DNA from: Patescibacteria group bacterium
GTDB taxonomy: Bacteria; Patescibacteriota; Microgenomatia; UBA1400; PJMF01
Assembly (NCBI GenBank): GCA_049322575.1
Contig: JBMORQ010000015.1
Span: 13,373 to 77,372, forward strand
Direction of reading: 5' to 3'
Length of the DNA stretch: 64,000 bases
In this document: positions 1-64,000 of the stretch, one piece after another
How positions within the stretch are numbered: position 1 is the stretch's first letter
Layout of the letters: each line of letters starts with the position of its first letter
Notes under the pieces: model-generated
What the model was told of the DNA's origin: nothing
The model's database searches: none
The model's input: only the letters and a program-made list of their open reading frames with translations
Program-made: the position numbers and the translations under genes

Positions 1-12
1 AAAATTACCGAA

Positions 13-1545
13 ATGGAAGCTGAGATTCAGTCAGACATTAGATCTGGAAAAATTAGCAACATCAACACTGAGATCAAACTTAGTGATGCTCGTGCCATTC
101 GCGAACAATTAGCAGCTGGGGCTGAGAGGTTTTTTCAATTTGGCTTATACGTCACCATTCACGCCGAAAGTAAGGACGAGCTAGATCGCGTAACAAAAAA
201 TATACAATCAACCCTCGGTTCTTTACTTATTGTTTCCAAAAAAGCCACTCTTCAGATGGATGAAGGTTTTAAAACCACCCTCCCCATGGGTTCAGATAAG
301 CTTTTAATTACTAGAAACATGGACACCACTTCTTTGGCTACAACCTTTCCTTTCACTTCTTCTGAGCTGACAATGGAAAGCGGAATCATGTATGGCATCA
401 ACGAACATAATGAATCCTTGGTTGTTTTTGATCGTTTTAAGATGGAAAACGCTAATGTGGTAATCTTTGCCAAATCTGGTGCGGGTAAGTCTTACACTGT
501 CAAACTCGAGATCTTGCGTCAATTAATGTTTGACACCGAAGTAATTGTTCTTGATCCAGAACATGAATATGAAGACCTCGCACAAGCAGTTGGTGGCGAA
601 TATATAAATTTTACTTTCGGCTCAGAAACCAAAATTAATCCCTTTGACCTTGCTAATCTTTATGAAGAGGGTGAAAACGAGCTCGGTCAGAAAATCTTGT
701 CTCTGCATGGGCTACTAAAAGTCATGCTTGGAGACATGACACCCCAGCAAGAGGCCCTTCTTGACCGCGCTTTGGTTGCCGCTTACAAAGCCAAGGGTAT
801 TACACCAGACCCCACCACCCAAGCCAATGAGCCACCTCTCATGGAAGACTTGTACAAAGCTTTAATTGGTATGGAAAACAACGACGCTGCAGACATCGCA
901 GCTCGCTTAGAAAAATACATAACTGGTTCATTTCGAGGAATTTTTGACAAGCCATCAAACATTGATCTCACTAATCAGTTTACTGTTTTCTCGGTTAAAG
1001 AAATGGAAGAAGAACTCAGGCCAGTAGCCATGTACATTGTGCTTGACTATATTTGGACGCGTGTACGCAAGAATCTTAAGAAACGATTACTAATCATTGA
1101 CGAGGCTTGGTATTTCATGAAACATCCGGATAGTGCCTCCTTTATTCATTCAATGGCTAAAAGAGCTCGTAAATATTACCTAGGTATTACTACTATTACT
1201 CAGGATGTTGAGGATTTTCTTCATAATGATTATGGCAAGGCGATTGTTTCCAACGCTTCCATTCAGTTTCTAATGAAGCAATCAACGGCCTCAATTCCTG
1301 TCCTGGCACAAACTTTCTACTTATCAGAGGGTGAAAGACAATTGCTGGTTTCAGCAGATGTTGGTGAGGGTATTTTCTTTGCTGGCCAAAATCATGTAGC
1401 TTTAAGGGTTGTTGCTTCACAAGAAGAACATAATATTATTACTACCGATCCAGAAGAATTACTAAAGAAGCGTCAAGTAAAAACTTCAAGTCAGACTATT
1501 ACCTCGGTTAAAAACAGTCTTTCTGATTACCAAATGCCTGAGTAG
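13..1545 (+). CDS. virB4: VirB4/TrbE-family type IV secretion ATPase, C-terminal 510 aa; the 5' end is cut by the window edge
   Basis: The ORF runs off the left edge of the window. It has a Walker A motif (FAKSGAGKSYT) and a Walker B motif (LLIIDEAWYF), and its overall layout matches the NTPase domain of VirB4/TraE/TrbE. Confidence 0.7.
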   Translation: MEAEIQSDIRSGKISNINTEIKLSDARAIREQLAAGAERFFQFGLYVTIHAESKDELDRVTKNIQSTLGSLLIVSKKATLQMDEGFKTTLPMGSDKLLITRNMDTTSLATTFPFTSSELTMESGIMYGINEHNESLVVFDRFKMENANVVIFAKSGAGKSYTVKLEILRQLMFDTEVIVLDPEHEYEDLAQAVGGEYINFTFGSETKINPFDLANLYEEGENELGQKILSLHGLLKVMLGDMTPQQEALLDRALVAAYKAKGITPDPTTQANEPPLMEDLYKALIGMENNDAADIAARLEKYITGSFRGIFDKPSNIDLTNQFTVFSVKEMEEELRPVAMYIVLDYIWTRVRKNLKKRLLIIDEAWYFMKHPDSASFIHSMAKRARKYYLGITTITQDVEDFLHNDYGKAIVSNASIQFLMKQSTASIPVLAQTFYLSEGERQLLVSADVGEGIFFAGQNHVALRVVASQEEHNIITTDPEELLKKRQVKTSSQTITSVKNSLSDYQMPE

Positions 1546-1602
1546 CTTTTAAAGCCTTTACTTCTCTAATATTTTTATGTCTTTGTATCTTAAACCACGT
1601 AT

Positions 1603-1657
1603 TAGACTTATCATGAAATAACATTTTTATTACGAAATTTTATTTCGCTATAAGTCA
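1603..1657. repeat. Short hairpin copy of the dispersed palindromic repeat family (TAGACTTaTcaTGAAATA ... TATTTCgcTAtAAGTCa)
   Basis: Imperfect inverted repeat with a 19-nt loop in the virB4-dnaA intergenic region; the arms match the terminal inverted repeats of the long copies at 11683 and 50348. Confidence 0.6.
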
Positions 1658-1682
1658 ATTATTATTTTTAGTGCTTGCGCTC

Positions 1683-1691
1683 TGTGGATAA
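1683..1691 (-). promoter_or_regulatory. Perfect DnaA box (TTATCCACA on the minus strand) upstream of dnaA
   Basis: The + strand reads tgtggataa, which is the exact reverse complement of the consensus TTATCCACA, 90 bp upstream of the dnaA start. Confidence 0.6.
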
Positions 1692-1779
1692 TTATGTGTA
1701 TAACCTGATTATCTTCTAAGGGTTTTCATCAGACTTCCTGAGTATATTTAAAAAGTTTCTGCCTTCTGGTTACAAAAAC

Positions 1780-3285
1780 ATGCAATTTAATGAGGATGTC
1801 TCTCAAGGGGTTACAGCTGAAGAAATTAGTCAGGTTTGGCAAAAAGCAACAAAAAACTTGCAATCTCAGCTTTCTCCAGCCGTCTTTAGCACTTGGATTG
1901 CCTCTAATCCGCTCACATTACTTAGTTATTCACCTCCCAATAAGGCGTTGGCAACCATTACCTGTCCCTCAGCTTTTCACGCCACGAATTTAAAAAAAAA
2001 CTTATATACGCAGATAAAAGCGGCTCTTGAAGAACAAATCGGCAGAATCACTGAAATTGAGTTTAAGGTTGGGTCAGTTTTTCCAGACGCCAACCATGAA
2101 CACACCCAACAAAAAGACAGTAAGTCAACTTTTTCAACAATTACCAGAGAGGTGATAAAAAAAAGCCAAAATCTTTCACCGACAGTTGAAGAGCTGTTCT
2201 CGTCTCACATCATTCAGGCTTCAATCCAAGATCGAGCAATTGCTAAAGCGAGAGCTATTGGTCTTCGCCTGGACTATACTTTTAAAACTTTTGCTGTTTC
2301 TACTAGTAATGAGATGGCACATGCAGCTGCATCAGCCGTTTCCAATAGCCCTGGAAGCGCCTACAATCCTCTTTTTCTCTACGGTGGAGTCGGTGTTGGT
2401 AAAACCCACTTAATGCATGCAATTGGCAACAACATTTTGAAAAAAAATCCAGAAACTCACATAATCTATTGTACTGGTGAAGAATTTACCAATGAAATTG
2501 TAAGCGCCATCCAAACAAAAAAAGCTCTCTCATTTAAACAAAAATATCGAAACACCTCTGTTTTGCTAATTGATGATATTCAGTTTATTGCTGGTAAAAA
2601 CACTGTCCAAGAGGAATTTTTTCACACTTTTAACGCTTTGGTTAAACAATCAGCTCAAGTGGTGCTTACGTCTGACCGTCCTCCGCATGAAATTAATCTA
2701 CTTGAAGATAGGTTGAGGTCCCGTTTTGAGGCTGGTTTAATGATTGATATTCAACAACCATCTTTTGAGCTCCGCACTGCGATCTTATTGATAAAATCCC
2801 AAGCTTTAGGGATAAATCTACCAATGGATTTTGCCCAACAAATTGCAGAAAAGGTTGATTCAGCAAGAAAAATAGAGGGTGTAATTAATTTTCTACGGTC
2901 TGAGGTTGAGTTAAAAGGTCGAGAAATTAATCAACAATTAGTTCAAGACTTTCTCAAAATCGACACCTCTCAAAAAACCAGAATAATTAGAATTAAACCT
3001 CAAGATTTGATCAAAAAGGTTGCTACACACTACGGTGTAAAACAGTCTGCGATAAAAGGCAAGTCAAGAACAAAGGACTTAGTCTATGCAAGGCACGTTG
3101 CCATGTTTTTATTGAGAAATGAGCTTAAGATGTCACTTGAAGAGATTGGTAAGTGGTTTTCTGGAAGAGATCATACTAGCGTTCTTCACGCAATCCAAAG
3201 AGTTGATGAAATTGTCCAAAACAATGAAGAAGAAAAGTCTGATATATCTTCCTTAAAGATGAGTTTAGGATCAAGCTTCACATAG
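1780..3285 (+). CDS. dnaA: Chromosomal replication initiator DnaA
   Basis: AAA+ Walker A (GGVGVGKTHLMHAIGN) and Walker B (LLIDDIQFIAGK) motifs. The C-terminal DNA-binding domain IV carries the signature KSRTKDLVYARHVAMFLLRNELKMSLEEIGKWFSGRDHTSVLHA. Confidence 0.95.
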   Translation: MQFNEDVSQGVTAEEISQVWQKATKNLQSQLSPAVFSTWIASNPLTLLSYSPPNKALATITCPSAFHATNLKKNLYTQIKAALEEQIGRITEIEFKVGSVFPDANHEHTQQKDSKSTFSTITREVIKKSQNLSPTVEELFSSHIIQASIQDRAIAKARAIGLRLDYTFKTFAVSTSNEMAHAAASAVSNSPGSAYNPLFLYGGVGVGKTHLMHAIGNNILKKNPETHIIYCTGEEFTNEIVSAIQTKKALSFKQKYRNTSVLLIDDIQFIAGKNTVQEEFFHTFNALVKQSAQVVLTSDRPPHEINLLEDRLRSRFEAGLMIDIQQPSFELRTAILLIKSQALGINLPMDFAQQIAEKVDSARKIEGVINFLRSEVELKGREINQQLVQDFLKIDTSQKTRIIRIKPQDLIKKVATHYGVKQSAIKGKSRTKDLVYARHVAMFLLRNELKMSLEEIGKWFSGRDHTSVLHAIQRVDEIVQNNEEEKSDISSLKMSLGSSFT

Positions 3286-3538
3286 TTTTTCCACAAATGT
3301 GGATATCTCTGTGAAAAACTTGGTGAATTGATTATGGAAATCTGTGAATATTTTTAGCTCTTTGTTGATTACTTAAACGGCTCTTTGAACTAAATGAACA
3401 AGAATAAACATTTTTATTCAGGTGATTTCGCGGTATTATTAACAAGTATTTTTTATAGATTTCTAGGCTAGAAGCCGGATTTTATTAACTTATCCACATC
3501 TCCTATTGCTACTACAACTAATTATATTTATATAGAAT
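3286..3538. promoter_or_regulatory. Putative oriC in the dnaA-dnaN intergenic region, AT-rich and containing DnaA boxes
   Basis: At 3288-3308 two DnaA-box-like 9-mers face each other (ttttccaca ... tgtggatat), each one mismatch from consensus, and a perfect TTATCCACA sits at 3490-3498. The surrounding sequence is AT-rich, and a dnaA-dnaN spacer is the usual oriC position. Confidence 0.5.
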
Positions 3539-4648
3539 ATGAAAATTACAATACTACAAGAAAATCTAAAAAACTCGTTAAATCATCTCCAAAAGACGAT
3601 ACCTACCAAACCCCAATTACCAATTTTAAGTTCAATTTTATTGGAAGCAAAAAAAAATAGGCTTTTTCTATCAGCTACGGATTTATACTTTGGTATTAGA
3701 ACAGAAATTGATATTAAGGTTGATGAAGAAGGAGTTATTGTAGTTCCTGGAGATACTTTTCGCAGTCTTATAAACTCTTTGTCTCAAGAAGAGATAAAAA
3801 TCTCTCACACTCAACAGAACATTTTAATACAAACAAATAAGAACAAAGTTTCTCTACCCCTACAAAATCCAGAGGAATACCCACCATTCCCTGAAATTTC
3901 TGGGACTGTGCTGAATTTATCATTGGAAGACCTGGAAAGAATCATTAAACTTGTCTCTTTTACCGCATCGCTGGATCAAACAAGGCCAGTATTGACTACG
4001 ATACTTTTCAAATTCTCAAAAGATTCCCTGGAGGTTGTGGCAACAGACGGTTATCGCCTTTCTAGGTTGATGATTGATAAAGAGTTTGAGGAAGAACTCG
4101 AAATGATGGTTCCGGCCAAAGCCTTGCAGGAAATTTATCGAGTTGCAACCCAATTAAATAGTAAAACCGTCTCAATTCAAGTGTCACAAGAACTAAAACA
4201 AGCACTATTTTGTATTGATCAGACAAACTTTTATGTTCGTTTAATTGATGGAGAGTATCCTCCTTATCAAAAAATTGTTCCTGATAGTTTTCTTTTTGAG
4301 TGCGAATTTGAGGTAGAAGACCTCATGCAACAGTTAAAAAGAGCTATGATTTTTTGTAGAGATTCTTCAAATATTATTCGTTTACAAATAGACGCAGAAA
4401 AAATTTTAATCAAGTCGAGTTCTCCTGTGGCCGGAAACTTTGAGGGCGAAGTTTCTCTTAATAAAAGTAATTTTCAAGGAGAACAACAAATAGCTTTTAA
4501 TGCCAACTATCTCCACGATTTTCTCAACAATATTAAAGACGGCATTATTTGGTTCTCGATGAACGAGAGTTTAAAACCAGCGATGTTTAAAACTATGAAA
4601 CAAGACGATTATTTTCATGTTGTAATGCCATTTAGAGTCAATGAATGA
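3539..4648 (+). CDS. dnaN: DNA polymerase III beta subunit (sliding clamp)
   Basis: 369 aa, the typical N-terminus MKITILQENLKNSLNHLQKTIPTKPQLPILSSILLEA, and a three-domain length; it lies immediately downstream of dnaA. Confidence 0.9.
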   Translation: MKITILQENLKNSLNHLQKTIPTKPQLPILSSILLEAKKNRLFLSATDLYFGIRTEIDIKVDEEGVIVVPGDTFRSLINSLSQEEIKISHTQQNILIQTNKNKVSLPLQNPEEYPPFPEISGTVLNLSLEDLERIIKLVSFTASLDQTRPVLTTILFKFSKDSLEVVATDGYRLSRLMIDKEFEEELEMMVPAKALQEIYRVATQLNSKTVSIQVSQELKQALFCIDQTNFYVRLIDGEYPPYQKIVPDSFLFECEFEVEDLMQQLKRAMIFCRDSSNIIRLQIDAEKILIKSSSPVAGNFEGEVSLNKSNFQGEQQIAFNANYLHDFLNNIKDGIIWFSMNESLKPAMFKTMKQDDYFHVVMPFRVNE

Positions 4649-4675
4649 TTTAAAGACGTGATATAATCCCCAACT

Positions 4676-4825
4676 ATGACAAAGAGAACTTGGAACCCAA
4701 AAAAGAAAAAAAGATTAAGAACACATGGATTTTTAAAGAGAATGATGAGTCTCGGCGGAAGAAAAGTCCTAAAACGTCGCAGGGCTAAGGGTCGTGCTAA
4801 ACTAACAGTTGCGAAAAAGATTTAA
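4676..4825 (+). CDS. rpmH: 50S ribosomal protein L34
   Basis: Translated by hand, since it is below the ORF-track length cutoff. The product is [49 protein letters not shown], a clear match to the L34 family (MKRTFQPS..RxHGFxxRM...GRxVLxxRRAKGR). Confidence 0.9.
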
Positions 4826-4912
4826 ACCATTAGAAATCACAGTCTAATCAGAGGTTTAGAGCTCTTGAATTTATAAATCAAGACACCAAAAGCAACCATT
4901 TTATGGTGACCC

Positions 4913-5278
4913 TTGGTAAACCTAAATGAAAATCATCGGCAAAAAATCACTCTAATGCTCGCTAAGAAAAACCGCCTAAATCTCAAAACTGAGCAACGCC
5001 AGTGCGTTTTAAAGTCTGGAAAAAGGTTTTTTTCTCGCTACTTTACTTCAAGTCTTGTAAAAAACACCAACGATTTTCAAGTAGCTGTAATAATTCCCAA
5101 GTCCAAGATAGCTTTGGCCAGCGCTAGAAACAGATTAAAACGCTTAGTGTTTCAAGCTGTCGATCAAAAACCACCGGGTAAATTATGGACAATTATTAGG
5201 TATATTGGATCAAGTCAAACGTCCGAACAAGAAATAGTTGGAGACCTGAGAGATTTACTTAGAAGGATGAATGATTAA
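4913..5278 (+). CDS. rnpA: Ribonuclease P protein component
   Basis: A small basic protein immediately after rpmH, which is the conserved gene order. It carries the ARNRLKRLVFQAV motif typical of RnpA. The true start may be the internal M in MLAKKNRL. Confidence 0.8.
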   Translation: MVNLNENHRQKITLMLAKKNRLNLKTEQRQCVLKSGKRFFSRYFTSSLVKNTNDFQVAVIIPKSKIALASARNRLKRLVFQAVDQKPPGKLWTIIRYIGSSQTSEQEIVGDLRDLLRRMND

Positions 5279-5477
5279 AAGTATATTAATAAAAATAATC
5301 GGCTTGTATCAAAAACTCGACGCGGTGAAACACGCTACCCTGCTCTCCACATACGGGTTTACGAGCTATTGTAAACATCATCCATCATGCTCTCAATATC
5401 TGGTTAATCAAATAAAAGAGCGTGGTACAATTGTGGGATTAAAATTGGGTTTGAGGAGATTGCTATCATGCCATTAA
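5271..5477 (+). CDS. yidD: Membrane protein insertion efficiency factor YidD
   Basis: 68 aa with the YidD signature (GLYQK...CKHHPSCSQY, matching the C-x-x-x-P-[ST]-CS-x-Y motif). It overlaps the rnpA stop and precedes yidC. Confidence 0.8.
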   Translation: MIKSILIKIIGLYQKLDAVKHATLLSTYGFTSYCKHHPSCSQYLVNQIKERGTIVGLKLGLRRLLSCH

Positions 5478-6223
5478 TTATTGAAAAGTTCATCCTACTC
5501 TTGGTTGAGATTTATAAAATCGTGGGCGATCTAGGACTAACAATCATTATTTTTACATTATTAACCAGAGCCGCTCTGCTGCCGTTTACTCTTAAATCTC
5601 TCAAGACACAAAAGCAACTCAAGACACTTCAGCCAGAATTGAAAAAAATTAAGCAAAAACATGGAGATGATAAAAAATCACTTCAATTAGCTCAAGTGGA
5701 ATTGTATAAAAAATACAATGTAAACCCAATGTCAGGATGTCTGCCGCAGATTTTACAATTTGCTGTTTTAATTGTTCTTTATCAAGCGCTAATGACATTT
5801 TTAACTAAACCTGTTGACGGATTAGTAATAGATCCAAGTTTTTTTTGGTTAAACCTCGCTCATCCAGATCAGTTATACATTTTACCAGTGCTCGCCGGCC
5901 TAACTCAGTTGGTTCTATCAATTATGATTGCTCCAGGAGCTGAAGTGCCGGATATTGTTCCAAACGATAGTAAAAACAAAAAGATTAAAAAAGCCAATGA
6001 AAAAGAAGAAGACATGGCTCAGATGGCCGAAACCATGCAAAAACAAATGGTTTTTATGATGCCGATTATGACCGCCATTTTTGCCCTGAGATTTCCTTCG
6101 GGTCTAGCCTTATATTGGGTCACTACAACAATAATTAGTATAATCCAACAGTACTTTATAAGTGGCTGGGGAGGTTTAACTTTATATTACCAACGAATTA
6201 TTAATATGGGAAAAAAGTCATGA
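5468..6223 (+). CDS. yidC: Membrane protein insertase YidC, short form
   Basis: A polytopic membrane protein with the conserved NPMSGCLPQILQ motif, in the standard rnpA-yidD-yidC order. Confidence 0.85.
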   Translation: MPLIIEKFILLLVEIYKIVGDLGLTIIIFTLLTRAALLPFTLKSLKTQKQLKTLQPELKKIKQKHGDDKKSLQLAQVELYKKYNVNPMSGCLPQILQFAVLIVLYQALMTFLTKPVDGLVIDPSFFWLNLAHPDQLYILPVLAGLTQLVLSIMIAPGAEVPDIVPNDSKNKKIKKANEKEEDMAQMAETMQKQMVFMMPIMTAIFALRFPSGLALYWVTTTIISIIQQYFISGWGGLTLYYQRIINMGKKS

Positions 6224-6678
6224 CTATTGAAGAATATATAAAAAAACTTTGCGCTTACCTAGGCATTGAGGGAGATTGTAATCTTGAGATTGAAGAGCTG
6301 GAAAAACGCATTAGAGTTTCAATAACCGTATCTGACTCTGAAGCAAGTCTTTTTATTGGCTCATACGGAGAGAGACTGGAAGCCATTGAATTGCTTTTAA
6401 AAATGATTTTTCAGGATGAAGAAGACGACAAGACGATTGTTTTTGATGTTAATGACTACCGCTTGAGAAGGGAAGAAAAAATCATAGAAAAGGCCTTGGC
6501 TTTGGCAGAAGTTGTTTTGCAAAGTGGAGAAAAGAAACGTCTTTCGAGACTTAATTCCTATGAAAGATATCTTGTTCATTTGGCAATATCTGAGGATCCA
6601 TCCCTAAGCGAAGTTGAAACTGAGTCTTTTGACTCTGAAGACGGTCGTGTCTTATTAATTAAGAGAAAAGACAGTTAA
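6220..6678 (+). CDS. jag: Jag/SpoIIIJ-associated RNA-binding protein (KH/R3H domains)
   Basis: A C-terminal R3H-like segment (ERYLVHLAISEDPSLSEVETES); it is translationally coupled to yidC by a 4-nt overlap, as in yidC-jag operons. Confidence 0.7.
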   Translation: MTIEEYIKKLCAYLGIEGDCNLEIEELEKRIRVSITVSDSEASLFIGSYGERLEAIELLLKMIFQDEEDDKTIVFDVNDYRLRREEKIIEKALALAEVVLQSGEKKRLSRLNSYERYLVHLAISEDPSLSEVETESFDSEDGRVLLIKRKDS

Positions 6679-6744
6679 TTATTTATTGGCTTAACTTGAA
6701 AAGTCGACAAGCCTCATAATTACGAGTCTTGCAATAGAAAAATT

Positions 6745-7182
6745 GTGAAAATTGAAATTTACACTGATGGTGGCTCAAGAGGAAACCCTGGTATTGCAGG
6801 AGCTGGTTTTGCTGCTTATTATCTTGACGAAGAAAAAAAAGAAGTAGATGGACATCCATTTTTTGAAGAGGCTGTGTTTTTAGGAGAAAAGACTAATAAT
6901 GAAGCCGAATATTTAGGTTTTTTAGCCTCATTGAAATGGCTATCCACCCATAAATTTGGCGAAACAATCAATATGGTGGTTTGGAAACTTGATTCAAAAC
7001 TAGTGGTTGAACAACTAAACAAGAAATGGAAGATTAAAGAGCCAAGATTAGCAAAATTTGCCCAAGAGGCATGGAGTTTTCTTTCAACCCTCCCCCATTC
7101 ATTCACAATTACTCATATTCCCAGAGAACAGAATTCTCGAGCAGATAAGTTGGCTAATCAAGCTATGGATCTAGGATCTTGA
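6745..7182 (+). CDS. rnhA: Ribonuclease HI
   Basis: Begins EIYTDGGSRGNPGIAGAGF, contains NNEAEYLGFLASLKW, and has a C-terminal H..R..N..AD motif, matching the RNase H catalytic DEDD core. Confidence 0.85.
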   Translation: MKIEIYTDGGSRGNPGIAGAGFAAYYLDEEKKEVDGHPFFEEAVFLGEKTNNEAEYLGFLASLKWLSTHKFGETINMVVWKLDSKLVVEQLNKKWKIKEPRLAKFAQEAWSFLSTLPHSFTITHIPREQNSRADKLANQAMDLGS

Positions 7183-7443
7183 TCAAATATTTACTTTTGG
7201 TTTCTATTAGGGTTGTTTTCTCGCTCGAACAAGCCATAAAAAAACTTGCCTGAAAGGAAAGCTCCTTGTCCGCGAAAACAGCTTTTCCACTATAAAATCG
7301 TTTTTCGTAACATCTTACATGGAAACATAGAATTTTCTGTGAGTTAACTTTTGAATTGTGTTCATAGATACATTAGACTTGTAATAGAACTCTGTAGAAG
7401 AACATTCTGGAACTGGTGGATTGAGACACCTAGGTAATTTCTT

Positions 7444-10400
7444 ATGTCATTAATTATCGAACAAGTTACAAAACAACCACTGGTTGTCATCATTGGCCAA
7501 ACTACGCCCTTTCTTGGCCTATTGACGCAGGCAATGAGACAAAAGAGTCTGGACTGTAAAATCTTTTTACCAACGGATATAAAATCTCTAAAAAACTGTC
7601 TGGAAAACGAGCAGGAATCTCTTTATAAAATCATTTTTGATATTACATCGACTGAAAATGGTCAAAACAGCCTGGATGAAATACTCAATACTATTACGGC
7701 TTATGGACACATCACAACTATTATCGCCAAAAGACAGACAACCTTTCATGGTTCAGATGATTTTTACAAAGAAAACTTATCTGAACAAGAACACCATCTC
7801 TCACAAATACACATCGTTAGGCAAAATTTACCAAACTCACAGCTTTTTGTTGGTCAGGATGTTGTTTTTAGCCACTCCCCTATCTCCTATCCTTTAAAGT
7901 TTTTTGTATTAAATTTGAAAAACCTAATTCTCTTTAATCCAGATCAGGAAATATATTTACAGTCTGATGAGTCATTTTTACGATCGTTTTTACCGCAAAT
8001 AACCAAGCCACATAAGTCGCAAACCATTGTGTTTCGTGGTCAAAAACAAGAAAGTCTTAAGTGGCTAGAGATAATTCAAACAAGCTATGAACAATATTTT
8101 CATAAAAAAACCCAAATAATTAACCTAGTATCTAACGTAATAAAACCAGAGTCATCCGAATACTACTCAAACGATGATGTTTTAAACAATCAGTACCTGG
8201 AACAAGAAATAATTGTTACAACTCCCGATGTAAACATTGAAGATGTGGTTGATCGATGGGTTCGCATTCTCCCCTCCCATCTCGGCGAGTTAACCTTAAA
8301 AGATCGAATAGTTGGAGCCGAGAAAAAAACTACTGAAGCTCTAATTAAACCAAATTCTCAGCTAATTAATTCTCAACAATTATTTCAAAACATCAACGAA
8401 GCTAAAAAAACCGCCCAGGGTTTATTAAACACGGCAAAAACGTCTGTGAAAACAATTAGCGATCAGCTTGTCACTCACTCCCCAACCCATCATAATTTGT
8501 TATTAAAAAAAACGCCTATAAATCAACAAAAAAACGATGTAAATCTGTTGAAGAGATCATTTATTGATAAGCGGCAAAACAGCCATGTAAATATCGATCA
8601 ACAAGAAACCTTTGTTGAAAATATCTCGCAACTCGAAACAGACAAGATAAAAAATCAATCAGAACAAGAAAACATCACCATTGACAATCAGTTGACTCAA
8701 ATCTTTGGTAAAAACAGACAGTGTTTTGCAAAAAAACGTCTCTCTTTTAAAACCGGAGTCACTAAAAAAATTATTGCTAAATCAAAGAAAAACAGGGTTC
8801 TATTTTATAGTGGTGTAGTGGTGATTTCACTCGGCTTACTCATTATGAGTTTAATTGGTGTGTATCAAACCACATTGGGACAAGCTGTTAAGAATGTCAG
8901 CATCTTAATTCAAAGTCCCAATCAAACACCCACAGATGGAGAAAGTCGTTGGTTGTCACTCTTGGAAAGACAAATTGTCTTTTACGAAAACATTCTAGAA
9001 GAGGACTTTTTTATTGATGCAAAAACACTTTTAAAGGTCTCTCGTTCATTAAAACAATCACGGCAACAACTAGACCAATATTTACAGAAAGTTGGAAACG
9101 TTTTTCAAAAGATCGTTTTAACCGGTGATAACAGCGAGGAAGACGTAAAACAACTCATGGCTCAGGCGCAAACGGCTTACGAAACACTCTCATATTTTCA
9201 AGCAGACTTGGGAGAAGTAAATCTTCAAGCCTTCTCAGCTGAAAATCAAGGAGTTTTCCAGCAACAGCAAGATCAGATTGAGCTACAACGCGAAAAACTC
9301 TCACAGTATAGCCAGATACAAAATATATTAGAGGGGTTTTTGGGTTTTGAACAGCAAAAAACTTACGCGGTTTTGATCCAAAATAATCTAGAGCTTCGAC
9401 CAACAGGCGGTTTTATTCAATCAGTTTTAATCCTAACTTTTGACAAAGGCAATTTAATAAATTCTCAAACATTTAGCGTTTATGAAATTGACAATCGTCT
9501 ACCAAGCGAAATCAAACCACCAGATGAGTTAGAGCGTATTTTGGGCGAAAAAAGATGGTTCTTGCGAGATAGTAATTGGGATCCGGATTTTCCCACCACA
9601 GCAAAACGGGTAGAGTGGTTTATTAATGAGTCACTCGGCATAAAGCTAGATGGGGTAATAGCACTCAATTATGATTCAATTCGCCAGATATTGTCAGAAA
9701 CTGGTTCCTTGGAGTTGGCAGCTCTTCAAGAAACAATTACGGAGAAAAACTTTTTTGAAAGGATTTTGTTCCACTCTGGGAGTGAGTTGTCGGCAAGCCA
9801 ACAACCTGGTTCAGATTACTATTCTCTCCTTGCCAAAGAATTAGTAAGGAGAACCACCATACTTGAGGGCGATAAAGCCGCTCAATTTTTATCAGTTCTC
9901 CATGACTCATTTAATCAAAAACAAAGCCTAATCTATTTAAACGATGAATCTCTACAACAATCAGTTCGCACCTTAGGATGGGATGGGGGATTGGTTGAGC
10001 CAGAGTGTCCTTCTAGATTTGCTAGTTCAGATTGTTACGTTGATGTCATTTTTCAAGTCGAAGCTAATGTCGGTTTAAACAAAGTTAATAACTCGGTTTA
10101 CCGAGACATCAGTCACTCGATAAATATTCAACCCAATGTGGTTAAGCACAAACGAATTGTTAAATACCAAAATAAATCTCGTTCAATAACCTGGCCTGAG
10201 GGAAACTATAGGGCTTATGTTAAGTTCTATACCAACCAAGATTCAAAGCTTATTTCAATCGAGATGAATGATAAACAGCTGTTGCCAAACGAAATGAGTC
10301 AAGAAACTGACAAGGGGAGAAGAGTTTTTGGCCTACTAATTGATGTGCCAAAAGGAGAAGAGTTGTTGTTAGAGTTAAATTACCAAGTGCCCACAAACAA

Positions 10401-10596
10401 GACGAGCGCATTCTCATATGTCTTTTTTGATCAAAAACAAGCTGGTTATCTCAATAATTCATTAAAGACATATTTATCATATCTACCAACAATGACTCCA
10501 GAGATCATTGCGCCAAAAGCAACTGTTGAGGGTGATTTAGTAATGTTTGAACCCGATAACAAAGGACACGCTTTTGTTGGCGTGAGTTTTGAATAA
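7444..10596 (+). CDS. Large (1050 aa) membrane-anchored protein of unknown function, possibly DUF4012-like
   Basis: A single central transmembrane helix (VLFYSGVVVISLGLLIMSLIGV). The ELRPTGGFIQSV motif resembles the signature I recall for DUF4012 proteins that are common in CPR and Actinobacteria; this is from memory and has not been searched. Confidence 0.4.
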   Translation: MSLIIEQVTKQPLVVIIGQTTPFLGLLTQAMRQKSLDCKIFLPTDIKSLKNCLENEQESLYKIIFDITSTENGQNSLDEILNTITAYGHITTIIAKRQTTFHGSDDFYKENLSEQEHHLSQIHIVRQNLPNSQLFVGQDVVFSHSPISYPLKFFVLNLKNLILFNPDQEIYLQSDESFLRSFLPQITKPHKSQTIVFRGQKQESLKWLEIIQTSYEQYFHKKTQIINLVSNVIKPESSEYYSNDDVLNNQYLEQEIIVTTPDVNIEDVVDRWVRILPSHLGELTLKDRIVGAEKKTTEALIKPNSQLINSQQLFQNINEAKKTAQGLLNTAKTSVKTISDQLVTHSPTHHNLLLKKTPINQQKNDVNLLKRSFIDKRQNSHVNIDQQETFVENISQLETDKIKNQSEQENITIDNQLTQIFGKNRQCFAKKRLSFKTGVTKKIIAKSKKNRVLFYSGVVVISLGLLIMSLIGVYQTTLGQAVKNVSILIQSPNQTPTDGESRWLSLLERQIVFYENILEEDFFIDAKTLLKVSRSLKQSRQQLDQYLQKVGNVFQKIVLTGDNSEEDVKQLMAQAQTAYETLSYFQADLGEVNLQAFSAENQGVFQQQQDQIELQREKLSQYSQIQNILEGFLGFEQQKTYAVLIQNNLELRPTGGFIQSVLILTFDKGNLINSQTFSVYEIDNRLPSEIKPPDELERILGEKRWFLRDSNWDPDFPTTAKRVEWFINESLGIKLDGVIALNYDSIRQILSETGSLELAALQETITEKNFFERILFHSGSELSASQQPGSDYYSLLAKELVRRTTILEGDKAAQFLSVLHDSFNQKQSLIYLNDESLQQSVRTLGWDGGLVEPECPSRFASSDCYVDVIFQVEANVGLNKVNNSVYRDISHSINIQPNVVKHKRIVKYQNKSRSITWPEGNYRAYVKFYTNQDSKLISIEMNDKQLLPNEMSQETDKGRRVFGLLIDVPKGEELLLELNYQVPTNKTSAFSYVFFDQKQAGYLNNSLKTYLSYLPTMTPEIIAPKATVEGDLVMFEPDNKGHAFVGVSFE

Positions 10597-10994
10597 TCCT
10601 TGCCCAATTGTTTGGTCAACCCATGGAGAACCTCTTACCAGGTGATGATTGTCTGACTTATGTTTTGTTGAGTGTATGAAGAAGTACGACTGTAAGAAAA
10701 TATAGTACTTTGAGAGTAATAAACACTTAGTTGTAACTGGGTATTTTGTAGTGATAAGTGGGATAAAATCCGCGGGTGTTGTTCAAAAGTCCCCCCAGAT
10801 CAATTAATTTTCACGTGCAGTTTTTAACCTCAAGAAATCAGGTGAGGATTTGGCAATTTTTTTCGTGAAAAAACTTTAAAGCTCCCCCAAGAAACCTAGC
10901 GCCTTTGGACGGACGTGATAGAATGGATTTTCGTTAGAACATTTTTAACGATATTATAAGAAATAATTATATAAATTTAAAAGAGAAGAGAGAT

Positions 10995-11663
10995 ATGAAT
11001 AAAATCGTCTTAAAAACCAGCCTAAGAGAGAAAACAGAAAAAAGCAAGCACCTTAGAACCACCGGACAGATTCCAGCCAGCTATTATGTAAAGGGGGACG
11101 AGTCAAAAGATCTTAAGGTCACCGCCAAAGATTTTAAGAAAACTTATGGTTTGGTTGGAGATAGTGGTTTATTGTATTTAGAAATTGACCAAGAAAAACG
11201 TCAAAAACCTGTTTTGGTGGGAGAAGTCCAGCATGATTCGCTATCTGGAGCAGTTTTACATGTGGCTTTTAGGGGAGTTGACCTTAAGGACAAGATTAAA
11301 GCCGAAATTCCTGTTGAAATCGTTGGGGAGTTTGGATTGAAGGATGCTGATCTGGTGACGTTAAAAAACACCATCGAGGTTGAGGCACTACCAACCGATT
11401 TGCCAGAAAAATTCGAGATTGATGTCTCAAAATTGACCGAAGTTGGACAAACAGTTACTTTAGCTGATCTGGATTATGATAAAGAGAAAGTTGAATTAGT
11501 GTTGAGTGATGAGGGTACAGACTCCGTTGTGGTGATGGCCCAGGAGCACCATGAGGTTGTGGAAGAGGAGCCAGCTCAAGTAGAATCAACCGAAGAATCC
11601 ACCGAGGCTACAGCGACAACTGGCCAGCAAACAGATGAAACAAGCTCAGCACAAGCAGACTAA
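10995..11663 (+). CDS. rplY: 50S ribosomal protein L25 / general stress protein Ctc form
   Basis: An L25-like N-terminus (KTSLREKTEKSKHLRTTGQIPASYYVKGDE) followed by an acidic C-terminal extension, as in Ctc-type L25. Confidence 0.8.
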   Translation: MNKIVLKTSLREKTEKSKHLRTTGQIPASYYVKGDESKDLKVTAKDFKKTYGLVGDSGLLYLEIDQEKRQKPVLVGEVQHDSLSGAVLHVAFRGVDLKDKIKAEIPVEIVGEFGLKDADLVTLKNTIEVEALPTDLPEKFEIDVSKLTEVGQTVTLADLDYDKEKVELVLSDEGTDSVVVMAQEHHEVVEEEPAQVESTEESTEATATTGQQTDETSSAQAD

Positions 11664-11682
11664 AAGTTTGTTCGAAATCTAA

Positions 11683-11844
11683 TAGACTTGTAGTGAAATA
11701 GCATTTTATTACGAAACTGTTTTTAAGTACTGCAAAGGCTTTTTTATTGCTCGAGGTAACTCTTGTTACTACTTCGCTCAAAAAAACCCTTTTCGTTCAA
11801 AAAAATCAGTTTTTCACTCCAAATTTTATTTCGCTACGGGTCTA
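11683..11844. repeat. Full-length copy (about 162 bp) of the dispersed repeat with terminal inverted repeats TAGACTTGTAGTGAAATA ... TATTTCGCTACGGGTCTA
   Basis: Its reverse complement aligns nearly end-to-end with the copy at 50348-50510, including the shared internal block gatttttttgaacgaaaagggtttttttgagcgaagtagta. Confidence 0.75.
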
Positions 11845-12286
11845 ATCTGGAAATTAAAGGAGAATTGGGATAGATCTCCACTGCTTTGTTTATTAGTTGC
11901 TGATTGTCGTCGCTATTTTGCTCGAGAAGTTGTTTTTCTATGGCCAAATTAAGCAGTAAAGCTTGATGAGTTGGTTGAATTTGTAGGACTTTCTTGCTTT
12001 TTTCAACATGTTGTTTGAGTTGCTCGTACGAGAGCAACTCTTCTTGGTTAATTAAATCTTGATTAATGATTTTAGGATAGGGCATTTGAATAATTTTCTG
12101 ACCGGGGGATTCGACCTTTAATTGATTAAAAAAATAAACGATTGAGAAGATAAAAATAGCAATCGAGACAAAAAGAATTTTTAAGTGTGAGATCTTGGTA
12201 AGTGCAAGCTGTAGTAAAAAACCAGCCAAAGAAAGAATTAGCCGAAAAACAAGAAAAAAGTAGCTGAGTAGATCGGGTGTGGGCAC
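11834..12286 (-). CDS. Hypothetical membrane protein (150 aa)
   Basis: An ORF with two N-terminal hydrophobic helices; its last codons overlap the repeat's terminal inverted repeat. No recognisable family. Confidence 0.4.
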   Translation of the reverse strand: MPTPDLLSYFFLVFRLILSLAGFLLQLALTKISHLKILFVSIAIFIFSIVYFFNQLKVESPGQKIIQMPYPKIINQDLINQEELLSYEQLKQHVEKSKKVLQIQPTHQALLLNLAIEKQLLEQNSDDNQQLINKAVEIYPNSPLISRLDP

Positions 12287-12371
12287 GACTTTAATAAACC
12301 TCTTTAAAACTTTACATAGAACTAATGGTTCTTGTTAAAAAACAGCCTTTAAAAATAGATTTCCAGCACAA

Positions 12372-12410
12372 TAGACTTGTGGTGAAATAACATTTTTATT
12401 ACAAATGTAG
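12372..12410. repeat. Partial copy of the dispersed repeat (left terminal inverted repeat TAGACTTGTGGTGAAATAACATTTTTATTAC)
   Basis: It directly abuts the valS stop codon at 12411 and matches the first 35 nt or so of the long copies. Confidence 0.6.
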
Positions 12411-14741
12411 TTATCTTGGCCAGTAACTGGTAATTAACAACTTTTCTTTTACCAGCTTATTATTCCATAAAACTTGCCAAATGGCTTCTGTCACAAAGGG
12501 CATAAATGGATGCAGAAGTTTGACAAAAACCTCAAGTCCTCTTACAAGCACCGGAATCGAGATTTCTCTCTGCTTGGCCTGTTCAATTTTTTGGTCGCAG
12601 AACCAATGCCAAAATTCGTTATAAATTCTTTCGGCTGCCAAGCCAACTTGATAATTGTTTAAATTATTTGTTAACTCAATTACCAATTGATCTAAATGCT
12701 CTTGAAACTCCATGTCACCGGGGTATTCTGAGGACGTTGGGTTATTGGATGCATTTTTCTGATCGGATTTTTCTGCTTCAAGCATGAGAAGAGTAAAGCG
12801 GGCGGCATTCCATAGTTTGTTCGTGAGATTGCGCGCTGCTTTAAAGTCTGAGTCACCAACAGATTTATCTAAACCAGCGGACGAACGAATAACTAGTGCC
12901 ATTCTGAGTGCGTCAGCACCGTATTTTTCGGTTATTTCAAGGGGGTTGACTACGTTGCCCTTACTCTTGCTCATTTTTTGGCCCTTTTGATCTCTAACAA
13001 GGCCATGTAGGTAAACATCGCTAAAAGGCAACTGGTTGGTGACAAAGCGCCCCATCATCAACATTCTCATTACCCAGAAGGGCAGGATATCGTAACCAGT
13101 CTCCATGACTTGGGTTGGGTAGAATTGGTCAAAATCACCGGGCTTGGTTGTTTTCAGGGTAACAAAAGGCCACTGCGAAGAAGAAAACCAAGTGTCAAAA
13201 GTGTCTGTTTCTTGAAGATAATTATCTCCTGGTTGGTTGAGACTAATAGTGTATGGGGCTTCGATTGGAGCAGTGAGTGATTGTAAACCAGAGGAAATCT
13301 CCTCAAGCGTATGGCCAACACCCATAAGATCACCAACTTTTCCGGAGATCTTATTTTTTGTTTGATCGATGAATGTCACTTGAACTTCTGGGCATTCCAC
13401 AACGTTATACCAGACTGGCATGCGAATTCCCCAGACAATTTGACGTGAAATGTTCCAATCTTGAAGGTTTTCTAGCCAATGTTTAAGGATTTTGTCGTGT
13501 CCAGCTCCATGTACTCTGATTTCTCGTCTCTTCAATGAATCAAGAATTGGTTGTGTGAGAGGTTTAACCTGGATATAAAACTGGGGTAGGGGGAGAGGCT
13601 CGATGATTGTTTGACAACGATAACAAACTCCAATGTTATTTTTATAATTATCCTGAACTTTCTCCAAGAGACCTTTTTCTAGTAGGGCCTCAACGATTTG
13701 AGGTCGAGCAACATGGGCTTTAAGACCAGCATAGGGTCCGGCAATCTCTGTGAGCCTGCCGCTATAATCAATAGCCATTTTTGGATGTGGCATTTCATCT
13801 TTGTGTCTTTGCCAAGCTTCAAAGTCATTAAAATCGTGGAAAGGTGTTATTTTTACCACCCCAGTGCCAAACTCAGGGTCAACAAACTCGTCCGCAACCA
13901 CTTTGAGTTTAAATTTCCCAAGTAAACCATCGCATTCAATTTCTTGTCCAACATATTGTTGGTAGCGTTTGTCTTGAGGATGAACGGCGACAGCTGTGTC
14001 GGCGAATTTTGTTTCTGGTCTGGTTGTGGCGAGGGTAAAAGGGCCGTATTTTATATAGTAGAGTTTGGTTAAGTTTTCTTGATGTGAAACCTCAAGGTTG
14101 CTAAAAGCCGTGCCACATTTTGTACAATAATTAACAAGGCGATTTTCCCGATAAATCAATCCTTTTTCTTTTAACAAAATAAAAGTCTGTAAAACCTCTT
14201 GAACCACACTCTTGTCTAAAGTAAATTTGTAGCGACTCCAATCGGCACTTGCCCCAAGTTTTTTGATCTGGTTAATAGCCAAATCAGAGTTTTCCTGAAC
14301 ATAATCCCAGATCATTTGATATAGCGTTTCTCGGTCAAACTGGAAACGGCTTTGTCCTTGTTTTTTTAGTTTCTTTTCAAAAACAAATTGTGTTTCAATT
14401 CCCGCGTGATCTGTTCCAGGCAGCCAAAGGGTTTTATCACCAAGCATGCGGTGATACCTGATCAGGATGTCCTCAAGAGCTACAAACATAGCGTGGCCGA
14501 TGTGCAATGGATCATTGGCATTTGGAGGGGGCATGATAATGCAAAAAGGCTTGCGGAGACTTTGTTTTTCTAATGGTTTAAGTGGTGAATTGTTTTGGTT
14601 TATTCCAGAGTCAGATGAGTGGTTCCTATGCACATTAATTGCGTCAGGATCAAATGCTTGTGCCTCTTCCCACAATTCATAGATTTTTGACTCGTGAAGC
14701 GAGTGCTCATATCGTTTGTCCATATCTGGTGATTGTAGCAT
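12411..14741 (-). CDS. valS: Valyl-tRNA synthetase, short form (776 aa)
   Basis: A class I HIGH motif in the ValRS context (PPPNANDPLHIGHA), the KMSKSKGN motif, and a DWNISRQIVWG..P.WY editing/anticodon signature that matches ValRS (DWCISRQ). Confidence 0.85.
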   Translation of the reverse strand: MLQSPDMDKRYEHSLHESKIYELWEEAQAFDPDAINVHRNHSSDSGINQNNSPLKPLEKQSLRKPFCIIMPPPNANDPLHIGHAMFVALEDILIRYHRMLGDKTLWLPGTDHAGIETQFVFEKKLKKQGQSRFQFDRETLYQMIWDYVQENSDLAINQIKKLGASADWSRYKFTLDKSVVQEVLQTFILLKEKGLIYRENRLVNYCTKCGTAFSNLEVSHQENLTKLYYIKYGPFTLATTRPETKFADTAVAVHPQDKRYQQYVGQEIECDGLLGKFKLKVVADEFVDPEFGTGVVKITPFHDFNDFEAWQRHKDEMPHPKMAIDYSGRLTEIAGPYAGLKAHVARPQIVEALLEKGLLEKVQDNYKNNIGVCYRCQTIIEPLPLPQFYIQVKPLTQPILDSLKRREIRVHGAGHDKILKHWLENLQDWNISRQIVWGIRMPVWYNVVECPEVQVTFIDQTKNKISGKVGDLMGVGHTLEEISSGLQSLTAPIEAPYTISLNQPGDNYLQETDTFDTWFSSSQWPFVTLKTTKPGDFDQFYPTQVMETGYDILPFWVMRMLMMGRFVTNQLPFSDVYLHGLVRDQKGQKMSKSKGNVVNPLEITEKYGADALRMALVIRSSAGLDKSVGDSDFKAARNLTNKLWNAARFTLLMLEAEKSDQKNASNNPTSSEYPGDMEFQEHLDQLVIELTNNLNNYQVGLAAERIYNEFWHWFCDQKIEQAKQREISIPVLVRGLEVFVKLLHPFMPFVTEAIWQVLWNNKLVKEKLLITSYWPR

Positions 14742-14799
14742 AAAGATGATTATTTGGCCGAGATGCGATTTTGCAACACAAGTGGTTTAAAATATCAAT

Positions 14800-15453
14800 A
14801 TGAGCCCAATAAAGCACCAATCTAAAACCAGTCTTAACAAACCAAATCTTGTCTGGGTTGATCAGCACGATCGGGTAGTAGGAGAGGGCAATTTAATTCT
14901 GACACACACAATTCCGGCGCGCCTACATCGGGCAATTTCAGTGTTTTATTTCCGGCTGAAAGCGGGAAGAGTGGAGTTGCTTTGCCAACAAAGAAGCGCT
15001 ACTAAGATTGTTGCAGCTGGCCAATGGGCAAACACCACCTGCGGAAATGTTTGGGTGAATGAGTCGTTTGTTGCTTGTGCCAAACGTCGTTTGAAAGATG
15101 AGCTTGGGTTGGAGGGTGTGACTCTCAACCCTCTATTGAAATTCCACTACCAGGTCGATTGTAATGAAAAGTATGGCGAAAATGAACTAGACCAACTCTT
15201 TGCGGCAATAACTGATGACCATGATATATTGGTTGAACCAAACCCAATTGAGGTTGAGAGAACAGCCTGGCTAGATTGGTGGGAATTACGAAAAGCATTT
15301 TCAAACAGACAACCAATGAAATATTCCGGTGGAGTGATTAATATGTCACTCAATATTGATGGAAAAAAAGAAAAGTTGACCCTTGCTCCTTGGTTTGAGA
15401 TTATGATGAGTAAAAAAGAGATAATCGACCGTCTTAACAGACTTTTTGCATAA
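14800..15453 (+). CDS. idi: Isopentenyl-diphosphate delta-isomerase, type 1 (Nudix fold)
   Basis: Contains HRAISVFYF...LLCQQRSATKIVAAGQWANTTCGNVWVNESFVACAKRRLKDELGL, which matches the type 1 IDI core (HRAFS..lLlQrR...K..fPg.wtNtcC.HP..gE...A..RRL.EELGi). Confidence 0.7.
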   Translation: MSPIKHQSKTSLNKPNLVWVDQHDRVVGEGNLILTHTIPARLHRAISVFYFRLKAGRVELLCQQRSATKIVAAGQWANTTCGNVWVNESFVACAKRRLKDELGLEGVTLNPLLKFHYQVDCNEKYGENELDQLFAAITDDHDILVEPNPIEVERTAWLDWWELRKAFSNRQPMKYSGGVINMSLNIDGKKEKLTLAPWFEIMMSKKEIIDRLNRLFA

Positions 15454-15571
15454 TAACACTTTATGGCAGAATCTTAATCTCGATGAAGACTAATTAATTC
15501 GCGTCTCTTTAAATCCGGCTCACATTCCCTCGTTCGAGACGAGGAGGTGATTTGCTAAACAGAAAGGAAAT

Positions 15572-16273
15572 ATGAGCACCCCACAACACATCGCCATCAT
15601 CATGGACGGAAATCGGCGTTGGGCAAGACGGCACGGCCTAGAGATTGTTCAGGGGCATCGAAAAATGACCGACGAGATGATAGAAAGATTGGTAGATCAC
15701 GCCATCCTGCGCGGTGTTAAGTATTTAACCCTCTGGGGGTTCAGTACTGAGAACTGGAATCGCTCGCCAAAAGAAGTTGATGATTTAATGATGCTTTTCC
15801 GAGAATTGTTCACACGCAATGCACAGCCTCTACATGAGAAAGGCGTGCGCATTAATCATTTGGGTGACCCAAGTCGTTTCGCCCCGGATATCCAAGAACA
15901 AATGGCATATTGGCAGGAAAAAACAAAAAATAATCAAACAATCACTGTTTCTCTGGCTTTAAACTATGGTGGTCGAGATGAAATTTTGAGAGCTGTGCAG
16001 AAAATTACCAAAGAGGTTAAAGTCGGCAATCTTGATCCCGATCAAAAGATGGATGTAGCCGCTTTTTCGAGTTATCTAGATACTCACGACTTGCCAGATC
16101 CAGAAATAATTATTAGGCCCGGTGGTGAAAAGCGACTATCTGGTTTTTTATTATGGCAGATGGAGTATGCTGAGTTGTATTTTCCAGATGTGCTAATGCC
16201 AGATTTTGACGAAAAACAACTCGATCTAGTCATCGATGACTTTGAAAAGCGTAGTCGTCGTTTCGGTAAATAG
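15572..16273 (+). CDS. uppS: Undecaprenyl diphosphate synthase (cis-prenyltransferase)
   Basis: The canonical HIAIIMDGNRRWA start, followed by GHR and LTLWGFSTENWNR motifs. Confidence 0.9.
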   Translation: MSTPQHIAIIMDGNRRWARRHGLEIVQGHRKMTDEMIERLVDHAILRGVKYLTLWGFSTENWNRSPKEVDDLMMLFRELFTRNAQPLHEKGVRINHLGDPSRFAPDIQEQMAYWQEKTKNNQTITVSLALNYGGRDEILRAVQKITKEVKVGNLDPDQKMDVAAFSSYLDTHDLPDPEIIIRPGGEKRLSGFLLWQMEYAELYFPDVLMPDFDEKQLDLVIDDFEKRSRRFGK

Positions 16274-16277
16274 CAAG

Positions 16278-16721
16278 CTATTGCCAGTTGGTATCAGAGG
16301 TGGGGACTACAAAATGCAGAATACTTTTTACGCCGGTAAAATCAGCCACCACGTTGAGAATAATAAAAGACGAAAGAGCTAAAACTAAGCCAGCAAAGGC
16401 AAAAAGCATGGTTTTACCAGCTTTTTGTGTAGCTTGAGAATCACCACCAGATAGTTGCCACTGAAGGGCTCCCCAGACAAGCATAATGAAGCCAGCAATT
16501 CCTAAAAGAGTTAAAGAGACAGAAAGAACGTTGGCAATCAAACACTGGAGGCCCTGAATCGTTGGAACAGACGAGTCAGTAGGAGAGACGCAAACACCCG
16601 TCCAGGTGTTGCTTGCTGCCCAAGCAACTTTTGGTTGAAAAAGCATGGTCGCTGTAGTGCTAAAAAAAGCAATTAGACGATTTTTTGAGACGTTTTTCAT
16701 GACAGGTTGATTATATACCAA
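16278..16721 (-). CDS. Pilin-like two-helix membrane protein, paralog 1 of a 7-gene array (putative T4SS pilin/VirB2-like)
   Basis: A signal peptide (cleaved after AWA), two hydrophobic helices, and a variant of the array's loop motif (WQLSGGDSQATQKAGK). Confidence 0.5.
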   Translation of the reverse strand: MVYNQPVMKNVSKNRLIAFFSTTATMLFQPKVAWAASNTWTGVCVSPTDSSVPTIQGLQCLIANVLSVSLTLLGIAGFIMLVWGALQWQLSGGDSQATQKAGKTMLFAFAGLVLALSSFIILNVVADFTGVKSILHFVVPTSDTNWQ

Positions 16722-16763
16722 AACCCCGCCTTGCGGCGGGGTTCATCAAACAAACTGAATATC

Positions 16764-17084
16764 TTAGTTACCGTGAATATTTGTGGTGCTATCAAAAACT
16801 TGATTAATACCGCCATCAAAGCCCAAGAAATTAAGAGCTAAGGTGAGAATGGCGTATGAAGAAGCCAAAACAACTAAGCCGATAACAGAAGCAGTAAGCT
16901 TGTTTCTAGCTGACTCAGTTTTACCCTTATCACCGCCACTGGCGATCCATTCAATACTTCCGTAAATTAGGAAGCCGAAGGCTAAAACAGCGGCAATGAC
17001 CATAACAAAGGTCAACAAAGCACTAAAAAGAGTGCCGAAGTTTGTGGCCCAGCCTGTTCCGAGACTAATTTCTATATCTCTCAT
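16764..17084 (-). CDS. Pilin-like two-helix membrane protein, paralog 2
   Basis: Two transmembrane helices flanking the loop motif EWIASGGDKGKTESARNK. Confidence 0.55.
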   Translation of the reverse strand: MRDIEISLGTGWATNFGTLFSALLTFVMVIAAVLAFGFLIYGSIEWIASGGDKGKTESARNKLTASVIGLVVLASSYAILTLALNFLGFDGGINQVFDSTTNIHGN

Positions 17085-17274
17085 TTCTCTCCTTTTTTCT
17101 TATACTCTAACTAATAATTATACCAAGAGTTGTTTCTTTAAGTCAAATAGCTCTCCTGCGAACTAAAAATTTGCAATAAAGGTGTGATTACGCAGGAAAT
17201 CTAACACCTGTCATATGAGTCTTATTTATGTGTTGTTAGTTGTTATTTTTTTTAATAATTATCTTATTATTGAC

Positions 17275-17637
17275 TTAGACACTCGGCTGACAAGTGCCTC
17301 CAAAATCTATAACACAGACATCTAAAAAGTCTTGCAAAAGTATAAACACGGCGCTTATGCTTGCTAGGGCTATTAGGCCAATAACCGACTGAGTGATGCG
17401 GGTACGCGCCTTATCAACTTTCCCCTTATCACCACCGGCACTTATCCACTCAATTGCTCCCCAGACCATAAATCCAAAAGACAAGAGTGCGGCAATGGTA
17501 AAAACTAAACTTAAGACACCACTAAACATCACTGCGAAGCCTTTTTTGGGATCAGCTGCCGTCTGGTAGCCGGGTAGTTTTTGGCTAACTGCCTCTTTGG
17601 TAAAATCCAGAGTTTGAGCGATGAGCTGAGTTTTCAT
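17275..17637 (-). CDS. Pilin-like two-helix membrane protein, paralog 3
   Basis: Two transmembrane helices flanking the loop motif EWISAGGDKGKVDKARTR. Confidence 0.55.
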   Translation of the reverse strand: MKTQLIAQTLDFTKEAVSQKLPGYQTAADPKKGFAVMFSGVLSLVFTIAALLSFGFMVWGAIEWISAGGDKGKVDKARTRITQSVIGLIALASISAVFILLQDFLDVCVIDFGGTCQPSV

Positions 17638-17686
17638 ATGGTTTTTGTTAATACTTGTTTTACTTTTAAAGTGTCAATTATTTGTA

Positions 17687-18112
17687 CTAAATAGCATTGC
17701 CAACTCCAGGGAAAGTCAGCTTTAGAATATCAAAGTTATCATCAAAAAGTAGTTTGCCTAGGAAGCCAATAAGGGTAAATGAGCCCACCAGCAAGAACAG
17801 ACCGATTGCTGAATTGAAGATCTTTTGTCGGGCTTTATCGACCTTGCCTGAGTCGCCACCCGAGGTAATCCACTCAACAGTGCCAAAAACAAACATACCA
17901 ATGACAATCAATGCACCAAAAGTGATCGCTGTATTCCAGAGGTAAACAAAGTACTTGGTAAAAATCACGCCAGACTCGGCTTTTTTGACGTTGTCGCCCA
18001 AATCCTTGTCAATGACTGGGTTTTTGATTTGTGCTAGAGCAACCTTGGCAGTTAGTGCCCAGAATGAAAAAGCAGAAAAAAGTGCGGTTTTGATTTTTAA
18101 ATTGTTTTTCAT
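17687..18112 (-). CDS. Pilin-like two-helix membrane protein, paralog 4
   Basis: A signal peptide (cleaved after ALAQ) and two transmembrane helices flanking the loop motif EWITSGGDSGKVDKARQK. Confidence 0.55.
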   Translation of the reverse strand: MKNNLKIKTALFSAFSFWALTAKVALAQIKNPVIDKDLGDNVKKAESGVIFTKYFVYLWNTAITFGALIVIGMFVFGTVEWITSGGDSGKVDKARQKIFNSAIGLFLLVGSFTLIGFLGKLLFDDNFDILKLTFPGVGNAI

Positions 18113-18117
18113 ATCGT

Positions 18118-18507
18118 TTATCCAGTAACCAACTCCTTGATCATTTTTGCTGGCCTGAGAAGCTCAACACCAATGATGGTGCCAATTAAACCGATTACGC
18201 CATATGCGGCGACGATGATGATTAAACCGATCGCGCCCTGGATCATCTTGTCTCTGGCTTTTTGGGCTTTGCCCGAATCACCACCTGCGTTGATCCACTC
18301 AATGCAGGCAACAACAAAATAGACTACGTAGAAGATTCCACCTAGAATGGTGAGCACCCCGATAATATTGGAAATAATTGTCTCTCCGTTTTTCAAGGCT
18401 GTTTCGTTGTTAATCGAGCCTTGGTTGTATTTTGCACTGGGTGGAGTAATATCACCCAGTTTTACAGCAAGTTGATTTGAGAGTTTTGACATATTAAATT
18501 TCCTCAA
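18118..18507 (-). CDS. Pilin-like two-helix membrane protein, paralog 5
   Basis: Two transmembrane helices flanking the loop motif EWINAGGDSGKAQKARDK; it overlaps the upstream paralog by 14 nt. Confidence 0.55.
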   Translation of the reverse strand: MRKFNMSKLSNQLAVKLGDITPPSAKYNQGSINNETALKNGETIISNIIGVLTILGGIFYVVYFVVACIEWINAGGDSGKAQKARDKMIQGAIGLIIIVAAYGVIGLIGTIIGVELLRPAKMIKELVTG

Positions 18508-18937
18508 AGGTTGGACTCAGAATATACGAGGCGCTGCCAAATACGATGTAGCTAATTATGCCAGTAATTGTGTATGCGGTCACGATTAGCACCAGGCCGA
18601 CAACGCTCATGGTCAATTTATTTGAGATTTTGCTGGAGGTGTTGGAATCACCAGCGCCGGAAATATACATCCAACCAGCGGCGATAAAGTTAAATAGCAC
18701 CCAGATTCCCGCTGCAATGGTTGCAATACGGATCAGGGTTGAGATAAATGGAATAATACCGATTCCACCAGCTCTGGAGTTGTATACTTCTACTCCTGGT
18801 GGTGCTTCAATATCTCCAAAAACGCTTTGAGCTTGAGCCAGCCCAGAAAGACTGACAAACAAAACCGCGGCGATTGCGAAGGAGTTTTTTATTTTGTTGA
18901 GAAAATGTTGATTTCTTTTTTGCATTTGATTTTTCAT
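18494..18937 (-). CDS. Pilin-like two-helix membrane protein, paralog 6
   Basis: A signal peptide (cleaved after AQAQS) and two transmembrane helices with a degenerate loop motif (MYISGAGDSNTSSKISNK). Confidence 0.5.
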   Translation of the reverse strand: MKNQMQKRNQHFLNKIKNSFAIAAVLFVSLSGLAQAQSVFGDIEAPPGVEVYNSRAGGIGIIPFISTLIRIATIAAGIWVLFNFIAAGWMYISGAGDSNTSSKISNKLTMSVVGLVLIVTAYTITGIISYIVFGSASYILSPTFEEI

Positions 18938-18959
18938 TTATGCCTGACAAAGCATAGCA

Positions 18960-19307
18960 CTAACCAATTACTTTTACTTTCGTGATTAGTTCAACCACCT
19001 GAACGATCCAATAAGCAGCAAACATGATGATTAGGCCGATGGTAGCTGTTGTCATAATGGTTTTTGCTTCATCTTTACCTTTTGATTCATCTTTAAGGAA
19101 CTTAAAGCCAGAAATAATTATCAGGACGAAAAGGATGAATCCAGCAATGACAAACATGTTGCTAACAGCTAGATTTACCAACTTAGAAAGGTCAGAATAT
19201 TGGGAGGCGACAGTGGTGCCATCGCTCAGTTCCAAACAGTCAGCAAGATTTATTCCAGCTGAACCAGGATTGCAGGCGGCATAGACTTTTGACACAATCT
19301 CTACCAT
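18960..19307 (-). CDS. Pilin-like two-helix membrane protein, paralog 7 (most divergent)
   Basis: The same size class and two-helix topology; the loop reads FKFLKDESKGKDEAK and lacks the GGD motif. It is the first gene of the array, lying nearest the divergent ECF sigma gene. Confidence 0.45.
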   Translation of the reverse strand: MVEIVSKVYAACNPGSAGINLADCLELSDGTTVASQYSDLSKLVNLAVSNMFVIAGFILFVLIIISGFKFLKDESKGKDEAKTIMTTATIGLIIMFAAYWIVQVVELITKVKVIG

Positions 19308-19341
19308 ATCAAGATGGTATTATACAAGAAACGTTTAAATC

Positions 19342-19881
19342 ATGCACAAACTAAAAGCTGATCAACAAAAACTGCTTGCTGGCTTGAGGAAAGCCGATCC
19401 TGCTTCGGTTAAAAAATGGTTTGATCTCTTTTATCCAGAGCTACTAAAAATTGCCGTGGTTAAGTTAAGCAGCCAGGATTTGGCTGAAGAACTGGTTCAA
19501 GAAACCTTTATTCACTCTCTTAAGCAGCTAACGCTGTTTCGTGGTGATTCGAGTTTGATGACCTGGATGCAAAGCATCTTGAGACATGAAATTTCTGACT
19601 ATTATAGAAAACAGTACGCTAAGAAGGCCATTAGAACGGTTTCTCTCTCGGAGTTGATTTTAAACGAGCCAATTAGAGACTCACACGAGGTTTCGGCCAA
19701 AGTTTCACAGGTTTTGTCGCGCATGGTGAATGGGCACAAGGAACTCTTGTTACTCAAATATGTAGATAAAAAGCGTGTCAAACAAATCGCGGCCGATCTT
19801 GGCAGAAGTGTCAAGTCGGTGGAATCAGAGCTCTTTCGGGCAAGGGAGGAATTTAGAGAGTTGTATATTGGCTTGGAGTAG
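19342..19881 (+). CDS. ECF-type sigma-70 family RNA polymerase sigma factor
   Basis: A region-2-like segment (ELVQETFIH) and a region-4 HTH (LKYVDKKRVKQIAADLGRSVKSVESELFRAREEFR). Confidence 0.8.
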   Translation: MHKLKADQQKLLAGLRKADPASVKKWFDLFYPELLKIAVVKLSSQDLAEELVQETFIHSLKQLTLFRGDSSLMTWMQSILRHEISDYYRKQYAKKAIRTVSLSELILNEPIRDSHEVSAKVSQVLSRMVNGHKELLLLKYVDKKRVKQIAADLGRSVKSVESELFRAREEFRELYIGLE

Positions 19882-19957
19882 ATTTAGGAACTAAGAATGC
19901 ATTTTTAGGGCGAGCCCTTTTTTAGGGGGGGTCCTTAAGCAAATTATTATTTATAAA

Positions 19958-20173
19958 ATGTTACGGCAATCAATGAGTTCACAGTCGCAAGATTTTATAG
20001 CTATGTTGCAAGAGGAAGCCGAGTTGCAGGCGAAGCTTCAGAGAACTCGTCTGTTGCCTGCTAGGCTAGACTTCTTAAGTCGTTTTGTGGCAACTCATGC
20101 TTGGCAGACAGTTTTAGTCAGCTCGTTTTTAACTGCTCTGATTTTGTGGTTGGGGCAGGTGGCGGGAAGGTGA
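19958..20173 (+). CDS. Putative anti-sigma factor (small single-pass membrane protein)
   Basis: 71 aa, immediately downstream of the ECF sigma gene, with a C-terminal transmembrane helix (VLVSSFLTALILWLGQVAG). The call rests on position and topology only. Confidence 0.35.
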   Translation: MLRQSMSSQSQDFIAMLQEEAELQAKLQRTRLLPARLDFLSRFVATHAWQTVLVSSFLTALILWLGQVAGR

Positions 20174-20190
20174 GGGGTTAGGTGGGTTTA

Positions 20191-20817
20191 CTATTCTGGA
20201 AGCAAGGTGCCACCAGCTGACTCAATTTCTTCATCAGTTATTACCCATCTCATTTTTGTGTCGTGGTAGAGCTTTTTAAGATGGTTGAATTCGTTGTGCA
20301 ATTCACTTTGACCTCCATCGTAGCTAAATTTCATATTGTTTGTTTGCGCAAGGATCTCTGCACATCTTTTTGATGCTTCAATTATGGTCTGAAGCGCTTC
20401 GCTTCTTCGTCTTTCAAATTCACCATCTGAATAAGCATTGGCCTTATCAGTATATTCTGCTTCACTTAAACCCCAGGATTCTGTTATCTTTTCAAGATAG
20501 TGGGTGAGCCTAGAACGCTCTTGTTTGGCATGATCACTAACGTCGCCTGATAGTGGAAAACCATTATTTTCAACATTTAATATTCTAAGTCTCAATTCAA
20601 TATCGCTGGCAATTTGCAGGGCTTCTTCACGACTACCAATCTCTTCTAAAGGAATTGGTTTTTCTTCAAGTGGTTTCTCTGCAACTCCGCTGATGTGTTG
20701 TTGTTCGCCCATTTCTGCCATTTTCATCCTTAAAAAGTGATAACGATAAAATTTTAGTACACAGTGCAATATATATCCAGACCTAGGAGATTGATAATTT
20801 AAGACGGGGTATTCCAT
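20191..20817 (-). CDS. Hypothetical protein; the likely true start is the internal MAEMGEQQ near 20724
   Basis: The ORF is present, but the 5' extension overlaps a promoter-like AT-rich stretch. No family was recognised. Confidence 0.3.
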   Translation of the reverse strand: MEYPVLNYQSPRSGYILHCVLKFYRYHFLRMKMAEMGEQQHISGVAEKPLEEKPIPLEEIGSREEALQIASDIELRLRILNVENNGFPLSGDVSDHAKQERSRLTHYLEKITESWGLSEAEYTDKANAYSDGEFERRRSEALQTIIEASKRCAEILAQTNNMKFSYDGGQSELHNEFNHLKKLYHDTKMRWVITDEEIESAGGTLLPE

Positions 20818-21018
20818 TAAAAGTGCGACAATCTTTTGTGACTGCTATTTTTATGTGAGATTAATAATGTTGGTTATTTGCTTATGTTTTAAAAAATATT
20901 TAAGCTCGTAGTAAGATACCCTTGGTTATTTGTCAGTAGTAAATTGGATATTTTTTAGAGCTCTCGACTTTTTATTGTTAAAGCTCGTTGTTGCAAAAGT
21001 TTTATTATTTAAAGAACC

Positions 21019-21360
21019 ATGAAAAACCTAATTCTTTCTTTTATCTACTCATGTTTACAAATTGGTTTTGGTTTGTTGGTTCATCCATATCAGACCATGC
21101 AGTCTCTGGTTAGGGAGCGATTGTTTGTTTGGATGACTTTGTTGCCCATGTTTTGGTTAGCGATTTCAACAGTGTTGTGGAGAATCGTTGTTGTTCCACT
21201 AGTCAGAACATTTTTTGTATGTGGATCGATGGGGAATGACCCATGTGTTTTTTTGCCGCTCATATCAGACTGGATGACCTTTTTCTGTATTTACTGGCAG
21301 ACCCTATTGTTTTATTTGTTAATAAGATTTGGCAGTGTTTTTGGCAAAAATGAGAATTAA
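21019..21360 (+). CDS. Small hypothetical membrane protein
   Basis: 113 aa with three hydrophobic segments; it overlaps the annotated recF start. Confidence 0.3.
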   Translation: MKNLILSFIYSCLQIGFGLLVHPYQTMQSLVRERLFVWMTLLPMFWLAISTVLWRIVVVPLVRTFFVCGSMGNDPCVFLPLISDWMTFFCIYWQTLLFYLLIRFGSVFGKNEN

Positions 21361-22516
21361 TAAAATTGCCCTACAAAACTTTCGCAATTTTCCGCAGGCT
21401 TTTTTCGAGTTCGATCAGATCAATTTGTTGTTGGGTAAGAACGGCTCTGGCAAAACGTCGGTGATGGAGGCGATTTACTCACTTTCTAGTGGCAACAGTT
21501 TTAGGGCGGGACAAGTTGAGGAAATGATTGGCTTAGGACATGACCTTGCCAGGGTTAAGGGCGAGGTTGTTGTTGAAAAAAATGGGGATAACTGGGGACA
21601 AAATGTGGAAAACTTACTTGAGGGAAAAAATGTTGATGATGACTTGGTTGGTGAGGAAAAAATCATTCTGGAAACAATGTTTACAAATGGTTTTGTTCAG
21701 GGTAAGAAAACACAAAAAAGACATTTTTCTGTTAACGGAGCAAAAAGACGTCAAAAAGATTTTTTAAAAAATTTTTTTGCTGTGGTTTTTCGTCCAGAAG
21801 ATATGCGATTAATAGAGGGTTCGCCAAATCGGAGGAGGGTGTTTTTGAACACAGCCCTACAAGAACTTGATTATGAGTATGCCAATTCTCTCTCAAGTTA
21901 TGAACAAACACTGCGTAGGCGCAATCGACTTCTTGACGAAGTGCGCGAGGCAAAGCAGTCTCGGGCCTCACTGACTTATTGGAACCTGGCCTTAGTAAAA
22001 CATGGCCAAATTTTGCAGCACAAGCGTCAGGACTTTTTAAACTTCGTACAAACGGTTGCTTTTCCTATGGATTTTTCCATTGATTATCAACCCTCTTTAA
22101 TTACGGCCGAAAGAGCTGAGCAGTATTTAGACAAGGAAATAATGGTGGGTCATTCATTAATTGGTCCGCACAAAGATGATTTTTCTGTATGTTTCAGGCT
22201 CTCATACTTTGAGAAGTTAACAAACAAAAAACTTGATATACAGGATGATTTAGCGTTGTCGAGCTATGGATCTCGCGGACAGCAACGCATGGGAGTTTTA
22301 TGGTTAAAACTGGGCGAACTGGAATTTATTAAGCGCAGAACCGGCTTGTTACCAGTCATTATTCTTGATGATATCTTTTCTGAACTAGATGAGGTTGGAA
22401 GAAAGATGGTGATGGGTTTGGTTAAAGATCATCAGTCATTTTTCACTACGGCCGATCAGTCGTCGGCTGATGAACTGCTGTCAGGGATTGAAAATGTTAA
22501 GAGGTTTATCCTGTAA
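21329..22516 (+). CDS. recF: DNA replication and repair protein RecF
   Basis: The N-terminus MRINKIALQNFRNF..LLLGKNGSGKTSVMEAIYSL with a Walker A motif, and a C-terminal Walker B/D-loop (ILDDIFSELD). The probable true start is the M of MRINKI (about 21350). Confidence 0.85.
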   Translation: MAVFLAKMRINKIALQNFRNFPQAFFEFDQINLLLGKNGSGKTSVMEAIYSLSSGNSFRAGQVEEMIGLGHDLARVKGEVVVEKNGDNWGQNVENLLEGKNVDDDLVGEEKIILETMFTNGFVQGKKTQKRHFSVNGAKRRQKDFLKNFFAVVFRPEDMRLIEGSPNRRRVFLNTALQELDYEYANSLSSYEQTLRRRNRLLDEVREAKQSRASLTYWNLALVKHGQILQHKRQDFLNFVQTVAFPMDFSIDYQPSLITAERAEQYLDKEIMVGHSLIGPHKDDFSVCFRLSYFEKLTNKKLDIQDDLALSSYGSRGQQRMGVLWLKLGELEFIKRRTGLLPVIILDDIFSELDEVGRKMVMGLVKDHQSFFTTADQSSADELLSGIENVKRFIL

Positions 22517-22540
22517 TTAAAAATCCAAGCTTGGCAACAT

Positions 22541-23404
22541 TTAATGGTTGGAGATTTCTTGCAGTGTTTTCCACAGTACGCTGGGAATTACCTGAACCAT
22601 ATCTGAAGCATTAAAAAACGGTCCAACTTGGCTATGCAAGTAGTCACCAGCTTTTTTGCTTACAAAGCTGCCTAAGATAGTTGAGGTCAATGCTTCGTTG
22701 TTAGTATAAAGACCGGCGATGAGCCCGGCCAGGACGTCACCCGTTCCACCCTTGGTCATTCCGGGGTTTCCTCCAAAAATGTTGATTTGCTGTCTTACAA
22801 GGCCTTTATGGAAAAAAATCTGATCAGTCGGACCTTTTAGCAGAACTGTCGCTCTAAAATCATTTAGGATTGTTTGCTGAGAAAGATTAGACCTCTGGGC
22901 TAAAAAAGAAAGTTCTCTGGGGTGTGGGGTGAGAATTTGTTGCTCATTAACAAGTGAGGGGTCAAGCATTTGCAGAGCTCCGGCGTCGATTACCCATTTT
23001 TTTTTGTCAAACTTTTTGATCAGCTTATTGCACAGTTCCTGCGTCTCTGGGGAACGTTCCATGCCGGGACCGATTAAGACACAGTCAGCTTCATTGATGT
23101 AATCTTCAATTTTTTCTCTAGGGATAACTATACCATTCCAAAAGTTTGCCTTGATTGTTTGGATTAATTGGTTGTTTGAGGGAACGGAGGAGTAAAAAAC
23201 CATGTCAACAAAGCGTGAGGCGATATCAAGACTCCATTTGCTGGCAGCATGAAATAGTTCTGAACCGCCAATAATCATTAATTTGCCGTTTTGACCTTTA
23301 TGGGAGTTGGCTGATGGTAATTTTATCTGTAGAAAAATCTTTCTTAACTCTGGTGGTATCGGGCCATTGGTGGAAAAACCAAGGTTCTTTTTTTGGAAAA
23401 GCAT
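22541..23404 (-). CDS. nnrD: ADP-dependent (S)-NAD(P)H-hydrate dehydratase (YjeF C-terminal, carbohydrate-kinase-like domain)
   Basis: Contains GKLMIIGGSELFHAASKW and the GGNPGMTKGGTGDVLAGLIAGL motif typical of YjeF-C. Confidence 0.8.
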   Translation of the reverse strand: MLFQKKNLGFSTNGPIPPELRKIFLQIKLPSANSHKGQNGKLMIIGGSELFHAASKWSLDIASRFVDMVFYSSVPSNNQLIQTIKANFWNGIVIPREKIEDYINEADCVLIGPGMERSPETQELCNKLIKKFDKKKWVIDAGALQMLDPSLVNEQQILTPHPRELSFLAQRSNLSQQTILNDFRATVLLKGPTDQIFFHKGLVRQQINIFGGNPGMTKGGTGDVLAGLIAGLYTNNEALTSTILGSFVSKKAGDYLHSQVGPFFNASDMVQVIPSVLWKTLQEISNH

Positions 23405-23407
23405 TGT

Positions 23408-23758
23408 TTATTTTTTCTTGGTAGAGTCGGCGTTTTCCGTTGGGTCACAATCGTCCTGTTTTGAGGACTTTTTACCGACAATTTCGTTAAAGACTTCTAA
23501 TTTTTTCTGGAGAAAGGCTAATTGCATGGTCACAAAGACAGCCAACAAGGTCATGGCTGCTGCGTAAATTAACATAGAAGCGACGCCGCTGTTTTTGCCA
23601 AGATACGGATCAACATAGGTTTCAACTGCTCGCTTAATGGCTTCGTTCCAGGCTAAAGCAACCACAACACCAAAACCACTGGTGGCAAGTGAAATCATGT
23701 TTTTGACTATTGAAAGAGGAACTTCTTGTAGGTTGCTGGGTGTTTCAATATTTGCCAT
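23408..23758 (-). CDS. Small hypothetical membrane protein
   Basis: 116 aa with two transmembrane helices and a charged C-terminal tail. Confidence 0.35.
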   Translation of the reverse strand: MANIETPSNLQEVPLSIVKNMISLATSGFGVVVALAWNEAIKRAVETYVDPYLGKNSGVASMLIYAAAMTLLAVFVTMQLAFLQKKLEVFNEIVGKKSSKQDDCDPTENADSTKKK

Positions 23759-23884
23759 GCCTGTTGATTATATCAGTTTTTATACCTGCAAATTTTGCAA
23801 AAATAAGTTAAAATACAAGAGGTTTTCCACGATAAACTCACAGCGTTGAAACAAATATGATTGGCATAAAAAGAAAAAAGCGAC

Positions 23885-24976
23885 ATGTATCAACCAATTT
23901 TTTCAATTACCTCAAACTTGCTAACATACCTCACAACAATCGAGGCAGCCAAAGCATTAATCGATCATTCTCCGCTGGTTCCGGCCTGGGAGGCTAAGTT
24001 TCGCGATGAGGCTTTGGCCAGGACCGTTCATTTTGGTACCAAGATTGAGGGCAATGATCTAACTCAGGAGCAAGCTCAGCAAGTAGTGAGATTGCAAGGA
24101 TTGGTAGATAGTAAAGAAATCGCTGAGCAAGCCGGAATTGTTGCTAGAGAGCGAGACATCCAAGAGGTTATCAACTATCGGAATGTAATAAATTGGATTG
24201 ATCAACAACACCAAATTGAACAAAAAAATATTTTTAGCATTGAAACTTTGAAAAATATTCATATGCTGACCATGGCCAATTTGTTGCAAGATGATCAGGT
24301 TGGGGAGTTTCGTAAAAAACAAGTAATTGTTCGTGGGGCGCAAAATGGGGAAGTTGTTTTTAGACCACCGGTCTCGGTCGAGGTTCCCTTCCTTGTCGAG
24401 GAGTTTTTCCAATGGTTAAATCATCCCACCACCAAAAACATTCATCCAATTCTCAGGGCCGCTGCAACTCACTACCAGCTGGCTTTTATTCATCCGTTTA
24501 TTGAGGGAAATGGTCGAACAGCACGCGCTTTGGCCACTTTGGTGCTTTATGACGGTGGCTATGATTTTAAGAAATTCTTTTCTTTGGAGCAGTATTTTGA
24601 TAGCGATGTGGAGAAGTATTATCAGGCGCTGTTGTCTGTTCAGCAAAGTGTTAACTCGGATATGACCTATTGGTTTGAATATTTTTGTTATGGACTGGCC
24701 ATTGAGATTGATAAGGTTAAACAACAGGTTTTAAGACTGTCGAAGGATCTCAAGCTCAAAAAAGAGTTGGGCAAGCAAGTGGCGCTTTCGGAGAGGCAGA
24801 TAATCATTCTGGAAATTCTTCAGAACCAAGGAGAGATTTCTTCAGAAGATGCTCAGCGTGCAATACCAAATGTTTCCGTTGATACGGTTCTTCGCGACCT
24901 CAAAGATTTAATAAAGAAAGGCGTGATTCAAAAACGCGGTGTAACCAAGGGAGTTAGTTATATTTTGAGAGAATAG
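23885..24976 (+). CDS. Fic-family protein (AMPylator-type Fic/Doc) with a C-terminal winged-helix
   Basis: An intact Fic active-site motif (HPFIEGNGRTARAL, matching HxFx(D/E)GNGRxxR). Confidence 0.85.
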   Translation: MYQPIFSITSNLLTYLTTIEAAKALIDHSPLVPAWEAKFRDEALARTVHFGTKIEGNDLTQEQAQQVVRLQGLVDSKEIAEQAGIVARERDIQEVINYRNVINWIDQQHQIEQKNIFSIETLKNIHMLTMANLLQDDQVGEFRKKQVIVRGAQNGEVVFRPPVSVEVPFLVEEFFQWLNHPTTKNIHPILRAAATHYQLAFIHPFIEGNGRTARALATLVLYDGGYDFKKFFSLEQYFDSDVEKYYQALLSVQQSVNSDMTYWFEYFCYGLAIEIDKVKQQVLRLSKDLKLKKELGKQVALSERQIIILEILQNQGEISSEDAQRAIPNVSVDTVLRDLKDLIKKGVIQKRGVTKGVSYILRE

Positions 24977-25007
24977 TTTTTCTCGGAGTCATGTTAAGCT
25001 ATCTTTA

Positions 25008-26975
25008 ATGACTTTTAACGATTTTGCTTTGCTGCTTGAAGAACTAGAAAAAACCCCATCTCGTCTGGAGATGACGGCTTTATTAGCTCAACTTTTTTCC
25101 AGGTTAGAAAAAGAAGAAATTGCACCCACTTGTTACCTGTTGCAAGGTCGACTAGTTCCTCAATATCAATCTCTCGAGTTTCAGTTGTCAAGCAAAATGT
25201 TGGTTAGGGTTTTGGCAAGAATAAAAGCTGACTTAACCGATTCAAGGGCAGATAATTTTGGCGGGGCAGTTGGTGATTCCCAGACAAAGGCTCCAGCTTC
25301 AAAAGCAGTATCTTTGGATCTGTTTAATCAACCTGACTATTCCAGTTTGGAAAAGGCAGTTGACAGCGAATATCGGCAAATTGGTGATCTTGGCTTGTTG
25401 GCGGAAAAAATCATTAATCAATTTAGAGCTCAGTCGTCAGTTTTATCACCAAGACTAGATAATGTGGATATTTCTCAAACTGGGGGAGGTCAGACCATTC
25501 TCCAAGTATTTGACAGCTTGCAGCAAGTTGCCAAACAAGGCGGTGAGGGGTCACAAGATCGAAAGGTCAATCAAATGGTTGAACTTTTGAGAAAAAATGA
25601 CCCGGTGGCAGCCAAGTTCATCGTTAGAATAATCTTGGGTAAATTACGACTAGGTTTTTCCACCATGACCATGATGGACGCCTTGTCTTGGCAAAGACGA
25701 GGCGACAAGTCTGACAGTGGTCTGCTTGAAGAAACGTACCAAAAACGTGCCGACATTGGTCAACTGGCAGAAGTTTATTTAACGGCAGAAGGCGAAGAAG
25801 GGCTAAAAAGAGCTCTAGAGCAGTATTCTGTTAAAGTGGGCGTGCCGGTAGTTCCCTCTCTTTGTCAGCGCCTCAATTCAGCCACTGAAATTATTGAGAA
25901 ACTGGGCCAAGTCATCGCTGAGCCAAAATATGATGGTCTACGAGTGCAGATTCACTTGTCTAAGGAGGCTTGTTATGCGTTTACACGCAACCTGGAAGAT
26001 GTTACGCACATGTTCCCGGAAATTCAAAAAATGCTTCAAGTTTTGAGCGCTCAGAGCTGTATTTTAGATGCTGAGGCAATTGGCTTTAGTCTTGAATCTG
26101 GTAAATTGCTCACTTTTCAAGAAACCATTACTCGCAAGCGCAAGCACGACATAGAGCAACAGGCACAGAAAGTGCCAATCCGTTTTTATATCTTTGACGT
26201 GTTAAGTTTAAATGGGCAATCGCTCATCGATTTGCCTCTATTTGAACGCAAACAAAAACTAGCTCGACTTTTTACCGACAACGATTTTATGGTTAAGGCA
26301 CCTTTTGTTGAAACAAATTCCGCAACCGAGCTAAAACAATTTCATGAGGAACAGTTGGCTTTAGGCCTTGAAGGAGCTGTGATGAAAAAGGCAAACAGTA
26401 AATATCGCAGCGGACGCAAGGGTTGGCGTTGGGTTAAGATCAAAGAGGAGGAAGGATCGAGGGGCAAACTTAATGACACGCTTGATTGTTTAGTGATGGG
26501 TTATTATTTTGGTCGTGGTAAAAGGACACAGTTTGGCATCGGCGCCTTTCTGGTGGGTGTGTTGGGTGGTGGGGGTGAAAACGCAACTGAGTTGCGTCAT
26601 CCGAAGACCACCGACAAATCCGATGAATCGATTCTAGCCGAGGAAGCTTATGACCAGTCGCAAAAAGTTCTGACTATTGCAAAAATTGGCACAGGGCTGA
26701 CTGATGAACAGTTTCTTGAATTCAAAAAACGAGTTGCGGGTAACGAAATGATCGATAAGCCAGTTGTTTATGAAGTGGAAAAAAACCTGATGCCTGACAA
26801 ATGGATTAGTCCATTTTTAGTAGTTGAAATTGCAGCCGATGAAATAACAAAGTCGCCAGTTCACACCGCGGGGGTTGCATTGCGTTTTCCACGACTGGTT
26901 AGATTCCGTGACGACAAAAGTTGGGAAGAAACCACTACTTTGGATGAGGTCAGAACAATTGAAATTGCCAAATAA
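25008..26975 (+). CDS. ATP-dependent DNA ligase
   Basis: The adenylation motif I (KYDGLRVQIH, matching KxDGxR), a downstream FDVL/EGAV nucleotidyltransferase and OB-fold architecture, and a length of 655 aa. Confidence 0.8.
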   Translation: MTFNDFALLLEELEKTPSRLEMTALLAQLFSRLEKEEIAPTCYLLQGRLVPQYQSLEFQLSSKMLVRVLARIKADLTDSRADNFGGAVGDSQTKAPASKAVSLDLFNQPDYSSLEKAVDSEYRQIGDLGLLAEKIINQFRAQSSVLSPRLDNVDISQTGGGQTILQVFDSLQQVAKQGGEGSQDRKVNQMVELLRKNDPVAAKFIVRIILGKLRLGFSTMTMMDALSWQRRGDKSDSGLLEETYQKRADIGQLAEVYLTAEGEEGLKRALEQYSVKVGVPVVPSLCQRLNSATEIIEKLGQVIAEPKYDGLRVQIHLSKEACYAFTRNLEDVTHMFPEIQKMLQVLSAQSCILDAEAIGFSLESGKLLTFQETITRKRKHDIEQQAQKVPIRFYIFDVLSLNGQSLIDLPLFERKQKLARLFTDNDFMVKAPFVETNSATELKQFHEEQLALGLEGAVMKKANSKYRSGRKGWRWVKIKEEEGSRGKLNDTLDCLVMGYYFGRGKRTQFGIGAFLVGVLGGGGENATELRHPKTTDKSDESILAEEAYDQSQKVLTIAKIGTGLTDEQFLEFKKRVAGNEMIDKPVVYEVEKNLMPDKWISPFLVVEIAADEITKSPVHTAGVALRFPRLVRFRDDKSWEETTTLDEVRTIEIAK

Positions 26976-26990
26976 GCTGGTCGTACTAAT

Positions 26991-27033
26991 TAGACTTGTG
27001 GTGAAATAAGATTTTTATGTCGCAGAAAGTCTG
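26991..27033. repeat. Partial hairpin copy of the dispersed repeat, lying between convergent genes
   Basis: The sequence tagacttgtggtgaaataagatttttatgtcgcagaaagtctg starts 16 nt after the ligase stop codon. Confidence 0.5.
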
Positions 27034-27080
27034 ATTTTGTTAATTTGGCCCTGATCTTTTATGGACGGAATCGAGCGCTA

Positions 27081-28214
27081 TTACACAGAAGGGTTGTTGA
27101 TGGCAGTTTCGACGATTTCTAGCAGTTTTTGTTTTGATTGTTTGTTGTAATTTGCCATTTTTGCTATCGATTTTGAGTGCTCTTGGAGTTTTTTGGGATT
27201 GTGCAATAAATTGAGAATTTTTACTAAGGCATAGCTGGGGTTTTCTTCCACCCATCCGAGCTGATTTTGTCTGATTATATCCAGGTTACCATCTTCTTGG
27301 CCCGAAATATGAGTGGTGGCGAAAAAGGGCTTGTGAGCAGCAACTGCCTCAAAAAGTGTATTTGGTCCAGCTTTTCCTATGACGAGATCAGCCGCCTTGA
27401 TGAAAGGGCTGCTATCAGTAAAAGGCAAGACGACCAATTGGATAGAGGAGTTGTTGGCTTCAAGCTCAGCCTGGAGTAGTTGTAGACGGCCAAACATTGC
27501 CTTGTTGCGTCCGCAAGCAACAATGATTTGAGCGGGACAGAGCGAGTGCATTAGCGGATCAAGAGTTTCCCAAATAGTGTTTGTTCCCTCTGAACCACTA
27601 ACAAAAAACAAAGTGGTGAGGTTTGGTTGTAGACCGAGTTGCTTGCGTAAGTTCTTTTGATTGTAGCTTTTTTCATAACTATCCCTCACCAGCCAACCAA
27701 TAGCCCGAGTAGTTGCTTGTGGCTTAATTTGGGCAACTTGTTGAGAGGCATGTTGGTCAAAAACAAAGTTGCAGTTTGCTTTCTTTGCAACTTCCATGTA
27801 AGAAATTGTATGAGGATTGCAGACCAAGTTGAAAAAAGGGATATTTTGTTTGTTGGAAATTTTTTCTAGAGTTGGATTAAAACCAAAATAGGTGCTAATT
27901 AAAGCATTTGGCCGAACTGTTTGAATGAACTTTTCAACTTTTCTGCTATAACTACTTTTACTTTTTATGACCAGCTTGGACAAATTTTCAAAAGCATTAT
28001 TATTTGAAGCCCGATAAATATGGGAAAAAAGTGAGGGTTTGTGAATATATATTTGCCTATAAATCTCAAAGAGAGGATCCTCATAGGAGAAAACCTCAAC
28101 CTGATAGCCAACTTTATCAAATGCCTGAGATACGGCCTCGGCCAGGCTAGCGTGACCTTCGATACTGGTAAAAACCGCGATGGTTTTTTTTGAGGTGTGG
28201 GAAATTTGTGACAT
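27081..28214 (-). CDS. GT28-family glycosyltransferase, MGDG-synthase/UgtP-like (diacylglycerol glycosyltransferase)
   Basis: The N-terminus KKTIAVFTSIEGHASLAEAV resembles the MGDG-synthase N-terminal motif (ILtasyGgGH), and the C-terminal half is GT-B-like. Confidence 0.55.
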   Translation of the reverse strand: MSQISHTSKKTIAVFTSIEGHASLAEAVSQAFDKVGYQVEVFSYEDPLFEIYRQIYIHKPSLFSHIYRASNNNAFENLSKLVIKSKSSYSRKVEKFIQTVRPNALISTYFGFNPTLEKISNKQNIPFFNLVCNPHTISYMEVAKKANCNFVFDQHASQQVAQIKPQATTRAIGWLVRDSYEKSYNQKNLRKQLGLQPNLTTLFFVSGSEGTNTIWETLDPLMHSLCPAQIIVACGRNKAMFGRLQLLQAELEANNSSIQLVVLPFTDSSPFIKAADLVIGKAGPNTLFEAVAAHKPFFATTHISGQEDGNLDIIRQNQLGWVEENPSYALVKILNLLHNPKKLQEHSKSIAKMANYNKQSKQKLLEIVETAINNPSV

Positions 28215-28375
28215 AAATTGGTACTCAAGCTAGGATGTTGAGCCTTTTTGATATTTGACTCGTTGTGAAGTGTGATTTGTAAAATTTCTTTATAAAAAAT
28301 AGATTTTGACAAAAAGCTATAGTGAATTATATCCCAGATAGGTTAAAATCATAACCAGACTAAAAAAAAGGATAA

Positions 28376-28975
28376 ATGACAACAATCGTTGGTCTAGGCA
28401 ATCCTGGATCTGAATATCGTTTTACCCGTCACAACATCGGTTTTATGGTTGTGGACTCTTTGCTGACAAAACTATTGGTGAAAAAAAATGGAATCAGCAC
28501 GGCAAATCAATTAAGTGTAAAAGAAAAAGATGACTTGTTGCAGCAGTTCCAAAACTCCAAAAAACACCAAGCATTGATTTCAAGAAACCAATTTCAAAAT
28601 CAAGACTTCTTGTTAATTAAGCCGCAAACTTTTATGAACGATTCTGGTTTGGCCGTAAGGTCTATCCAAAAATTTTTGAACTTTGAAATTTCCCGTATGT
28701 TTGTGGTTCATGACGATTTGGACTTAGAGATTGGCAATTATAAAGTTCAGTATGGCAAGGGTCCCAAAATTCACAACGGCTTGTCGTCTATTTACCAGCA
28801 CCTAAAGACTCAGAGTTTTTGGCATGTCAGGATTGGAGTTGACGGCCGAGGAGGCCGGCGCGACCAGGCTTCGGCGGAATACGTTCTTAGCCAGTTTTTG
28901 CCAGCAGAGAAGACTGTTATTAACCAGGTAATTGATGAAGTAGTTGATAAGTTGCTATCATGGAGAGAGTTGTAA
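28376..28975 (+). CDS. pth: Peptidyl-tRNA hydrolase
   Basis: The N-terminus MTTIVGLGNPGSEYRFTRHNIGFMVVD is the Pth signature; the protein is 199 aa and carries an internal insertion. Confidence 0.85.
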   Translation: MTTIVGLGNPGSEYRFTRHNIGFMVVDSLLTKLLVKKNGISTANQLSVKEKDDLLQQFQNSKKHQALISRNQFQNQDFLLIKPQTFMNDSGLAVRSIQKFLNFEISRMFVVHDDLDLEIGNYKVQYGKGPKIHNGLSSIYQHLKTQSFWHVRIGVDGRGGRRDQASAEYVLSQFLPAEKTVINQVIDEVVDKLLSWREL

Positions 28976-28996
28976 AACCCAGAGTTTCTTAAAAAT

Positions 28997-30217
28997 ATGC
29001 CCAGAACTCAGTCGTATCATTTGCATTTACCAGGTTTGAGTTTTGACCATGGTCGCGAGATGAATCTGCTGTACGTTGTTCGAACTTTGCGCGAAATGAG
29101 CAACACTTTGGTATTGTTTTACATACCCCTATTTCTTTTCCAAGAGTCAGGCGTCATCCTTGATGGTCTAAGTATGAGTAGGTTGTTAAAAGGTGTTTTA
29201 GTCATATCACTCTTTTATTTAACGGTGCGTGTTAGTCAGTTTTTATCAGGTATTTTTGTTGGAAAGATTCTCTCAAAGATTGGAATTGAACGTGGTTTTG
29301 TTATTGCTAACTTGATTTATCTGGTTAGTTTGTGCCTTTTTTTTCTTGCTACAACTCACCCCTTGATGATTTTTTTGGCTGCAATTTCCGAAGGTATTCA
29401 AATCAGTTTTTTTTGGCCTAGTTATCACACAATTATGAGCAAAAATGCTCATAAAAGTCGGATTGGACAAGACCTAGGCTTGGTCAAGTTCTTAATCACC
29501 TTGGTGACTATGATTGCTCCTGCAGCCGGAGGAGTGATCGTAGTGACATTTGGTTACCAATCGTTATTTTTGGCCGGAGCGGTGGTGGTCTTACTGGGAA
29601 TGATCACATCCCTGATGATGAAGAGTTGCACAGACGTCGATGAAATAAGCTGGAAGGAATTTTTCTCTTGGATTAAAGAAAAGACATATCGACGCTTGGC
29701 CGTTTCTTTTGCTGGTCGCTATGCCAATGACGCGGCCAAAACTCTCTGGCCACTCTACGTTTTTATATTACTTGGATCGGCTGATCGTGTTGGTTATTTG
29801 TATACCTTTTCCTTGTTTTTGGCGATGTTGGTAAGTTATTTTGTTGGTTTTTTGGTAGACAAACATCACAAGAATAACAAGCCTTTTGTCATGTCCGGTT
29901 GGGTATTATCAGCTTTATGGTTTTTTCGTACTCAAATATACAGTATTTGGACGATTGCAGTCGTTGATATGTTAGACAAGTTGGTGGGAAATTTTCATAG
30001 CTTGTTTTTTGATCGTGCTTGGATGCTGCGTGGTACAGGCAAAGAGGCACTATCATATTTTGTATATAGGGAAATGATTTTAAGTTTGGCCGCTTGGTTT
30101 TTTTGGCTGGTTTTTCTTCTATTTTTTGTTTTGTTTGATAACGGGTGGGTTGCTCTTTTTCTCTTTGCTGCTGTTGGAGTTTTGTTTAGTTTGTTTATCA
30201 AAGATCACAGGGGTTAA
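28997..30217 (+). CDS. Polytopic membrane protein, possibly an MFS-type transporter
   Basis: About 10 to 12 predicted hydrophobic helices; no diagnostic motif was recognised. Confidence 0.4.
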   Translation: MPRTQSYHLHLPGLSFDHGREMNLLYVVRTLREMSNTLVLFYIPLFLFQESGVILDGLSMSRLLKGVLVISLFYLTVRVSQFLSGIFVGKILSKIGIERGFVIANLIYLVSLCLFFLATTHPLMIFLAAISEGIQISFFWPSYHTIMSKNAHKSRIGQDLGLVKFLITLVTMIAPAAGGVIVVTFGYQSLFLAGAVVVLLGMITSLMMKSCTDVDEISWKEFFSWIKEKTYRRLAVSFAGRYANDAAKTLWPLYVFILLGSADRVGYLYTFSLFLAMLVSYFVGFLVDKHHKNNKPFVMSGWVLSALWFFRTQIYSIWTIAVVDMLDKLVGNFHSLFFDRAWMLRGTGKEALSYFVYREMILSLAAWFFWLVFLLFFVLFDNGWVALFLFAAVGVLFSLFIKDHRG

Positions 30218-30418
30218 TAGACTTGTAATAATAGCGTCATTTCGCTATAAGTCTATAAGACTCGCCGCGGAATAATGTTCTAATCACGAAACTGCTTTTT
30301 AGTGCTACCAGAGTTGGCTTCTCACTCGAAGTAGCTATACTAGTTGGCTGGAAAAGCAATCTAGCTGCACACAAAACCAGTTTTTTGCTACGAAATCTTA
30401 TTTCGTGGGGCATGTCTA
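30218..30418. repeat. Composite or long copy (about 200 bp) of the dispersed repeat, beginning exactly at the stop codon of the upstream gene
   Basis: A 5' hairpin (tagacttgtaataatagcgtcatttcgctataagtcta) is followed by an internal block homologous to copy 11683 (cacgaaactgctttttagtgctacc...ctcactcgaagtagcta). It ends with the terminal-inverted-repeat-like tatttcgtggggcatgtcta. Confidence 0.6.
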
Positions 30419-30487
30419 ACCTGATGGGGGTGCATTCTCACAATGGCGGAAAATAAAACTTGATGGAAGCATTTTTTCGAATCGATC

Positions 30488-30820
30488 ATGAATTCACAAA
30501 ATAAAACCAAAAAATCCATTACCAACTTTCAATCGGCTCAGTCGCTATTCTCAGGGTATAAACTTAATGATGCGGGTGGTTATATTAGCCGAGAGTTTCA
30601 GGACTATGGTTATCGCTTGGCGATGGAGCTGGATGATCTCAGACACAAAAGCTTGTATATTAAAATGGCTAAGGAATATGATAGGGTTATCTTGGAGAAG
30701 GCTCTTAGCTTTGTGAGTGATGCCAACGCTCAAAGCAAGGCAAAACTGTTCATGTGGAAGGTAAAGCAACTTAGAAAAATTGGACCCAACCAGATCTCCT
30801 CAAAAAAAGATGAAAAATAA
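30488..30820 (+). CDS. Hypothetical protein (110 aa)
   Basis: An ORF only; it overlaps the start of the next gene. Confidence 0.3.
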   Translation: MNSQNKTKKSITNFQSAQSLFSGYKLNDAGGYISREFQDYGYRLAMELDDLRHKSLYIKMAKEYDRVILEKALSFVSDANAQSKAKLFMWKVKQLRKIGPNQISSKKDEK

Positions 30821-32072
30821 AACAACGCTTATCTTAATGGTAATTTTAGCTATATTTGCAGTTCTGGCAGGCTACAACTACTTTAATAAACCGATTTTAA
30901 AATACCTGCAGGGTATTTCAGAGAAAAATAGTTTGGCAGAAAAAATTAATCAGCTGCAAAATCAGCAAGAGAGTGCCGAAGACAAGCTCTTAAAACAGTA
31001 CTCAACAGAAGAAAAGATTCATCAGCTTTTGGCTGTGCCGGTGGTGATAAATAAGTCCACTGATTCCACGGGTGGAAATATTAGTACAGCGAGTGCCTTG
31101 GTCGACAGTTCCTCCGGAGTGTCGCTGGCTTGGGTAGAGAGTCATCTTCCAGGAGCGGTGGTTATATTCGGGGAGAGAGTCTCATCCGATTCGGCAAAGT
31201 TTGTTATTGATGAAATTAAGAGCTTTGTATCGGTTGCGGATCTCGGGTCACAGGAAAAGAGGCATTTTTTACCGATCATAGCGGTGGATCATGAAGGTGG
31301 CTCGGTCCAGCGATTGTCTGGGACTGGTTTCAGCGATTTACCGCCATGGAGATCGATTTGTGGATTTTCTGCTGAAAAGCAGGCGGAGATTTTTACTCAG
31401 TCTGCCTCGGAGTTGGCTGGAGTAGGTGTCAACATGATTCTGGCTCCTAGTCTGGATCTGGCAGAAAGCCACCGTGTTTTTAAGGACCGATTTTGTGGCG
31501 ATCAAGAGCAGTTGTATCAGGCTGCAGATAGTATGATCATGGCTTTTGCCCGACAGGGCATTATCTCTGTTGTTAAGCATTTTCCCGGCATTGGCCAGAC
31601 AACCCTGGATCTGCACAAAACCGAACAGGAAGTAGATGTTTCTCTTGAAGAAATGCAGATGTTTCAGGCTATTTTGGACAAGTATGCAAATATCGGTGTG
31701 ATGTCAGCTCACTTGATCGTTAAGGATCGGTTTTCTGGGACGCCATGTTCTTTGAGCAGCGAGTGCCTTGGTTACTTGCGCAGAGATTATCCGCAGGTGT
31801 TGGTTATGAGTGACGCCATCGAGATGAGGTCGGCTCTAATGGTTTTTGAGCAGTCCGGCCAAGTTGAGCCAGCTACCGATGTAGAATTAATCTCGAAAGC
31901 CTCTACTCAGGCCATTCTGGCGGGGAATGACCTGGTGGTTTTTGGCAGAGGGGTATCAGAGAATGATCTGCAAGCGGTTATCGGAGTCTTGGTGGATAAA
32001 TATCAAGGTGATGCTGAGTTTAGGAAACGGGTCGACGAATCATTTATTAAGGTTGTGGGGCTCAAGAAATGA
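30780..32072 (+). CDS. Glycoside hydrolase family 3 beta-N-acetylhexosaminidase-like enzyme (NagZ-like) with an N-terminal membrane anchor
   Basis: The GH3 N-domain motifs IAVDHEGGSVQRL and KHFPGIGQT; the more probable start is MKNKTT at about 30810. Confidence 0.75.
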   Translation: MDPTRSPQKKMKNKTTLILMVILAIFAVLAGYNYFNKPILKYLQGISEKNSLAEKINQLQNQQESAEDKLLKQYSTEEKIHQLLAVPVVINKSTDSTGGNISTASALVDSSSGVSLAWVESHLPGAVVIFGERVSSDSAKFVIDEIKSFVSVADLGSQEKRHFLPIIAVDHEGGSVQRLSGTGFSDLPPWRSICGFSAEKQAEIFTQSASELAGVGVNMILAPSLDLAESHRVFKDRFCGDQEQLYQAADSMIMAFARQGIISVVKHFPGIGQTTLDLHKTEQEVDVSLEEMQMFQAILDKYANIGVMSAHLIVKDRFSGTPCSLSSECLGYLRRDYPQVLVMSDAIEMRSALMVFEQSGQVEPATDVELISKASTQAILAGNDLVVFGRGVSENDLQAVIGVLVDKYQGDAEFRKRVDESFIKVVGLKK

Positions 32073-32542
32073 AACGAGCCAAGCTAGCATACCTCTGGTC
32101 ATTGCTAATTTGCTTGGTTTATCTGGCAGCAATCTTGTTGCTTGGGGACTGGATTTCAGCAATCTGGTTCGCTTTTGGCTGTACAATCGCTTGGGTGTTG
32201 TTATTAGTTGACGAATTATTTTTGGTAAAGCTATACCGCGAGCAAGCTAATGATAGTTTTTTAATCTCTCGTTCAGTGCTTTTTCTCTTTGCCTTATTTG
32301 TTGCCAGCGTTTTTTTGTTGACGACAGTTAGAAGTTGGCAAGGCAGTGGTATGTTAATTGGCATCTGGTCATTGTTGGTTTGTGAAATGTGGCTCTGGCG
32401 CTCACAGCCCGAGTGGTTTGCAACAAGGTTTTTGTCTCAGTTGCAGAGGCGGGCTAGTAGGAGAGAAATTAATTATTTGACTATCTTGATGACGATCTGG
32501 CTAGGGGTGATTTGTTTAGTAAGTTGGCTGGTGATGAGGTAG
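32069..32542 (+). CDS. Hypothetical membrane protein (157 aa), translationally coupled to the GH3 gene
   Basis: A 4-nt overlap with the upstream stop codon and four hydrophobic helices. Confidence 0.4.
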   Translation: MKRAKLAYLWSLLICLVYLAAILLLGDWISAIWFAFGCTIAWVLLLVDELFLVKLYREQANDSFLISRSVLFLFALFVASVFLLTTVRSWQGSGMLIGIWSLLVCEMWLWRSQPEWFATRFLSQLQRRASRREINYLTILMTIWLGVICLVSWLVMR

Positions 32543-32579
32543 CAGTCAGGCGCGACAATGAGCTTGTACAAAACTGCTT

Positions 32580-32672
32580 TATAGCTGCTGCAAGTTTATT
32601 TCACTCTAAGACAGCAGCTTTCGCTCAACTAAATCAGTTTTCACTACAAGATCTTATTTGACAGAAAGTCTA
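32580..32672. repeat. Partial copy (right half) of the dispersed repeat
   Basis: The sequence ctttcgctcaactaaatcagttttcactacaagatcttatttgacagaaagtcta aligns with the right-hand 55 nt of copy 11683-11844. Confidence 0.45.
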
Positions 32673-32751
32673 TTTAAAAACCAGTCAATCACGACGAGTT
32701 TATTGAGACAGAACAAATTTTCACGGGAAAATTGATCATTAAGCCAAACCT

Positions 32752-33591
32752 ATGAATTTTCTTACACACCCTGCTATAACTCCAACCGGTATCTGGTTTT
32801 TTGGTCTGAGGTTTAATTATTATGGCTTGATCGTGGGTTTGGCGATGCTTGTTTTTTACTCGGTAATTAATATTCTTGCCAAGAAAGAGAGGAATCCCCA
32901 TTTTAGCGATCTTTACTTTTTGGGCTTGGTTGTCTCGGCACTTGTGGGTGCTAGGATTTGGCATCTGGTAACGGATTTTCAACTTTATCTTGATGATTGG
33001 TGGCAGGCTTTTTATATTTGGCGCGGTGGTCTGAGTATCTTGGGAGCGATTGGTGTGGGATTGCTCTACTCTCTCGCTTGGTGGCGTGTTAAAAATCTTT
33101 CTTGGTCGGCAATGCGACACAATCTCGATATGGCGATTTTTGCTTTGCCCTTAGCTCAAATGATTGGACGTTTTGCTAATTATCTAAATCAAGAGTTGCC
33201 AGGGAGGCCGACCTCTCTCCCCTGGGCAATGAGCTTGGAACCTGCGGTAAGACCAGAGGGTTTCGAGTATTATGAGGGCTTCCATCCTCTTTTTGCCTAC
33301 GAGTCGATCGTCTTGTTGGCGCTATTTTTTGTCTTTTTATTAGGTTGGAAGAAAGGATGGTTACGTTTTGGCTCGGGAAAGTTGAGTTGCTTGTATTTTC
33401 TTATTTATGGATCCATGCGCTTTTTCCTTGATTTCCTGAGAATCGAGCCAAAAACTGGCTTGGGGTTGGGAAAAAATCAGCTTTTTTTACTGTTTTTATT
33501 TTTATCGTTATTCTTCATAATGGTTGTCAAGAAGATAGTTGGACAGCGCTCTTTTCAGCAAGTCTTTAGGAAAGTGGTGAGGTGCAAATGA
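32752..33591 (+). CDS. lgt: Prolipoprotein diacylglyceryl transferase
   Basis: The Lgt signature GRFANYLNQELPGRPTSLPWAM (matching G-R-x-G-N-F-x-N-x-E), plus the WRGGLSILGAIGVG segment. Confidence 0.85.
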   Translation: MNFLTHPAITPTGIWFFGLRFNYYGLIVGLAMLVFYSVINILAKKERNPHFSDLYFLGLVVSALVGARIWHLVTDFQLYLDDWWQAFYIWRGGLSILGAIGVGLLYSLAWWRVKNLSWSAMRHNLDMAIFALPLAQMIGRFANYLNQELPGRPTSLPWAMSLEPAVRPEGFEYYEGFHPLFAYESIVLLALFFVFLLGWKKGWLRFGSGKLSCLYFLIYGSMRFFLDFLRIEPKTGLGLGKNQLFLLFLFLSLFFIMVVKKIVGQRSFQQVFRKVVRCK

Positions 33592-34088
33592 AAATTAATT
33601 GGTTGATCGTAATAATAATCGTTATTTTACTTGCTGGATCAGGATTTTTTGCCTTTGGTTTTTTTCAGCCAAAAAGAGCAACTTTGGCAACCTTTCAACA
33701 AATCCAAGATGGGTCAAAGATAAAAATTAAGCTTGGTAAGCAGGTCATCGAAGTTGAGGTTGCTAATACCGATACCAGTCGTACCCAGGGCTTGAGTGAT
33801 CGGCAGGAAATTGGTAGCGATGGTTTGCTTTTTGTTTTTGACAAACCCGACCAGTATCGTTTTTGGATGAAGCAGATGCGGTTTGGACTCGATTTCATTT
33901 GGTTGGCTGATCAAAAGATTGTGGAGATTACTCGAGATGTGCCACCGCCGGTGGAAGGTCAGCAGTTGCAGTTTTTAGACATCTATCAACCTGCAGTTCC
34001 AGCCGACATGATGATTGAGGTGGCTGCGGGACAGGCTGAGAAATGGGGTTTGGAAGTTGACCAGGAATTGAAGTTAGTTTCTCAATAG
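33582..34088 (+). CDS. DUF192-domain protein (small secreted or membrane-anchored)
   Basis: An N-terminal transmembrane segment and a DUF192-like core (LFVFDKPDQYRFWMKQMRFGLDFIWL). Confidence 0.65.
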   Translation: MQMKINWLIVIIIVILLAGSGFFAFGFFQPKRATLATFQQIQDGSKIKIKLGKQVIEVEVANTDTSRTQGLSDRQEIGSDGLLFVFDKPDQYRFWMKQMRFGLDFIWLADQKIVEITRDVPPPVEGQQLQFLDIYQPAVPADMMIEVAAGQAEKWGLEVDQELKLVSQ

Positions 34089-34122
34089 GCTTGTAACGAA
34101 AATTTTATTTCGCTACGAGTCT
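34086..34122. repeat. Minimal hairpin version of the dispersed repeat (taggcttgtaacgaaaattttatttcgctacgagtct)
   Basis: A near-perfect palindrome whose first three bases, TAG, are the stop codon of the DUF192 gene; this placement is terminator-like. Confidence 0.55.
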
Positions 34123-34212
34123 CATAGATTCCCTGAGGATATGGCGCTATGCGAGATACTTATGGCGTTTGGCTTCTTCTCGATTAGTAGAAAAAAATGT
34201 ATCATGTAGCAG

Positions 34213-34968
34213 ATGGATCAATCTGCTCAAAACTTGTCGAGTCAAATAAAATCTGGAATTCGGAAACAGTTGACAAAGCTGTCAACTCCGCCTGTTTCTC
34301 TGGACTATTCGGTATCGACGACCTCAGCTCAGCCCACTGCCTCATACTCGGTAGGTGTGCAAGATGAGCTGACAGCCCAAGATTTATCGCCAATCCAAGA
34401 TACACCAACAGCCCACAATATACCAAGCGGCCAAAACCCACCAGCTCATCCTGCCTTTAATCAGAACTCAACACAAAATCAATCAGGGGATGATGATCTC
34501 GATCTGTTGATCGAGTCCATTGAGCAGGTAGAAGCTATGCCCCAGGTACTGCCAGAGGTATTTTTAAGGGCTAGTGATACGCTCAACCCGCCGGTGGCAT
34601 ATTCAGCGAAAAAAGAGACATTTGATGCAGCCGTTGGTCCTGATTTGAGCCAAGAGGATGGTGGAAAGGGCGTCCAATACGTTGAAACCGAGCCGTCGCC
34701 TGAGATATCGCCTGAGATTGAGGCATATCTACAGAAAGTTGAGCAGAGCCAGGATCAATTGCCTCAGGAAATAGTGGTGGCAGATGGCAGTATTGACCAG
34801 CCGGTTGGTCATGCTCGGCCATCCAAACCAGTGGTGGTTTTGCCCATTACTCAGGAAATCGAGGAAGAAGGCCAGAAAAAGAGTCCGGTTTTTAGTATCC
34901 GCTGGTTGGTTGAGTGGAGCCAAAAAATCATGAAGATGTTTGTGGGACGGGTTATCTATCGTCAGTAG
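34213..34968 (+). CDS. Hypothetical Pro/Gln/Ser-rich low-complexity protein
   Basis: An ORF with biased composition and no recognisable domain. Confidence 0.35.
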   Translation: MDQSAQNLSSQIKSGIRKQLTKLSTPPVSLDYSVSTTSAQPTASYSVGVQDELTAQDLSPIQDTPTAHNIPSGQNPPAHPAFNQNSTQNQSGDDDLDLLIESIEQVEAMPQVLPEVFLRASDTLNPPVAYSAKKETFDAAVGPDLSQEDGGKGVQYVETEPSPEISPEIEAYLQKVEQSQDQLPQEIVVADGSIDQPVGHARPSKPVVVLPITQEIEEEGQKKSPVFSIRWLVEWSQKIMKMFVGRVIYRQ

Positions 34969-35102
34969 ATTTTTACTGGGCTTAAAGTTTAATTGAAAGC
35001 AGATTCTCGCTCCAGGTGATGTGGAAGTTGGCAAAAGTAACCAACAAAGTAACCAACAAAGCAACCAAACAGGTGGACTTCTCGGCAAATAAAAGTCATA
35101 AT

Positions 35103-35180
35103 AGACTCGGTGTGAATCTAGTTTTATTGTGCAAAAATGGTTCTTGCGAGTAATAAAAATGTTATTTCACTACAAATCTA
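35103..35180. repeat. Partial copy of the dispersed repeat upstream of the T4CP gene (right terminal inverted repeat gtaataaaaatgttatttcactacaaatcta, preceded by a tagactcggtgtgaatcta mini-palindrome)
   Basis: The right terminal inverted repeat is almost identical to that at 50480-50510. Confidence 0.55.
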
Positions 35181-35191
35181 ATTAACAAAAA

Positions 35192-37534
35192 ATGAGAAAC
35201 ATATCCACTCCAGAGCAGATGGCAGAAAAAGCAATGGGCGTTGTTTTTGGCCTATTTATGCTTGTGTTCTTGTTGGCTGCACTGATAGGAATTGCTTACT
35301 TATTATTTCTTTGGTTGAAGCGTCGCAATCGCGAAAACTACGCTCTGGATTTTGTTACCCTCATGATCCGGTTACCAAAAGACAACGAGATCAAGGTCGA
35401 TGCTGCTGAGCAGATGTTTGCCAGTCTTTTCTCTCTTAAAAAATCTGGCTGGATGGCCTTCGCCAAACCTGAAGAGGTGATTAGCTTTGAGATTGTGGCA
35501 CTCAAGGAATACATCGCATTTTATGTTTGCTGTCCCAAACGCATCCGTGATCTGGTAGAAAAACAAATTCAGGGCGCATATCCTCAAAGTGATATTAAAC
35601 AGGTGGATGAAGTTAATATTTTTAATGAAAATGGTAGGGTGGCCTTCGCCGATATTAAGTTGTCGAAGTCCAAGTATTTACCCATTAAAACCTACAAAGA
35701 TTTGCCAACCGATGGTTTGTCTTTGATAACTTCTGCTATGTCCAAGATGGGCGATGGTGAAGGTGCAATTTTGCAGTTTCTCTTCCAGCCCGAAGGCCAT
35801 AAATGGCAGGTTGCTGGGCGCTCCTACATGCAAAAAGAGAAAAAACGTGAGGCAGATCCAGACAAGGCGAGTTATAACCATGATCCTAAAGAAATGGAGG
35901 CGATAGGTAATAAGATTGAAAAGCCAGGATTTCGGGTAGCGATTCGAGCGGTGGTTTCGTCGCCCAACGAAATGATGGCTAAATCTCATTTGGAAAACAT
36001 TGTTGGAGCTTTTTCTCAGTTTACTTCTGCTTACAACAACTTTGGCAAACACATTCCTTTTTTTAAACACTTTTTCATGATCGATTTTATTTATCGTTAC
36101 ATGCCTTTTTTTGATCGCAATGTTTGCACTTTGAACACTGAGGAATTTGCCACGGTTTTTCATCTGCCAAATAAAACAGTTGCGACACACCACATCCAAT
36201 GGTTAACCGCAAAAAATGCCCCTGCACCAAACAATATTCCCAATCAAGGTTTGTATTTAGGCAAATCGATGTATCGTGGCGAAGCCCGTGAGGTTTTCAT
36301 GGACATCAACGACAGGCGTCGACACATGTACATTATTGGAAAAACCGGTACCGGTAAATCAGAGTATTTGAAAGAAATGATTTTACAGGATATTGAAAAC
36401 GGTTATGGAGTTTGTGCTATCGACCCCCATGGTGAGTTTGTTGAAGACATCTTACAACTCATGCCACCAGAGCGCGCCGAAGACGTAATTTATTTTAACC
36501 CCTCGGATTTGGAGAGGCCGATGGGCTTGAACATGATGGAGGCCGACACCGAGGAGCAGCGTCATTTTGTGGTGAGCTCGATCATCGGCTTGATGTATAA
36601 GCTTTACGATCCTCACCGCACTGGTATCATTGGTCCCCGTTTTGAGCACGCTATCCGCAACGCCATGTTAACTGTCATGAGCCGAGAAAACTCAACGTTT
36701 ATTGAGCTAGTGCGTTGTTTGACCGATCAAAAATTTGTTGAAGAAATGCTGCCTTATGTTAAAGACCCGGTGGTGAAACGCTATTGGACGGATCAGATCG
36801 CTCAGACCTCAGACTTTCACAAATCGGAAGTTTTGGATTACATCGTTTCCAAGTTTGGCCGCTTTGTAACTAACAAAACCATGCGTAATATTATTGGTCA
36901 AACTCAAAGTGCTTTTAATTTCCGCAAGGCCATGGACGAGAAGAAAATTATTTTGGTTAATTTATCCAAGGGTATTTTGGGCGAGGAAGACGCCAAGTTT
37001 TTAGGTTTGATTTTGGTGCCAAAAGTCCTGACTGCGGCCATGAGCCGTCAAGATGTGCCGATGGATCAACGCGAAGACTTTTTCCTTTATGTTGACGAGT
37101 TTCAGAACTACGCCACCGAGGATTTTGCTACGATCTTGTCCGAGGCGCGTAAATATCGTTTAAATCTAATCGTGGCTAACCAGTTTATTGGTCAGATTGA
37201 CGAAGAGATCAAGAATGCGGTTTTTGGCAACGTTGGCACGATTGTCTCTTTCCGCGTGGGTGTGACTGATGCCAACTTTTTGCAACACGAGTTTGCGCCA
37301 GTTTTTAACGAAAACGACCTGACCAACATCGAGAAATTTCACGTATACATCAAGACAATTGTTAAGAACGAACCAGTTGAAGCCTTTAGTATGTCGCTGC
37401 AAAAAGACATGGACGCGCAACAGGCTCGGATGAATCCCAAATTGGCGGAAATGATCAAAGAACTCTCGCGCTTGAAATACGGCAAGGACCGCTCGGTCAT
37501 TGAGGCCGACATGCAGGTGCGGGCGAAGTTGTAG
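35192..37534 (+). CDS. VirD4/TraG-family type IV coupling protein-like ATPase (T4CP)
   Basis: An N-terminal transmembrane helix, a Walker A motif (IIGKTGTGKSEY) followed by AIDPHGE (compare the xxDPKGD of TrwB/VirD4), a Walker B motif (FFLYVDEFQNY), and the T4CP-like LIVANQFIGQI motif (the Q-x-x-x-Q-L family). Confidence 0.6.
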   Translation: MRNISTPEQMAEKAMGVVFGLFMLVFLLAALIGIAYLLFLWLKRRNRENYALDFVTLMIRLPKDNEIKVDAAEQMFASLFSLKKSGWMAFAKPEEVISFEIVALKEYIAFYVCCPKRIRDLVEKQIQGAYPQSDIKQVDEVNIFNENGRVAFADIKLSKSKYLPIKTYKDLPTDGLSLITSAMSKMGDGEGAILQFLFQPEGHKWQVAGRSYMQKEKKREADPDKASYNHDPKEMEAIGNKIEKPGFRVAIRAVVSSPNEMMAKSHLENIVGAFSQFTSAYNNFGKHIPFFKHFFMIDFIYRYMPFFDRNVCTLNTEEFATVFHLPNKTVATHHIQWLTAKNAPAPNNIPNQGLYLGKSMYRGEAREVFMDINDRRRHMYIIGKTGTGKSEYLKEMILQDIENGYGVCAIDPHGEFVEDILQLMPPERAEDVIYFNPSDLERPMGLNMMEADTEEQRHFVVSSIIGLMYKLYDPHRTGIIGPRFEHAIRNAMLTVMSRENSTFIELVRCLTDQKFVEEMLPYVKDPVVKRYWTDQIAQTSDFHKSEVLDYIVSKFGRFVTNKTMRNIIGQTQSAFNFRKAMDEKKIILVNLSKGILGEEDAKFLGLILVPKVLTAAMSRQDVPMDQREDFFLYVDEFQNYATEDFATILSEARKYRLNLIVANQFIGQIDEEIKNAVFGNVGTIVSFRVGVTDANFLQHEFAPVFNENDLTNIEKFHVYIKTIVKNEPVEAFSMSLQKDMDAQQARMNPKLAEMIKELSRLKYGKDRSVIEADMQVRAKL

Positions 37535-37551
37535 AGAAAAACGATGTTTTC

Positions 37552-40500
37552 ATGCATGAAAAAATTGCTTATCAACCAAAGGATTCACAAAATTCTATTA
37601 GCTTGGCAAAAGAAGAGCTTGTTGTTTTGGAAGAGATTAGAAAGAAGATAGTTGCTGCTGACATCGATTTTAGACTCTCTACTGAGGATTATAAAAATCT
37701 CCTAGAATTGGGTCTTGATAAAAAATGCAACCTTTGGACGAGGAACGATTTACTGTCGGTAATAGTTCTTAGAATCAAGTTTATTTCTCAAGAAATCTTA
37801 GAAAAGACAGACGCAATAAATTTTTTTTCTGATGTAATAGGTAGTTCAGAGATGACCAATGATGGTGAGATTGTATTGCAAAAGGATGCTGATGGTATTG
37901 ACGGTGTTTGCAATAAGGTTCTTCAAAGTCTTGCAACTATTTTTCCAGACAATAAAAACGAGTTACAGGACAAATTGGCTTTTTCGGCAAATCATTTCTT
38001 ATCAATTGGCAATGCATTGGCCTATTTAGCGACGAGCAGTAATCCGACATTTTTTCAGCAAATTGAAACAGAGCTTTTAAATGAAAATCTGATTTGCAAA
38101 ATGAGAAGTGTTTGGTCGCAGGACATGAAAGATGCATTAAACGCCTGTCATCGCGAAAAGACAAAGGAGAGCTATCAGAGATTATTAAAGGCTTATCAGC
38201 GCGAAAAACCAAGGCTGATAGTGTTTTTATGTTTTGCAGTTTCTATGAGTATGTTTGAATCGACTGACCATGGTAATTTTGATAAGCATGCTGAAAGAAT
38301 TATAAAGGGTTTAGAGGACAGTAATTTTATTGGTTCGTTTGTTACTCATGCTGAAGTTATGCAAATTGTTGGAAGCATAGATGCTAATAAAAAACAAAAG
38401 GTTCAACCACAATTGGCGCAATATTTAAAATCGAAACTTGAGAGCGGAGAAATAAACTCTGGGTTTGCGCTCGAAATTTTTGCTTCTGCAAAGAATGGCT
38501 CATCTCTTTTAGAAAGTCCTAGTTTTATCAGATTTTTTGCTGAGATGGAATCATTTTTGATGGATGATTATCTAATTAAAGAAAATGATGCTAAACAAAG
38601 ACTGAGAATTAATCCAAATGTTAGGGCGATTGCCTCATTATTATTGTTGTCAATGTTTTTTGTTGGTGATTCAAAAACATATAGCAGACCTCAGTTACAG
38701 TTAGATTTTGGTAGGTTTTTCCCGATAACCATGAACGTTTTTGGTGGCTTGGAAGAAGGAATCGATACGGTAATCCAAAGGGTTAAGTTTGAAGATAAAA
38801 AAGAAGACGTTGTTGTTGAAGAAAAAAAAGAAACGGTTTCGGTAGAATCTTTAGGTATTGACCCAAAAGCTGTTAATAGCTCTGTGGAAGGACTGGATCA
38901 GGAGTCAGATAGGCAACATGAGGCCGCTCAAAAACTTGCCAATGAACTAGGTGAAAAAGATATCAACGAGTTTTTAATCGATTCTCCCGCTAGCCCAAGT
39001 AGTTTATCGAAATTTCAAACCGGGGCTGTCTCTGCCGAGGGTTATATTGCAACAGGTTATGAGGTTGGTTGTACTTTTAGGAAATCAAGTAGTAGCTCAA
39101 TCGGTTTTTTTAGTAAGGTTTTGTATGACAAAATAGATCCTGGTTCTGGAGAATTTGTTTCAAGCTGGAGTCCATCCAACGAAATTCCCCAGGAGCTTGA
39201 GCAGATTCCAATGATTGTTGCTTCTAGTGGAATGGAAATAATAATTTGCAAATTGTCCGAATTGCAGCCGAATAATTGGTACAGCATCGCAACTACCCCA
39301 TCTCGTTCAGTAGTGCGTGGTCAACTTGTTGCAGATAATCAAGGTGATCAAATTTTGATTCCGATTGAGGTTGTTAAAGATCCAGAAAGTACAACAAGTT
39401 TTTTTAGAATAAATGAAAAATATAAAGAAGATCTTAGCCGGTCGTCTGATTTCCAATTGGTTTATGAACTTGGAGACCCCTTTGATTATCCCCAAAAAGA
39501 AAAGGATGACGGGGTGCCGTTTCTGGACAGAGAATATATTGATCCGGCAATTATGCAAATAATTGACCAGCTCAATGCTGATAAGAATATGGACGAATAT
39601 GAGAAGCTAGTTGTGTTGCGTAAGGCCATGCAAAATTATGGAATATATAGTGTTGATCCAAAAAATGATCAAGATAAGTATTTAGCAGAATTTGTTGGAA
39701 AAGTTGATGCTGCCACTTATACAAAGCTGCGATATTCTTTGTATTTTGGTCAATATGAGCGATTTGGTTTAACGTCCGATACTGGTCCAGTCAAAGGTGC
39801 TGGCGAATGTAATAGATCAAATGGAGCAGCGTTTTTAGCCTTTGAGCATCTTATACTAAACGACTGGAAGATTCGCTTAAGAAGTGGTGACGTGATCTCT
39901 GAAAATGAAAAATATGGTTTTGCTGGATCTGGCCATATTTATATTGAAGCGGTCAACATTAAAAATGGCGAAATAATAGACCTTGATACAACATCTTCTA
40001 ATATAGATGCATACACCCAATCTTTGAGAGCAAAAGGACACGATCCATCAGTGGCCTTTGATGCAAATTTTGAACAATTAGCTAGTGGGACGTTAACAAT
40101 TACTGACTATGATTACAGTAATTATGTAACACCCGATACTTCACTTAACATAGAAGTAGCCTTGATCAGAAAGTCAGAGTGGGGCTGGCCTGTTACGCTT
40201 GATGATGAACTTCTTGCAAAAATTAATACTCCAGACAATTTCATTAATTATAATGATTGGTTTTCTCCTGATAAACTCAAGAAATGGATTGTAAATAGTA
40301 ACTATGGTTATGAGATTAATGTGGCAGATGAGGATGGTGGTGTTGATTACTGTATGCCGGTTTTTAGCAAAAATGATGGATTTACGACTCAAATTACTCC
40401 AGATTCAGTGCTAACTGATGGAATAATTAAAAATAAATTTTTAATTGAAAGAGTCGCTGACAAGGCTATGAAAATGAGGCGTGATTTTGTTGTTGAAATA

Positions 40501-42597
40501 AATGGAACCAACATGTTTCCTTTACCGATTCTTTGGTATGTATCAGTTCCGAGTATACGTTTGAGCACTCCTGATGGTGAGCCAGTAGAAATACAGTTAG
40601 TTGGAATAAAGAATTATGATCAGCCATTTATTTTAATTACCGACCCCAAATATATCGATAGCAAAGAAAGCAATGTTTTCATTTTAAGTTATCTATCTGG
40701 GGCGCTTACTGATAACCGTGATTTTTCTGCAGGAACTTATAAATATGGGTCAGTTGAGCCTCGAGATTTTTATGAAGCTAGGACCAGACTAGAAAATCTG
40801 GGCTTTTCTACTAACGACGCTGAAAGTGCAATTCTCGCAGCTAGAATCATCCAAATAAATGAGCTTTTGGGATCGTCAATCAAATATGGAGAGTGGCAAG
40901 GCAGAGATTTGATTTTCAACAACCTTCTTTCTTTGCAAGCGGACGCACAAGAAATGAATAATGAAAATGCGATTGTTTATGTTGGTGAGCTTTTAAAACT
41001 ATTTAAATTTGCAGATGATTTCATAACATTTTACAGTTCACTAACTAATGAAGAAAAAATGAATGTAAAAATATCAAGTCAATTAAAAATTATTATTGAG
41101 TCGGTTGACTGGCAATTGCTTAAATTAGAAACACCTACTAGCTTCGTAGGAACCGACGATGAAATAATTTATTATGTTGGCGCTGAAAAGATTGAGTATG
41201 TTGACTCACTTTTCTCATATATTTTTTCCTCGTTTTCCCAGCTCATGCCGTCAGAAGGATCAGTTAAGCCATTCACTTCTGGAAAAAGCTCAGAATCAGA
41301 GAATAATCTCAATAACTATTGTGCTGGTGTGTCAATTGATTTTAATGATTTAGCAGCTTGTCAGCTTCAATCACCATTTTTACCGAGTGGTGATGAAATG
41401 GTTAGTGCTATACGAAGAGCAATATTTAACATTGATGATGACTCACCAGTTTTTGAATTATTTTTTCATGATTATAATCCAGTAGAAATTATTAGAGGCA
41501 ATGATGTTATGGCTTCATTACCACTCTCTCAATTTACGCTTGATGACGAAGACGTCGCAGGCGGGATATTTCTTAAAGATGGCAGTGTGGGACCATCATC
41601 TTTTCTCCTTAACAATTCAAGGGCAGACTTATCATGGTGGCAGTATTTCCTTGATAATGAGAAAGGCAATTACAGTGAAGATCAAATTGTCACGCTCTAC
41701 GACACATTGATTAATGTTATCTCTGAGGATCCCGAAAGATATCTTGCTCAGGAACAGTTGCAGAGTCTCAGCGAAGAAAACAAGCAAGAGTTAATCAATA
41801 GATTGCAGGAAAGAGAATTAGAAAAAGTAAAGTTTCTATTTGAGCACATTTGTCGTTCGTTAGTAAAAGGTAACTATAAAGTTTGGAGTTCTTATTTAGC
41901 ACTTCTTTTGCCATTGGCAGCTGGTGCTTATGGTGCCATGCGTTGGCATGCTGAAACATATGATTGGAAGAGGAAGCGATTAAAAAGTATTGAGCTTGAA
42001 AAAGAACTTAAGTTGATTAGTGAAACCTTCAATTTGGAGATTGATTTAGTACGTGCCCATTTTGAAGATCTTGCCAAATCTAGGTCGATGGTTTTAGCCT
42101 TATCCGGAAATGTGAATCCGGAAAATGGCGAATATGATCATCTAAATTTACTGAGACGCTTGGTTGTTACTGCTCTCAAAACCACCGGAGAGACCAGGAT
42201 GCCTTTTAATCTGGGTTTTGAATCAGAGGCAAATAATCCATGGTCAAGCCACGACGTTCCGGCTACCTATTATTCTCATATTGATCAAGCAGTTAATGGT
42301 GGTCAAATTGAAGCAGTTGCATCACTTTGGCCAGACAACCATCAAGCGGCAGTGGTAAAGCAACTTGGCGAAATGTTTAAAGTTGGATCTGGAGGAAAAG
42401 TCATTTCTGCCAATGAGCAAGTTTTAAAAACCCCAGATCAATTTCAAAGACAATTATTGCTAAAAGCGATTGATGATTTACAAAAATCCGGCGTATCGGT
42501 GGAAAAATACCAACAGCAAGCTATTGAGCAAGTAGTTGCCTCTTGTGTTAAGACTTGGCAACAAATTATGATGGATTATCAAAGGATTAAATCATGA
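37552..42597 (+). CDS. Giant protein (1681 aa) of unknown function with an internal papain-fold (transglutaminase/CHAP/NlpC-P60-like) Cys-His-Asp core and a C-terminal transmembrane helix
   Basis: An uninterrupted ORF that starts 17 nt after the T4CP stop codon. At about nt 39780-39990 it encodes GAGECNRSNGAAFLAF...GSGHIYIEAV...IDLDTT, which matches a C-x(~40)-H-x(~15)-D papain-fold core. A C-terminal hydrophobic helix is present (VWSSYLALLLPLAAGAYGAM). Confidence 0.55.
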   Translation: MHEKIAYQPKDSQNSISLAKEELVVLEEIRKKIVAADIDFRLSTEDYKNLLELGLDKKCNLWTRNDLLSVIVLRIKFISQEILEKTDAINFFSDVIGSSEMTNDGEIVLQKDADGIDGVCNKVLQSLATIFPDNKNELQDKLAFSANHFLSIGNALAYLATSSNPTFFQQIETELLNENLICKMRSVWSQDMKDALNACHREKTKESYQRLLKAYQREKPRLIVFLCFAVSMSMFESTDHGNFDKHAERIIKGLEDSNFIGSFVTHAEVMQIVGSIDANKKQKVQPQLAQYLKSKLESGEINSGFALEIFASAKNGSSLLESPSFIRFFAEMESFLMDDYLIKENDAKQRLRINPNVRAIASLLLLSMFFVGDSKTYSRPQLQLDFGRFFPITMNVFGGLEEGIDTVIQRVKFEDKKEDVVVEEKKETVSVESLGIDPKAVNSSVEGLDQESDRQHEAAQKLANELGEKDINEFLIDSPASPSSLSKFQTGAVSAEGYIATGYEVGCTFRKSSSSSIGFFSKVLYDKIDPGSGEFVSSWSPSNEIPQELEQIPMIVASSGMEIIICKLSELQPNNWYSIATTPSRSVVRGQLVADNQGDQILIPIEVVKDPESTTSFFRINEKYKEDLSRSSDFQLVYELGDPFDYPQKEKDDGVPFLDREYIDPAIMQIIDQLNADKNMDEYEKLVVLRKAMQNYGIYSVDPKNDQDKYLAEFVGKVDAATYTKLRYSLYFGQYERFGLTSDTGPVKGAGECNRSNGAAFLAFEHLILNDWKIRLRSGDVISENEKYGFAGSGHIYIEAVNIKNGEIIDLDTTSSNIDAYTQSLRAKGHDPSVAFDANFEQLASGTLTITDYDYSNYVTPDTSLNIEVALIRKSEWGWPVTLDDELLAKINTPDNFINYNDWFSPDKLKKWIVNSNYGYEINVADEDGGVDYCMPVFSKNDGFTTQITPDSVLTDGIIKNKFLIERVADKAMKMRRDFVVEINGTNMFPLPILWYVSVPSIRLSTPDGEPVEIQLVGIKNYDQPFILITDPKYIDSKESNVFILSYLSGALTDNRDFSAGTYKYGSVEPRDFYEARTRLENLGFSTNDAESAILAARIIQINELLGSSIKYGEWQGRDLIFNNLLSLQADAQEMNNENAIVYVGELLKLFKFADDFITFYSSLTNEEKMNVKISSQLKIIIESVDWQLLKLETPTSFVGTDDEIIYYVGAEKIEYVDSLFSYIFSSFSQLMPSEGSVKPFTSGKSSESENNLNNYCAGVSIDFNDLAACQLQSPFLPSGDEMVSAIRRAIFNIDDDSPVFELFFHDYNPVEIIRGNDVMASLPLSQFTLDDEDVAGGIFLKDGSVGPSSFLLNNSRADLSWWQYFLDNEKGNYSEDQIVTLYDTLINVISEDPERYLAQEQLQSLSEENKQELINRLQERELEKVKFLFEHICRSLVKGNYKVWSSYLALLLPLAAGAYGAMRWHAETYDWKRKRLKSIELEKELKLISETFNLEIDLVRAHFEDLAKSRSMVLALSGNVNPENGEYDHLNLLRRLVVTALKTTGETRMPFNLGFESEANNPWSSHDVPATYYSHIDQAVNGGQIEAVASLWPDNHQAAVVKQLGEMFKVGSGGKVISANEQVLKTPDQFQRQLLLKAIDDLQKSGVSVEKYQQQAIEQVVASCVKTWQQIMMDYQRIKS

Positions 42598-44432
42598 CAG
42601 AAATACATCATCCGAGACTTGATTTTGATGGGGGCAATGATTCTAGAGCAAGAGCAGAACAGGATTGGGTTATTGCCGAGGCTACTAGAAGAACTGAACA
42701 GGGATCTGATTTCATTGTTACGCCTCATGCTCGTGAAAAACTTAATCGATTAAAGGAAGCATTCCGAAGAGGTAATAGAGTTGTAATAGTTGAAGGTCCA
42801 CCTGGTACGGGTAAGTCTCAACTTTTATACCAACTAGTGATAGAGCTCATGAAAGAGAATCCCGAAATTTTGGGTTATAGCAGGACTCAGGGAGCTCCGG
42901 GTTTAATTTCTGCTGATTTATTAGTTCAGCCAAGAGTTACACCCAAAACTAGCGCTGAAGATAATACTTTTCAGGCATTAGAAAACAATCAGGAATTGAT
43001 GGACAAAATAATTGGGGAGTATGTCCAGCTTTCTATTGGTGGTTTTTTAAATAACTTACCACCCGATGTTCGAAGACAAAAGATAGACTTATTTTTAAAA
43101 AAGATTGGGGTAAAAGGAGCTTTTTCTGAAACGGGTGAGCTTATTCTGGAAGAAGACCAATCGGAGTTTTTACAATTTTTAGAAGACAAAAGACTTCGTC
43201 AAAATTTGGGACCATTGGTTGATAAGAAAATTCTAGCACTGGCTATGGAACTGGGTTTATTGGTAATTATTGACGAGGCTAATATGGTCCGTACACCAAA
43301 TGGACTGGGATTGCAGGGACTAGAAAATGCTTTTACGGTCAAGCCCGGGGAAATATTTAATTTTGATGGCCTGTTTGTTATAGTTGATAAAGTTTTTGGT
43401 GTATTTATGACAACCAACAGTATTGACGAAATTTCGCCAGCAATTGCTAGGTTTGGTAGATCAGGTCATTTGACAATGAACGCTGACTCCGGAGATATGG
43501 CTGCTGCAGCAAGAGTTTTATTAACCGATGAAAAAGGTAAGTTTATTCTGTCAGAAAGAAAAAGAGATGAATCGGAATTGTGTAGGTTAATATGGTGGCT
43601 TGAGGACCTAAATTTAGAGGGAATAGATGTTAGCTTGAACTTAGTGACTCCGCTTTGTAAATTGATGGCAGAGGGTATGGATTTTAGGCAAGCATTTCAG
43701 CAGATAGTACAAAGCTTAAAAAGGGAAGAAAAGGATTATTTAATATCTAGAATTCGAGGCTCATTTCAAAGTACAGCTGGCGAGGATGAGGAAGCCTTTG
43801 GCCGTCAATCACTATCACAACTAAATTGTTTATACAACTCTGATGTTTTTGGTAATGAAAGGAAGGAAGCTCTTGTTGATTCTGGTTTTCGTGCTGAGTT
43901 TAATCAGACAACCGGAACGTGTTTTGTCACCGATGGAAACAACTCCGTTATTACAGAACACCAGTTTAAGATAGATGGATCAATCACTAAGCAGATCTCG
44001 TCTCCAGATGGAAAACTTCTTATAATGAATTCTGAAGGTGGATTGATTGTTATTGATACAGTTTTAATGCAGGCAATTCCAGTTTTGGATTCTAAACAAA
44101 TCGGTAAAGACTCAGAAAACATTGGTAATGAACGAGGCTTGAGAAATATCGAGGTTCATGAATTTTGTTGGGCAAACCATAATCAGCTGTTGGCCGTAAT
44201 TAAACGAGGCTCAAACTGGGAAGTGGCGCTTTTTTCAAAAGTGAAACAAAGAGCTGAGGCTGGTGAGTCGCCGATATCATTTCTCAAGATTGAAGAATCA
44301 AGAAAAATTGAACAACCTCAGAATGTGCTCGTAGAGGGCAAGCAGTTGATCGTTGATGATTATTTATACTCAGTTAATCAGGACGACCTTCTTAACCCAT
44401 TAGCGCGAAAAAAATTTAGCAATGCTAGTTGA
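42594..44432 (+). CDS. AAA+ ATPase (AAA_5/MoxR/McrB-like class)
   Basis: The start codon overlaps the giant gene's stop codon (ATGA). It carries a Walker A motif (VVIVEGPPGTGKSQL), a Walker B motif (LLVIIDEANMV) and a sensor-like ARFGRSGH segment. Confidence 0.7.
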   Translation: MTEIHHPRLDFDGGNDSRARAEQDWVIAEATRRTEQGSDFIVTPHAREKLNRLKEAFRRGNRVVIVEGPPGTGKSQLLYQLVIELMKENPEILGYSRTQGAPGLISADLLVQPRVTPKTSAEDNTFQALENNQELMDKIIGEYVQLSIGGFLNNLPPDVRRQKIDLFLKKIGVKGAFSETGELILEEDQSEFLQFLEDKRLRQNLGPLVDKKILALAMELGLLVIIDEANMVRTPNGLGLQGLENAFTVKPGEIFNFDGLFVIVDKVFGVFMTTNSIDEISPAIARFGRSGHLTMNADSGDMAAAARVLLTDEKGKFILSERKRDESELCRLIWWLEDLNLEGIDVSLNLVTPLCKLMAEGMDFRQAFQQIVQSLKREEKDYLISRIRGSFQSTAGEDEEAFGRQSLSQLNCLYNSDVFGNERKEALVDSGFRAEFNQTTGTCFVTDGNNSVITEHQFKIDGSITKQISSPDGKLLIMNSEGGLIVIDTVLMQAIPVLDSKQIGKDSENIGNERGLRNIEVHEFCWANHNQLLAVIKRGSNWEVALFSKVKQRAEAGESPISFLKIEESRKIEQPQNVLVEGKQLIVDDYLYSVNQDDLLNPLARKKFSNAS

Positions 44433-45042
44433 ACAAAGAGAAGAACCGATTTTTTCTACTATTGATAGTTTTAGGCAGTATTTTAAAGCCATTCAAGATA
44501 GAGGCCATGTAAGTAATGTTGATTATCGTTCCAGGCCTAATGTCAGTGAATTGTGCCGTGCAGCAGTAAAGTCAATGATCACTGGAATTGAAATTAGACC
44601 TGAAGCACAAGGATTACAGTCGAGAGAGATTGTCAAAAATAATGAGGTGATCATAATTTGCCAACGATATTTACTACCTGCTCTGGAGGAAATAAAACGC
44701 GCTGGCAATAAACATGGAATTGATGTAAGTTTTATAACAATCGAGCAAGTTTATAGTCCTATGGGAGTGAGTGTTTGGCGAGTTCATTTTCCAGGTGACG
44801 AATCCAATTTTGATTTACCTTTTGCCGAGTACAGTCATCATAAACTGGGTGATGTTATGGCACTTGCAAAAAATTTTCCACAATTGAACAAAACCATTGG
44901 GGATAAAAATGTTTTTGTTGTTGGTCCCAGACCAACTTACGATTCAGGTGTAGAACTTAAAGCGGTTGCATTAAAGAAAATGAAAAACAGAAATGGTAGC
45001 TATTGGCACGAGATCGGTCAAAATGGCTTTTCTGAGTTCTAG
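44422..45042 (+). CDS. Hypothetical protein (206 aa), the last gene of the T4CP-giant-AAA+ operon
   Basis: An 11-nt overlap with the AAA+ gene; no family was recognised. Confidence 0.4.
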   Translation: MLVEQREEPIFSTIDSFRQYFKAIQDRGHVSNVDYRSRPNVSELCRAAVKSMITGIEIRPEAQGLQSREIVKNNEVIIICQRYLLPALEEIKRAGNKHGIDVSFITIEQVYSPMGVSVWRVHFPGDESNFDLPFAEYSHHKLGDVMALAKNFPQLNKTIGDKNVFVVGPRPTYDSGVELKAVALKKMKNRNGSYWHEIGQNGFSEF

Positions 45043-45054
45043 CGCAGTTTATAG

Positions 45055-45798
45055 TTACTCTCCCAACCCCGCATGGGTATAAACTTTGGGCCCGTTAGAA
45101 CCAAAACCTGCCTCCGACATCTTTTTCTTTCTCCAAATCACGATGGCGGCCGCAACCAGCAGGCCGGCAAACAGAGAAAGTCCCACCACAACTCCCAGAT
45201 AGTTGGTGTTGGCAGCTTGATTTGTGGGTGGGTGCTGTGGAAAGGTTTCGGTTTTTGCTGCTCCGGTTGTAACACTCTTGCTTGGGGTGGCACTGGGCGT
45301 AGCGGTTTTAAGGTTGGCGCTGGCGGTGGAATTTCCCAGAATGCTGCCGTCAGCGGCACGGGAGGTTATCTCGGTGCTGGTAAAACGAATTTTTCCTGAT
45401 TCATCAATGACAAAACGCTTGGTAAATTTATAAATCTTGTCGTCTGCGGTTAGGGCCTGCAAAATTAAGGTTCCACTGGCAGGATCGTGCAAAAACTGAT
45501 CTCCGCCAGACTCAGTGCCTGCTAAGACAACCTCAGAGAAAACATTCTTAGTGTCTGCCTTGCCAGCTCCCCCCAGGCCGTTCTCGACTGCTTCTAAAAC
45601 CTCGTCGGCACTCGTGTTTGGATCAGTGCCCGTGTTTGTTGACAGGCTTGTCAAGTTGGCGGAAGCAGTGGCCTCACCTGGTTTGGGCAAACGAAGTTTG
45701 TAGGTTAACTGATATTCTACCTCAAGAACGTTGTAGGCCCCAATCGAAAACTCGTGGGTGTCTTTGTTGTAGGTGAGGGTAATGGTTGGTTTGCTCAT
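45055..45798 (-). CDS. Ala/Thr/Gly-rich surface protein with a C-terminal transmembrane anchor
   Basis: A C-terminal hydrophobic helix (LGVVVGLSLFAGLLVAAAIVIW) followed by RKKK, low-complexity T/S/A-rich stretches, and elevated GC content. Confidence 0.45.
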   Translation of the reverse strand: MSKPTITLTYNKDTHEFSIGAYNVLEVEYQLTYKLRLPKPGEATASANLTSLSTNTGTDPNTSADEVLEAVENGLGGAGKADTKNVFSEVVLAGTESGGDQFLHDPASGTLILQALTADDKIYKFTKRFVIDESGKIRFTSTEITSRAADGSILGNSTASANLKTATPSATPSKSVTTGAAKTETFPQHPPTNQAANTNYLGVVVGLSLFAGLLVAAAIVIWRKKKMSEAGFGSNGPKVYTHAGLGE

Positions 45799-46052
45799 GG
45801 TTTAGAAATAGTTGCTTGGCATGACAACTGCGCTATTTATGGTTGGCTGATAACGCAACAAAAACAATAACTAAGAATTTGTCAAAACCATCATATTCTG
45901 CCGCTGGGGTCTTTGCCAAGGTGCAAAAAAGTGCAAAAACTGGTACAGAAATTGTAATAAGCAAAGAAAGGTAGCTTTAATGCAGCACTAACTTCAATCT
46001 TGATCGAGCAACGAATGATTTTTAGTTAAAAAGCGACTAATTAGTCACTTCT

Positions 46053-46853
46053 ATGCGAGAATCACAGCCATCCAGGACCTGGAGACGAAGAGAAACTGAC
46101 CTGGCTTTTAATGGTTATAAATGTAACGTCTGTGGTGGAAATTCACTTGTTCCTCACGGTGTGTGTACCAATTGCGGCATCAACTTGTCAGGAAAAATTA
46201 CTCTTATGACAGGCGTGATGGCTGTACCTTTTTTTGGTGATCAAGCACTGGTTTTGAAGGCTCAGCCAACTGAAAATGCTCAGAAACTCGAAGCAGTTTT
46301 GGTTCCAGATGTTAATGGGCGGCTTGCTAGAAATGCGTTTGGTTTAGCTGGAAATGGCGATCACGAGTTTGTAGGCGGTGGAGTGAATTCAGATGAGTCA
46401 ATGCGGGAAGCGATGAGGAGAGAAATTCTGGAAGAAATATCTGCCTTAGTTAACTGTATATTTTTTCCATCTCAAGAAAATCACGAGCTTATTAAAGCAG
46501 AATTTGAACGTGTGTTTGCTTGTTTAAGTATTTCTGATTCGGAGGAATTGCCCAATTTTTTTGTTGCTCAATGGTTGTTGTCCAATGGCGGCATAAGAAC
46601 ATTGCGAGGTGTTTTTAGGATCGTTCTTTTTAAATGGGTTTTATCTGCTGATCAATTCAATTTTCTAAGTCAGTATGGTTTAGTTTTCTCCCTGAAGAAA
46701 TTAGTAGAAGAGGGAAAGTTAAGGATGAGACCTTACATGAAAGCACTTGTGGATTCAAACTATCCCTTGACTATTCATATGCAACCTCAGGAGCAACCTC
46801 AGGAGCAACCATCCCCGGAGCAACCATTAAAAAGCACCAAGAGAACCAACTAA
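46053..46853 (+). CDS. Hypothetical protein with an N-terminal zinc ribbon and a C-terminal QPQEQP repeat
   Basis: A CNVCGG...CTNCG Cys4 pattern and a tandem PQEQPQEQPSPEQP tail. Confidence 0.4.
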   Translation: MRESQPSRTWRRRETDLAFNGYKCNVCGGNSLVPHGVCTNCGINLSGKITLMTGVMAVPFFGDQALVLKAQPTENAQKLEAVLVPDVNGRLARNAFGLAGNGDHEFVGGGVNSDESMREAMRREILEEISALVNCIFFPSQENHELIKAEFERVFACLSISDSEELPNFFVAQWLLSNGGIRTLRGVFRIVLFKWVLSADQFNFLSQYGLVFSLKKLVEEGKLRMRPYMKALVDSNYPLTIHMQPQEQPQEQPSPEQPLKSTKRTN

Positions 46854-46891
46854 CAGCAGTACAAACAACAAATAAGAGTTAAAATATAATT

Positions 46892-47716
46892 TTGTGGAAA
46901 AATATGCATGAGATCGAACAAAAAAAACCCATAGTTTTGATAAAAATTGGTGGCTCATTGATTACCGACAAAAACAAGCCATTTACTGTTAAAGAACGAG
47001 CCTTAAATATTATTGCTGGCGAAGTTAAAAAAGCCTTGGAAAGCGGCAAGCAGTTAATTATTGGCCACGGTGCTGGATCTTTTGCCCATGTGCCAGCCAA
47101 AAAATATCAAACACATAAAGGTTTGCTAAATGACAAAAGTGTCGAAGGCATCGCGCAAGTTGCTAATGTTGTTCATCGCTTAAACAAAATTGTCATGGAT
47201 GAATTGCTTGACAAGGGTGTCAATGCTGTGGCTGTAAGCCCATTAAGTACCATGATCGCCAAAAATCACCAAATCGATACAATTTCAACAGAAGCGATTG
47301 AGTTGGCCATGTCTCTTAATATTTTGCCGGTTGTTTATGGTGATCAAATTTTTGATCGAGAAGTTGGTTGCACCATTTTTTCCACAGAGAAAGTTCTGGC
47401 TTATCTTGGTCTCGAATTAATGCGCAAGGGTTATAAGATTGAGCGCGTGATTCATTGTGGCCAAACCAATGGAGTTTATGATGAAAACGGCCAAACTATC
47501 CCGCTTATTAACTCTAAAAATTTTGATGGAATTGTTAGTTTGTTGGGCGGCTCTGGAGGAGTAGACGTGACTGGTGGTATGTTGCATAAAGTCGAAGAGA
47601 CATTGAGCTTGGCTCGTCAGGGAATTCCAGGACTGATCATTGATGGCATAGAACACGGTACTTTGTCTGACGCAATTAATGGCAAAGACGTTTTGGGGAC
47701 GAGGATAGAAGATTAG
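46892..47716 (+). CDS. Isopentenyl phosphate kinase (amino-acid-kinase fold), archaeal-type mevalonate pathway
   Basis: Contains IVLIKIGGSLITDKNKPF...IIGHGAGSFAHVPAKKY, which matches the IPK signature (LKLGGS.itdK...GHGGGsFGH). The probable start is MHEIEQ at about 46907. Confidence 0.7.
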   Translation: MWKNMHEIEQKKPIVLIKIGGSLITDKNKPFTVKERALNIIAGEVKKALESGKQLIIGHGAGSFAHVPAKKYQTHKGLLNDKSVEGIAQVANVVHRLNKIVMDELLDKGVNAVAVSPLSTMIAKNHQIDTISTEAIELAMSLNILPVVYGDQIFDREVGCTIFSTEKVLAYLGLELMRKGYKIERVIHCGQTNGVYDENGQTIPLINSKNFDGIVSLLGGSGGVDVTGGMLHKVEETLSLARQGIPGLIIDGIEHGTLSDAINGKDVLGTRIED

Positions 47717-47741
47717 CTTTTTTTGTGGCCAGGTAAAGTTC

Positions 47742-48194
47742 TTAGTCTTGGTTTGTCACCGCAACTGTTGGTGTCACCTTTTCAGTCGGCGTCACCGAGG
47801 CCTCTTGTTTCTTTTTTTCCTGATCTGCAATGCGTTTCTCGTAATCTTTTACAACTTGTTGGCAGTATAAATATCGACCGTAGTCGATGGCGCGCTCTTG
47901 GAGGGAGGGTTGGTCTTCGTTGGCTTCCACAGTGCTTCCCAAAACGTTAGAAACATGCCCGCCTACCTCCTGTGCCTTAGAAGACAAAATCTCGGTTTGC
48001 TTCTTGGCATCTTGACCGACGGTTGCTAGATTTTTCTCGTCAAAAAAACTATTTAACTGGGGGATCTTTTGTAGCTGGGCGACTAGCTGACCGTTAGCCA
48101 CGGTTTTTAAATCAACATAACCCTTGGCGATCAAAAAGCTACTCACTAAGACAAGTACAAGGGTTATTAATAGGGCAACTTTTACGACTTTCAT
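47742..48194 (-). CDS. Hypothetical membrane-anchored protein; the start is trimmed to MKVVKVALL
   Basis: The ORF-track version is extended by 56 codons into the upstream gene's leader. The internal ATG at 48192-48194 precedes an N-terminal transmembrane helix. Confidence 0.4.
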   Translation of the reverse strand: MKVVKVALLITLVLVLVSSFLIAKGYVDLKTVANGQLVAQLQKIPQLNSFFDEKNLATVGQDAKKQTEILSSKAQEVGGHVSNVLGSTVEANEDQPSLQERAIDYGRYLYCQQVVKDYEKRIADQEKKKQEASVTPTEKVTPTVAVTNQD

Positions 48195-48343
48195 TGGCTT
48201 AATGATATCACGTCTCGAGTGTGTGCTTGAACCTAAAAAACTAACACGTCTACTTAACGCTAAAAAACAAAATAGCAAGCGCAGTGCTCTGCTGCAGAAC
48301 CCCAAATTTAATGCCGATGAACGCAACAATTTAATTTTCTCAC

Positions 48344-49351
48344 TTGCATCGACAACAATCAACCTTGAAGTTATACTTCACACTTATGAAGTACAAACAT
48401 CTGGAAAAAACCAGCGAGATTGACAGAAAATTGCAACGGCTTTTACAACAGGTTCCATACGGTGCGAAATATTTGGCTGGCTTGATGGACTGGTTTAGCA
48501 TCGAACTGACTTATACCTCCAACGCACTCGAAGGCAACACCCTTACCAGGGCAGAAACAGCATTGGTGATTGAAAATGGCTTGACGACAGCGGGAAAAAC
48601 GATTCGCGAACATCTTGAAGCGATTAATCATGCCCAGGCTTTTGAATTTATAAAAAACAAAGTCGATCAATCAACTCAAGAACATAAAAATTTAGATGAA
48701 GATGATATTCTTAAAGCTCATCGCCTCATTTTGCAAAAAATTGATGATCAAAATGCTGGTCGCTATCGAAACGTTCCAGTTAGAATTTCGGGGTCGAGGG
48801 TAGTCATGCCCAATGCCGCTAAGATACCAGATTTAATGTCGGAGTTGGTTGCCGATTTTGGCAAGTCGAAGCAACATGTCGTTACTCAAGCAGTCGATTT
48901 TCACTTGCGTTTGGTGTCAATTCATCCATTTCTTGATGGCAATGGCCGCGTGGCCAGATTGATGATGAATTTTTGGCTCATGATGTATGGTTATCCGCCG
49001 CTAATAGTTTCCAAGGAGGTGCGCAGGCAATATCTTTCAAGCATTGAAAAAGTACAACTTGGTGGCTCATCTGCCGATTATTACAACCTCATGTACCAAG
49101 CCATGAATTATTCGCTGGATATTTGTCTAGAAAATTCCCAGCAACAAGAAAAGCTCCGCCAGTTAAACAAAAAATCTTTATTAAAAATTGGTGATTTTGC
49201 CAATCTGTCTTCTGAAACTGTGCCAACTATCCGCTATTGGACCAAGCAGGGATTAATTGATGTAGACGATTATTCTAGGGGTGGTTATCAGCTTTATTCA
49301 CCAAGTGCTATCAAAAGAACTAAGAAAATTCGCCAACTTCAGAAAAATTAA
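48344..49351 (+). CDS. Fic-family protein fused to a C-terminal MerR-type HTH
   Basis: The class II inhibitory motif TSNALEGN (matching [ST]xxxE[GN]), the Fic motif HPFLDGNGRVARLM, and a C-terminal segment IGDFANLSSETVPTIRYWTKQGLID...GGYQLY typical of the MerR N-terminal HTH. Confidence 0.8.
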   Translation: MHRQQSTLKLYFTLMKYKHLEKTSEIDRKLQRLLQQVPYGAKYLAGLMDWFSIELTYTSNALEGNTLTRAETALVIENGLTTAGKTIREHLEAINHAQAFEFIKNKVDQSTQEHKNLDEDDILKAHRLILQKIDDQNAGRYRNVPVRISGSRVVMPNAAKIPDLMSELVADFGKSKQHVVTQAVDFHLRLVSIHPFLDGNGRVARLMMNFWLMMYGYPPLIVSKEVRRQYLSSIEKVQLGGSSADYYNLMYQAMNYSLDICLENSQQQEKLRQLNKKSLLKIGDFANLSSETVPTIRYWTKQGLIDVDDYSRGGYQLYSPSAIKRTKKIRQLQKN

Positions 49352-49425
49352 AGATTGACGTTGGAGGAAATAAGACAGCTTTTGAATAAATTTTAGTTCA
49401 AAAAAACGGTTTTTCGCTAGTAAAC

Positions 49426-50064
49426 TTATTTCTTAGACAGTCTATTTTGGAGATATTCTTTTACGTTTTTAATAATGATATCTTTAATTTGAGAGTCGGA
49501 ATATTCTTTTCCGACCCATTCAATTGGTGTCATTTCCAAATCATCAAAGAAAGTTAGTGGATCGAGAATCCATCTCTGGTTTATTTGATATCTGGCAACT
49601 GACTCTTCGACAGCTTCTTTTAGTGAGCAAACACTTTGTTCCAAACAGATGGCTACATCAACATAATCTCTCCACGTGGCTCTTCTGCCTATGACATAAA
49701 GCTTTGAACTAAAAATATCTTTGATGTTTACAAGGGAAAAATTTTCAAAATCTTGTGGATTGTGTAAGAGTGGCGCTTCGTCTTGAAAGAAAGTAATTTT
49801 TACTTCATCGGCAAAAGCTGTATATTGTGATTCTGAAAGCAGGCGTTGTGATAAATCAAAATTTTTGAGGACTTGTTGGACTTTTTTTACTAAATCAGCT
49901 CCTATTTTTTCCTGGGTAACGAAATCTAAATCATATGATTTTCTGTGGCCAATTTGCAGGGAAAGAGCAGTTCCTCCTAGTAATTTACCAAGATTTAAAT
50001 TTCCGAGTTTTTCTAGTAGTTCCAGTTGTTTGGCAGAAACTGTTTCAAAGTGCAAATTTGACAT
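49426..50064 (-). CDS. Nucleotidyltransferase of the AbiEii/DUF1814 type (type IV toxin-antitoxin or abortive-infection toxin-like)
   Basis: Contains LGGTALSLQIGHRKSYDLDF, which matches the AbiEii signature (l.GGTAL.l..gHR.S.DlDf). Confidence 0.6.
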   Translation of the reverse strand: MSNLHFETVSAKQLELLEKLGNLNLGKLLGGTALSLQIGHRKSYDLDFVTQEKIGADLVKKVQQVLKNFDLSQRLLSESQYTAFADEVKITFFQDEAPLLHNPQDFENFSLVNIKDIFSSKLYVIGRRATWRDYVDVAICLEQSVCSLKEAVEESVARYQINQRWILDPLTFFDDLEMTPIEWVGKEYSDSQIKDIIIKNVKEYLQNRLSKK

Positions 50065-50338
50065 AGTTTTCTTTATCGATGGAATCTGAAATTTTTAGCA
50101 AATAATTTTTGACGAAATTAAAAGTTTGGGGCTGATATGTAGATCTAGGTCTATTAACAAAAGTATTCTTAATTTTAGTTAGAGAATAAATCTTCTCAAG
50201 CCATTTAAAATCGTTTAAATCACCGTATTGCAACACTTGATGAATAATGTATTCACGGTGTTTTTCTTTATCAAGTTGAGAAAAATCACACGACCAAAAA
50301 ATTTTTTGTGCAGATCTGGGTAAGCTCTTTAAGGCCAT
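50045..50338 (-). CDS. Small protein partner of the AbiEii-like gene (possible antitoxin); the start is moved to the ATG at 50338
   Basis: It overlaps the downstream AbiEii-like gene by 20 nt. The ORF-track start at 50362 is a TTG lying inside the repeat's terminal inverted repeat, whereas the first ATG, at 50336-50338, lies just outside the repeat. Confidence 0.35.
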   Translation of the reverse strand: MALKSLPRSAQKIFWSCDFSQLDKEKHREYIIHQVLQYGDLNDFKWLEKIYSLTKIKNTFVNRPRSTYQPQTFNFVKNYLLKISDSIDKENYVKFAL

Positions 50339-50347
50339 AGCTGAAAT

Positions 50348-50510
50348 TAGACTTGTAGCCAAATAAAATTTTGTAGTGAAAAATTGATTTTTTTGAACGA
50401 AAAGGGTTTTTTTGAGCGAAGTAGTAGCATAGCTAATTCGAGCGAGAAAAAAACCTTTGTAGTACTTAAAAGCAGTTTTGTAATAAAAATGTTATTTCAC
50501 TACAAGTCTA
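50348..50510. repeat. Full-length copy (163 bp) of the dispersed repeat with terminal inverted repeats TAGACTTGTAGCCAAATA ... TATTTCACTACAAGTCTA
   Basis: It is near-identical, in inverted orientation, to copy 11683-11844 and shares the internal block ttgaacgaaaagggtttttttgagcgaagtagta. Confidence 0.75.
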
Positions 50511-50611
50511 TTATATAGCAAAAGCCATGCAAATAAAAATTTGTTTCCTAAAAATTTCCCCACAAGTCTAAGCGGTTTTATCGTTAAGTTTTGTTTTTAG
50601 GTTTTTCCCAC

Positions 50612-51823
50612 CTACTCATACCTCAACGCCTCAATGGGTGAGAGTTTTGATGCGCGACGAGCCGGAGCGGCGCCAAAAACCAGTCCCACCACCGTTGAAA
50701 CGCCAAAGGCCAAGCCCACGGCTGTCATGGTAACTTTGGCTGGGAAATATGGTTGGATTAGTGCCGAGCCCAGGAACGCCAAGCCCAAGCCGATCAAGCC
50801 GCCTAAAATAGACAAAAACGCCGCCTCGATTAGAAACTGCAGCAGGATCTGGTTAGGTGTGGCACCCAGGGCCTTACGCAGTCCAATCTCGCGTGTTCGT
50901 TCGGTCACTGAGACAAGCATGATGTTCATAATACCGATGCCACCCACCAAAAGTGAAATAGCTGCGATGCCACCCAGACCAACTGTAAAGGCTCCCAAGA
51001 TCTGATTAATCGTATCCAGAATTTCGGACTGGTCAAAAACGCTAAACTCTTTGTCCTCCAGGCGCTGGGACAGCAGATCCTCTATGGCTTTGATTGCCTC
51101 AGGCATGACGTCTTTGTTTTTAGCCTTGGCCATGATTTCCATGATGGTATTCTTGTCGTAAATGTTGGAAAAAGTGCTAAACGGGATAAAAACATAAGTG
51201 TCAAAGGACGGCCCGCCGAAGCCACTCCCTTGCTTGTCAGCCACGCCCGCCACCACAAAAGTTTGGTTGCCAATCTTAATTCTCTTGCCAACTGGATCTG
51301 ATTCGCCAAAAAGTTTGTTGGCAATTTCATAGCCTAAAACAGCTACTCTTTTGCTGGATAAATCATCGTTTTTACCAAAAAAACTATCTTTTTCTGTGAC
51401 AGATTTCATGATGTCTTGATATCGATAGGTGGTGCCCACCACCGAGACGGTTTTGGTTTCATCACGATATGATGCTTTATCTGAAGCGGTATTGATTGGT
51501 ACGGCAAATAAAATAAACTCTCGCAAACCCTCGATGTCGTTGACGTCGCTCATTTTCAGCTTGCTGTTACTGAAACTTGCCGTTTGGCTTTCTCGATTAA
51601 ATCCACCATCTTCGCCAAAAATATCACCAGGATAAATGAAAATATTGCTTGACCCCAGGCTCTCAAATTGCTCGGTAACGTAGGCCTGTAGGCCGTTGCC
51701 GATGGCTGTGAGCATGGTGACGGAAAAAACACCGATGATGACGCCCAAGACCGTTAGAAAACTCCTGACTTTATTGGTGATGATGGCTCGTAGGGCTATG
51801 ATAAAAGTGTTTTGAACTGTCAT
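50612..51823 (-). CDS. ABC transporter permease, MacB/FtsX family
   Basis: An N-terminal transmembrane helix, a large periplasmic-type domain, then a C-terminal FtsX-like four-helix bundle (the GLRKALGAT motif). Confidence 0.85.
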   Translation of the reverse strand: MTVQNTFIIALRAIITNKVRSFLTVLGVIIGVFSVTMLTAIGNGLQAYVTEQFESLGSSNIFIYPGDIFGEDGGFNRESQTASFSNSKLKMSDVNDIEGLREFILFAVPINTASDKASYRDETKTVSVVGTTYRYQDIMKSVTEKDSFFGKNDDLSSKRVAVLGYEIANKLFGESDPVGKRIKIGNQTFVVAGVADKQGSGFGGPSFDTYVFIPFSTFSNIYDKNTIMEIMAKAKNKDVMPEAIKAIEDLLSQRLEDKEFSVFDQSEILDTINQILGAFTVGLGGIAAISLLVGGIGIMNIMLVSVTERTREIGLRKALGATPNQILLQFLIEAAFLSILGGLIGLGLAFLGSALIQPYFPAKVTMTAVGLAFGVSTVVGLVFGAAPARRASKLSPIEALRYE

Positions 51824-51824
51824 C

Positions 51825-52646
51825 TTATCTTTTTTTCTTGGTGTATTGATCAGACTTTGTCAGCTTGCTGTAATCAATGGTTTGGGTTTTGTCCAAAACT
51901 TCATTGTTTAGTTTTAGGCAATGTGCCGATTGTTGCGAAGAGCCAGGTTTTCTGGTGTCGGAAACAATCTCACCGTCTTTGATCACCACTCTTCGTTTGG
52001 CGATTGAGGCGACTTCATTTTCATGGGTAACTAGAATAATGGTTTTGCCCTCCTTGTTAAGCTTTTTGAGGATTTTTTCGACTTCCAAACCGCTTTTGGA
52101 GTCCAAGTTACCGGTTGGCTCATCAGCAAAAATTATGCTTGGGCTGTTAACCAAGGCTCTGGCGATAGCTACGCGTTGCTGCTGGCCTCCGGAAAGCTGT
52201 GAGGGGGTGTTGTTAAGTCGATCTCCTAGCCCCAGCAGCTCGAGGGCCTCCTTGGCTCGGCGGCGGCGCTCTCTCTCGGGCACGTTGGCATAAAGGAGGG
52301 GCAGGGCCACATTGTCGACAGCCGAGGTTTTAGCAAGCAAGTTAAATTGCTGAAATATAAAGCCAATTTCTTTGTTACGCAACTGAGCTCTCTCGACCTC
52401 ATTGTACTTTGTGACGTCCTTTTCGCCTAAATAAATCTGGCCACTCGAAGGAGCTGCCAACATGCTGGCGATTTGCAGAAAAGTTGATTTTCCTGAACCA
52501 GAAGGACCCATGATCGCCACAAACTCGCCGCTTTCCACACAAAGAGAGACCTGGTTAAGGGCGCGAATCACTTGATCGCCAAGGTGGTAAACTTTGGAGA
52601 CTTGCTTGAGCCGAAGAATGGGTTTAGTACGATTTTTTCCAGACAT
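51825..52646 (-). CDS. ABC transporter ATP-binding protein (MacB/LolD-type)
   Basis: A Walker A motif (GPSGSGKST), the ABC signature LSGGQQQRVAIARAL, and a Walker B motif (IIFADEPT). Confidence 0.9.
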   Translation of the reverse strand: MSGKNRTKPILRLKQVSKVYHLGDQVIRALNQVSLCVESGEFVAIMGPSGSGKSTFLQIASMLAAPSSGQIYLGEKDVTKYNEVERAQLRNKEIGFIFQQFNLLAKTSAVDNVALPLLYANVPERERRRRAKEALELLGLGDRLNNTPSQLSGGQQQRVAIARALVNSPSIIFADEPTGNLDSKSGLEVEKILKKLNKEGKTIILVTHENEVASIAKRRVVIKDGEIVSDTRKPGSSQQSAHCLKLNNEVLDKTQTIDYSKLTKSDQYTKKKR

Positions 52647-52715
52647 GATTATTACTTTTTTGCAGATGTGCCTTTTGCGACATATAACAGAGATTTTTTT
52701 GGTTAACGACTAGAG

Positions 52716-53825
52716 CTACTGAGGAATCCTTACCTCGTCAGACTCAGATAGGCCGGCAGTTACTTCCACAAAGTCGTCGGTCTCGAGGCCGATTTCAATC
52801 TCTCGTTCAGCGAACGATTCTCCATTTGTCCTCACGTCAACATAATTTTTATTGTCGCGTTGGCGGATGGCATCGATCGGCACGGTCAAAACATTGCTCT
52901 TGCTTGTGACGAGTATCTGAGCATCACCGTTCATGCCTAGACGGTATTTTTCCAGGCTGCTGTTGTTGGGAAAGGGCATTTCGATGATAAAAGAGGTGCC
53001 GCTGGATGTTTCGGTACTCTTGTAGGAAATGAACTTGACAAAGCTGTCAACTGTTTCGTCCGGATAGGCATCAAGGGTGATATAGGCCGATTGACTGGCC
53101 ATGACCTGGGCGATCTCGGCTTCATCAACCAGTGCCTTAAAAATCAGGCTACCGGGATTGATAACCTCAAATGAGTCGGTGGCCAGTAATTGCACACCCT
53201 TAACATTAGTTGGTGATTCAATCAAAACCCCTTCAATGGGCGAAGATAAAACCGTGTTACGGATAGCGATGTCACGAATTTCCACATCGAGAACCTCGTT
53301 TTCCAGATCCCACTGATTTTGATCAACCGAGCGCTGCTCGCGCTTGTCGATAGTGCGATCCTTGATGTCATCGAGTTGCTGATCCCAGTCCCAGCGTTCT
53401 TTCATGTAGTTGTTGAGATCCTGTTGCAGACGCTTGTTAAGATCAGCTTGGTCGATCGTGGCTAGGGTTTGGCCTTTTTTGATCCAATCGCCTTCTTGCG
53501 CCCCCAGATAAACGACTTTACCACCAGCCGCGAAGCGTAGACTGGCTTTTTCTTTGGCGTCAATAATTCCTGAGATTTCGAGGTATTTAGTTAAATCTTG
53601 TCTGACAGGATGCTCAAAGACCTCTGGAGTTTTTAAAGACGCTTGCCTTAGCTGCCATCGCCAAACTACAAAAAGAATTAAAGCGATTATGAGCAACCAC
53701 CAAAATTTTGATTTCACAAAGCCTAATGTCAAACGACCAGCTTTGCGAACGAGGGCTAAAGCTTTCATAAATAACCAGTTTAATGCATCGACAAAGGAAA
53801 AGCTAGGATTTTGTTTGCACAACAT
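52716..53825 (-). CDS. Periplasmic adaptor / membrane-fusion protein (HlyD/MacA family)
   Basis: An N-terminal transmembrane anchor followed by coiled-coil and lipoyl-like segments; it lies upstream of the ABC ATPase and permease in one operon. Confidence 0.75.
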   Translation of the reverse strand: MLCKQNPSFSFVDALNWLFMKALALVRKAGRLTLGFVKSKFWWLLIIALILFVVWRWQLRQASLKTPEVFEHPVRQDLTKYLEISGIIDAKEKASLRFAAGGKVVYLGAQEGDWIKKGQTLATIDQADLNKRLQQDLNNYMKERWDWDQQLDDIKDRTIDKREQRSVDQNQWDLENEVLDVEIRDIAIRNTVLSSPIEGVLIESPTNVKGVQLLATDSFEVINPGSLIFKALVDEAEIAQVMASQSAYITLDAYPDETVDSFVKFISYKSTETSSGTSFIIEMPFPNNSSLEKYRLGMNGDAQILVTSKSNVLTVPIDAIRQRDNKNYVDVRTNGESFAEREIEIGLETDDFVEVTAGLSESDEVRIPQ

Positions 53826-53962
53826 CCATTTCCAGGCAATTACTTTGTCATGATAACTTGACAGCTGGTCTGAGATCTATCGCGGGTAAACTAGATTACT
53901 GAATTACTTGGGGGAGGAGAACTCTGCTAGAACAGATCGTATTGGGGAGGAGACCCAAATTG

Positions 53963-54036
53963 TGAGCCGGGGAGGACTTGAACCCCCGACCAGTAAGGTA
54001 TAAGCTTACCGCTCTAACCAACTGAGCTACCGGCTC
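53963..54036 (-). tRNA. tRNA-Ile with anticodon UAU (reads AUA)
   Basis: Folded by hand into a cloverleaf. The acceptor stem is GAGCCGG/CCGGCTC, positions 8-9 are U-A, the D stem is GCTC/GAGC, the anticodon stem is GTAAG/CTTAC with loop C-U-UAU-A-C, and the T arm is GGGGG-TTCAAGT-CCTCC with discriminator A. The 3' CCA is not encoded. Confidence 0.8.
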
Positions 54037-54276
54037 ACGAATGATCTGTAGCTCAAGGCTTGAACAAGCTCTGGGCCACTAGATTAACAGCTTGATTATA
54101 ACAACTGGATTATATCAGTTGAACCCAAGAACAAAAGGCTTTGTTCACCAGTGTCTGTTCACCAGTCCAATCAAGGGATGTAGCCAACAAGTGGTGGAGA
54201 GAAGCCATGCAGCTCGCAATTGGCAAAAAAACCCCGGCACTTGGCCGGGGTAGTTAATTTCTTTACAAGTTGTAAT

Positions 54277-55515
54277 CTAGAGGAAGAGCAAGAGTAGAGC
54301 ACCTACACCTAGGGCTACAAGCCCGACCTTGAGATAGTTCATCCAATCAGCTGGGCCGGTTTGAGGTAACTCAGCTGGCAGTTCTTGGGCTACGTAAACT
54401 GTCTCAACATACTTGGTGGTGGCACCACTTGGCATTCTGCAATACTGATCCTCGGGATTGACGTCAAGCCTACAGCGTCCGTTGTAGCAGATATGACTGA
54501 CATTGGCACAGTCTGAGTTGATTGAGCAGGTGTCATTACATTGAACAGTAGTGACAACTATGTAGCCAGTCGGTTGTGGTGAAACATATGGAGGCAGGGT
54601 TGGTACTGGGGTATTGGTGGCACCAGGCACTGGCGTGTTAGTTGGCACAGTCGGGGCGGTGCAACATGAACTGTAGCTCGGGTTAGCCGCACAGGCCGTT
54701 CGATATTCGTTGTAGCCACAGTAGTTGCTGCCGTTACTGGCTGGGATACAGACCAAGCTACCAGTACAGTCATCGTCATTTGAACATGGTGTGTAACCAC
54801 AGTCGCTGGGAGCGGGAGTTGGTGTAGCCGTTGGAGCAGCTGTACAACAACTTGCAACACTTGGACTGGCGATACAGGCAGTTCTGTATTGTGGCAAACT
54901 ACAGTAGTTATTGCCGTTGTTTGCAGTGACACAGACTAGTTCTCCGGCACAACTGTTATCATCGGTGCAAGGCGTGTATCCACATTCACTTGGAGCTGGT
55001 GTTGCTGTTGGAGTCGGGGTGGACGACGGGGTTGGTGTGCGGGACGGTGTCGGTGATGGCCCACGGGTTGGTGTGGGGGAAACCGATGGCCGCCTGGTTG
55101 GGGTTGGCGATTGTCTGGTGATTGTTGGGCTAGGTCGTGGTGTTGAGGTAGCCGTGACACGAGGTGTTGTTGGAGTGGGATTGACAGCTCCGACATCGAA
55201 AGTTAGAGTACAAGTGGCTGTTTTCGAAACATATGCGGCCGGTTCTGACTCAGGAGCATTAGGAGCCACTGGCGCTGTTTTGCTGATGCGCTGCTTCTGA
55301 GAGATGAGTACACCTGCTAAGCCAGCGACTAAAACGAGGATGAGAGCCACAACCCCAAGCAAAGCGCGAACATCAACACCAAGAAGCTTCTTGGGTGATT
55401 TCTTTTTGAAACCACTGGGAATGTTGGCCGACGGTACATTACCAATCACTTGATCAGGGTTGTTGGCGTGATCCTTCATATATAAAGCTTGTGGTTGGTT
55501 ATTAGTGTCTATCAT
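54277..55515 (-). CDS. Cysteine-rich, Pro/Thr-rich surface protein with an N-terminal signal anchor and a C-terminal LPXTG sorting signal
   Basis: An N-terminal transmembrane helix (VALILVLVAGLAGVLI); two internal repeats of about 60 aa, each with eight Cys (ECGYTPC..C.G.LVC....NG.NYC....YRTAC...PS..SCCTA); and C-terminal LPQTG followed by a hydrophobic tail. Confidence 0.6.
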   Translation of the reverse strand: MIDTNNQPQALYMKDHANNPDQVIGNVPSANIPSGFKKKSPKKLLGVDVRALLGVVALILVLVAGLAGVLISQKQRISKTAPVAPNAPESEPAAYVSKTATCTLTFDVGAVNPTPTTPRVTATSTPRPSPTITRQSPTPTRRPSVSPTPTRGPSPTPSRTPTPSSTPTPTATPAPSECGYTPCTDDNSCAGELVCVTANNGNNYCSLPQYRTACIASPSVASCCTAAPTATPTPAPSDCGYTPCSNDDDCTGSLVCIPASNGSNYCGYNEYRTACAANPSYSSCCTAPTVPTNTPVPGATNTPVPTLPPYVSPQPTGYIVVTTVQCNDTCSINSDCANVSHICYNGRCRLDVNPEDQYCRMPSGATTKYVETVYVAQELPAELPQTGPADWMNYLKVGLVALGVGALLLLFL

Positions 55516-55530
55516 TTTATTTTATCTAGA

Positions 55531-64000: not shown

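Follow-up and report, generated by a model that had tools for sequence, protein, structure and literature searches.

A genuine tRNA-Ile gene with a genomically encoded UAU anticodon is present in the 64-kb stretch of DNA analysed here (64,000 nt; the window), which is chromosomal DNA from near oriC of a member of the Microgenomates group of Patescibacteria (CPR). By its sequence-level defining features, the gene belongs to the known bacterial class of isoleucine tRNAs with an encoded UAU anticodon, named tRNA-Ile2(UAU) or tRNA-Ile3 in the literature. Comparison with seven relatives suggests a functional, conserved AUA-reading tRNA-Ile, a reading to which we assign a probability of about 0.85.

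ARAGORN called a single tRNA in the window, an isoleucine tRNA with anticodon tat (53962–54036, minus strand). Rfam model RF00005 matched 53963–54036 on the same strand over its full length (model positions 1–71) with 69.1 bits (E = 5.5e-13; gathering score, 29), and this was the sole Rfam family detected in the 64 kb. The earlier note, made from the letters alone, had described the only tRNA of the window as a tRNA-Ile with anticodon UAU in the loop CUUAUAC, had left its strand unstated and had proposed an ARAGORN run on the locus; ARAGORN and Rfam agree with that description and with the count, and place the gene on the minus strand. The RNA reads GAGCCGGUAGCUCAGUUGGUUAGAGCGGUAAGCUUAUACCUUACUGGUCGGGGGUUCAAGUCCUCCCCGGCUCA. 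Its 7-nt anticodon loop, CUUAUAC, carries U33, A37 and C38, and the register of the loop is unambiguous, with the 5-bp anticodon stem paired in all eight orthologues. The CAT anticodon of the canonical TilS substrate is absent: the window and each of the seven orthologues have TAT instead. Thermodynamic folding of the bare sequence favoured a structure in which the D and anticodon regions pair differently from the cloverleaf (−33.0 vs. −27.4 kcal/mol for the cloverleaf); the cloverleaf is supported by the covariance model and by covariation among orthologues, not by the single-sequence fold. Coordinates of the gene and its neighbourhood are collected in Table 1.

Table 1. The tRNA-Ile(UAU) gene and flanking features in the window (position 1 is the first nucleotide of the 64-kb stretch).
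Feature	Position	Strand	Basis
tRNA-Ile(UAU) gene, 74 nt, A73, without encoded CCA	53963..54036	-	ARAGORN, Rfam RF00005, seven syntenic orthologues
Anticodon UAU (TAT on minus strand, ATA on plus strand)	54000..54002	-	Sequence reading
Two extended -10 promoter-like motifs, TGATATAAT (54117-54109) and TGTTATAAT (54103-54095)	54095..54117	-	Motif search
Intrinsic-terminator-like hairpin and T run, ends LPXTG gene	54224..54251	-	Terminator scan
LPXTG cell-wall-anchor protein gene, 412 aa, immediately upstream of tRNA, synteny anchor	54277..55515	-	NCBI name
HlyD-like / ABC ATPase / MacB-FtsX efflux operon	50612..53825	-	Pfam hits

The gene content of the window includes dnaA, dnaN, rpmH-rnpA-yidC, recF, a short ValRS gene, an ATP-dependent DNA ligase gene, and genes for VirB4-like and VirD4-like ATPases of a type IV secretion system (T4SS). 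Among species-representative genomes, the closest DnaA proteins were 55–59% identical and came from Ca. Pacebacteria/Paceibacterota metagenome-assembled genomes (MAGs). The closest named ValRS proteins were those of Ca. Pacebacteria GW2011_GWF2_38_9 (64%), Ca. Woesebacteria (63%) and Microgenomates bacterium 39_7 (63%), and on the strength of these matches the host was assigned to the Microgenomates group. Together with matches to the LPXTG protein, the DnaA and ValRS results bear out the CPR origin that had been proposed for this DNA.

Orthologous loci were reached through homologues of the neighbouring LPXTG protein (33–57% identical to the protein of the window, an identical copy of which NCBI names ‘LPXTG cell wall anchor domain-containing protein’), and the DNA around seven of them was fetched. 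All seven relatives harbor a tRNA-Ile(TAT) gene at the equivalent locus, within ~1.4 kb past the LPXTG gene in six (L202, L203, L204, L205, L330 and L331) and 2.2 kb downstream of it in L207; the comparison with related CPR genomes that the earlier note had advised therefore yields the same gene at a shared locus throughout. Further syntenic genes include an ABC-2 transporter pair upstream, the HlyD/ABC/MacB-FtsX operon downstream, mevalonate-pathway genes, and genes for Pth, an MFS protein and the DNA ligase. Identity of shared proteins ranges from 85% (VirD4-like protein, L202) down to 44–47% (ligase, MFS and Pth in L203 and L205), which indicates a deep clade.

In the alignment of the eight tRNAs (window plus seven relatives; seven distinct sequences, as L205 equals L331), all 147 of 147 stem cells are paired, and 10 of the 21 stem pairs show compensatory changes on both sides. 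The covariation score was 0.585, compared with 0.07–0.10 when the 3′ partners were slid by one to three columns, and none of 500 shuffles matched it. The loop CUUAUAC is unchanged in seven of the eight tRNAs (L204 carries U38), and the three lower pairs of the anticodon stem (A-U, A-U and G-C) are invariant. This pattern points to purifying selection and suggests a functional, vertically inherited chromosomal gene.

A TAT anticodon might also be seen if C34 of a tRNA-Ile2(CAU) gene had recently mutated to T, in a decaying pseudogene, or through an assembly error in one MAG. CAT and TAT differ by a single base, and the acceptor stem of the window tRNA carries C4-G69 and C5-G68, which are TilS determinants in E. 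coli tRNA-Ile2. However, an identical tRNA sequence is found in the independent Logan assembly of SRR32167786, and the seven syntenic orthologues, from different samples, all have TAT and never CAT, with fully compensated stems. Nor are the orthologous loci cross-contaminants, since their sequences differ at many positions. Synteny, covariation and the independent assembly together rule out each of these three explanations, and we give the group a negligible probability; conservation and covariation across eight genomes thereby refute the pseudogene that the earlier note had allowed for.

The two extended –10 motifs on the tRNA strand lie 81 and 67 nt upstream of the mature tRNA 5′ end (in the order of Table 1). 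TGnTATAAT occurs 18–23 nt upstream of the orthologous tRNA in L202, L204 and L205, and weaker –10-like motifs are found in L203 (TGCTAAAAT at –42) and L207 (TATAAT at –47). While a generic two-hexamer sigma-70 scan called no promoter on the tRNA strand, these motifs suggest that the tRNA probably has its own extended –10 promoter. It is separated from the LPXTG gene by the terminator-like hairpin (54251–54231), whose 8-bp stem contains seven GC pairs and is followed by TTTTTTGCCA. On its other side, the efflux operon starts 137 nt downstream of the tRNA; this operon also follows the tRNA in L202, L204 and L330, with copies in L202 and L204 that are 54–72% identical to that of the window. A terminator scan called none between 53825 and 53963, so that tRNA and efflux operon may possibly share a transcript. 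In the stretch separating the HlyD-like gene from the 3′ end of the tRNA (53921–53967), the plus strand carries GGGGAGGAGA twice, ~24 nt apart; on the transcribed strand these read TCTCCTCCCC, i.e. anti-Shine-Dalgarno-like CCUCC motifs.

Metagenome and viral contigs were searched with one tRNA-Ile(TAT) pattern, which matched at least 120 stretches in each of the two collections. The pattern fixed the T-loop as TTCAAGT, and the orthologues, carrying TTCGAGT or TTCGATT, were consequently missed and were recovered via the LPXTG protein. Among the 119 additional metagenome matches listed, ARAGORN classified all 119 as tRNA-Ile(tat) and none exceeded 79% identity with the tRNA of the window; 77 were solitary or paired, 27 stood in phage-like arrays of at least five tRNAs, and 19 adjoined a tRNA-Val(gac). 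A ValRS gene was close to the tRNA in eight of the loci listed, seven of which were among the 19 with tRNA-Val(gac). One of them, L131, is a 976-kb contig whose ValRS is 86% identical to a Ca. Falkowbacteria protein, from which we conclude that a second, distant CPR clade carries tRNA-Ile(UAU). Loci with tRNA-Ile(UAU) and tRNA-Val(GAC), usually adjacent and near valS, were L131, L092, L101, L109, L120, L146, L179 and L181. For instance, L131:497–4619 encodes, in this order, ValRS, a 380-aa ORF, tRNA-Ile(tat) and tRNA-Val(gac). A tRNA-Val gene beside the gene for its own synthetase, with the Ile(UAU) tRNA alongside, is a conserved arrangement of the Falkowbacteria-like clade.

The abundance of viral matches (at least 120 stretches), the 27 of 119 listed metagenome matches in arrays, the VirB4-like, VirD4-like, Fic and AbiEii toxin-antitoxin-like genes of the window, and a GC content of 47–49% around the tRNA (52–58 kb) compared with 30–34% after 58 kb could all be taken to mean that the gene is cargo of a phage, an integrative and conjugative element (ICE) or a genomic island. 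Against this, the tRNA is solitary in 64 kb, its chromosomal flanks are syntenic in seven relatives, and a chromosomal T4SS is typical of Patescibacteria according to PMC12102498, a picture into which the T4SS genes of the window fit. No att-like repeat of the tRNA 3′ end was found elsewhere in the window, no integrase among the neighbours of the tRNA there, and no match between the window and phage records. With these three results and the conserved flanks, an island or att-site reading was rejected, and mobile cargo in general appears highly improbable. Phage-array tRNA-Ile(UAU) genes do share the anticodon, and the loop CUUAUAC occurs in 16 of the 27 array copies vs. 9 of the 77 solitary or paired copies listed; they reside in arrays of 5–36 tRNAs in viral contigs, whereas the window gene is solitary and chromosomal.

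Two further contigs deserve mention. L199 packs 36 tRNAs into 10.6 kb and was weighed as a candidate for a near-complete tRNA set of a CPR bacterium, but was dropped as phage-like, given its 49% GC and aberrant tRNAs. In L121 (2584–2797), 65 nt separate a tRNA-Ile(tat) from the next tRNA, which is called as Ile(aat); to our knowledge, Ile anticodons starting with A are almost without example in bacteria, and this contig probably derives from a phage.

Codon usage was counted over 59 ORFs that do not overlap and together make up 91% of the window. ATA accounted for 250 of 1429 Ile codons (17.5%), or 12.9 per 1000 codons, which gives a figure to the frequent ATA use noticed beforehand, and occurs in genes such as dnaA (nine codons), dnaN (eight) and valS (four). 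Under the categories quoted in PMC12514573, this amounts to ‘high’ usage. When window proteins were aligned with homologues from the collected loci, the residues opposite ATA codons were I in 34%, V in 25%, L in 17% and M in 2.4% of cases. ATT (I 41%) and ATC (I 39%) gave similar profiles, unlike ATG (M 25%), and several ATA positions showed a clear Ile majority in the homologues, e.g. residue 318 of DnaN (Ile in 58 of 67). As ATA aligns like ATT and ATC and not like ATG, AUA is, judging from these alignments, a standard Ile codon in this organism.

In E. coli, the identity set for IleRS comprises A73, U12-A23, C4-G69, C29-G41, A37 and A38. A73, U12-A23 and A37 are present in all eight tRNAs. 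The pair C4-G69 is found in the window tRNA and replaced by U-A in four orthologues (three distinct sequences). Position 38 is C (U in one tRNA) and pair 29-41 is A-U in all eight, unlike A38 and C29-G41 of E. coli; recognition by IleRS, if any, hence follows other rules. More speculatively, the invariant C32/C38 and A29-U41 may serve a form of recognition specific to this lineage, or may tune decoding. A ranking of tRNA-body similarity against 1165 tRNAs from the collected loci is biased, as the TAT comparison set was chosen by a pattern sharing the D and T arms.

The same deviations, C38 and A29-U41, could be read as signs of a non-isoleucine identity with AUA reassigned (e.g. to Met), or of an unmodified U34 superwobbling across the AUN box. 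Codon reassignment does have a precedent in CPR, where UGA is reassigned in some members (Gracilibacteria/SR1). Yet ATA aligns with I, V and L as ATT and ATC do, with M at 2.4%, Ile is the majority residue at several ATA positions such as the one in DnaN, and A73 and U12-A23 are consistent with Ile. Taken together, both readings seem very remote.

With an isoleucine tRNA that reads AUA as the preferred interpretation, the following course of events can be proposed. Transcription would start at an extended –10 promoter belonging to the tRNA itself, RNase P would trim the 5′ end (rnpA lies in the window at about 4913–5278), and CCA would then be added to the transcript enzymatically. A37 would probably become t6A, IleRS would charge the tRNA, and U34 would form a Watson–Crick pair with the A of the frequent AUA codons. 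The UAU tRNA would thus fill the role that most bacteria assign to the TilS-modified tRNA-Ile2(CAU). A deep clade has retained the gene at a single locus, exact anticodon loop included, and for this reason the tRNA is most likely the principal reader of AUA in these bacteria and possibly the sole one. As for the synthetase, no IleRS was found in the window or in the loci of the clade, only ValRS.

The DNA of this genome that was read comprised the window and, through Logan contigs, a further 2.5 kb or so beyond either end. No TilS was found among the annotated ORFs of the window. Likewise, a scan for the PP-loop motif SGGxDS over loci L001–L207, a tiny sample of each genome, returned no TilS, only divergent QueC-like (L203) and ThiI/MnmA-like (L012) sequences. 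An SGGLDS PP-loop protein conserved near the tRNA locus of two relatives (317–326 aa; L203:5157–6137, minus strand, and L202:1–475) has solely a C-terminal QueC-like match, is weakly QatC-like, and adjoins a PqqD-like gene. It is not TilS, and it has no counterpart in the window.

Alternatively, TilS and tRNA-Ile2(CAU) may be retained in these bacteria, with the UAU tRNA as an auxiliary AUA reader. Such dual decoding has precedents, as tRNA-Ile(TAT) exists despite tilS in Lactobacillus casei/plantarum, Cyanothece PCC 7424 and Ferrimonas balearica (Taniguchi et al.), and TilS is present in 98.18% of 1093 bacteria surveyed. However, strict retention of gene, locus and loop while housekeeping proteins are 44–65% identical suits an indispensable gene better, and neither the window nor the small fraction of each genome covered by L001–L207 contains a TilS-like PP-loop ORF. 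Dual decoding is therefore unlikely in our estimate, though well within the conceivable. Given a functional gene, we rate the chance that the UAU tRNA is the sole AUA reader as slightly better than even. A more far-reaching proposal is that this Microgenomates-group clade has lost both TilS and tRNA-Ile2(CAU) and reads AUA through the UAU tRNA alone, that the Falkowbacteria-like clade may do likewise, and that the C32/C38 loop and the A-U-rich lower anticodon stem help to avoid misreading of AUG; we advance it tentatively, at somewhat less than even odds.

Several known systems offer points of comparison. Mycoplasma mobile lacks tilS and reads AUA with a tRNA bearing an unmodified UAU anticodon, Arg865 of its IleRS confers recognition, and the ribosome itself rejects AUG (PMC3575796). 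The window gene resembles this tRNA-Ile2(UAU) in its encoded UAU, reduced genome, frequent AUA, solitary chromosomal position and an A37 available for t6A. It differs in phylum (Patescibacteria vs. Mycoplasmatota), and whereas the absence of tilS, the unmodified U34, the role of Arg865 and the rejection of AUG were demonstrated experimentally in M. mobile, the window gene is known from its sequence. Bifidobacterium and Neorickettsia use a eukaryote-type IleRS (IleRS2) and lack tilS; a UAU gene has replaced the CAU gene lineage-wide there, as it putatively has in the CPR clade. IleRS2 and the loss of tilS are established in those two genera, while the CPR clade is compared with them through its tRNA gene.

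Lactobacillus plantarum and L. casei possess redundant tRNA-Ile(CAU) and tRNA-Ile(UAU), as reported by Tomikawa 2018 and Uesugi 2022 (cited in PMC9976931). They would be the model for the CPR clade if tilS is present in the latter. The UAU gene stands beside tilS in certain species of that group, whereas here it is fixed at one locus in a deep clade. Finally, archaeal tRNA-Ile3(UAU) of Nanoarchaeum equitans and Korarchaeum cryptofilum comes from organisms that are ultra-small or reduced like CPR and that dispense with the TiaS route, the counterpart of a putative dispensing with TilS here; these tRNAs belong to another domain of life and have other tRNA body features.

The earlier note had regarded genomically encoded UAU tRNA-Ile as restricted to a few lineages. 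This holds for cultured or complete genomes: nine species in three clades were without tilS and with tRNA-Ile(TAT) in 2013 (Taniguchi et al., PMC3575796), tRNADB-CE has 19 species with TAT genes, and a tRNAscan-SE 2.0 survey found tRNA-Ile(TAT) in 17 genomes, from Bifidobacterium, Mycoplasma and Neorickettsia. It does not hold for uncultured sequence, in which 371 unique metagenomic tDNA-Ile(TAT) sequences were already counted in 2013 (PMC3575796) and at least 120 metagenomic stretches were matched here. A search of the open full-text literature retrieved no paper pairing lysidine with Patescibacteria and nothing relevant for tilS combined with CPR names. The UAU type of tRNA-Ile is already known, and it seems not to have been discussed previously in Patescibacteria.

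Lysidine made by the bacteria-specific enzyme TilS is regarded as the near-universal, essential bacterial solution to AUA decoding (98% of surveyed genomes), with exceptions known from a few species of Mycoplasma, Bifidobacterium and Neorickettsia. A UAU tRNA-Ile that is fixed in one deep CPR clade and present in a second points to where many further exceptions may be sought and makes the genomes concerned concrete cases for testing the dispensability of TilS across a large part of bacterial diversity. If the CPR clade were TilS-free, including CPR in the count would leave TilS far short of ‘nearly universal’, and no other independent origin of TilS-free AUA decoding among bacteria would be as large as this one. 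As to annotation, tRNA-Ile(TAT) in CPR MAGs should be accepted as real instead of being flagged as anomalous.

Other genes of the window invite brief comment. The ValRS (12411–14741, minus strand) has only 776 aa and lacks the C-terminal coiled-coil region, its match to the NCBIfam valS profile ending at position 696 of 860. Microgenomates-group homologues are of similar shortness (about 740–780 aa), whereas the Falkowbacteria-like ValRS has 874 aa and a PF10458 domain. The ATP-dependent DNA ligase (archaeal/eukaryotic-type, dnl1 superfamily; 655 aa; 25008–26975, plus strand) is kept at the corresponding locus in L205 and L331. T4SS genes and the ORFs that follow them lie at 13–1545, 35192–37534, 37552–42597 and 42594–44432: a VirB4-like ATPase is cut by the window start, and the VirD4/TraD-like coupling protein (the one 85% identical in L202) is followed by a 1681-aa ORF without Pfam hit and a 612-aa P-loop/STAND-like NTPase. 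Toxin-antitoxin-like genes are located at 23885–24976, 48344–49351, 49426–50064 and 50045–50362. They include two Fic-domain proteins with C-terminal HTH domains, one DeoR-like and one MerR-like, and an AbiEii-type nucleotidyltransferase toxin gene that overlaps a DUF6922 gene, a probable toxin-antitoxin pair.

The sharp GC step at 58 kb divides a GC-richer side (47–49% at 52–58 kb), which holds the tRNA together with the efflux operon and two genes for surface proteins, from ABC-2 transporter and glycosyltransferase genes on the other (30–34% at 58–64 kb). Synteny in relatives argues against a chimeric assembly behind this step, and the block of low GC resembles a variable region for cell-surface polysaccharide.
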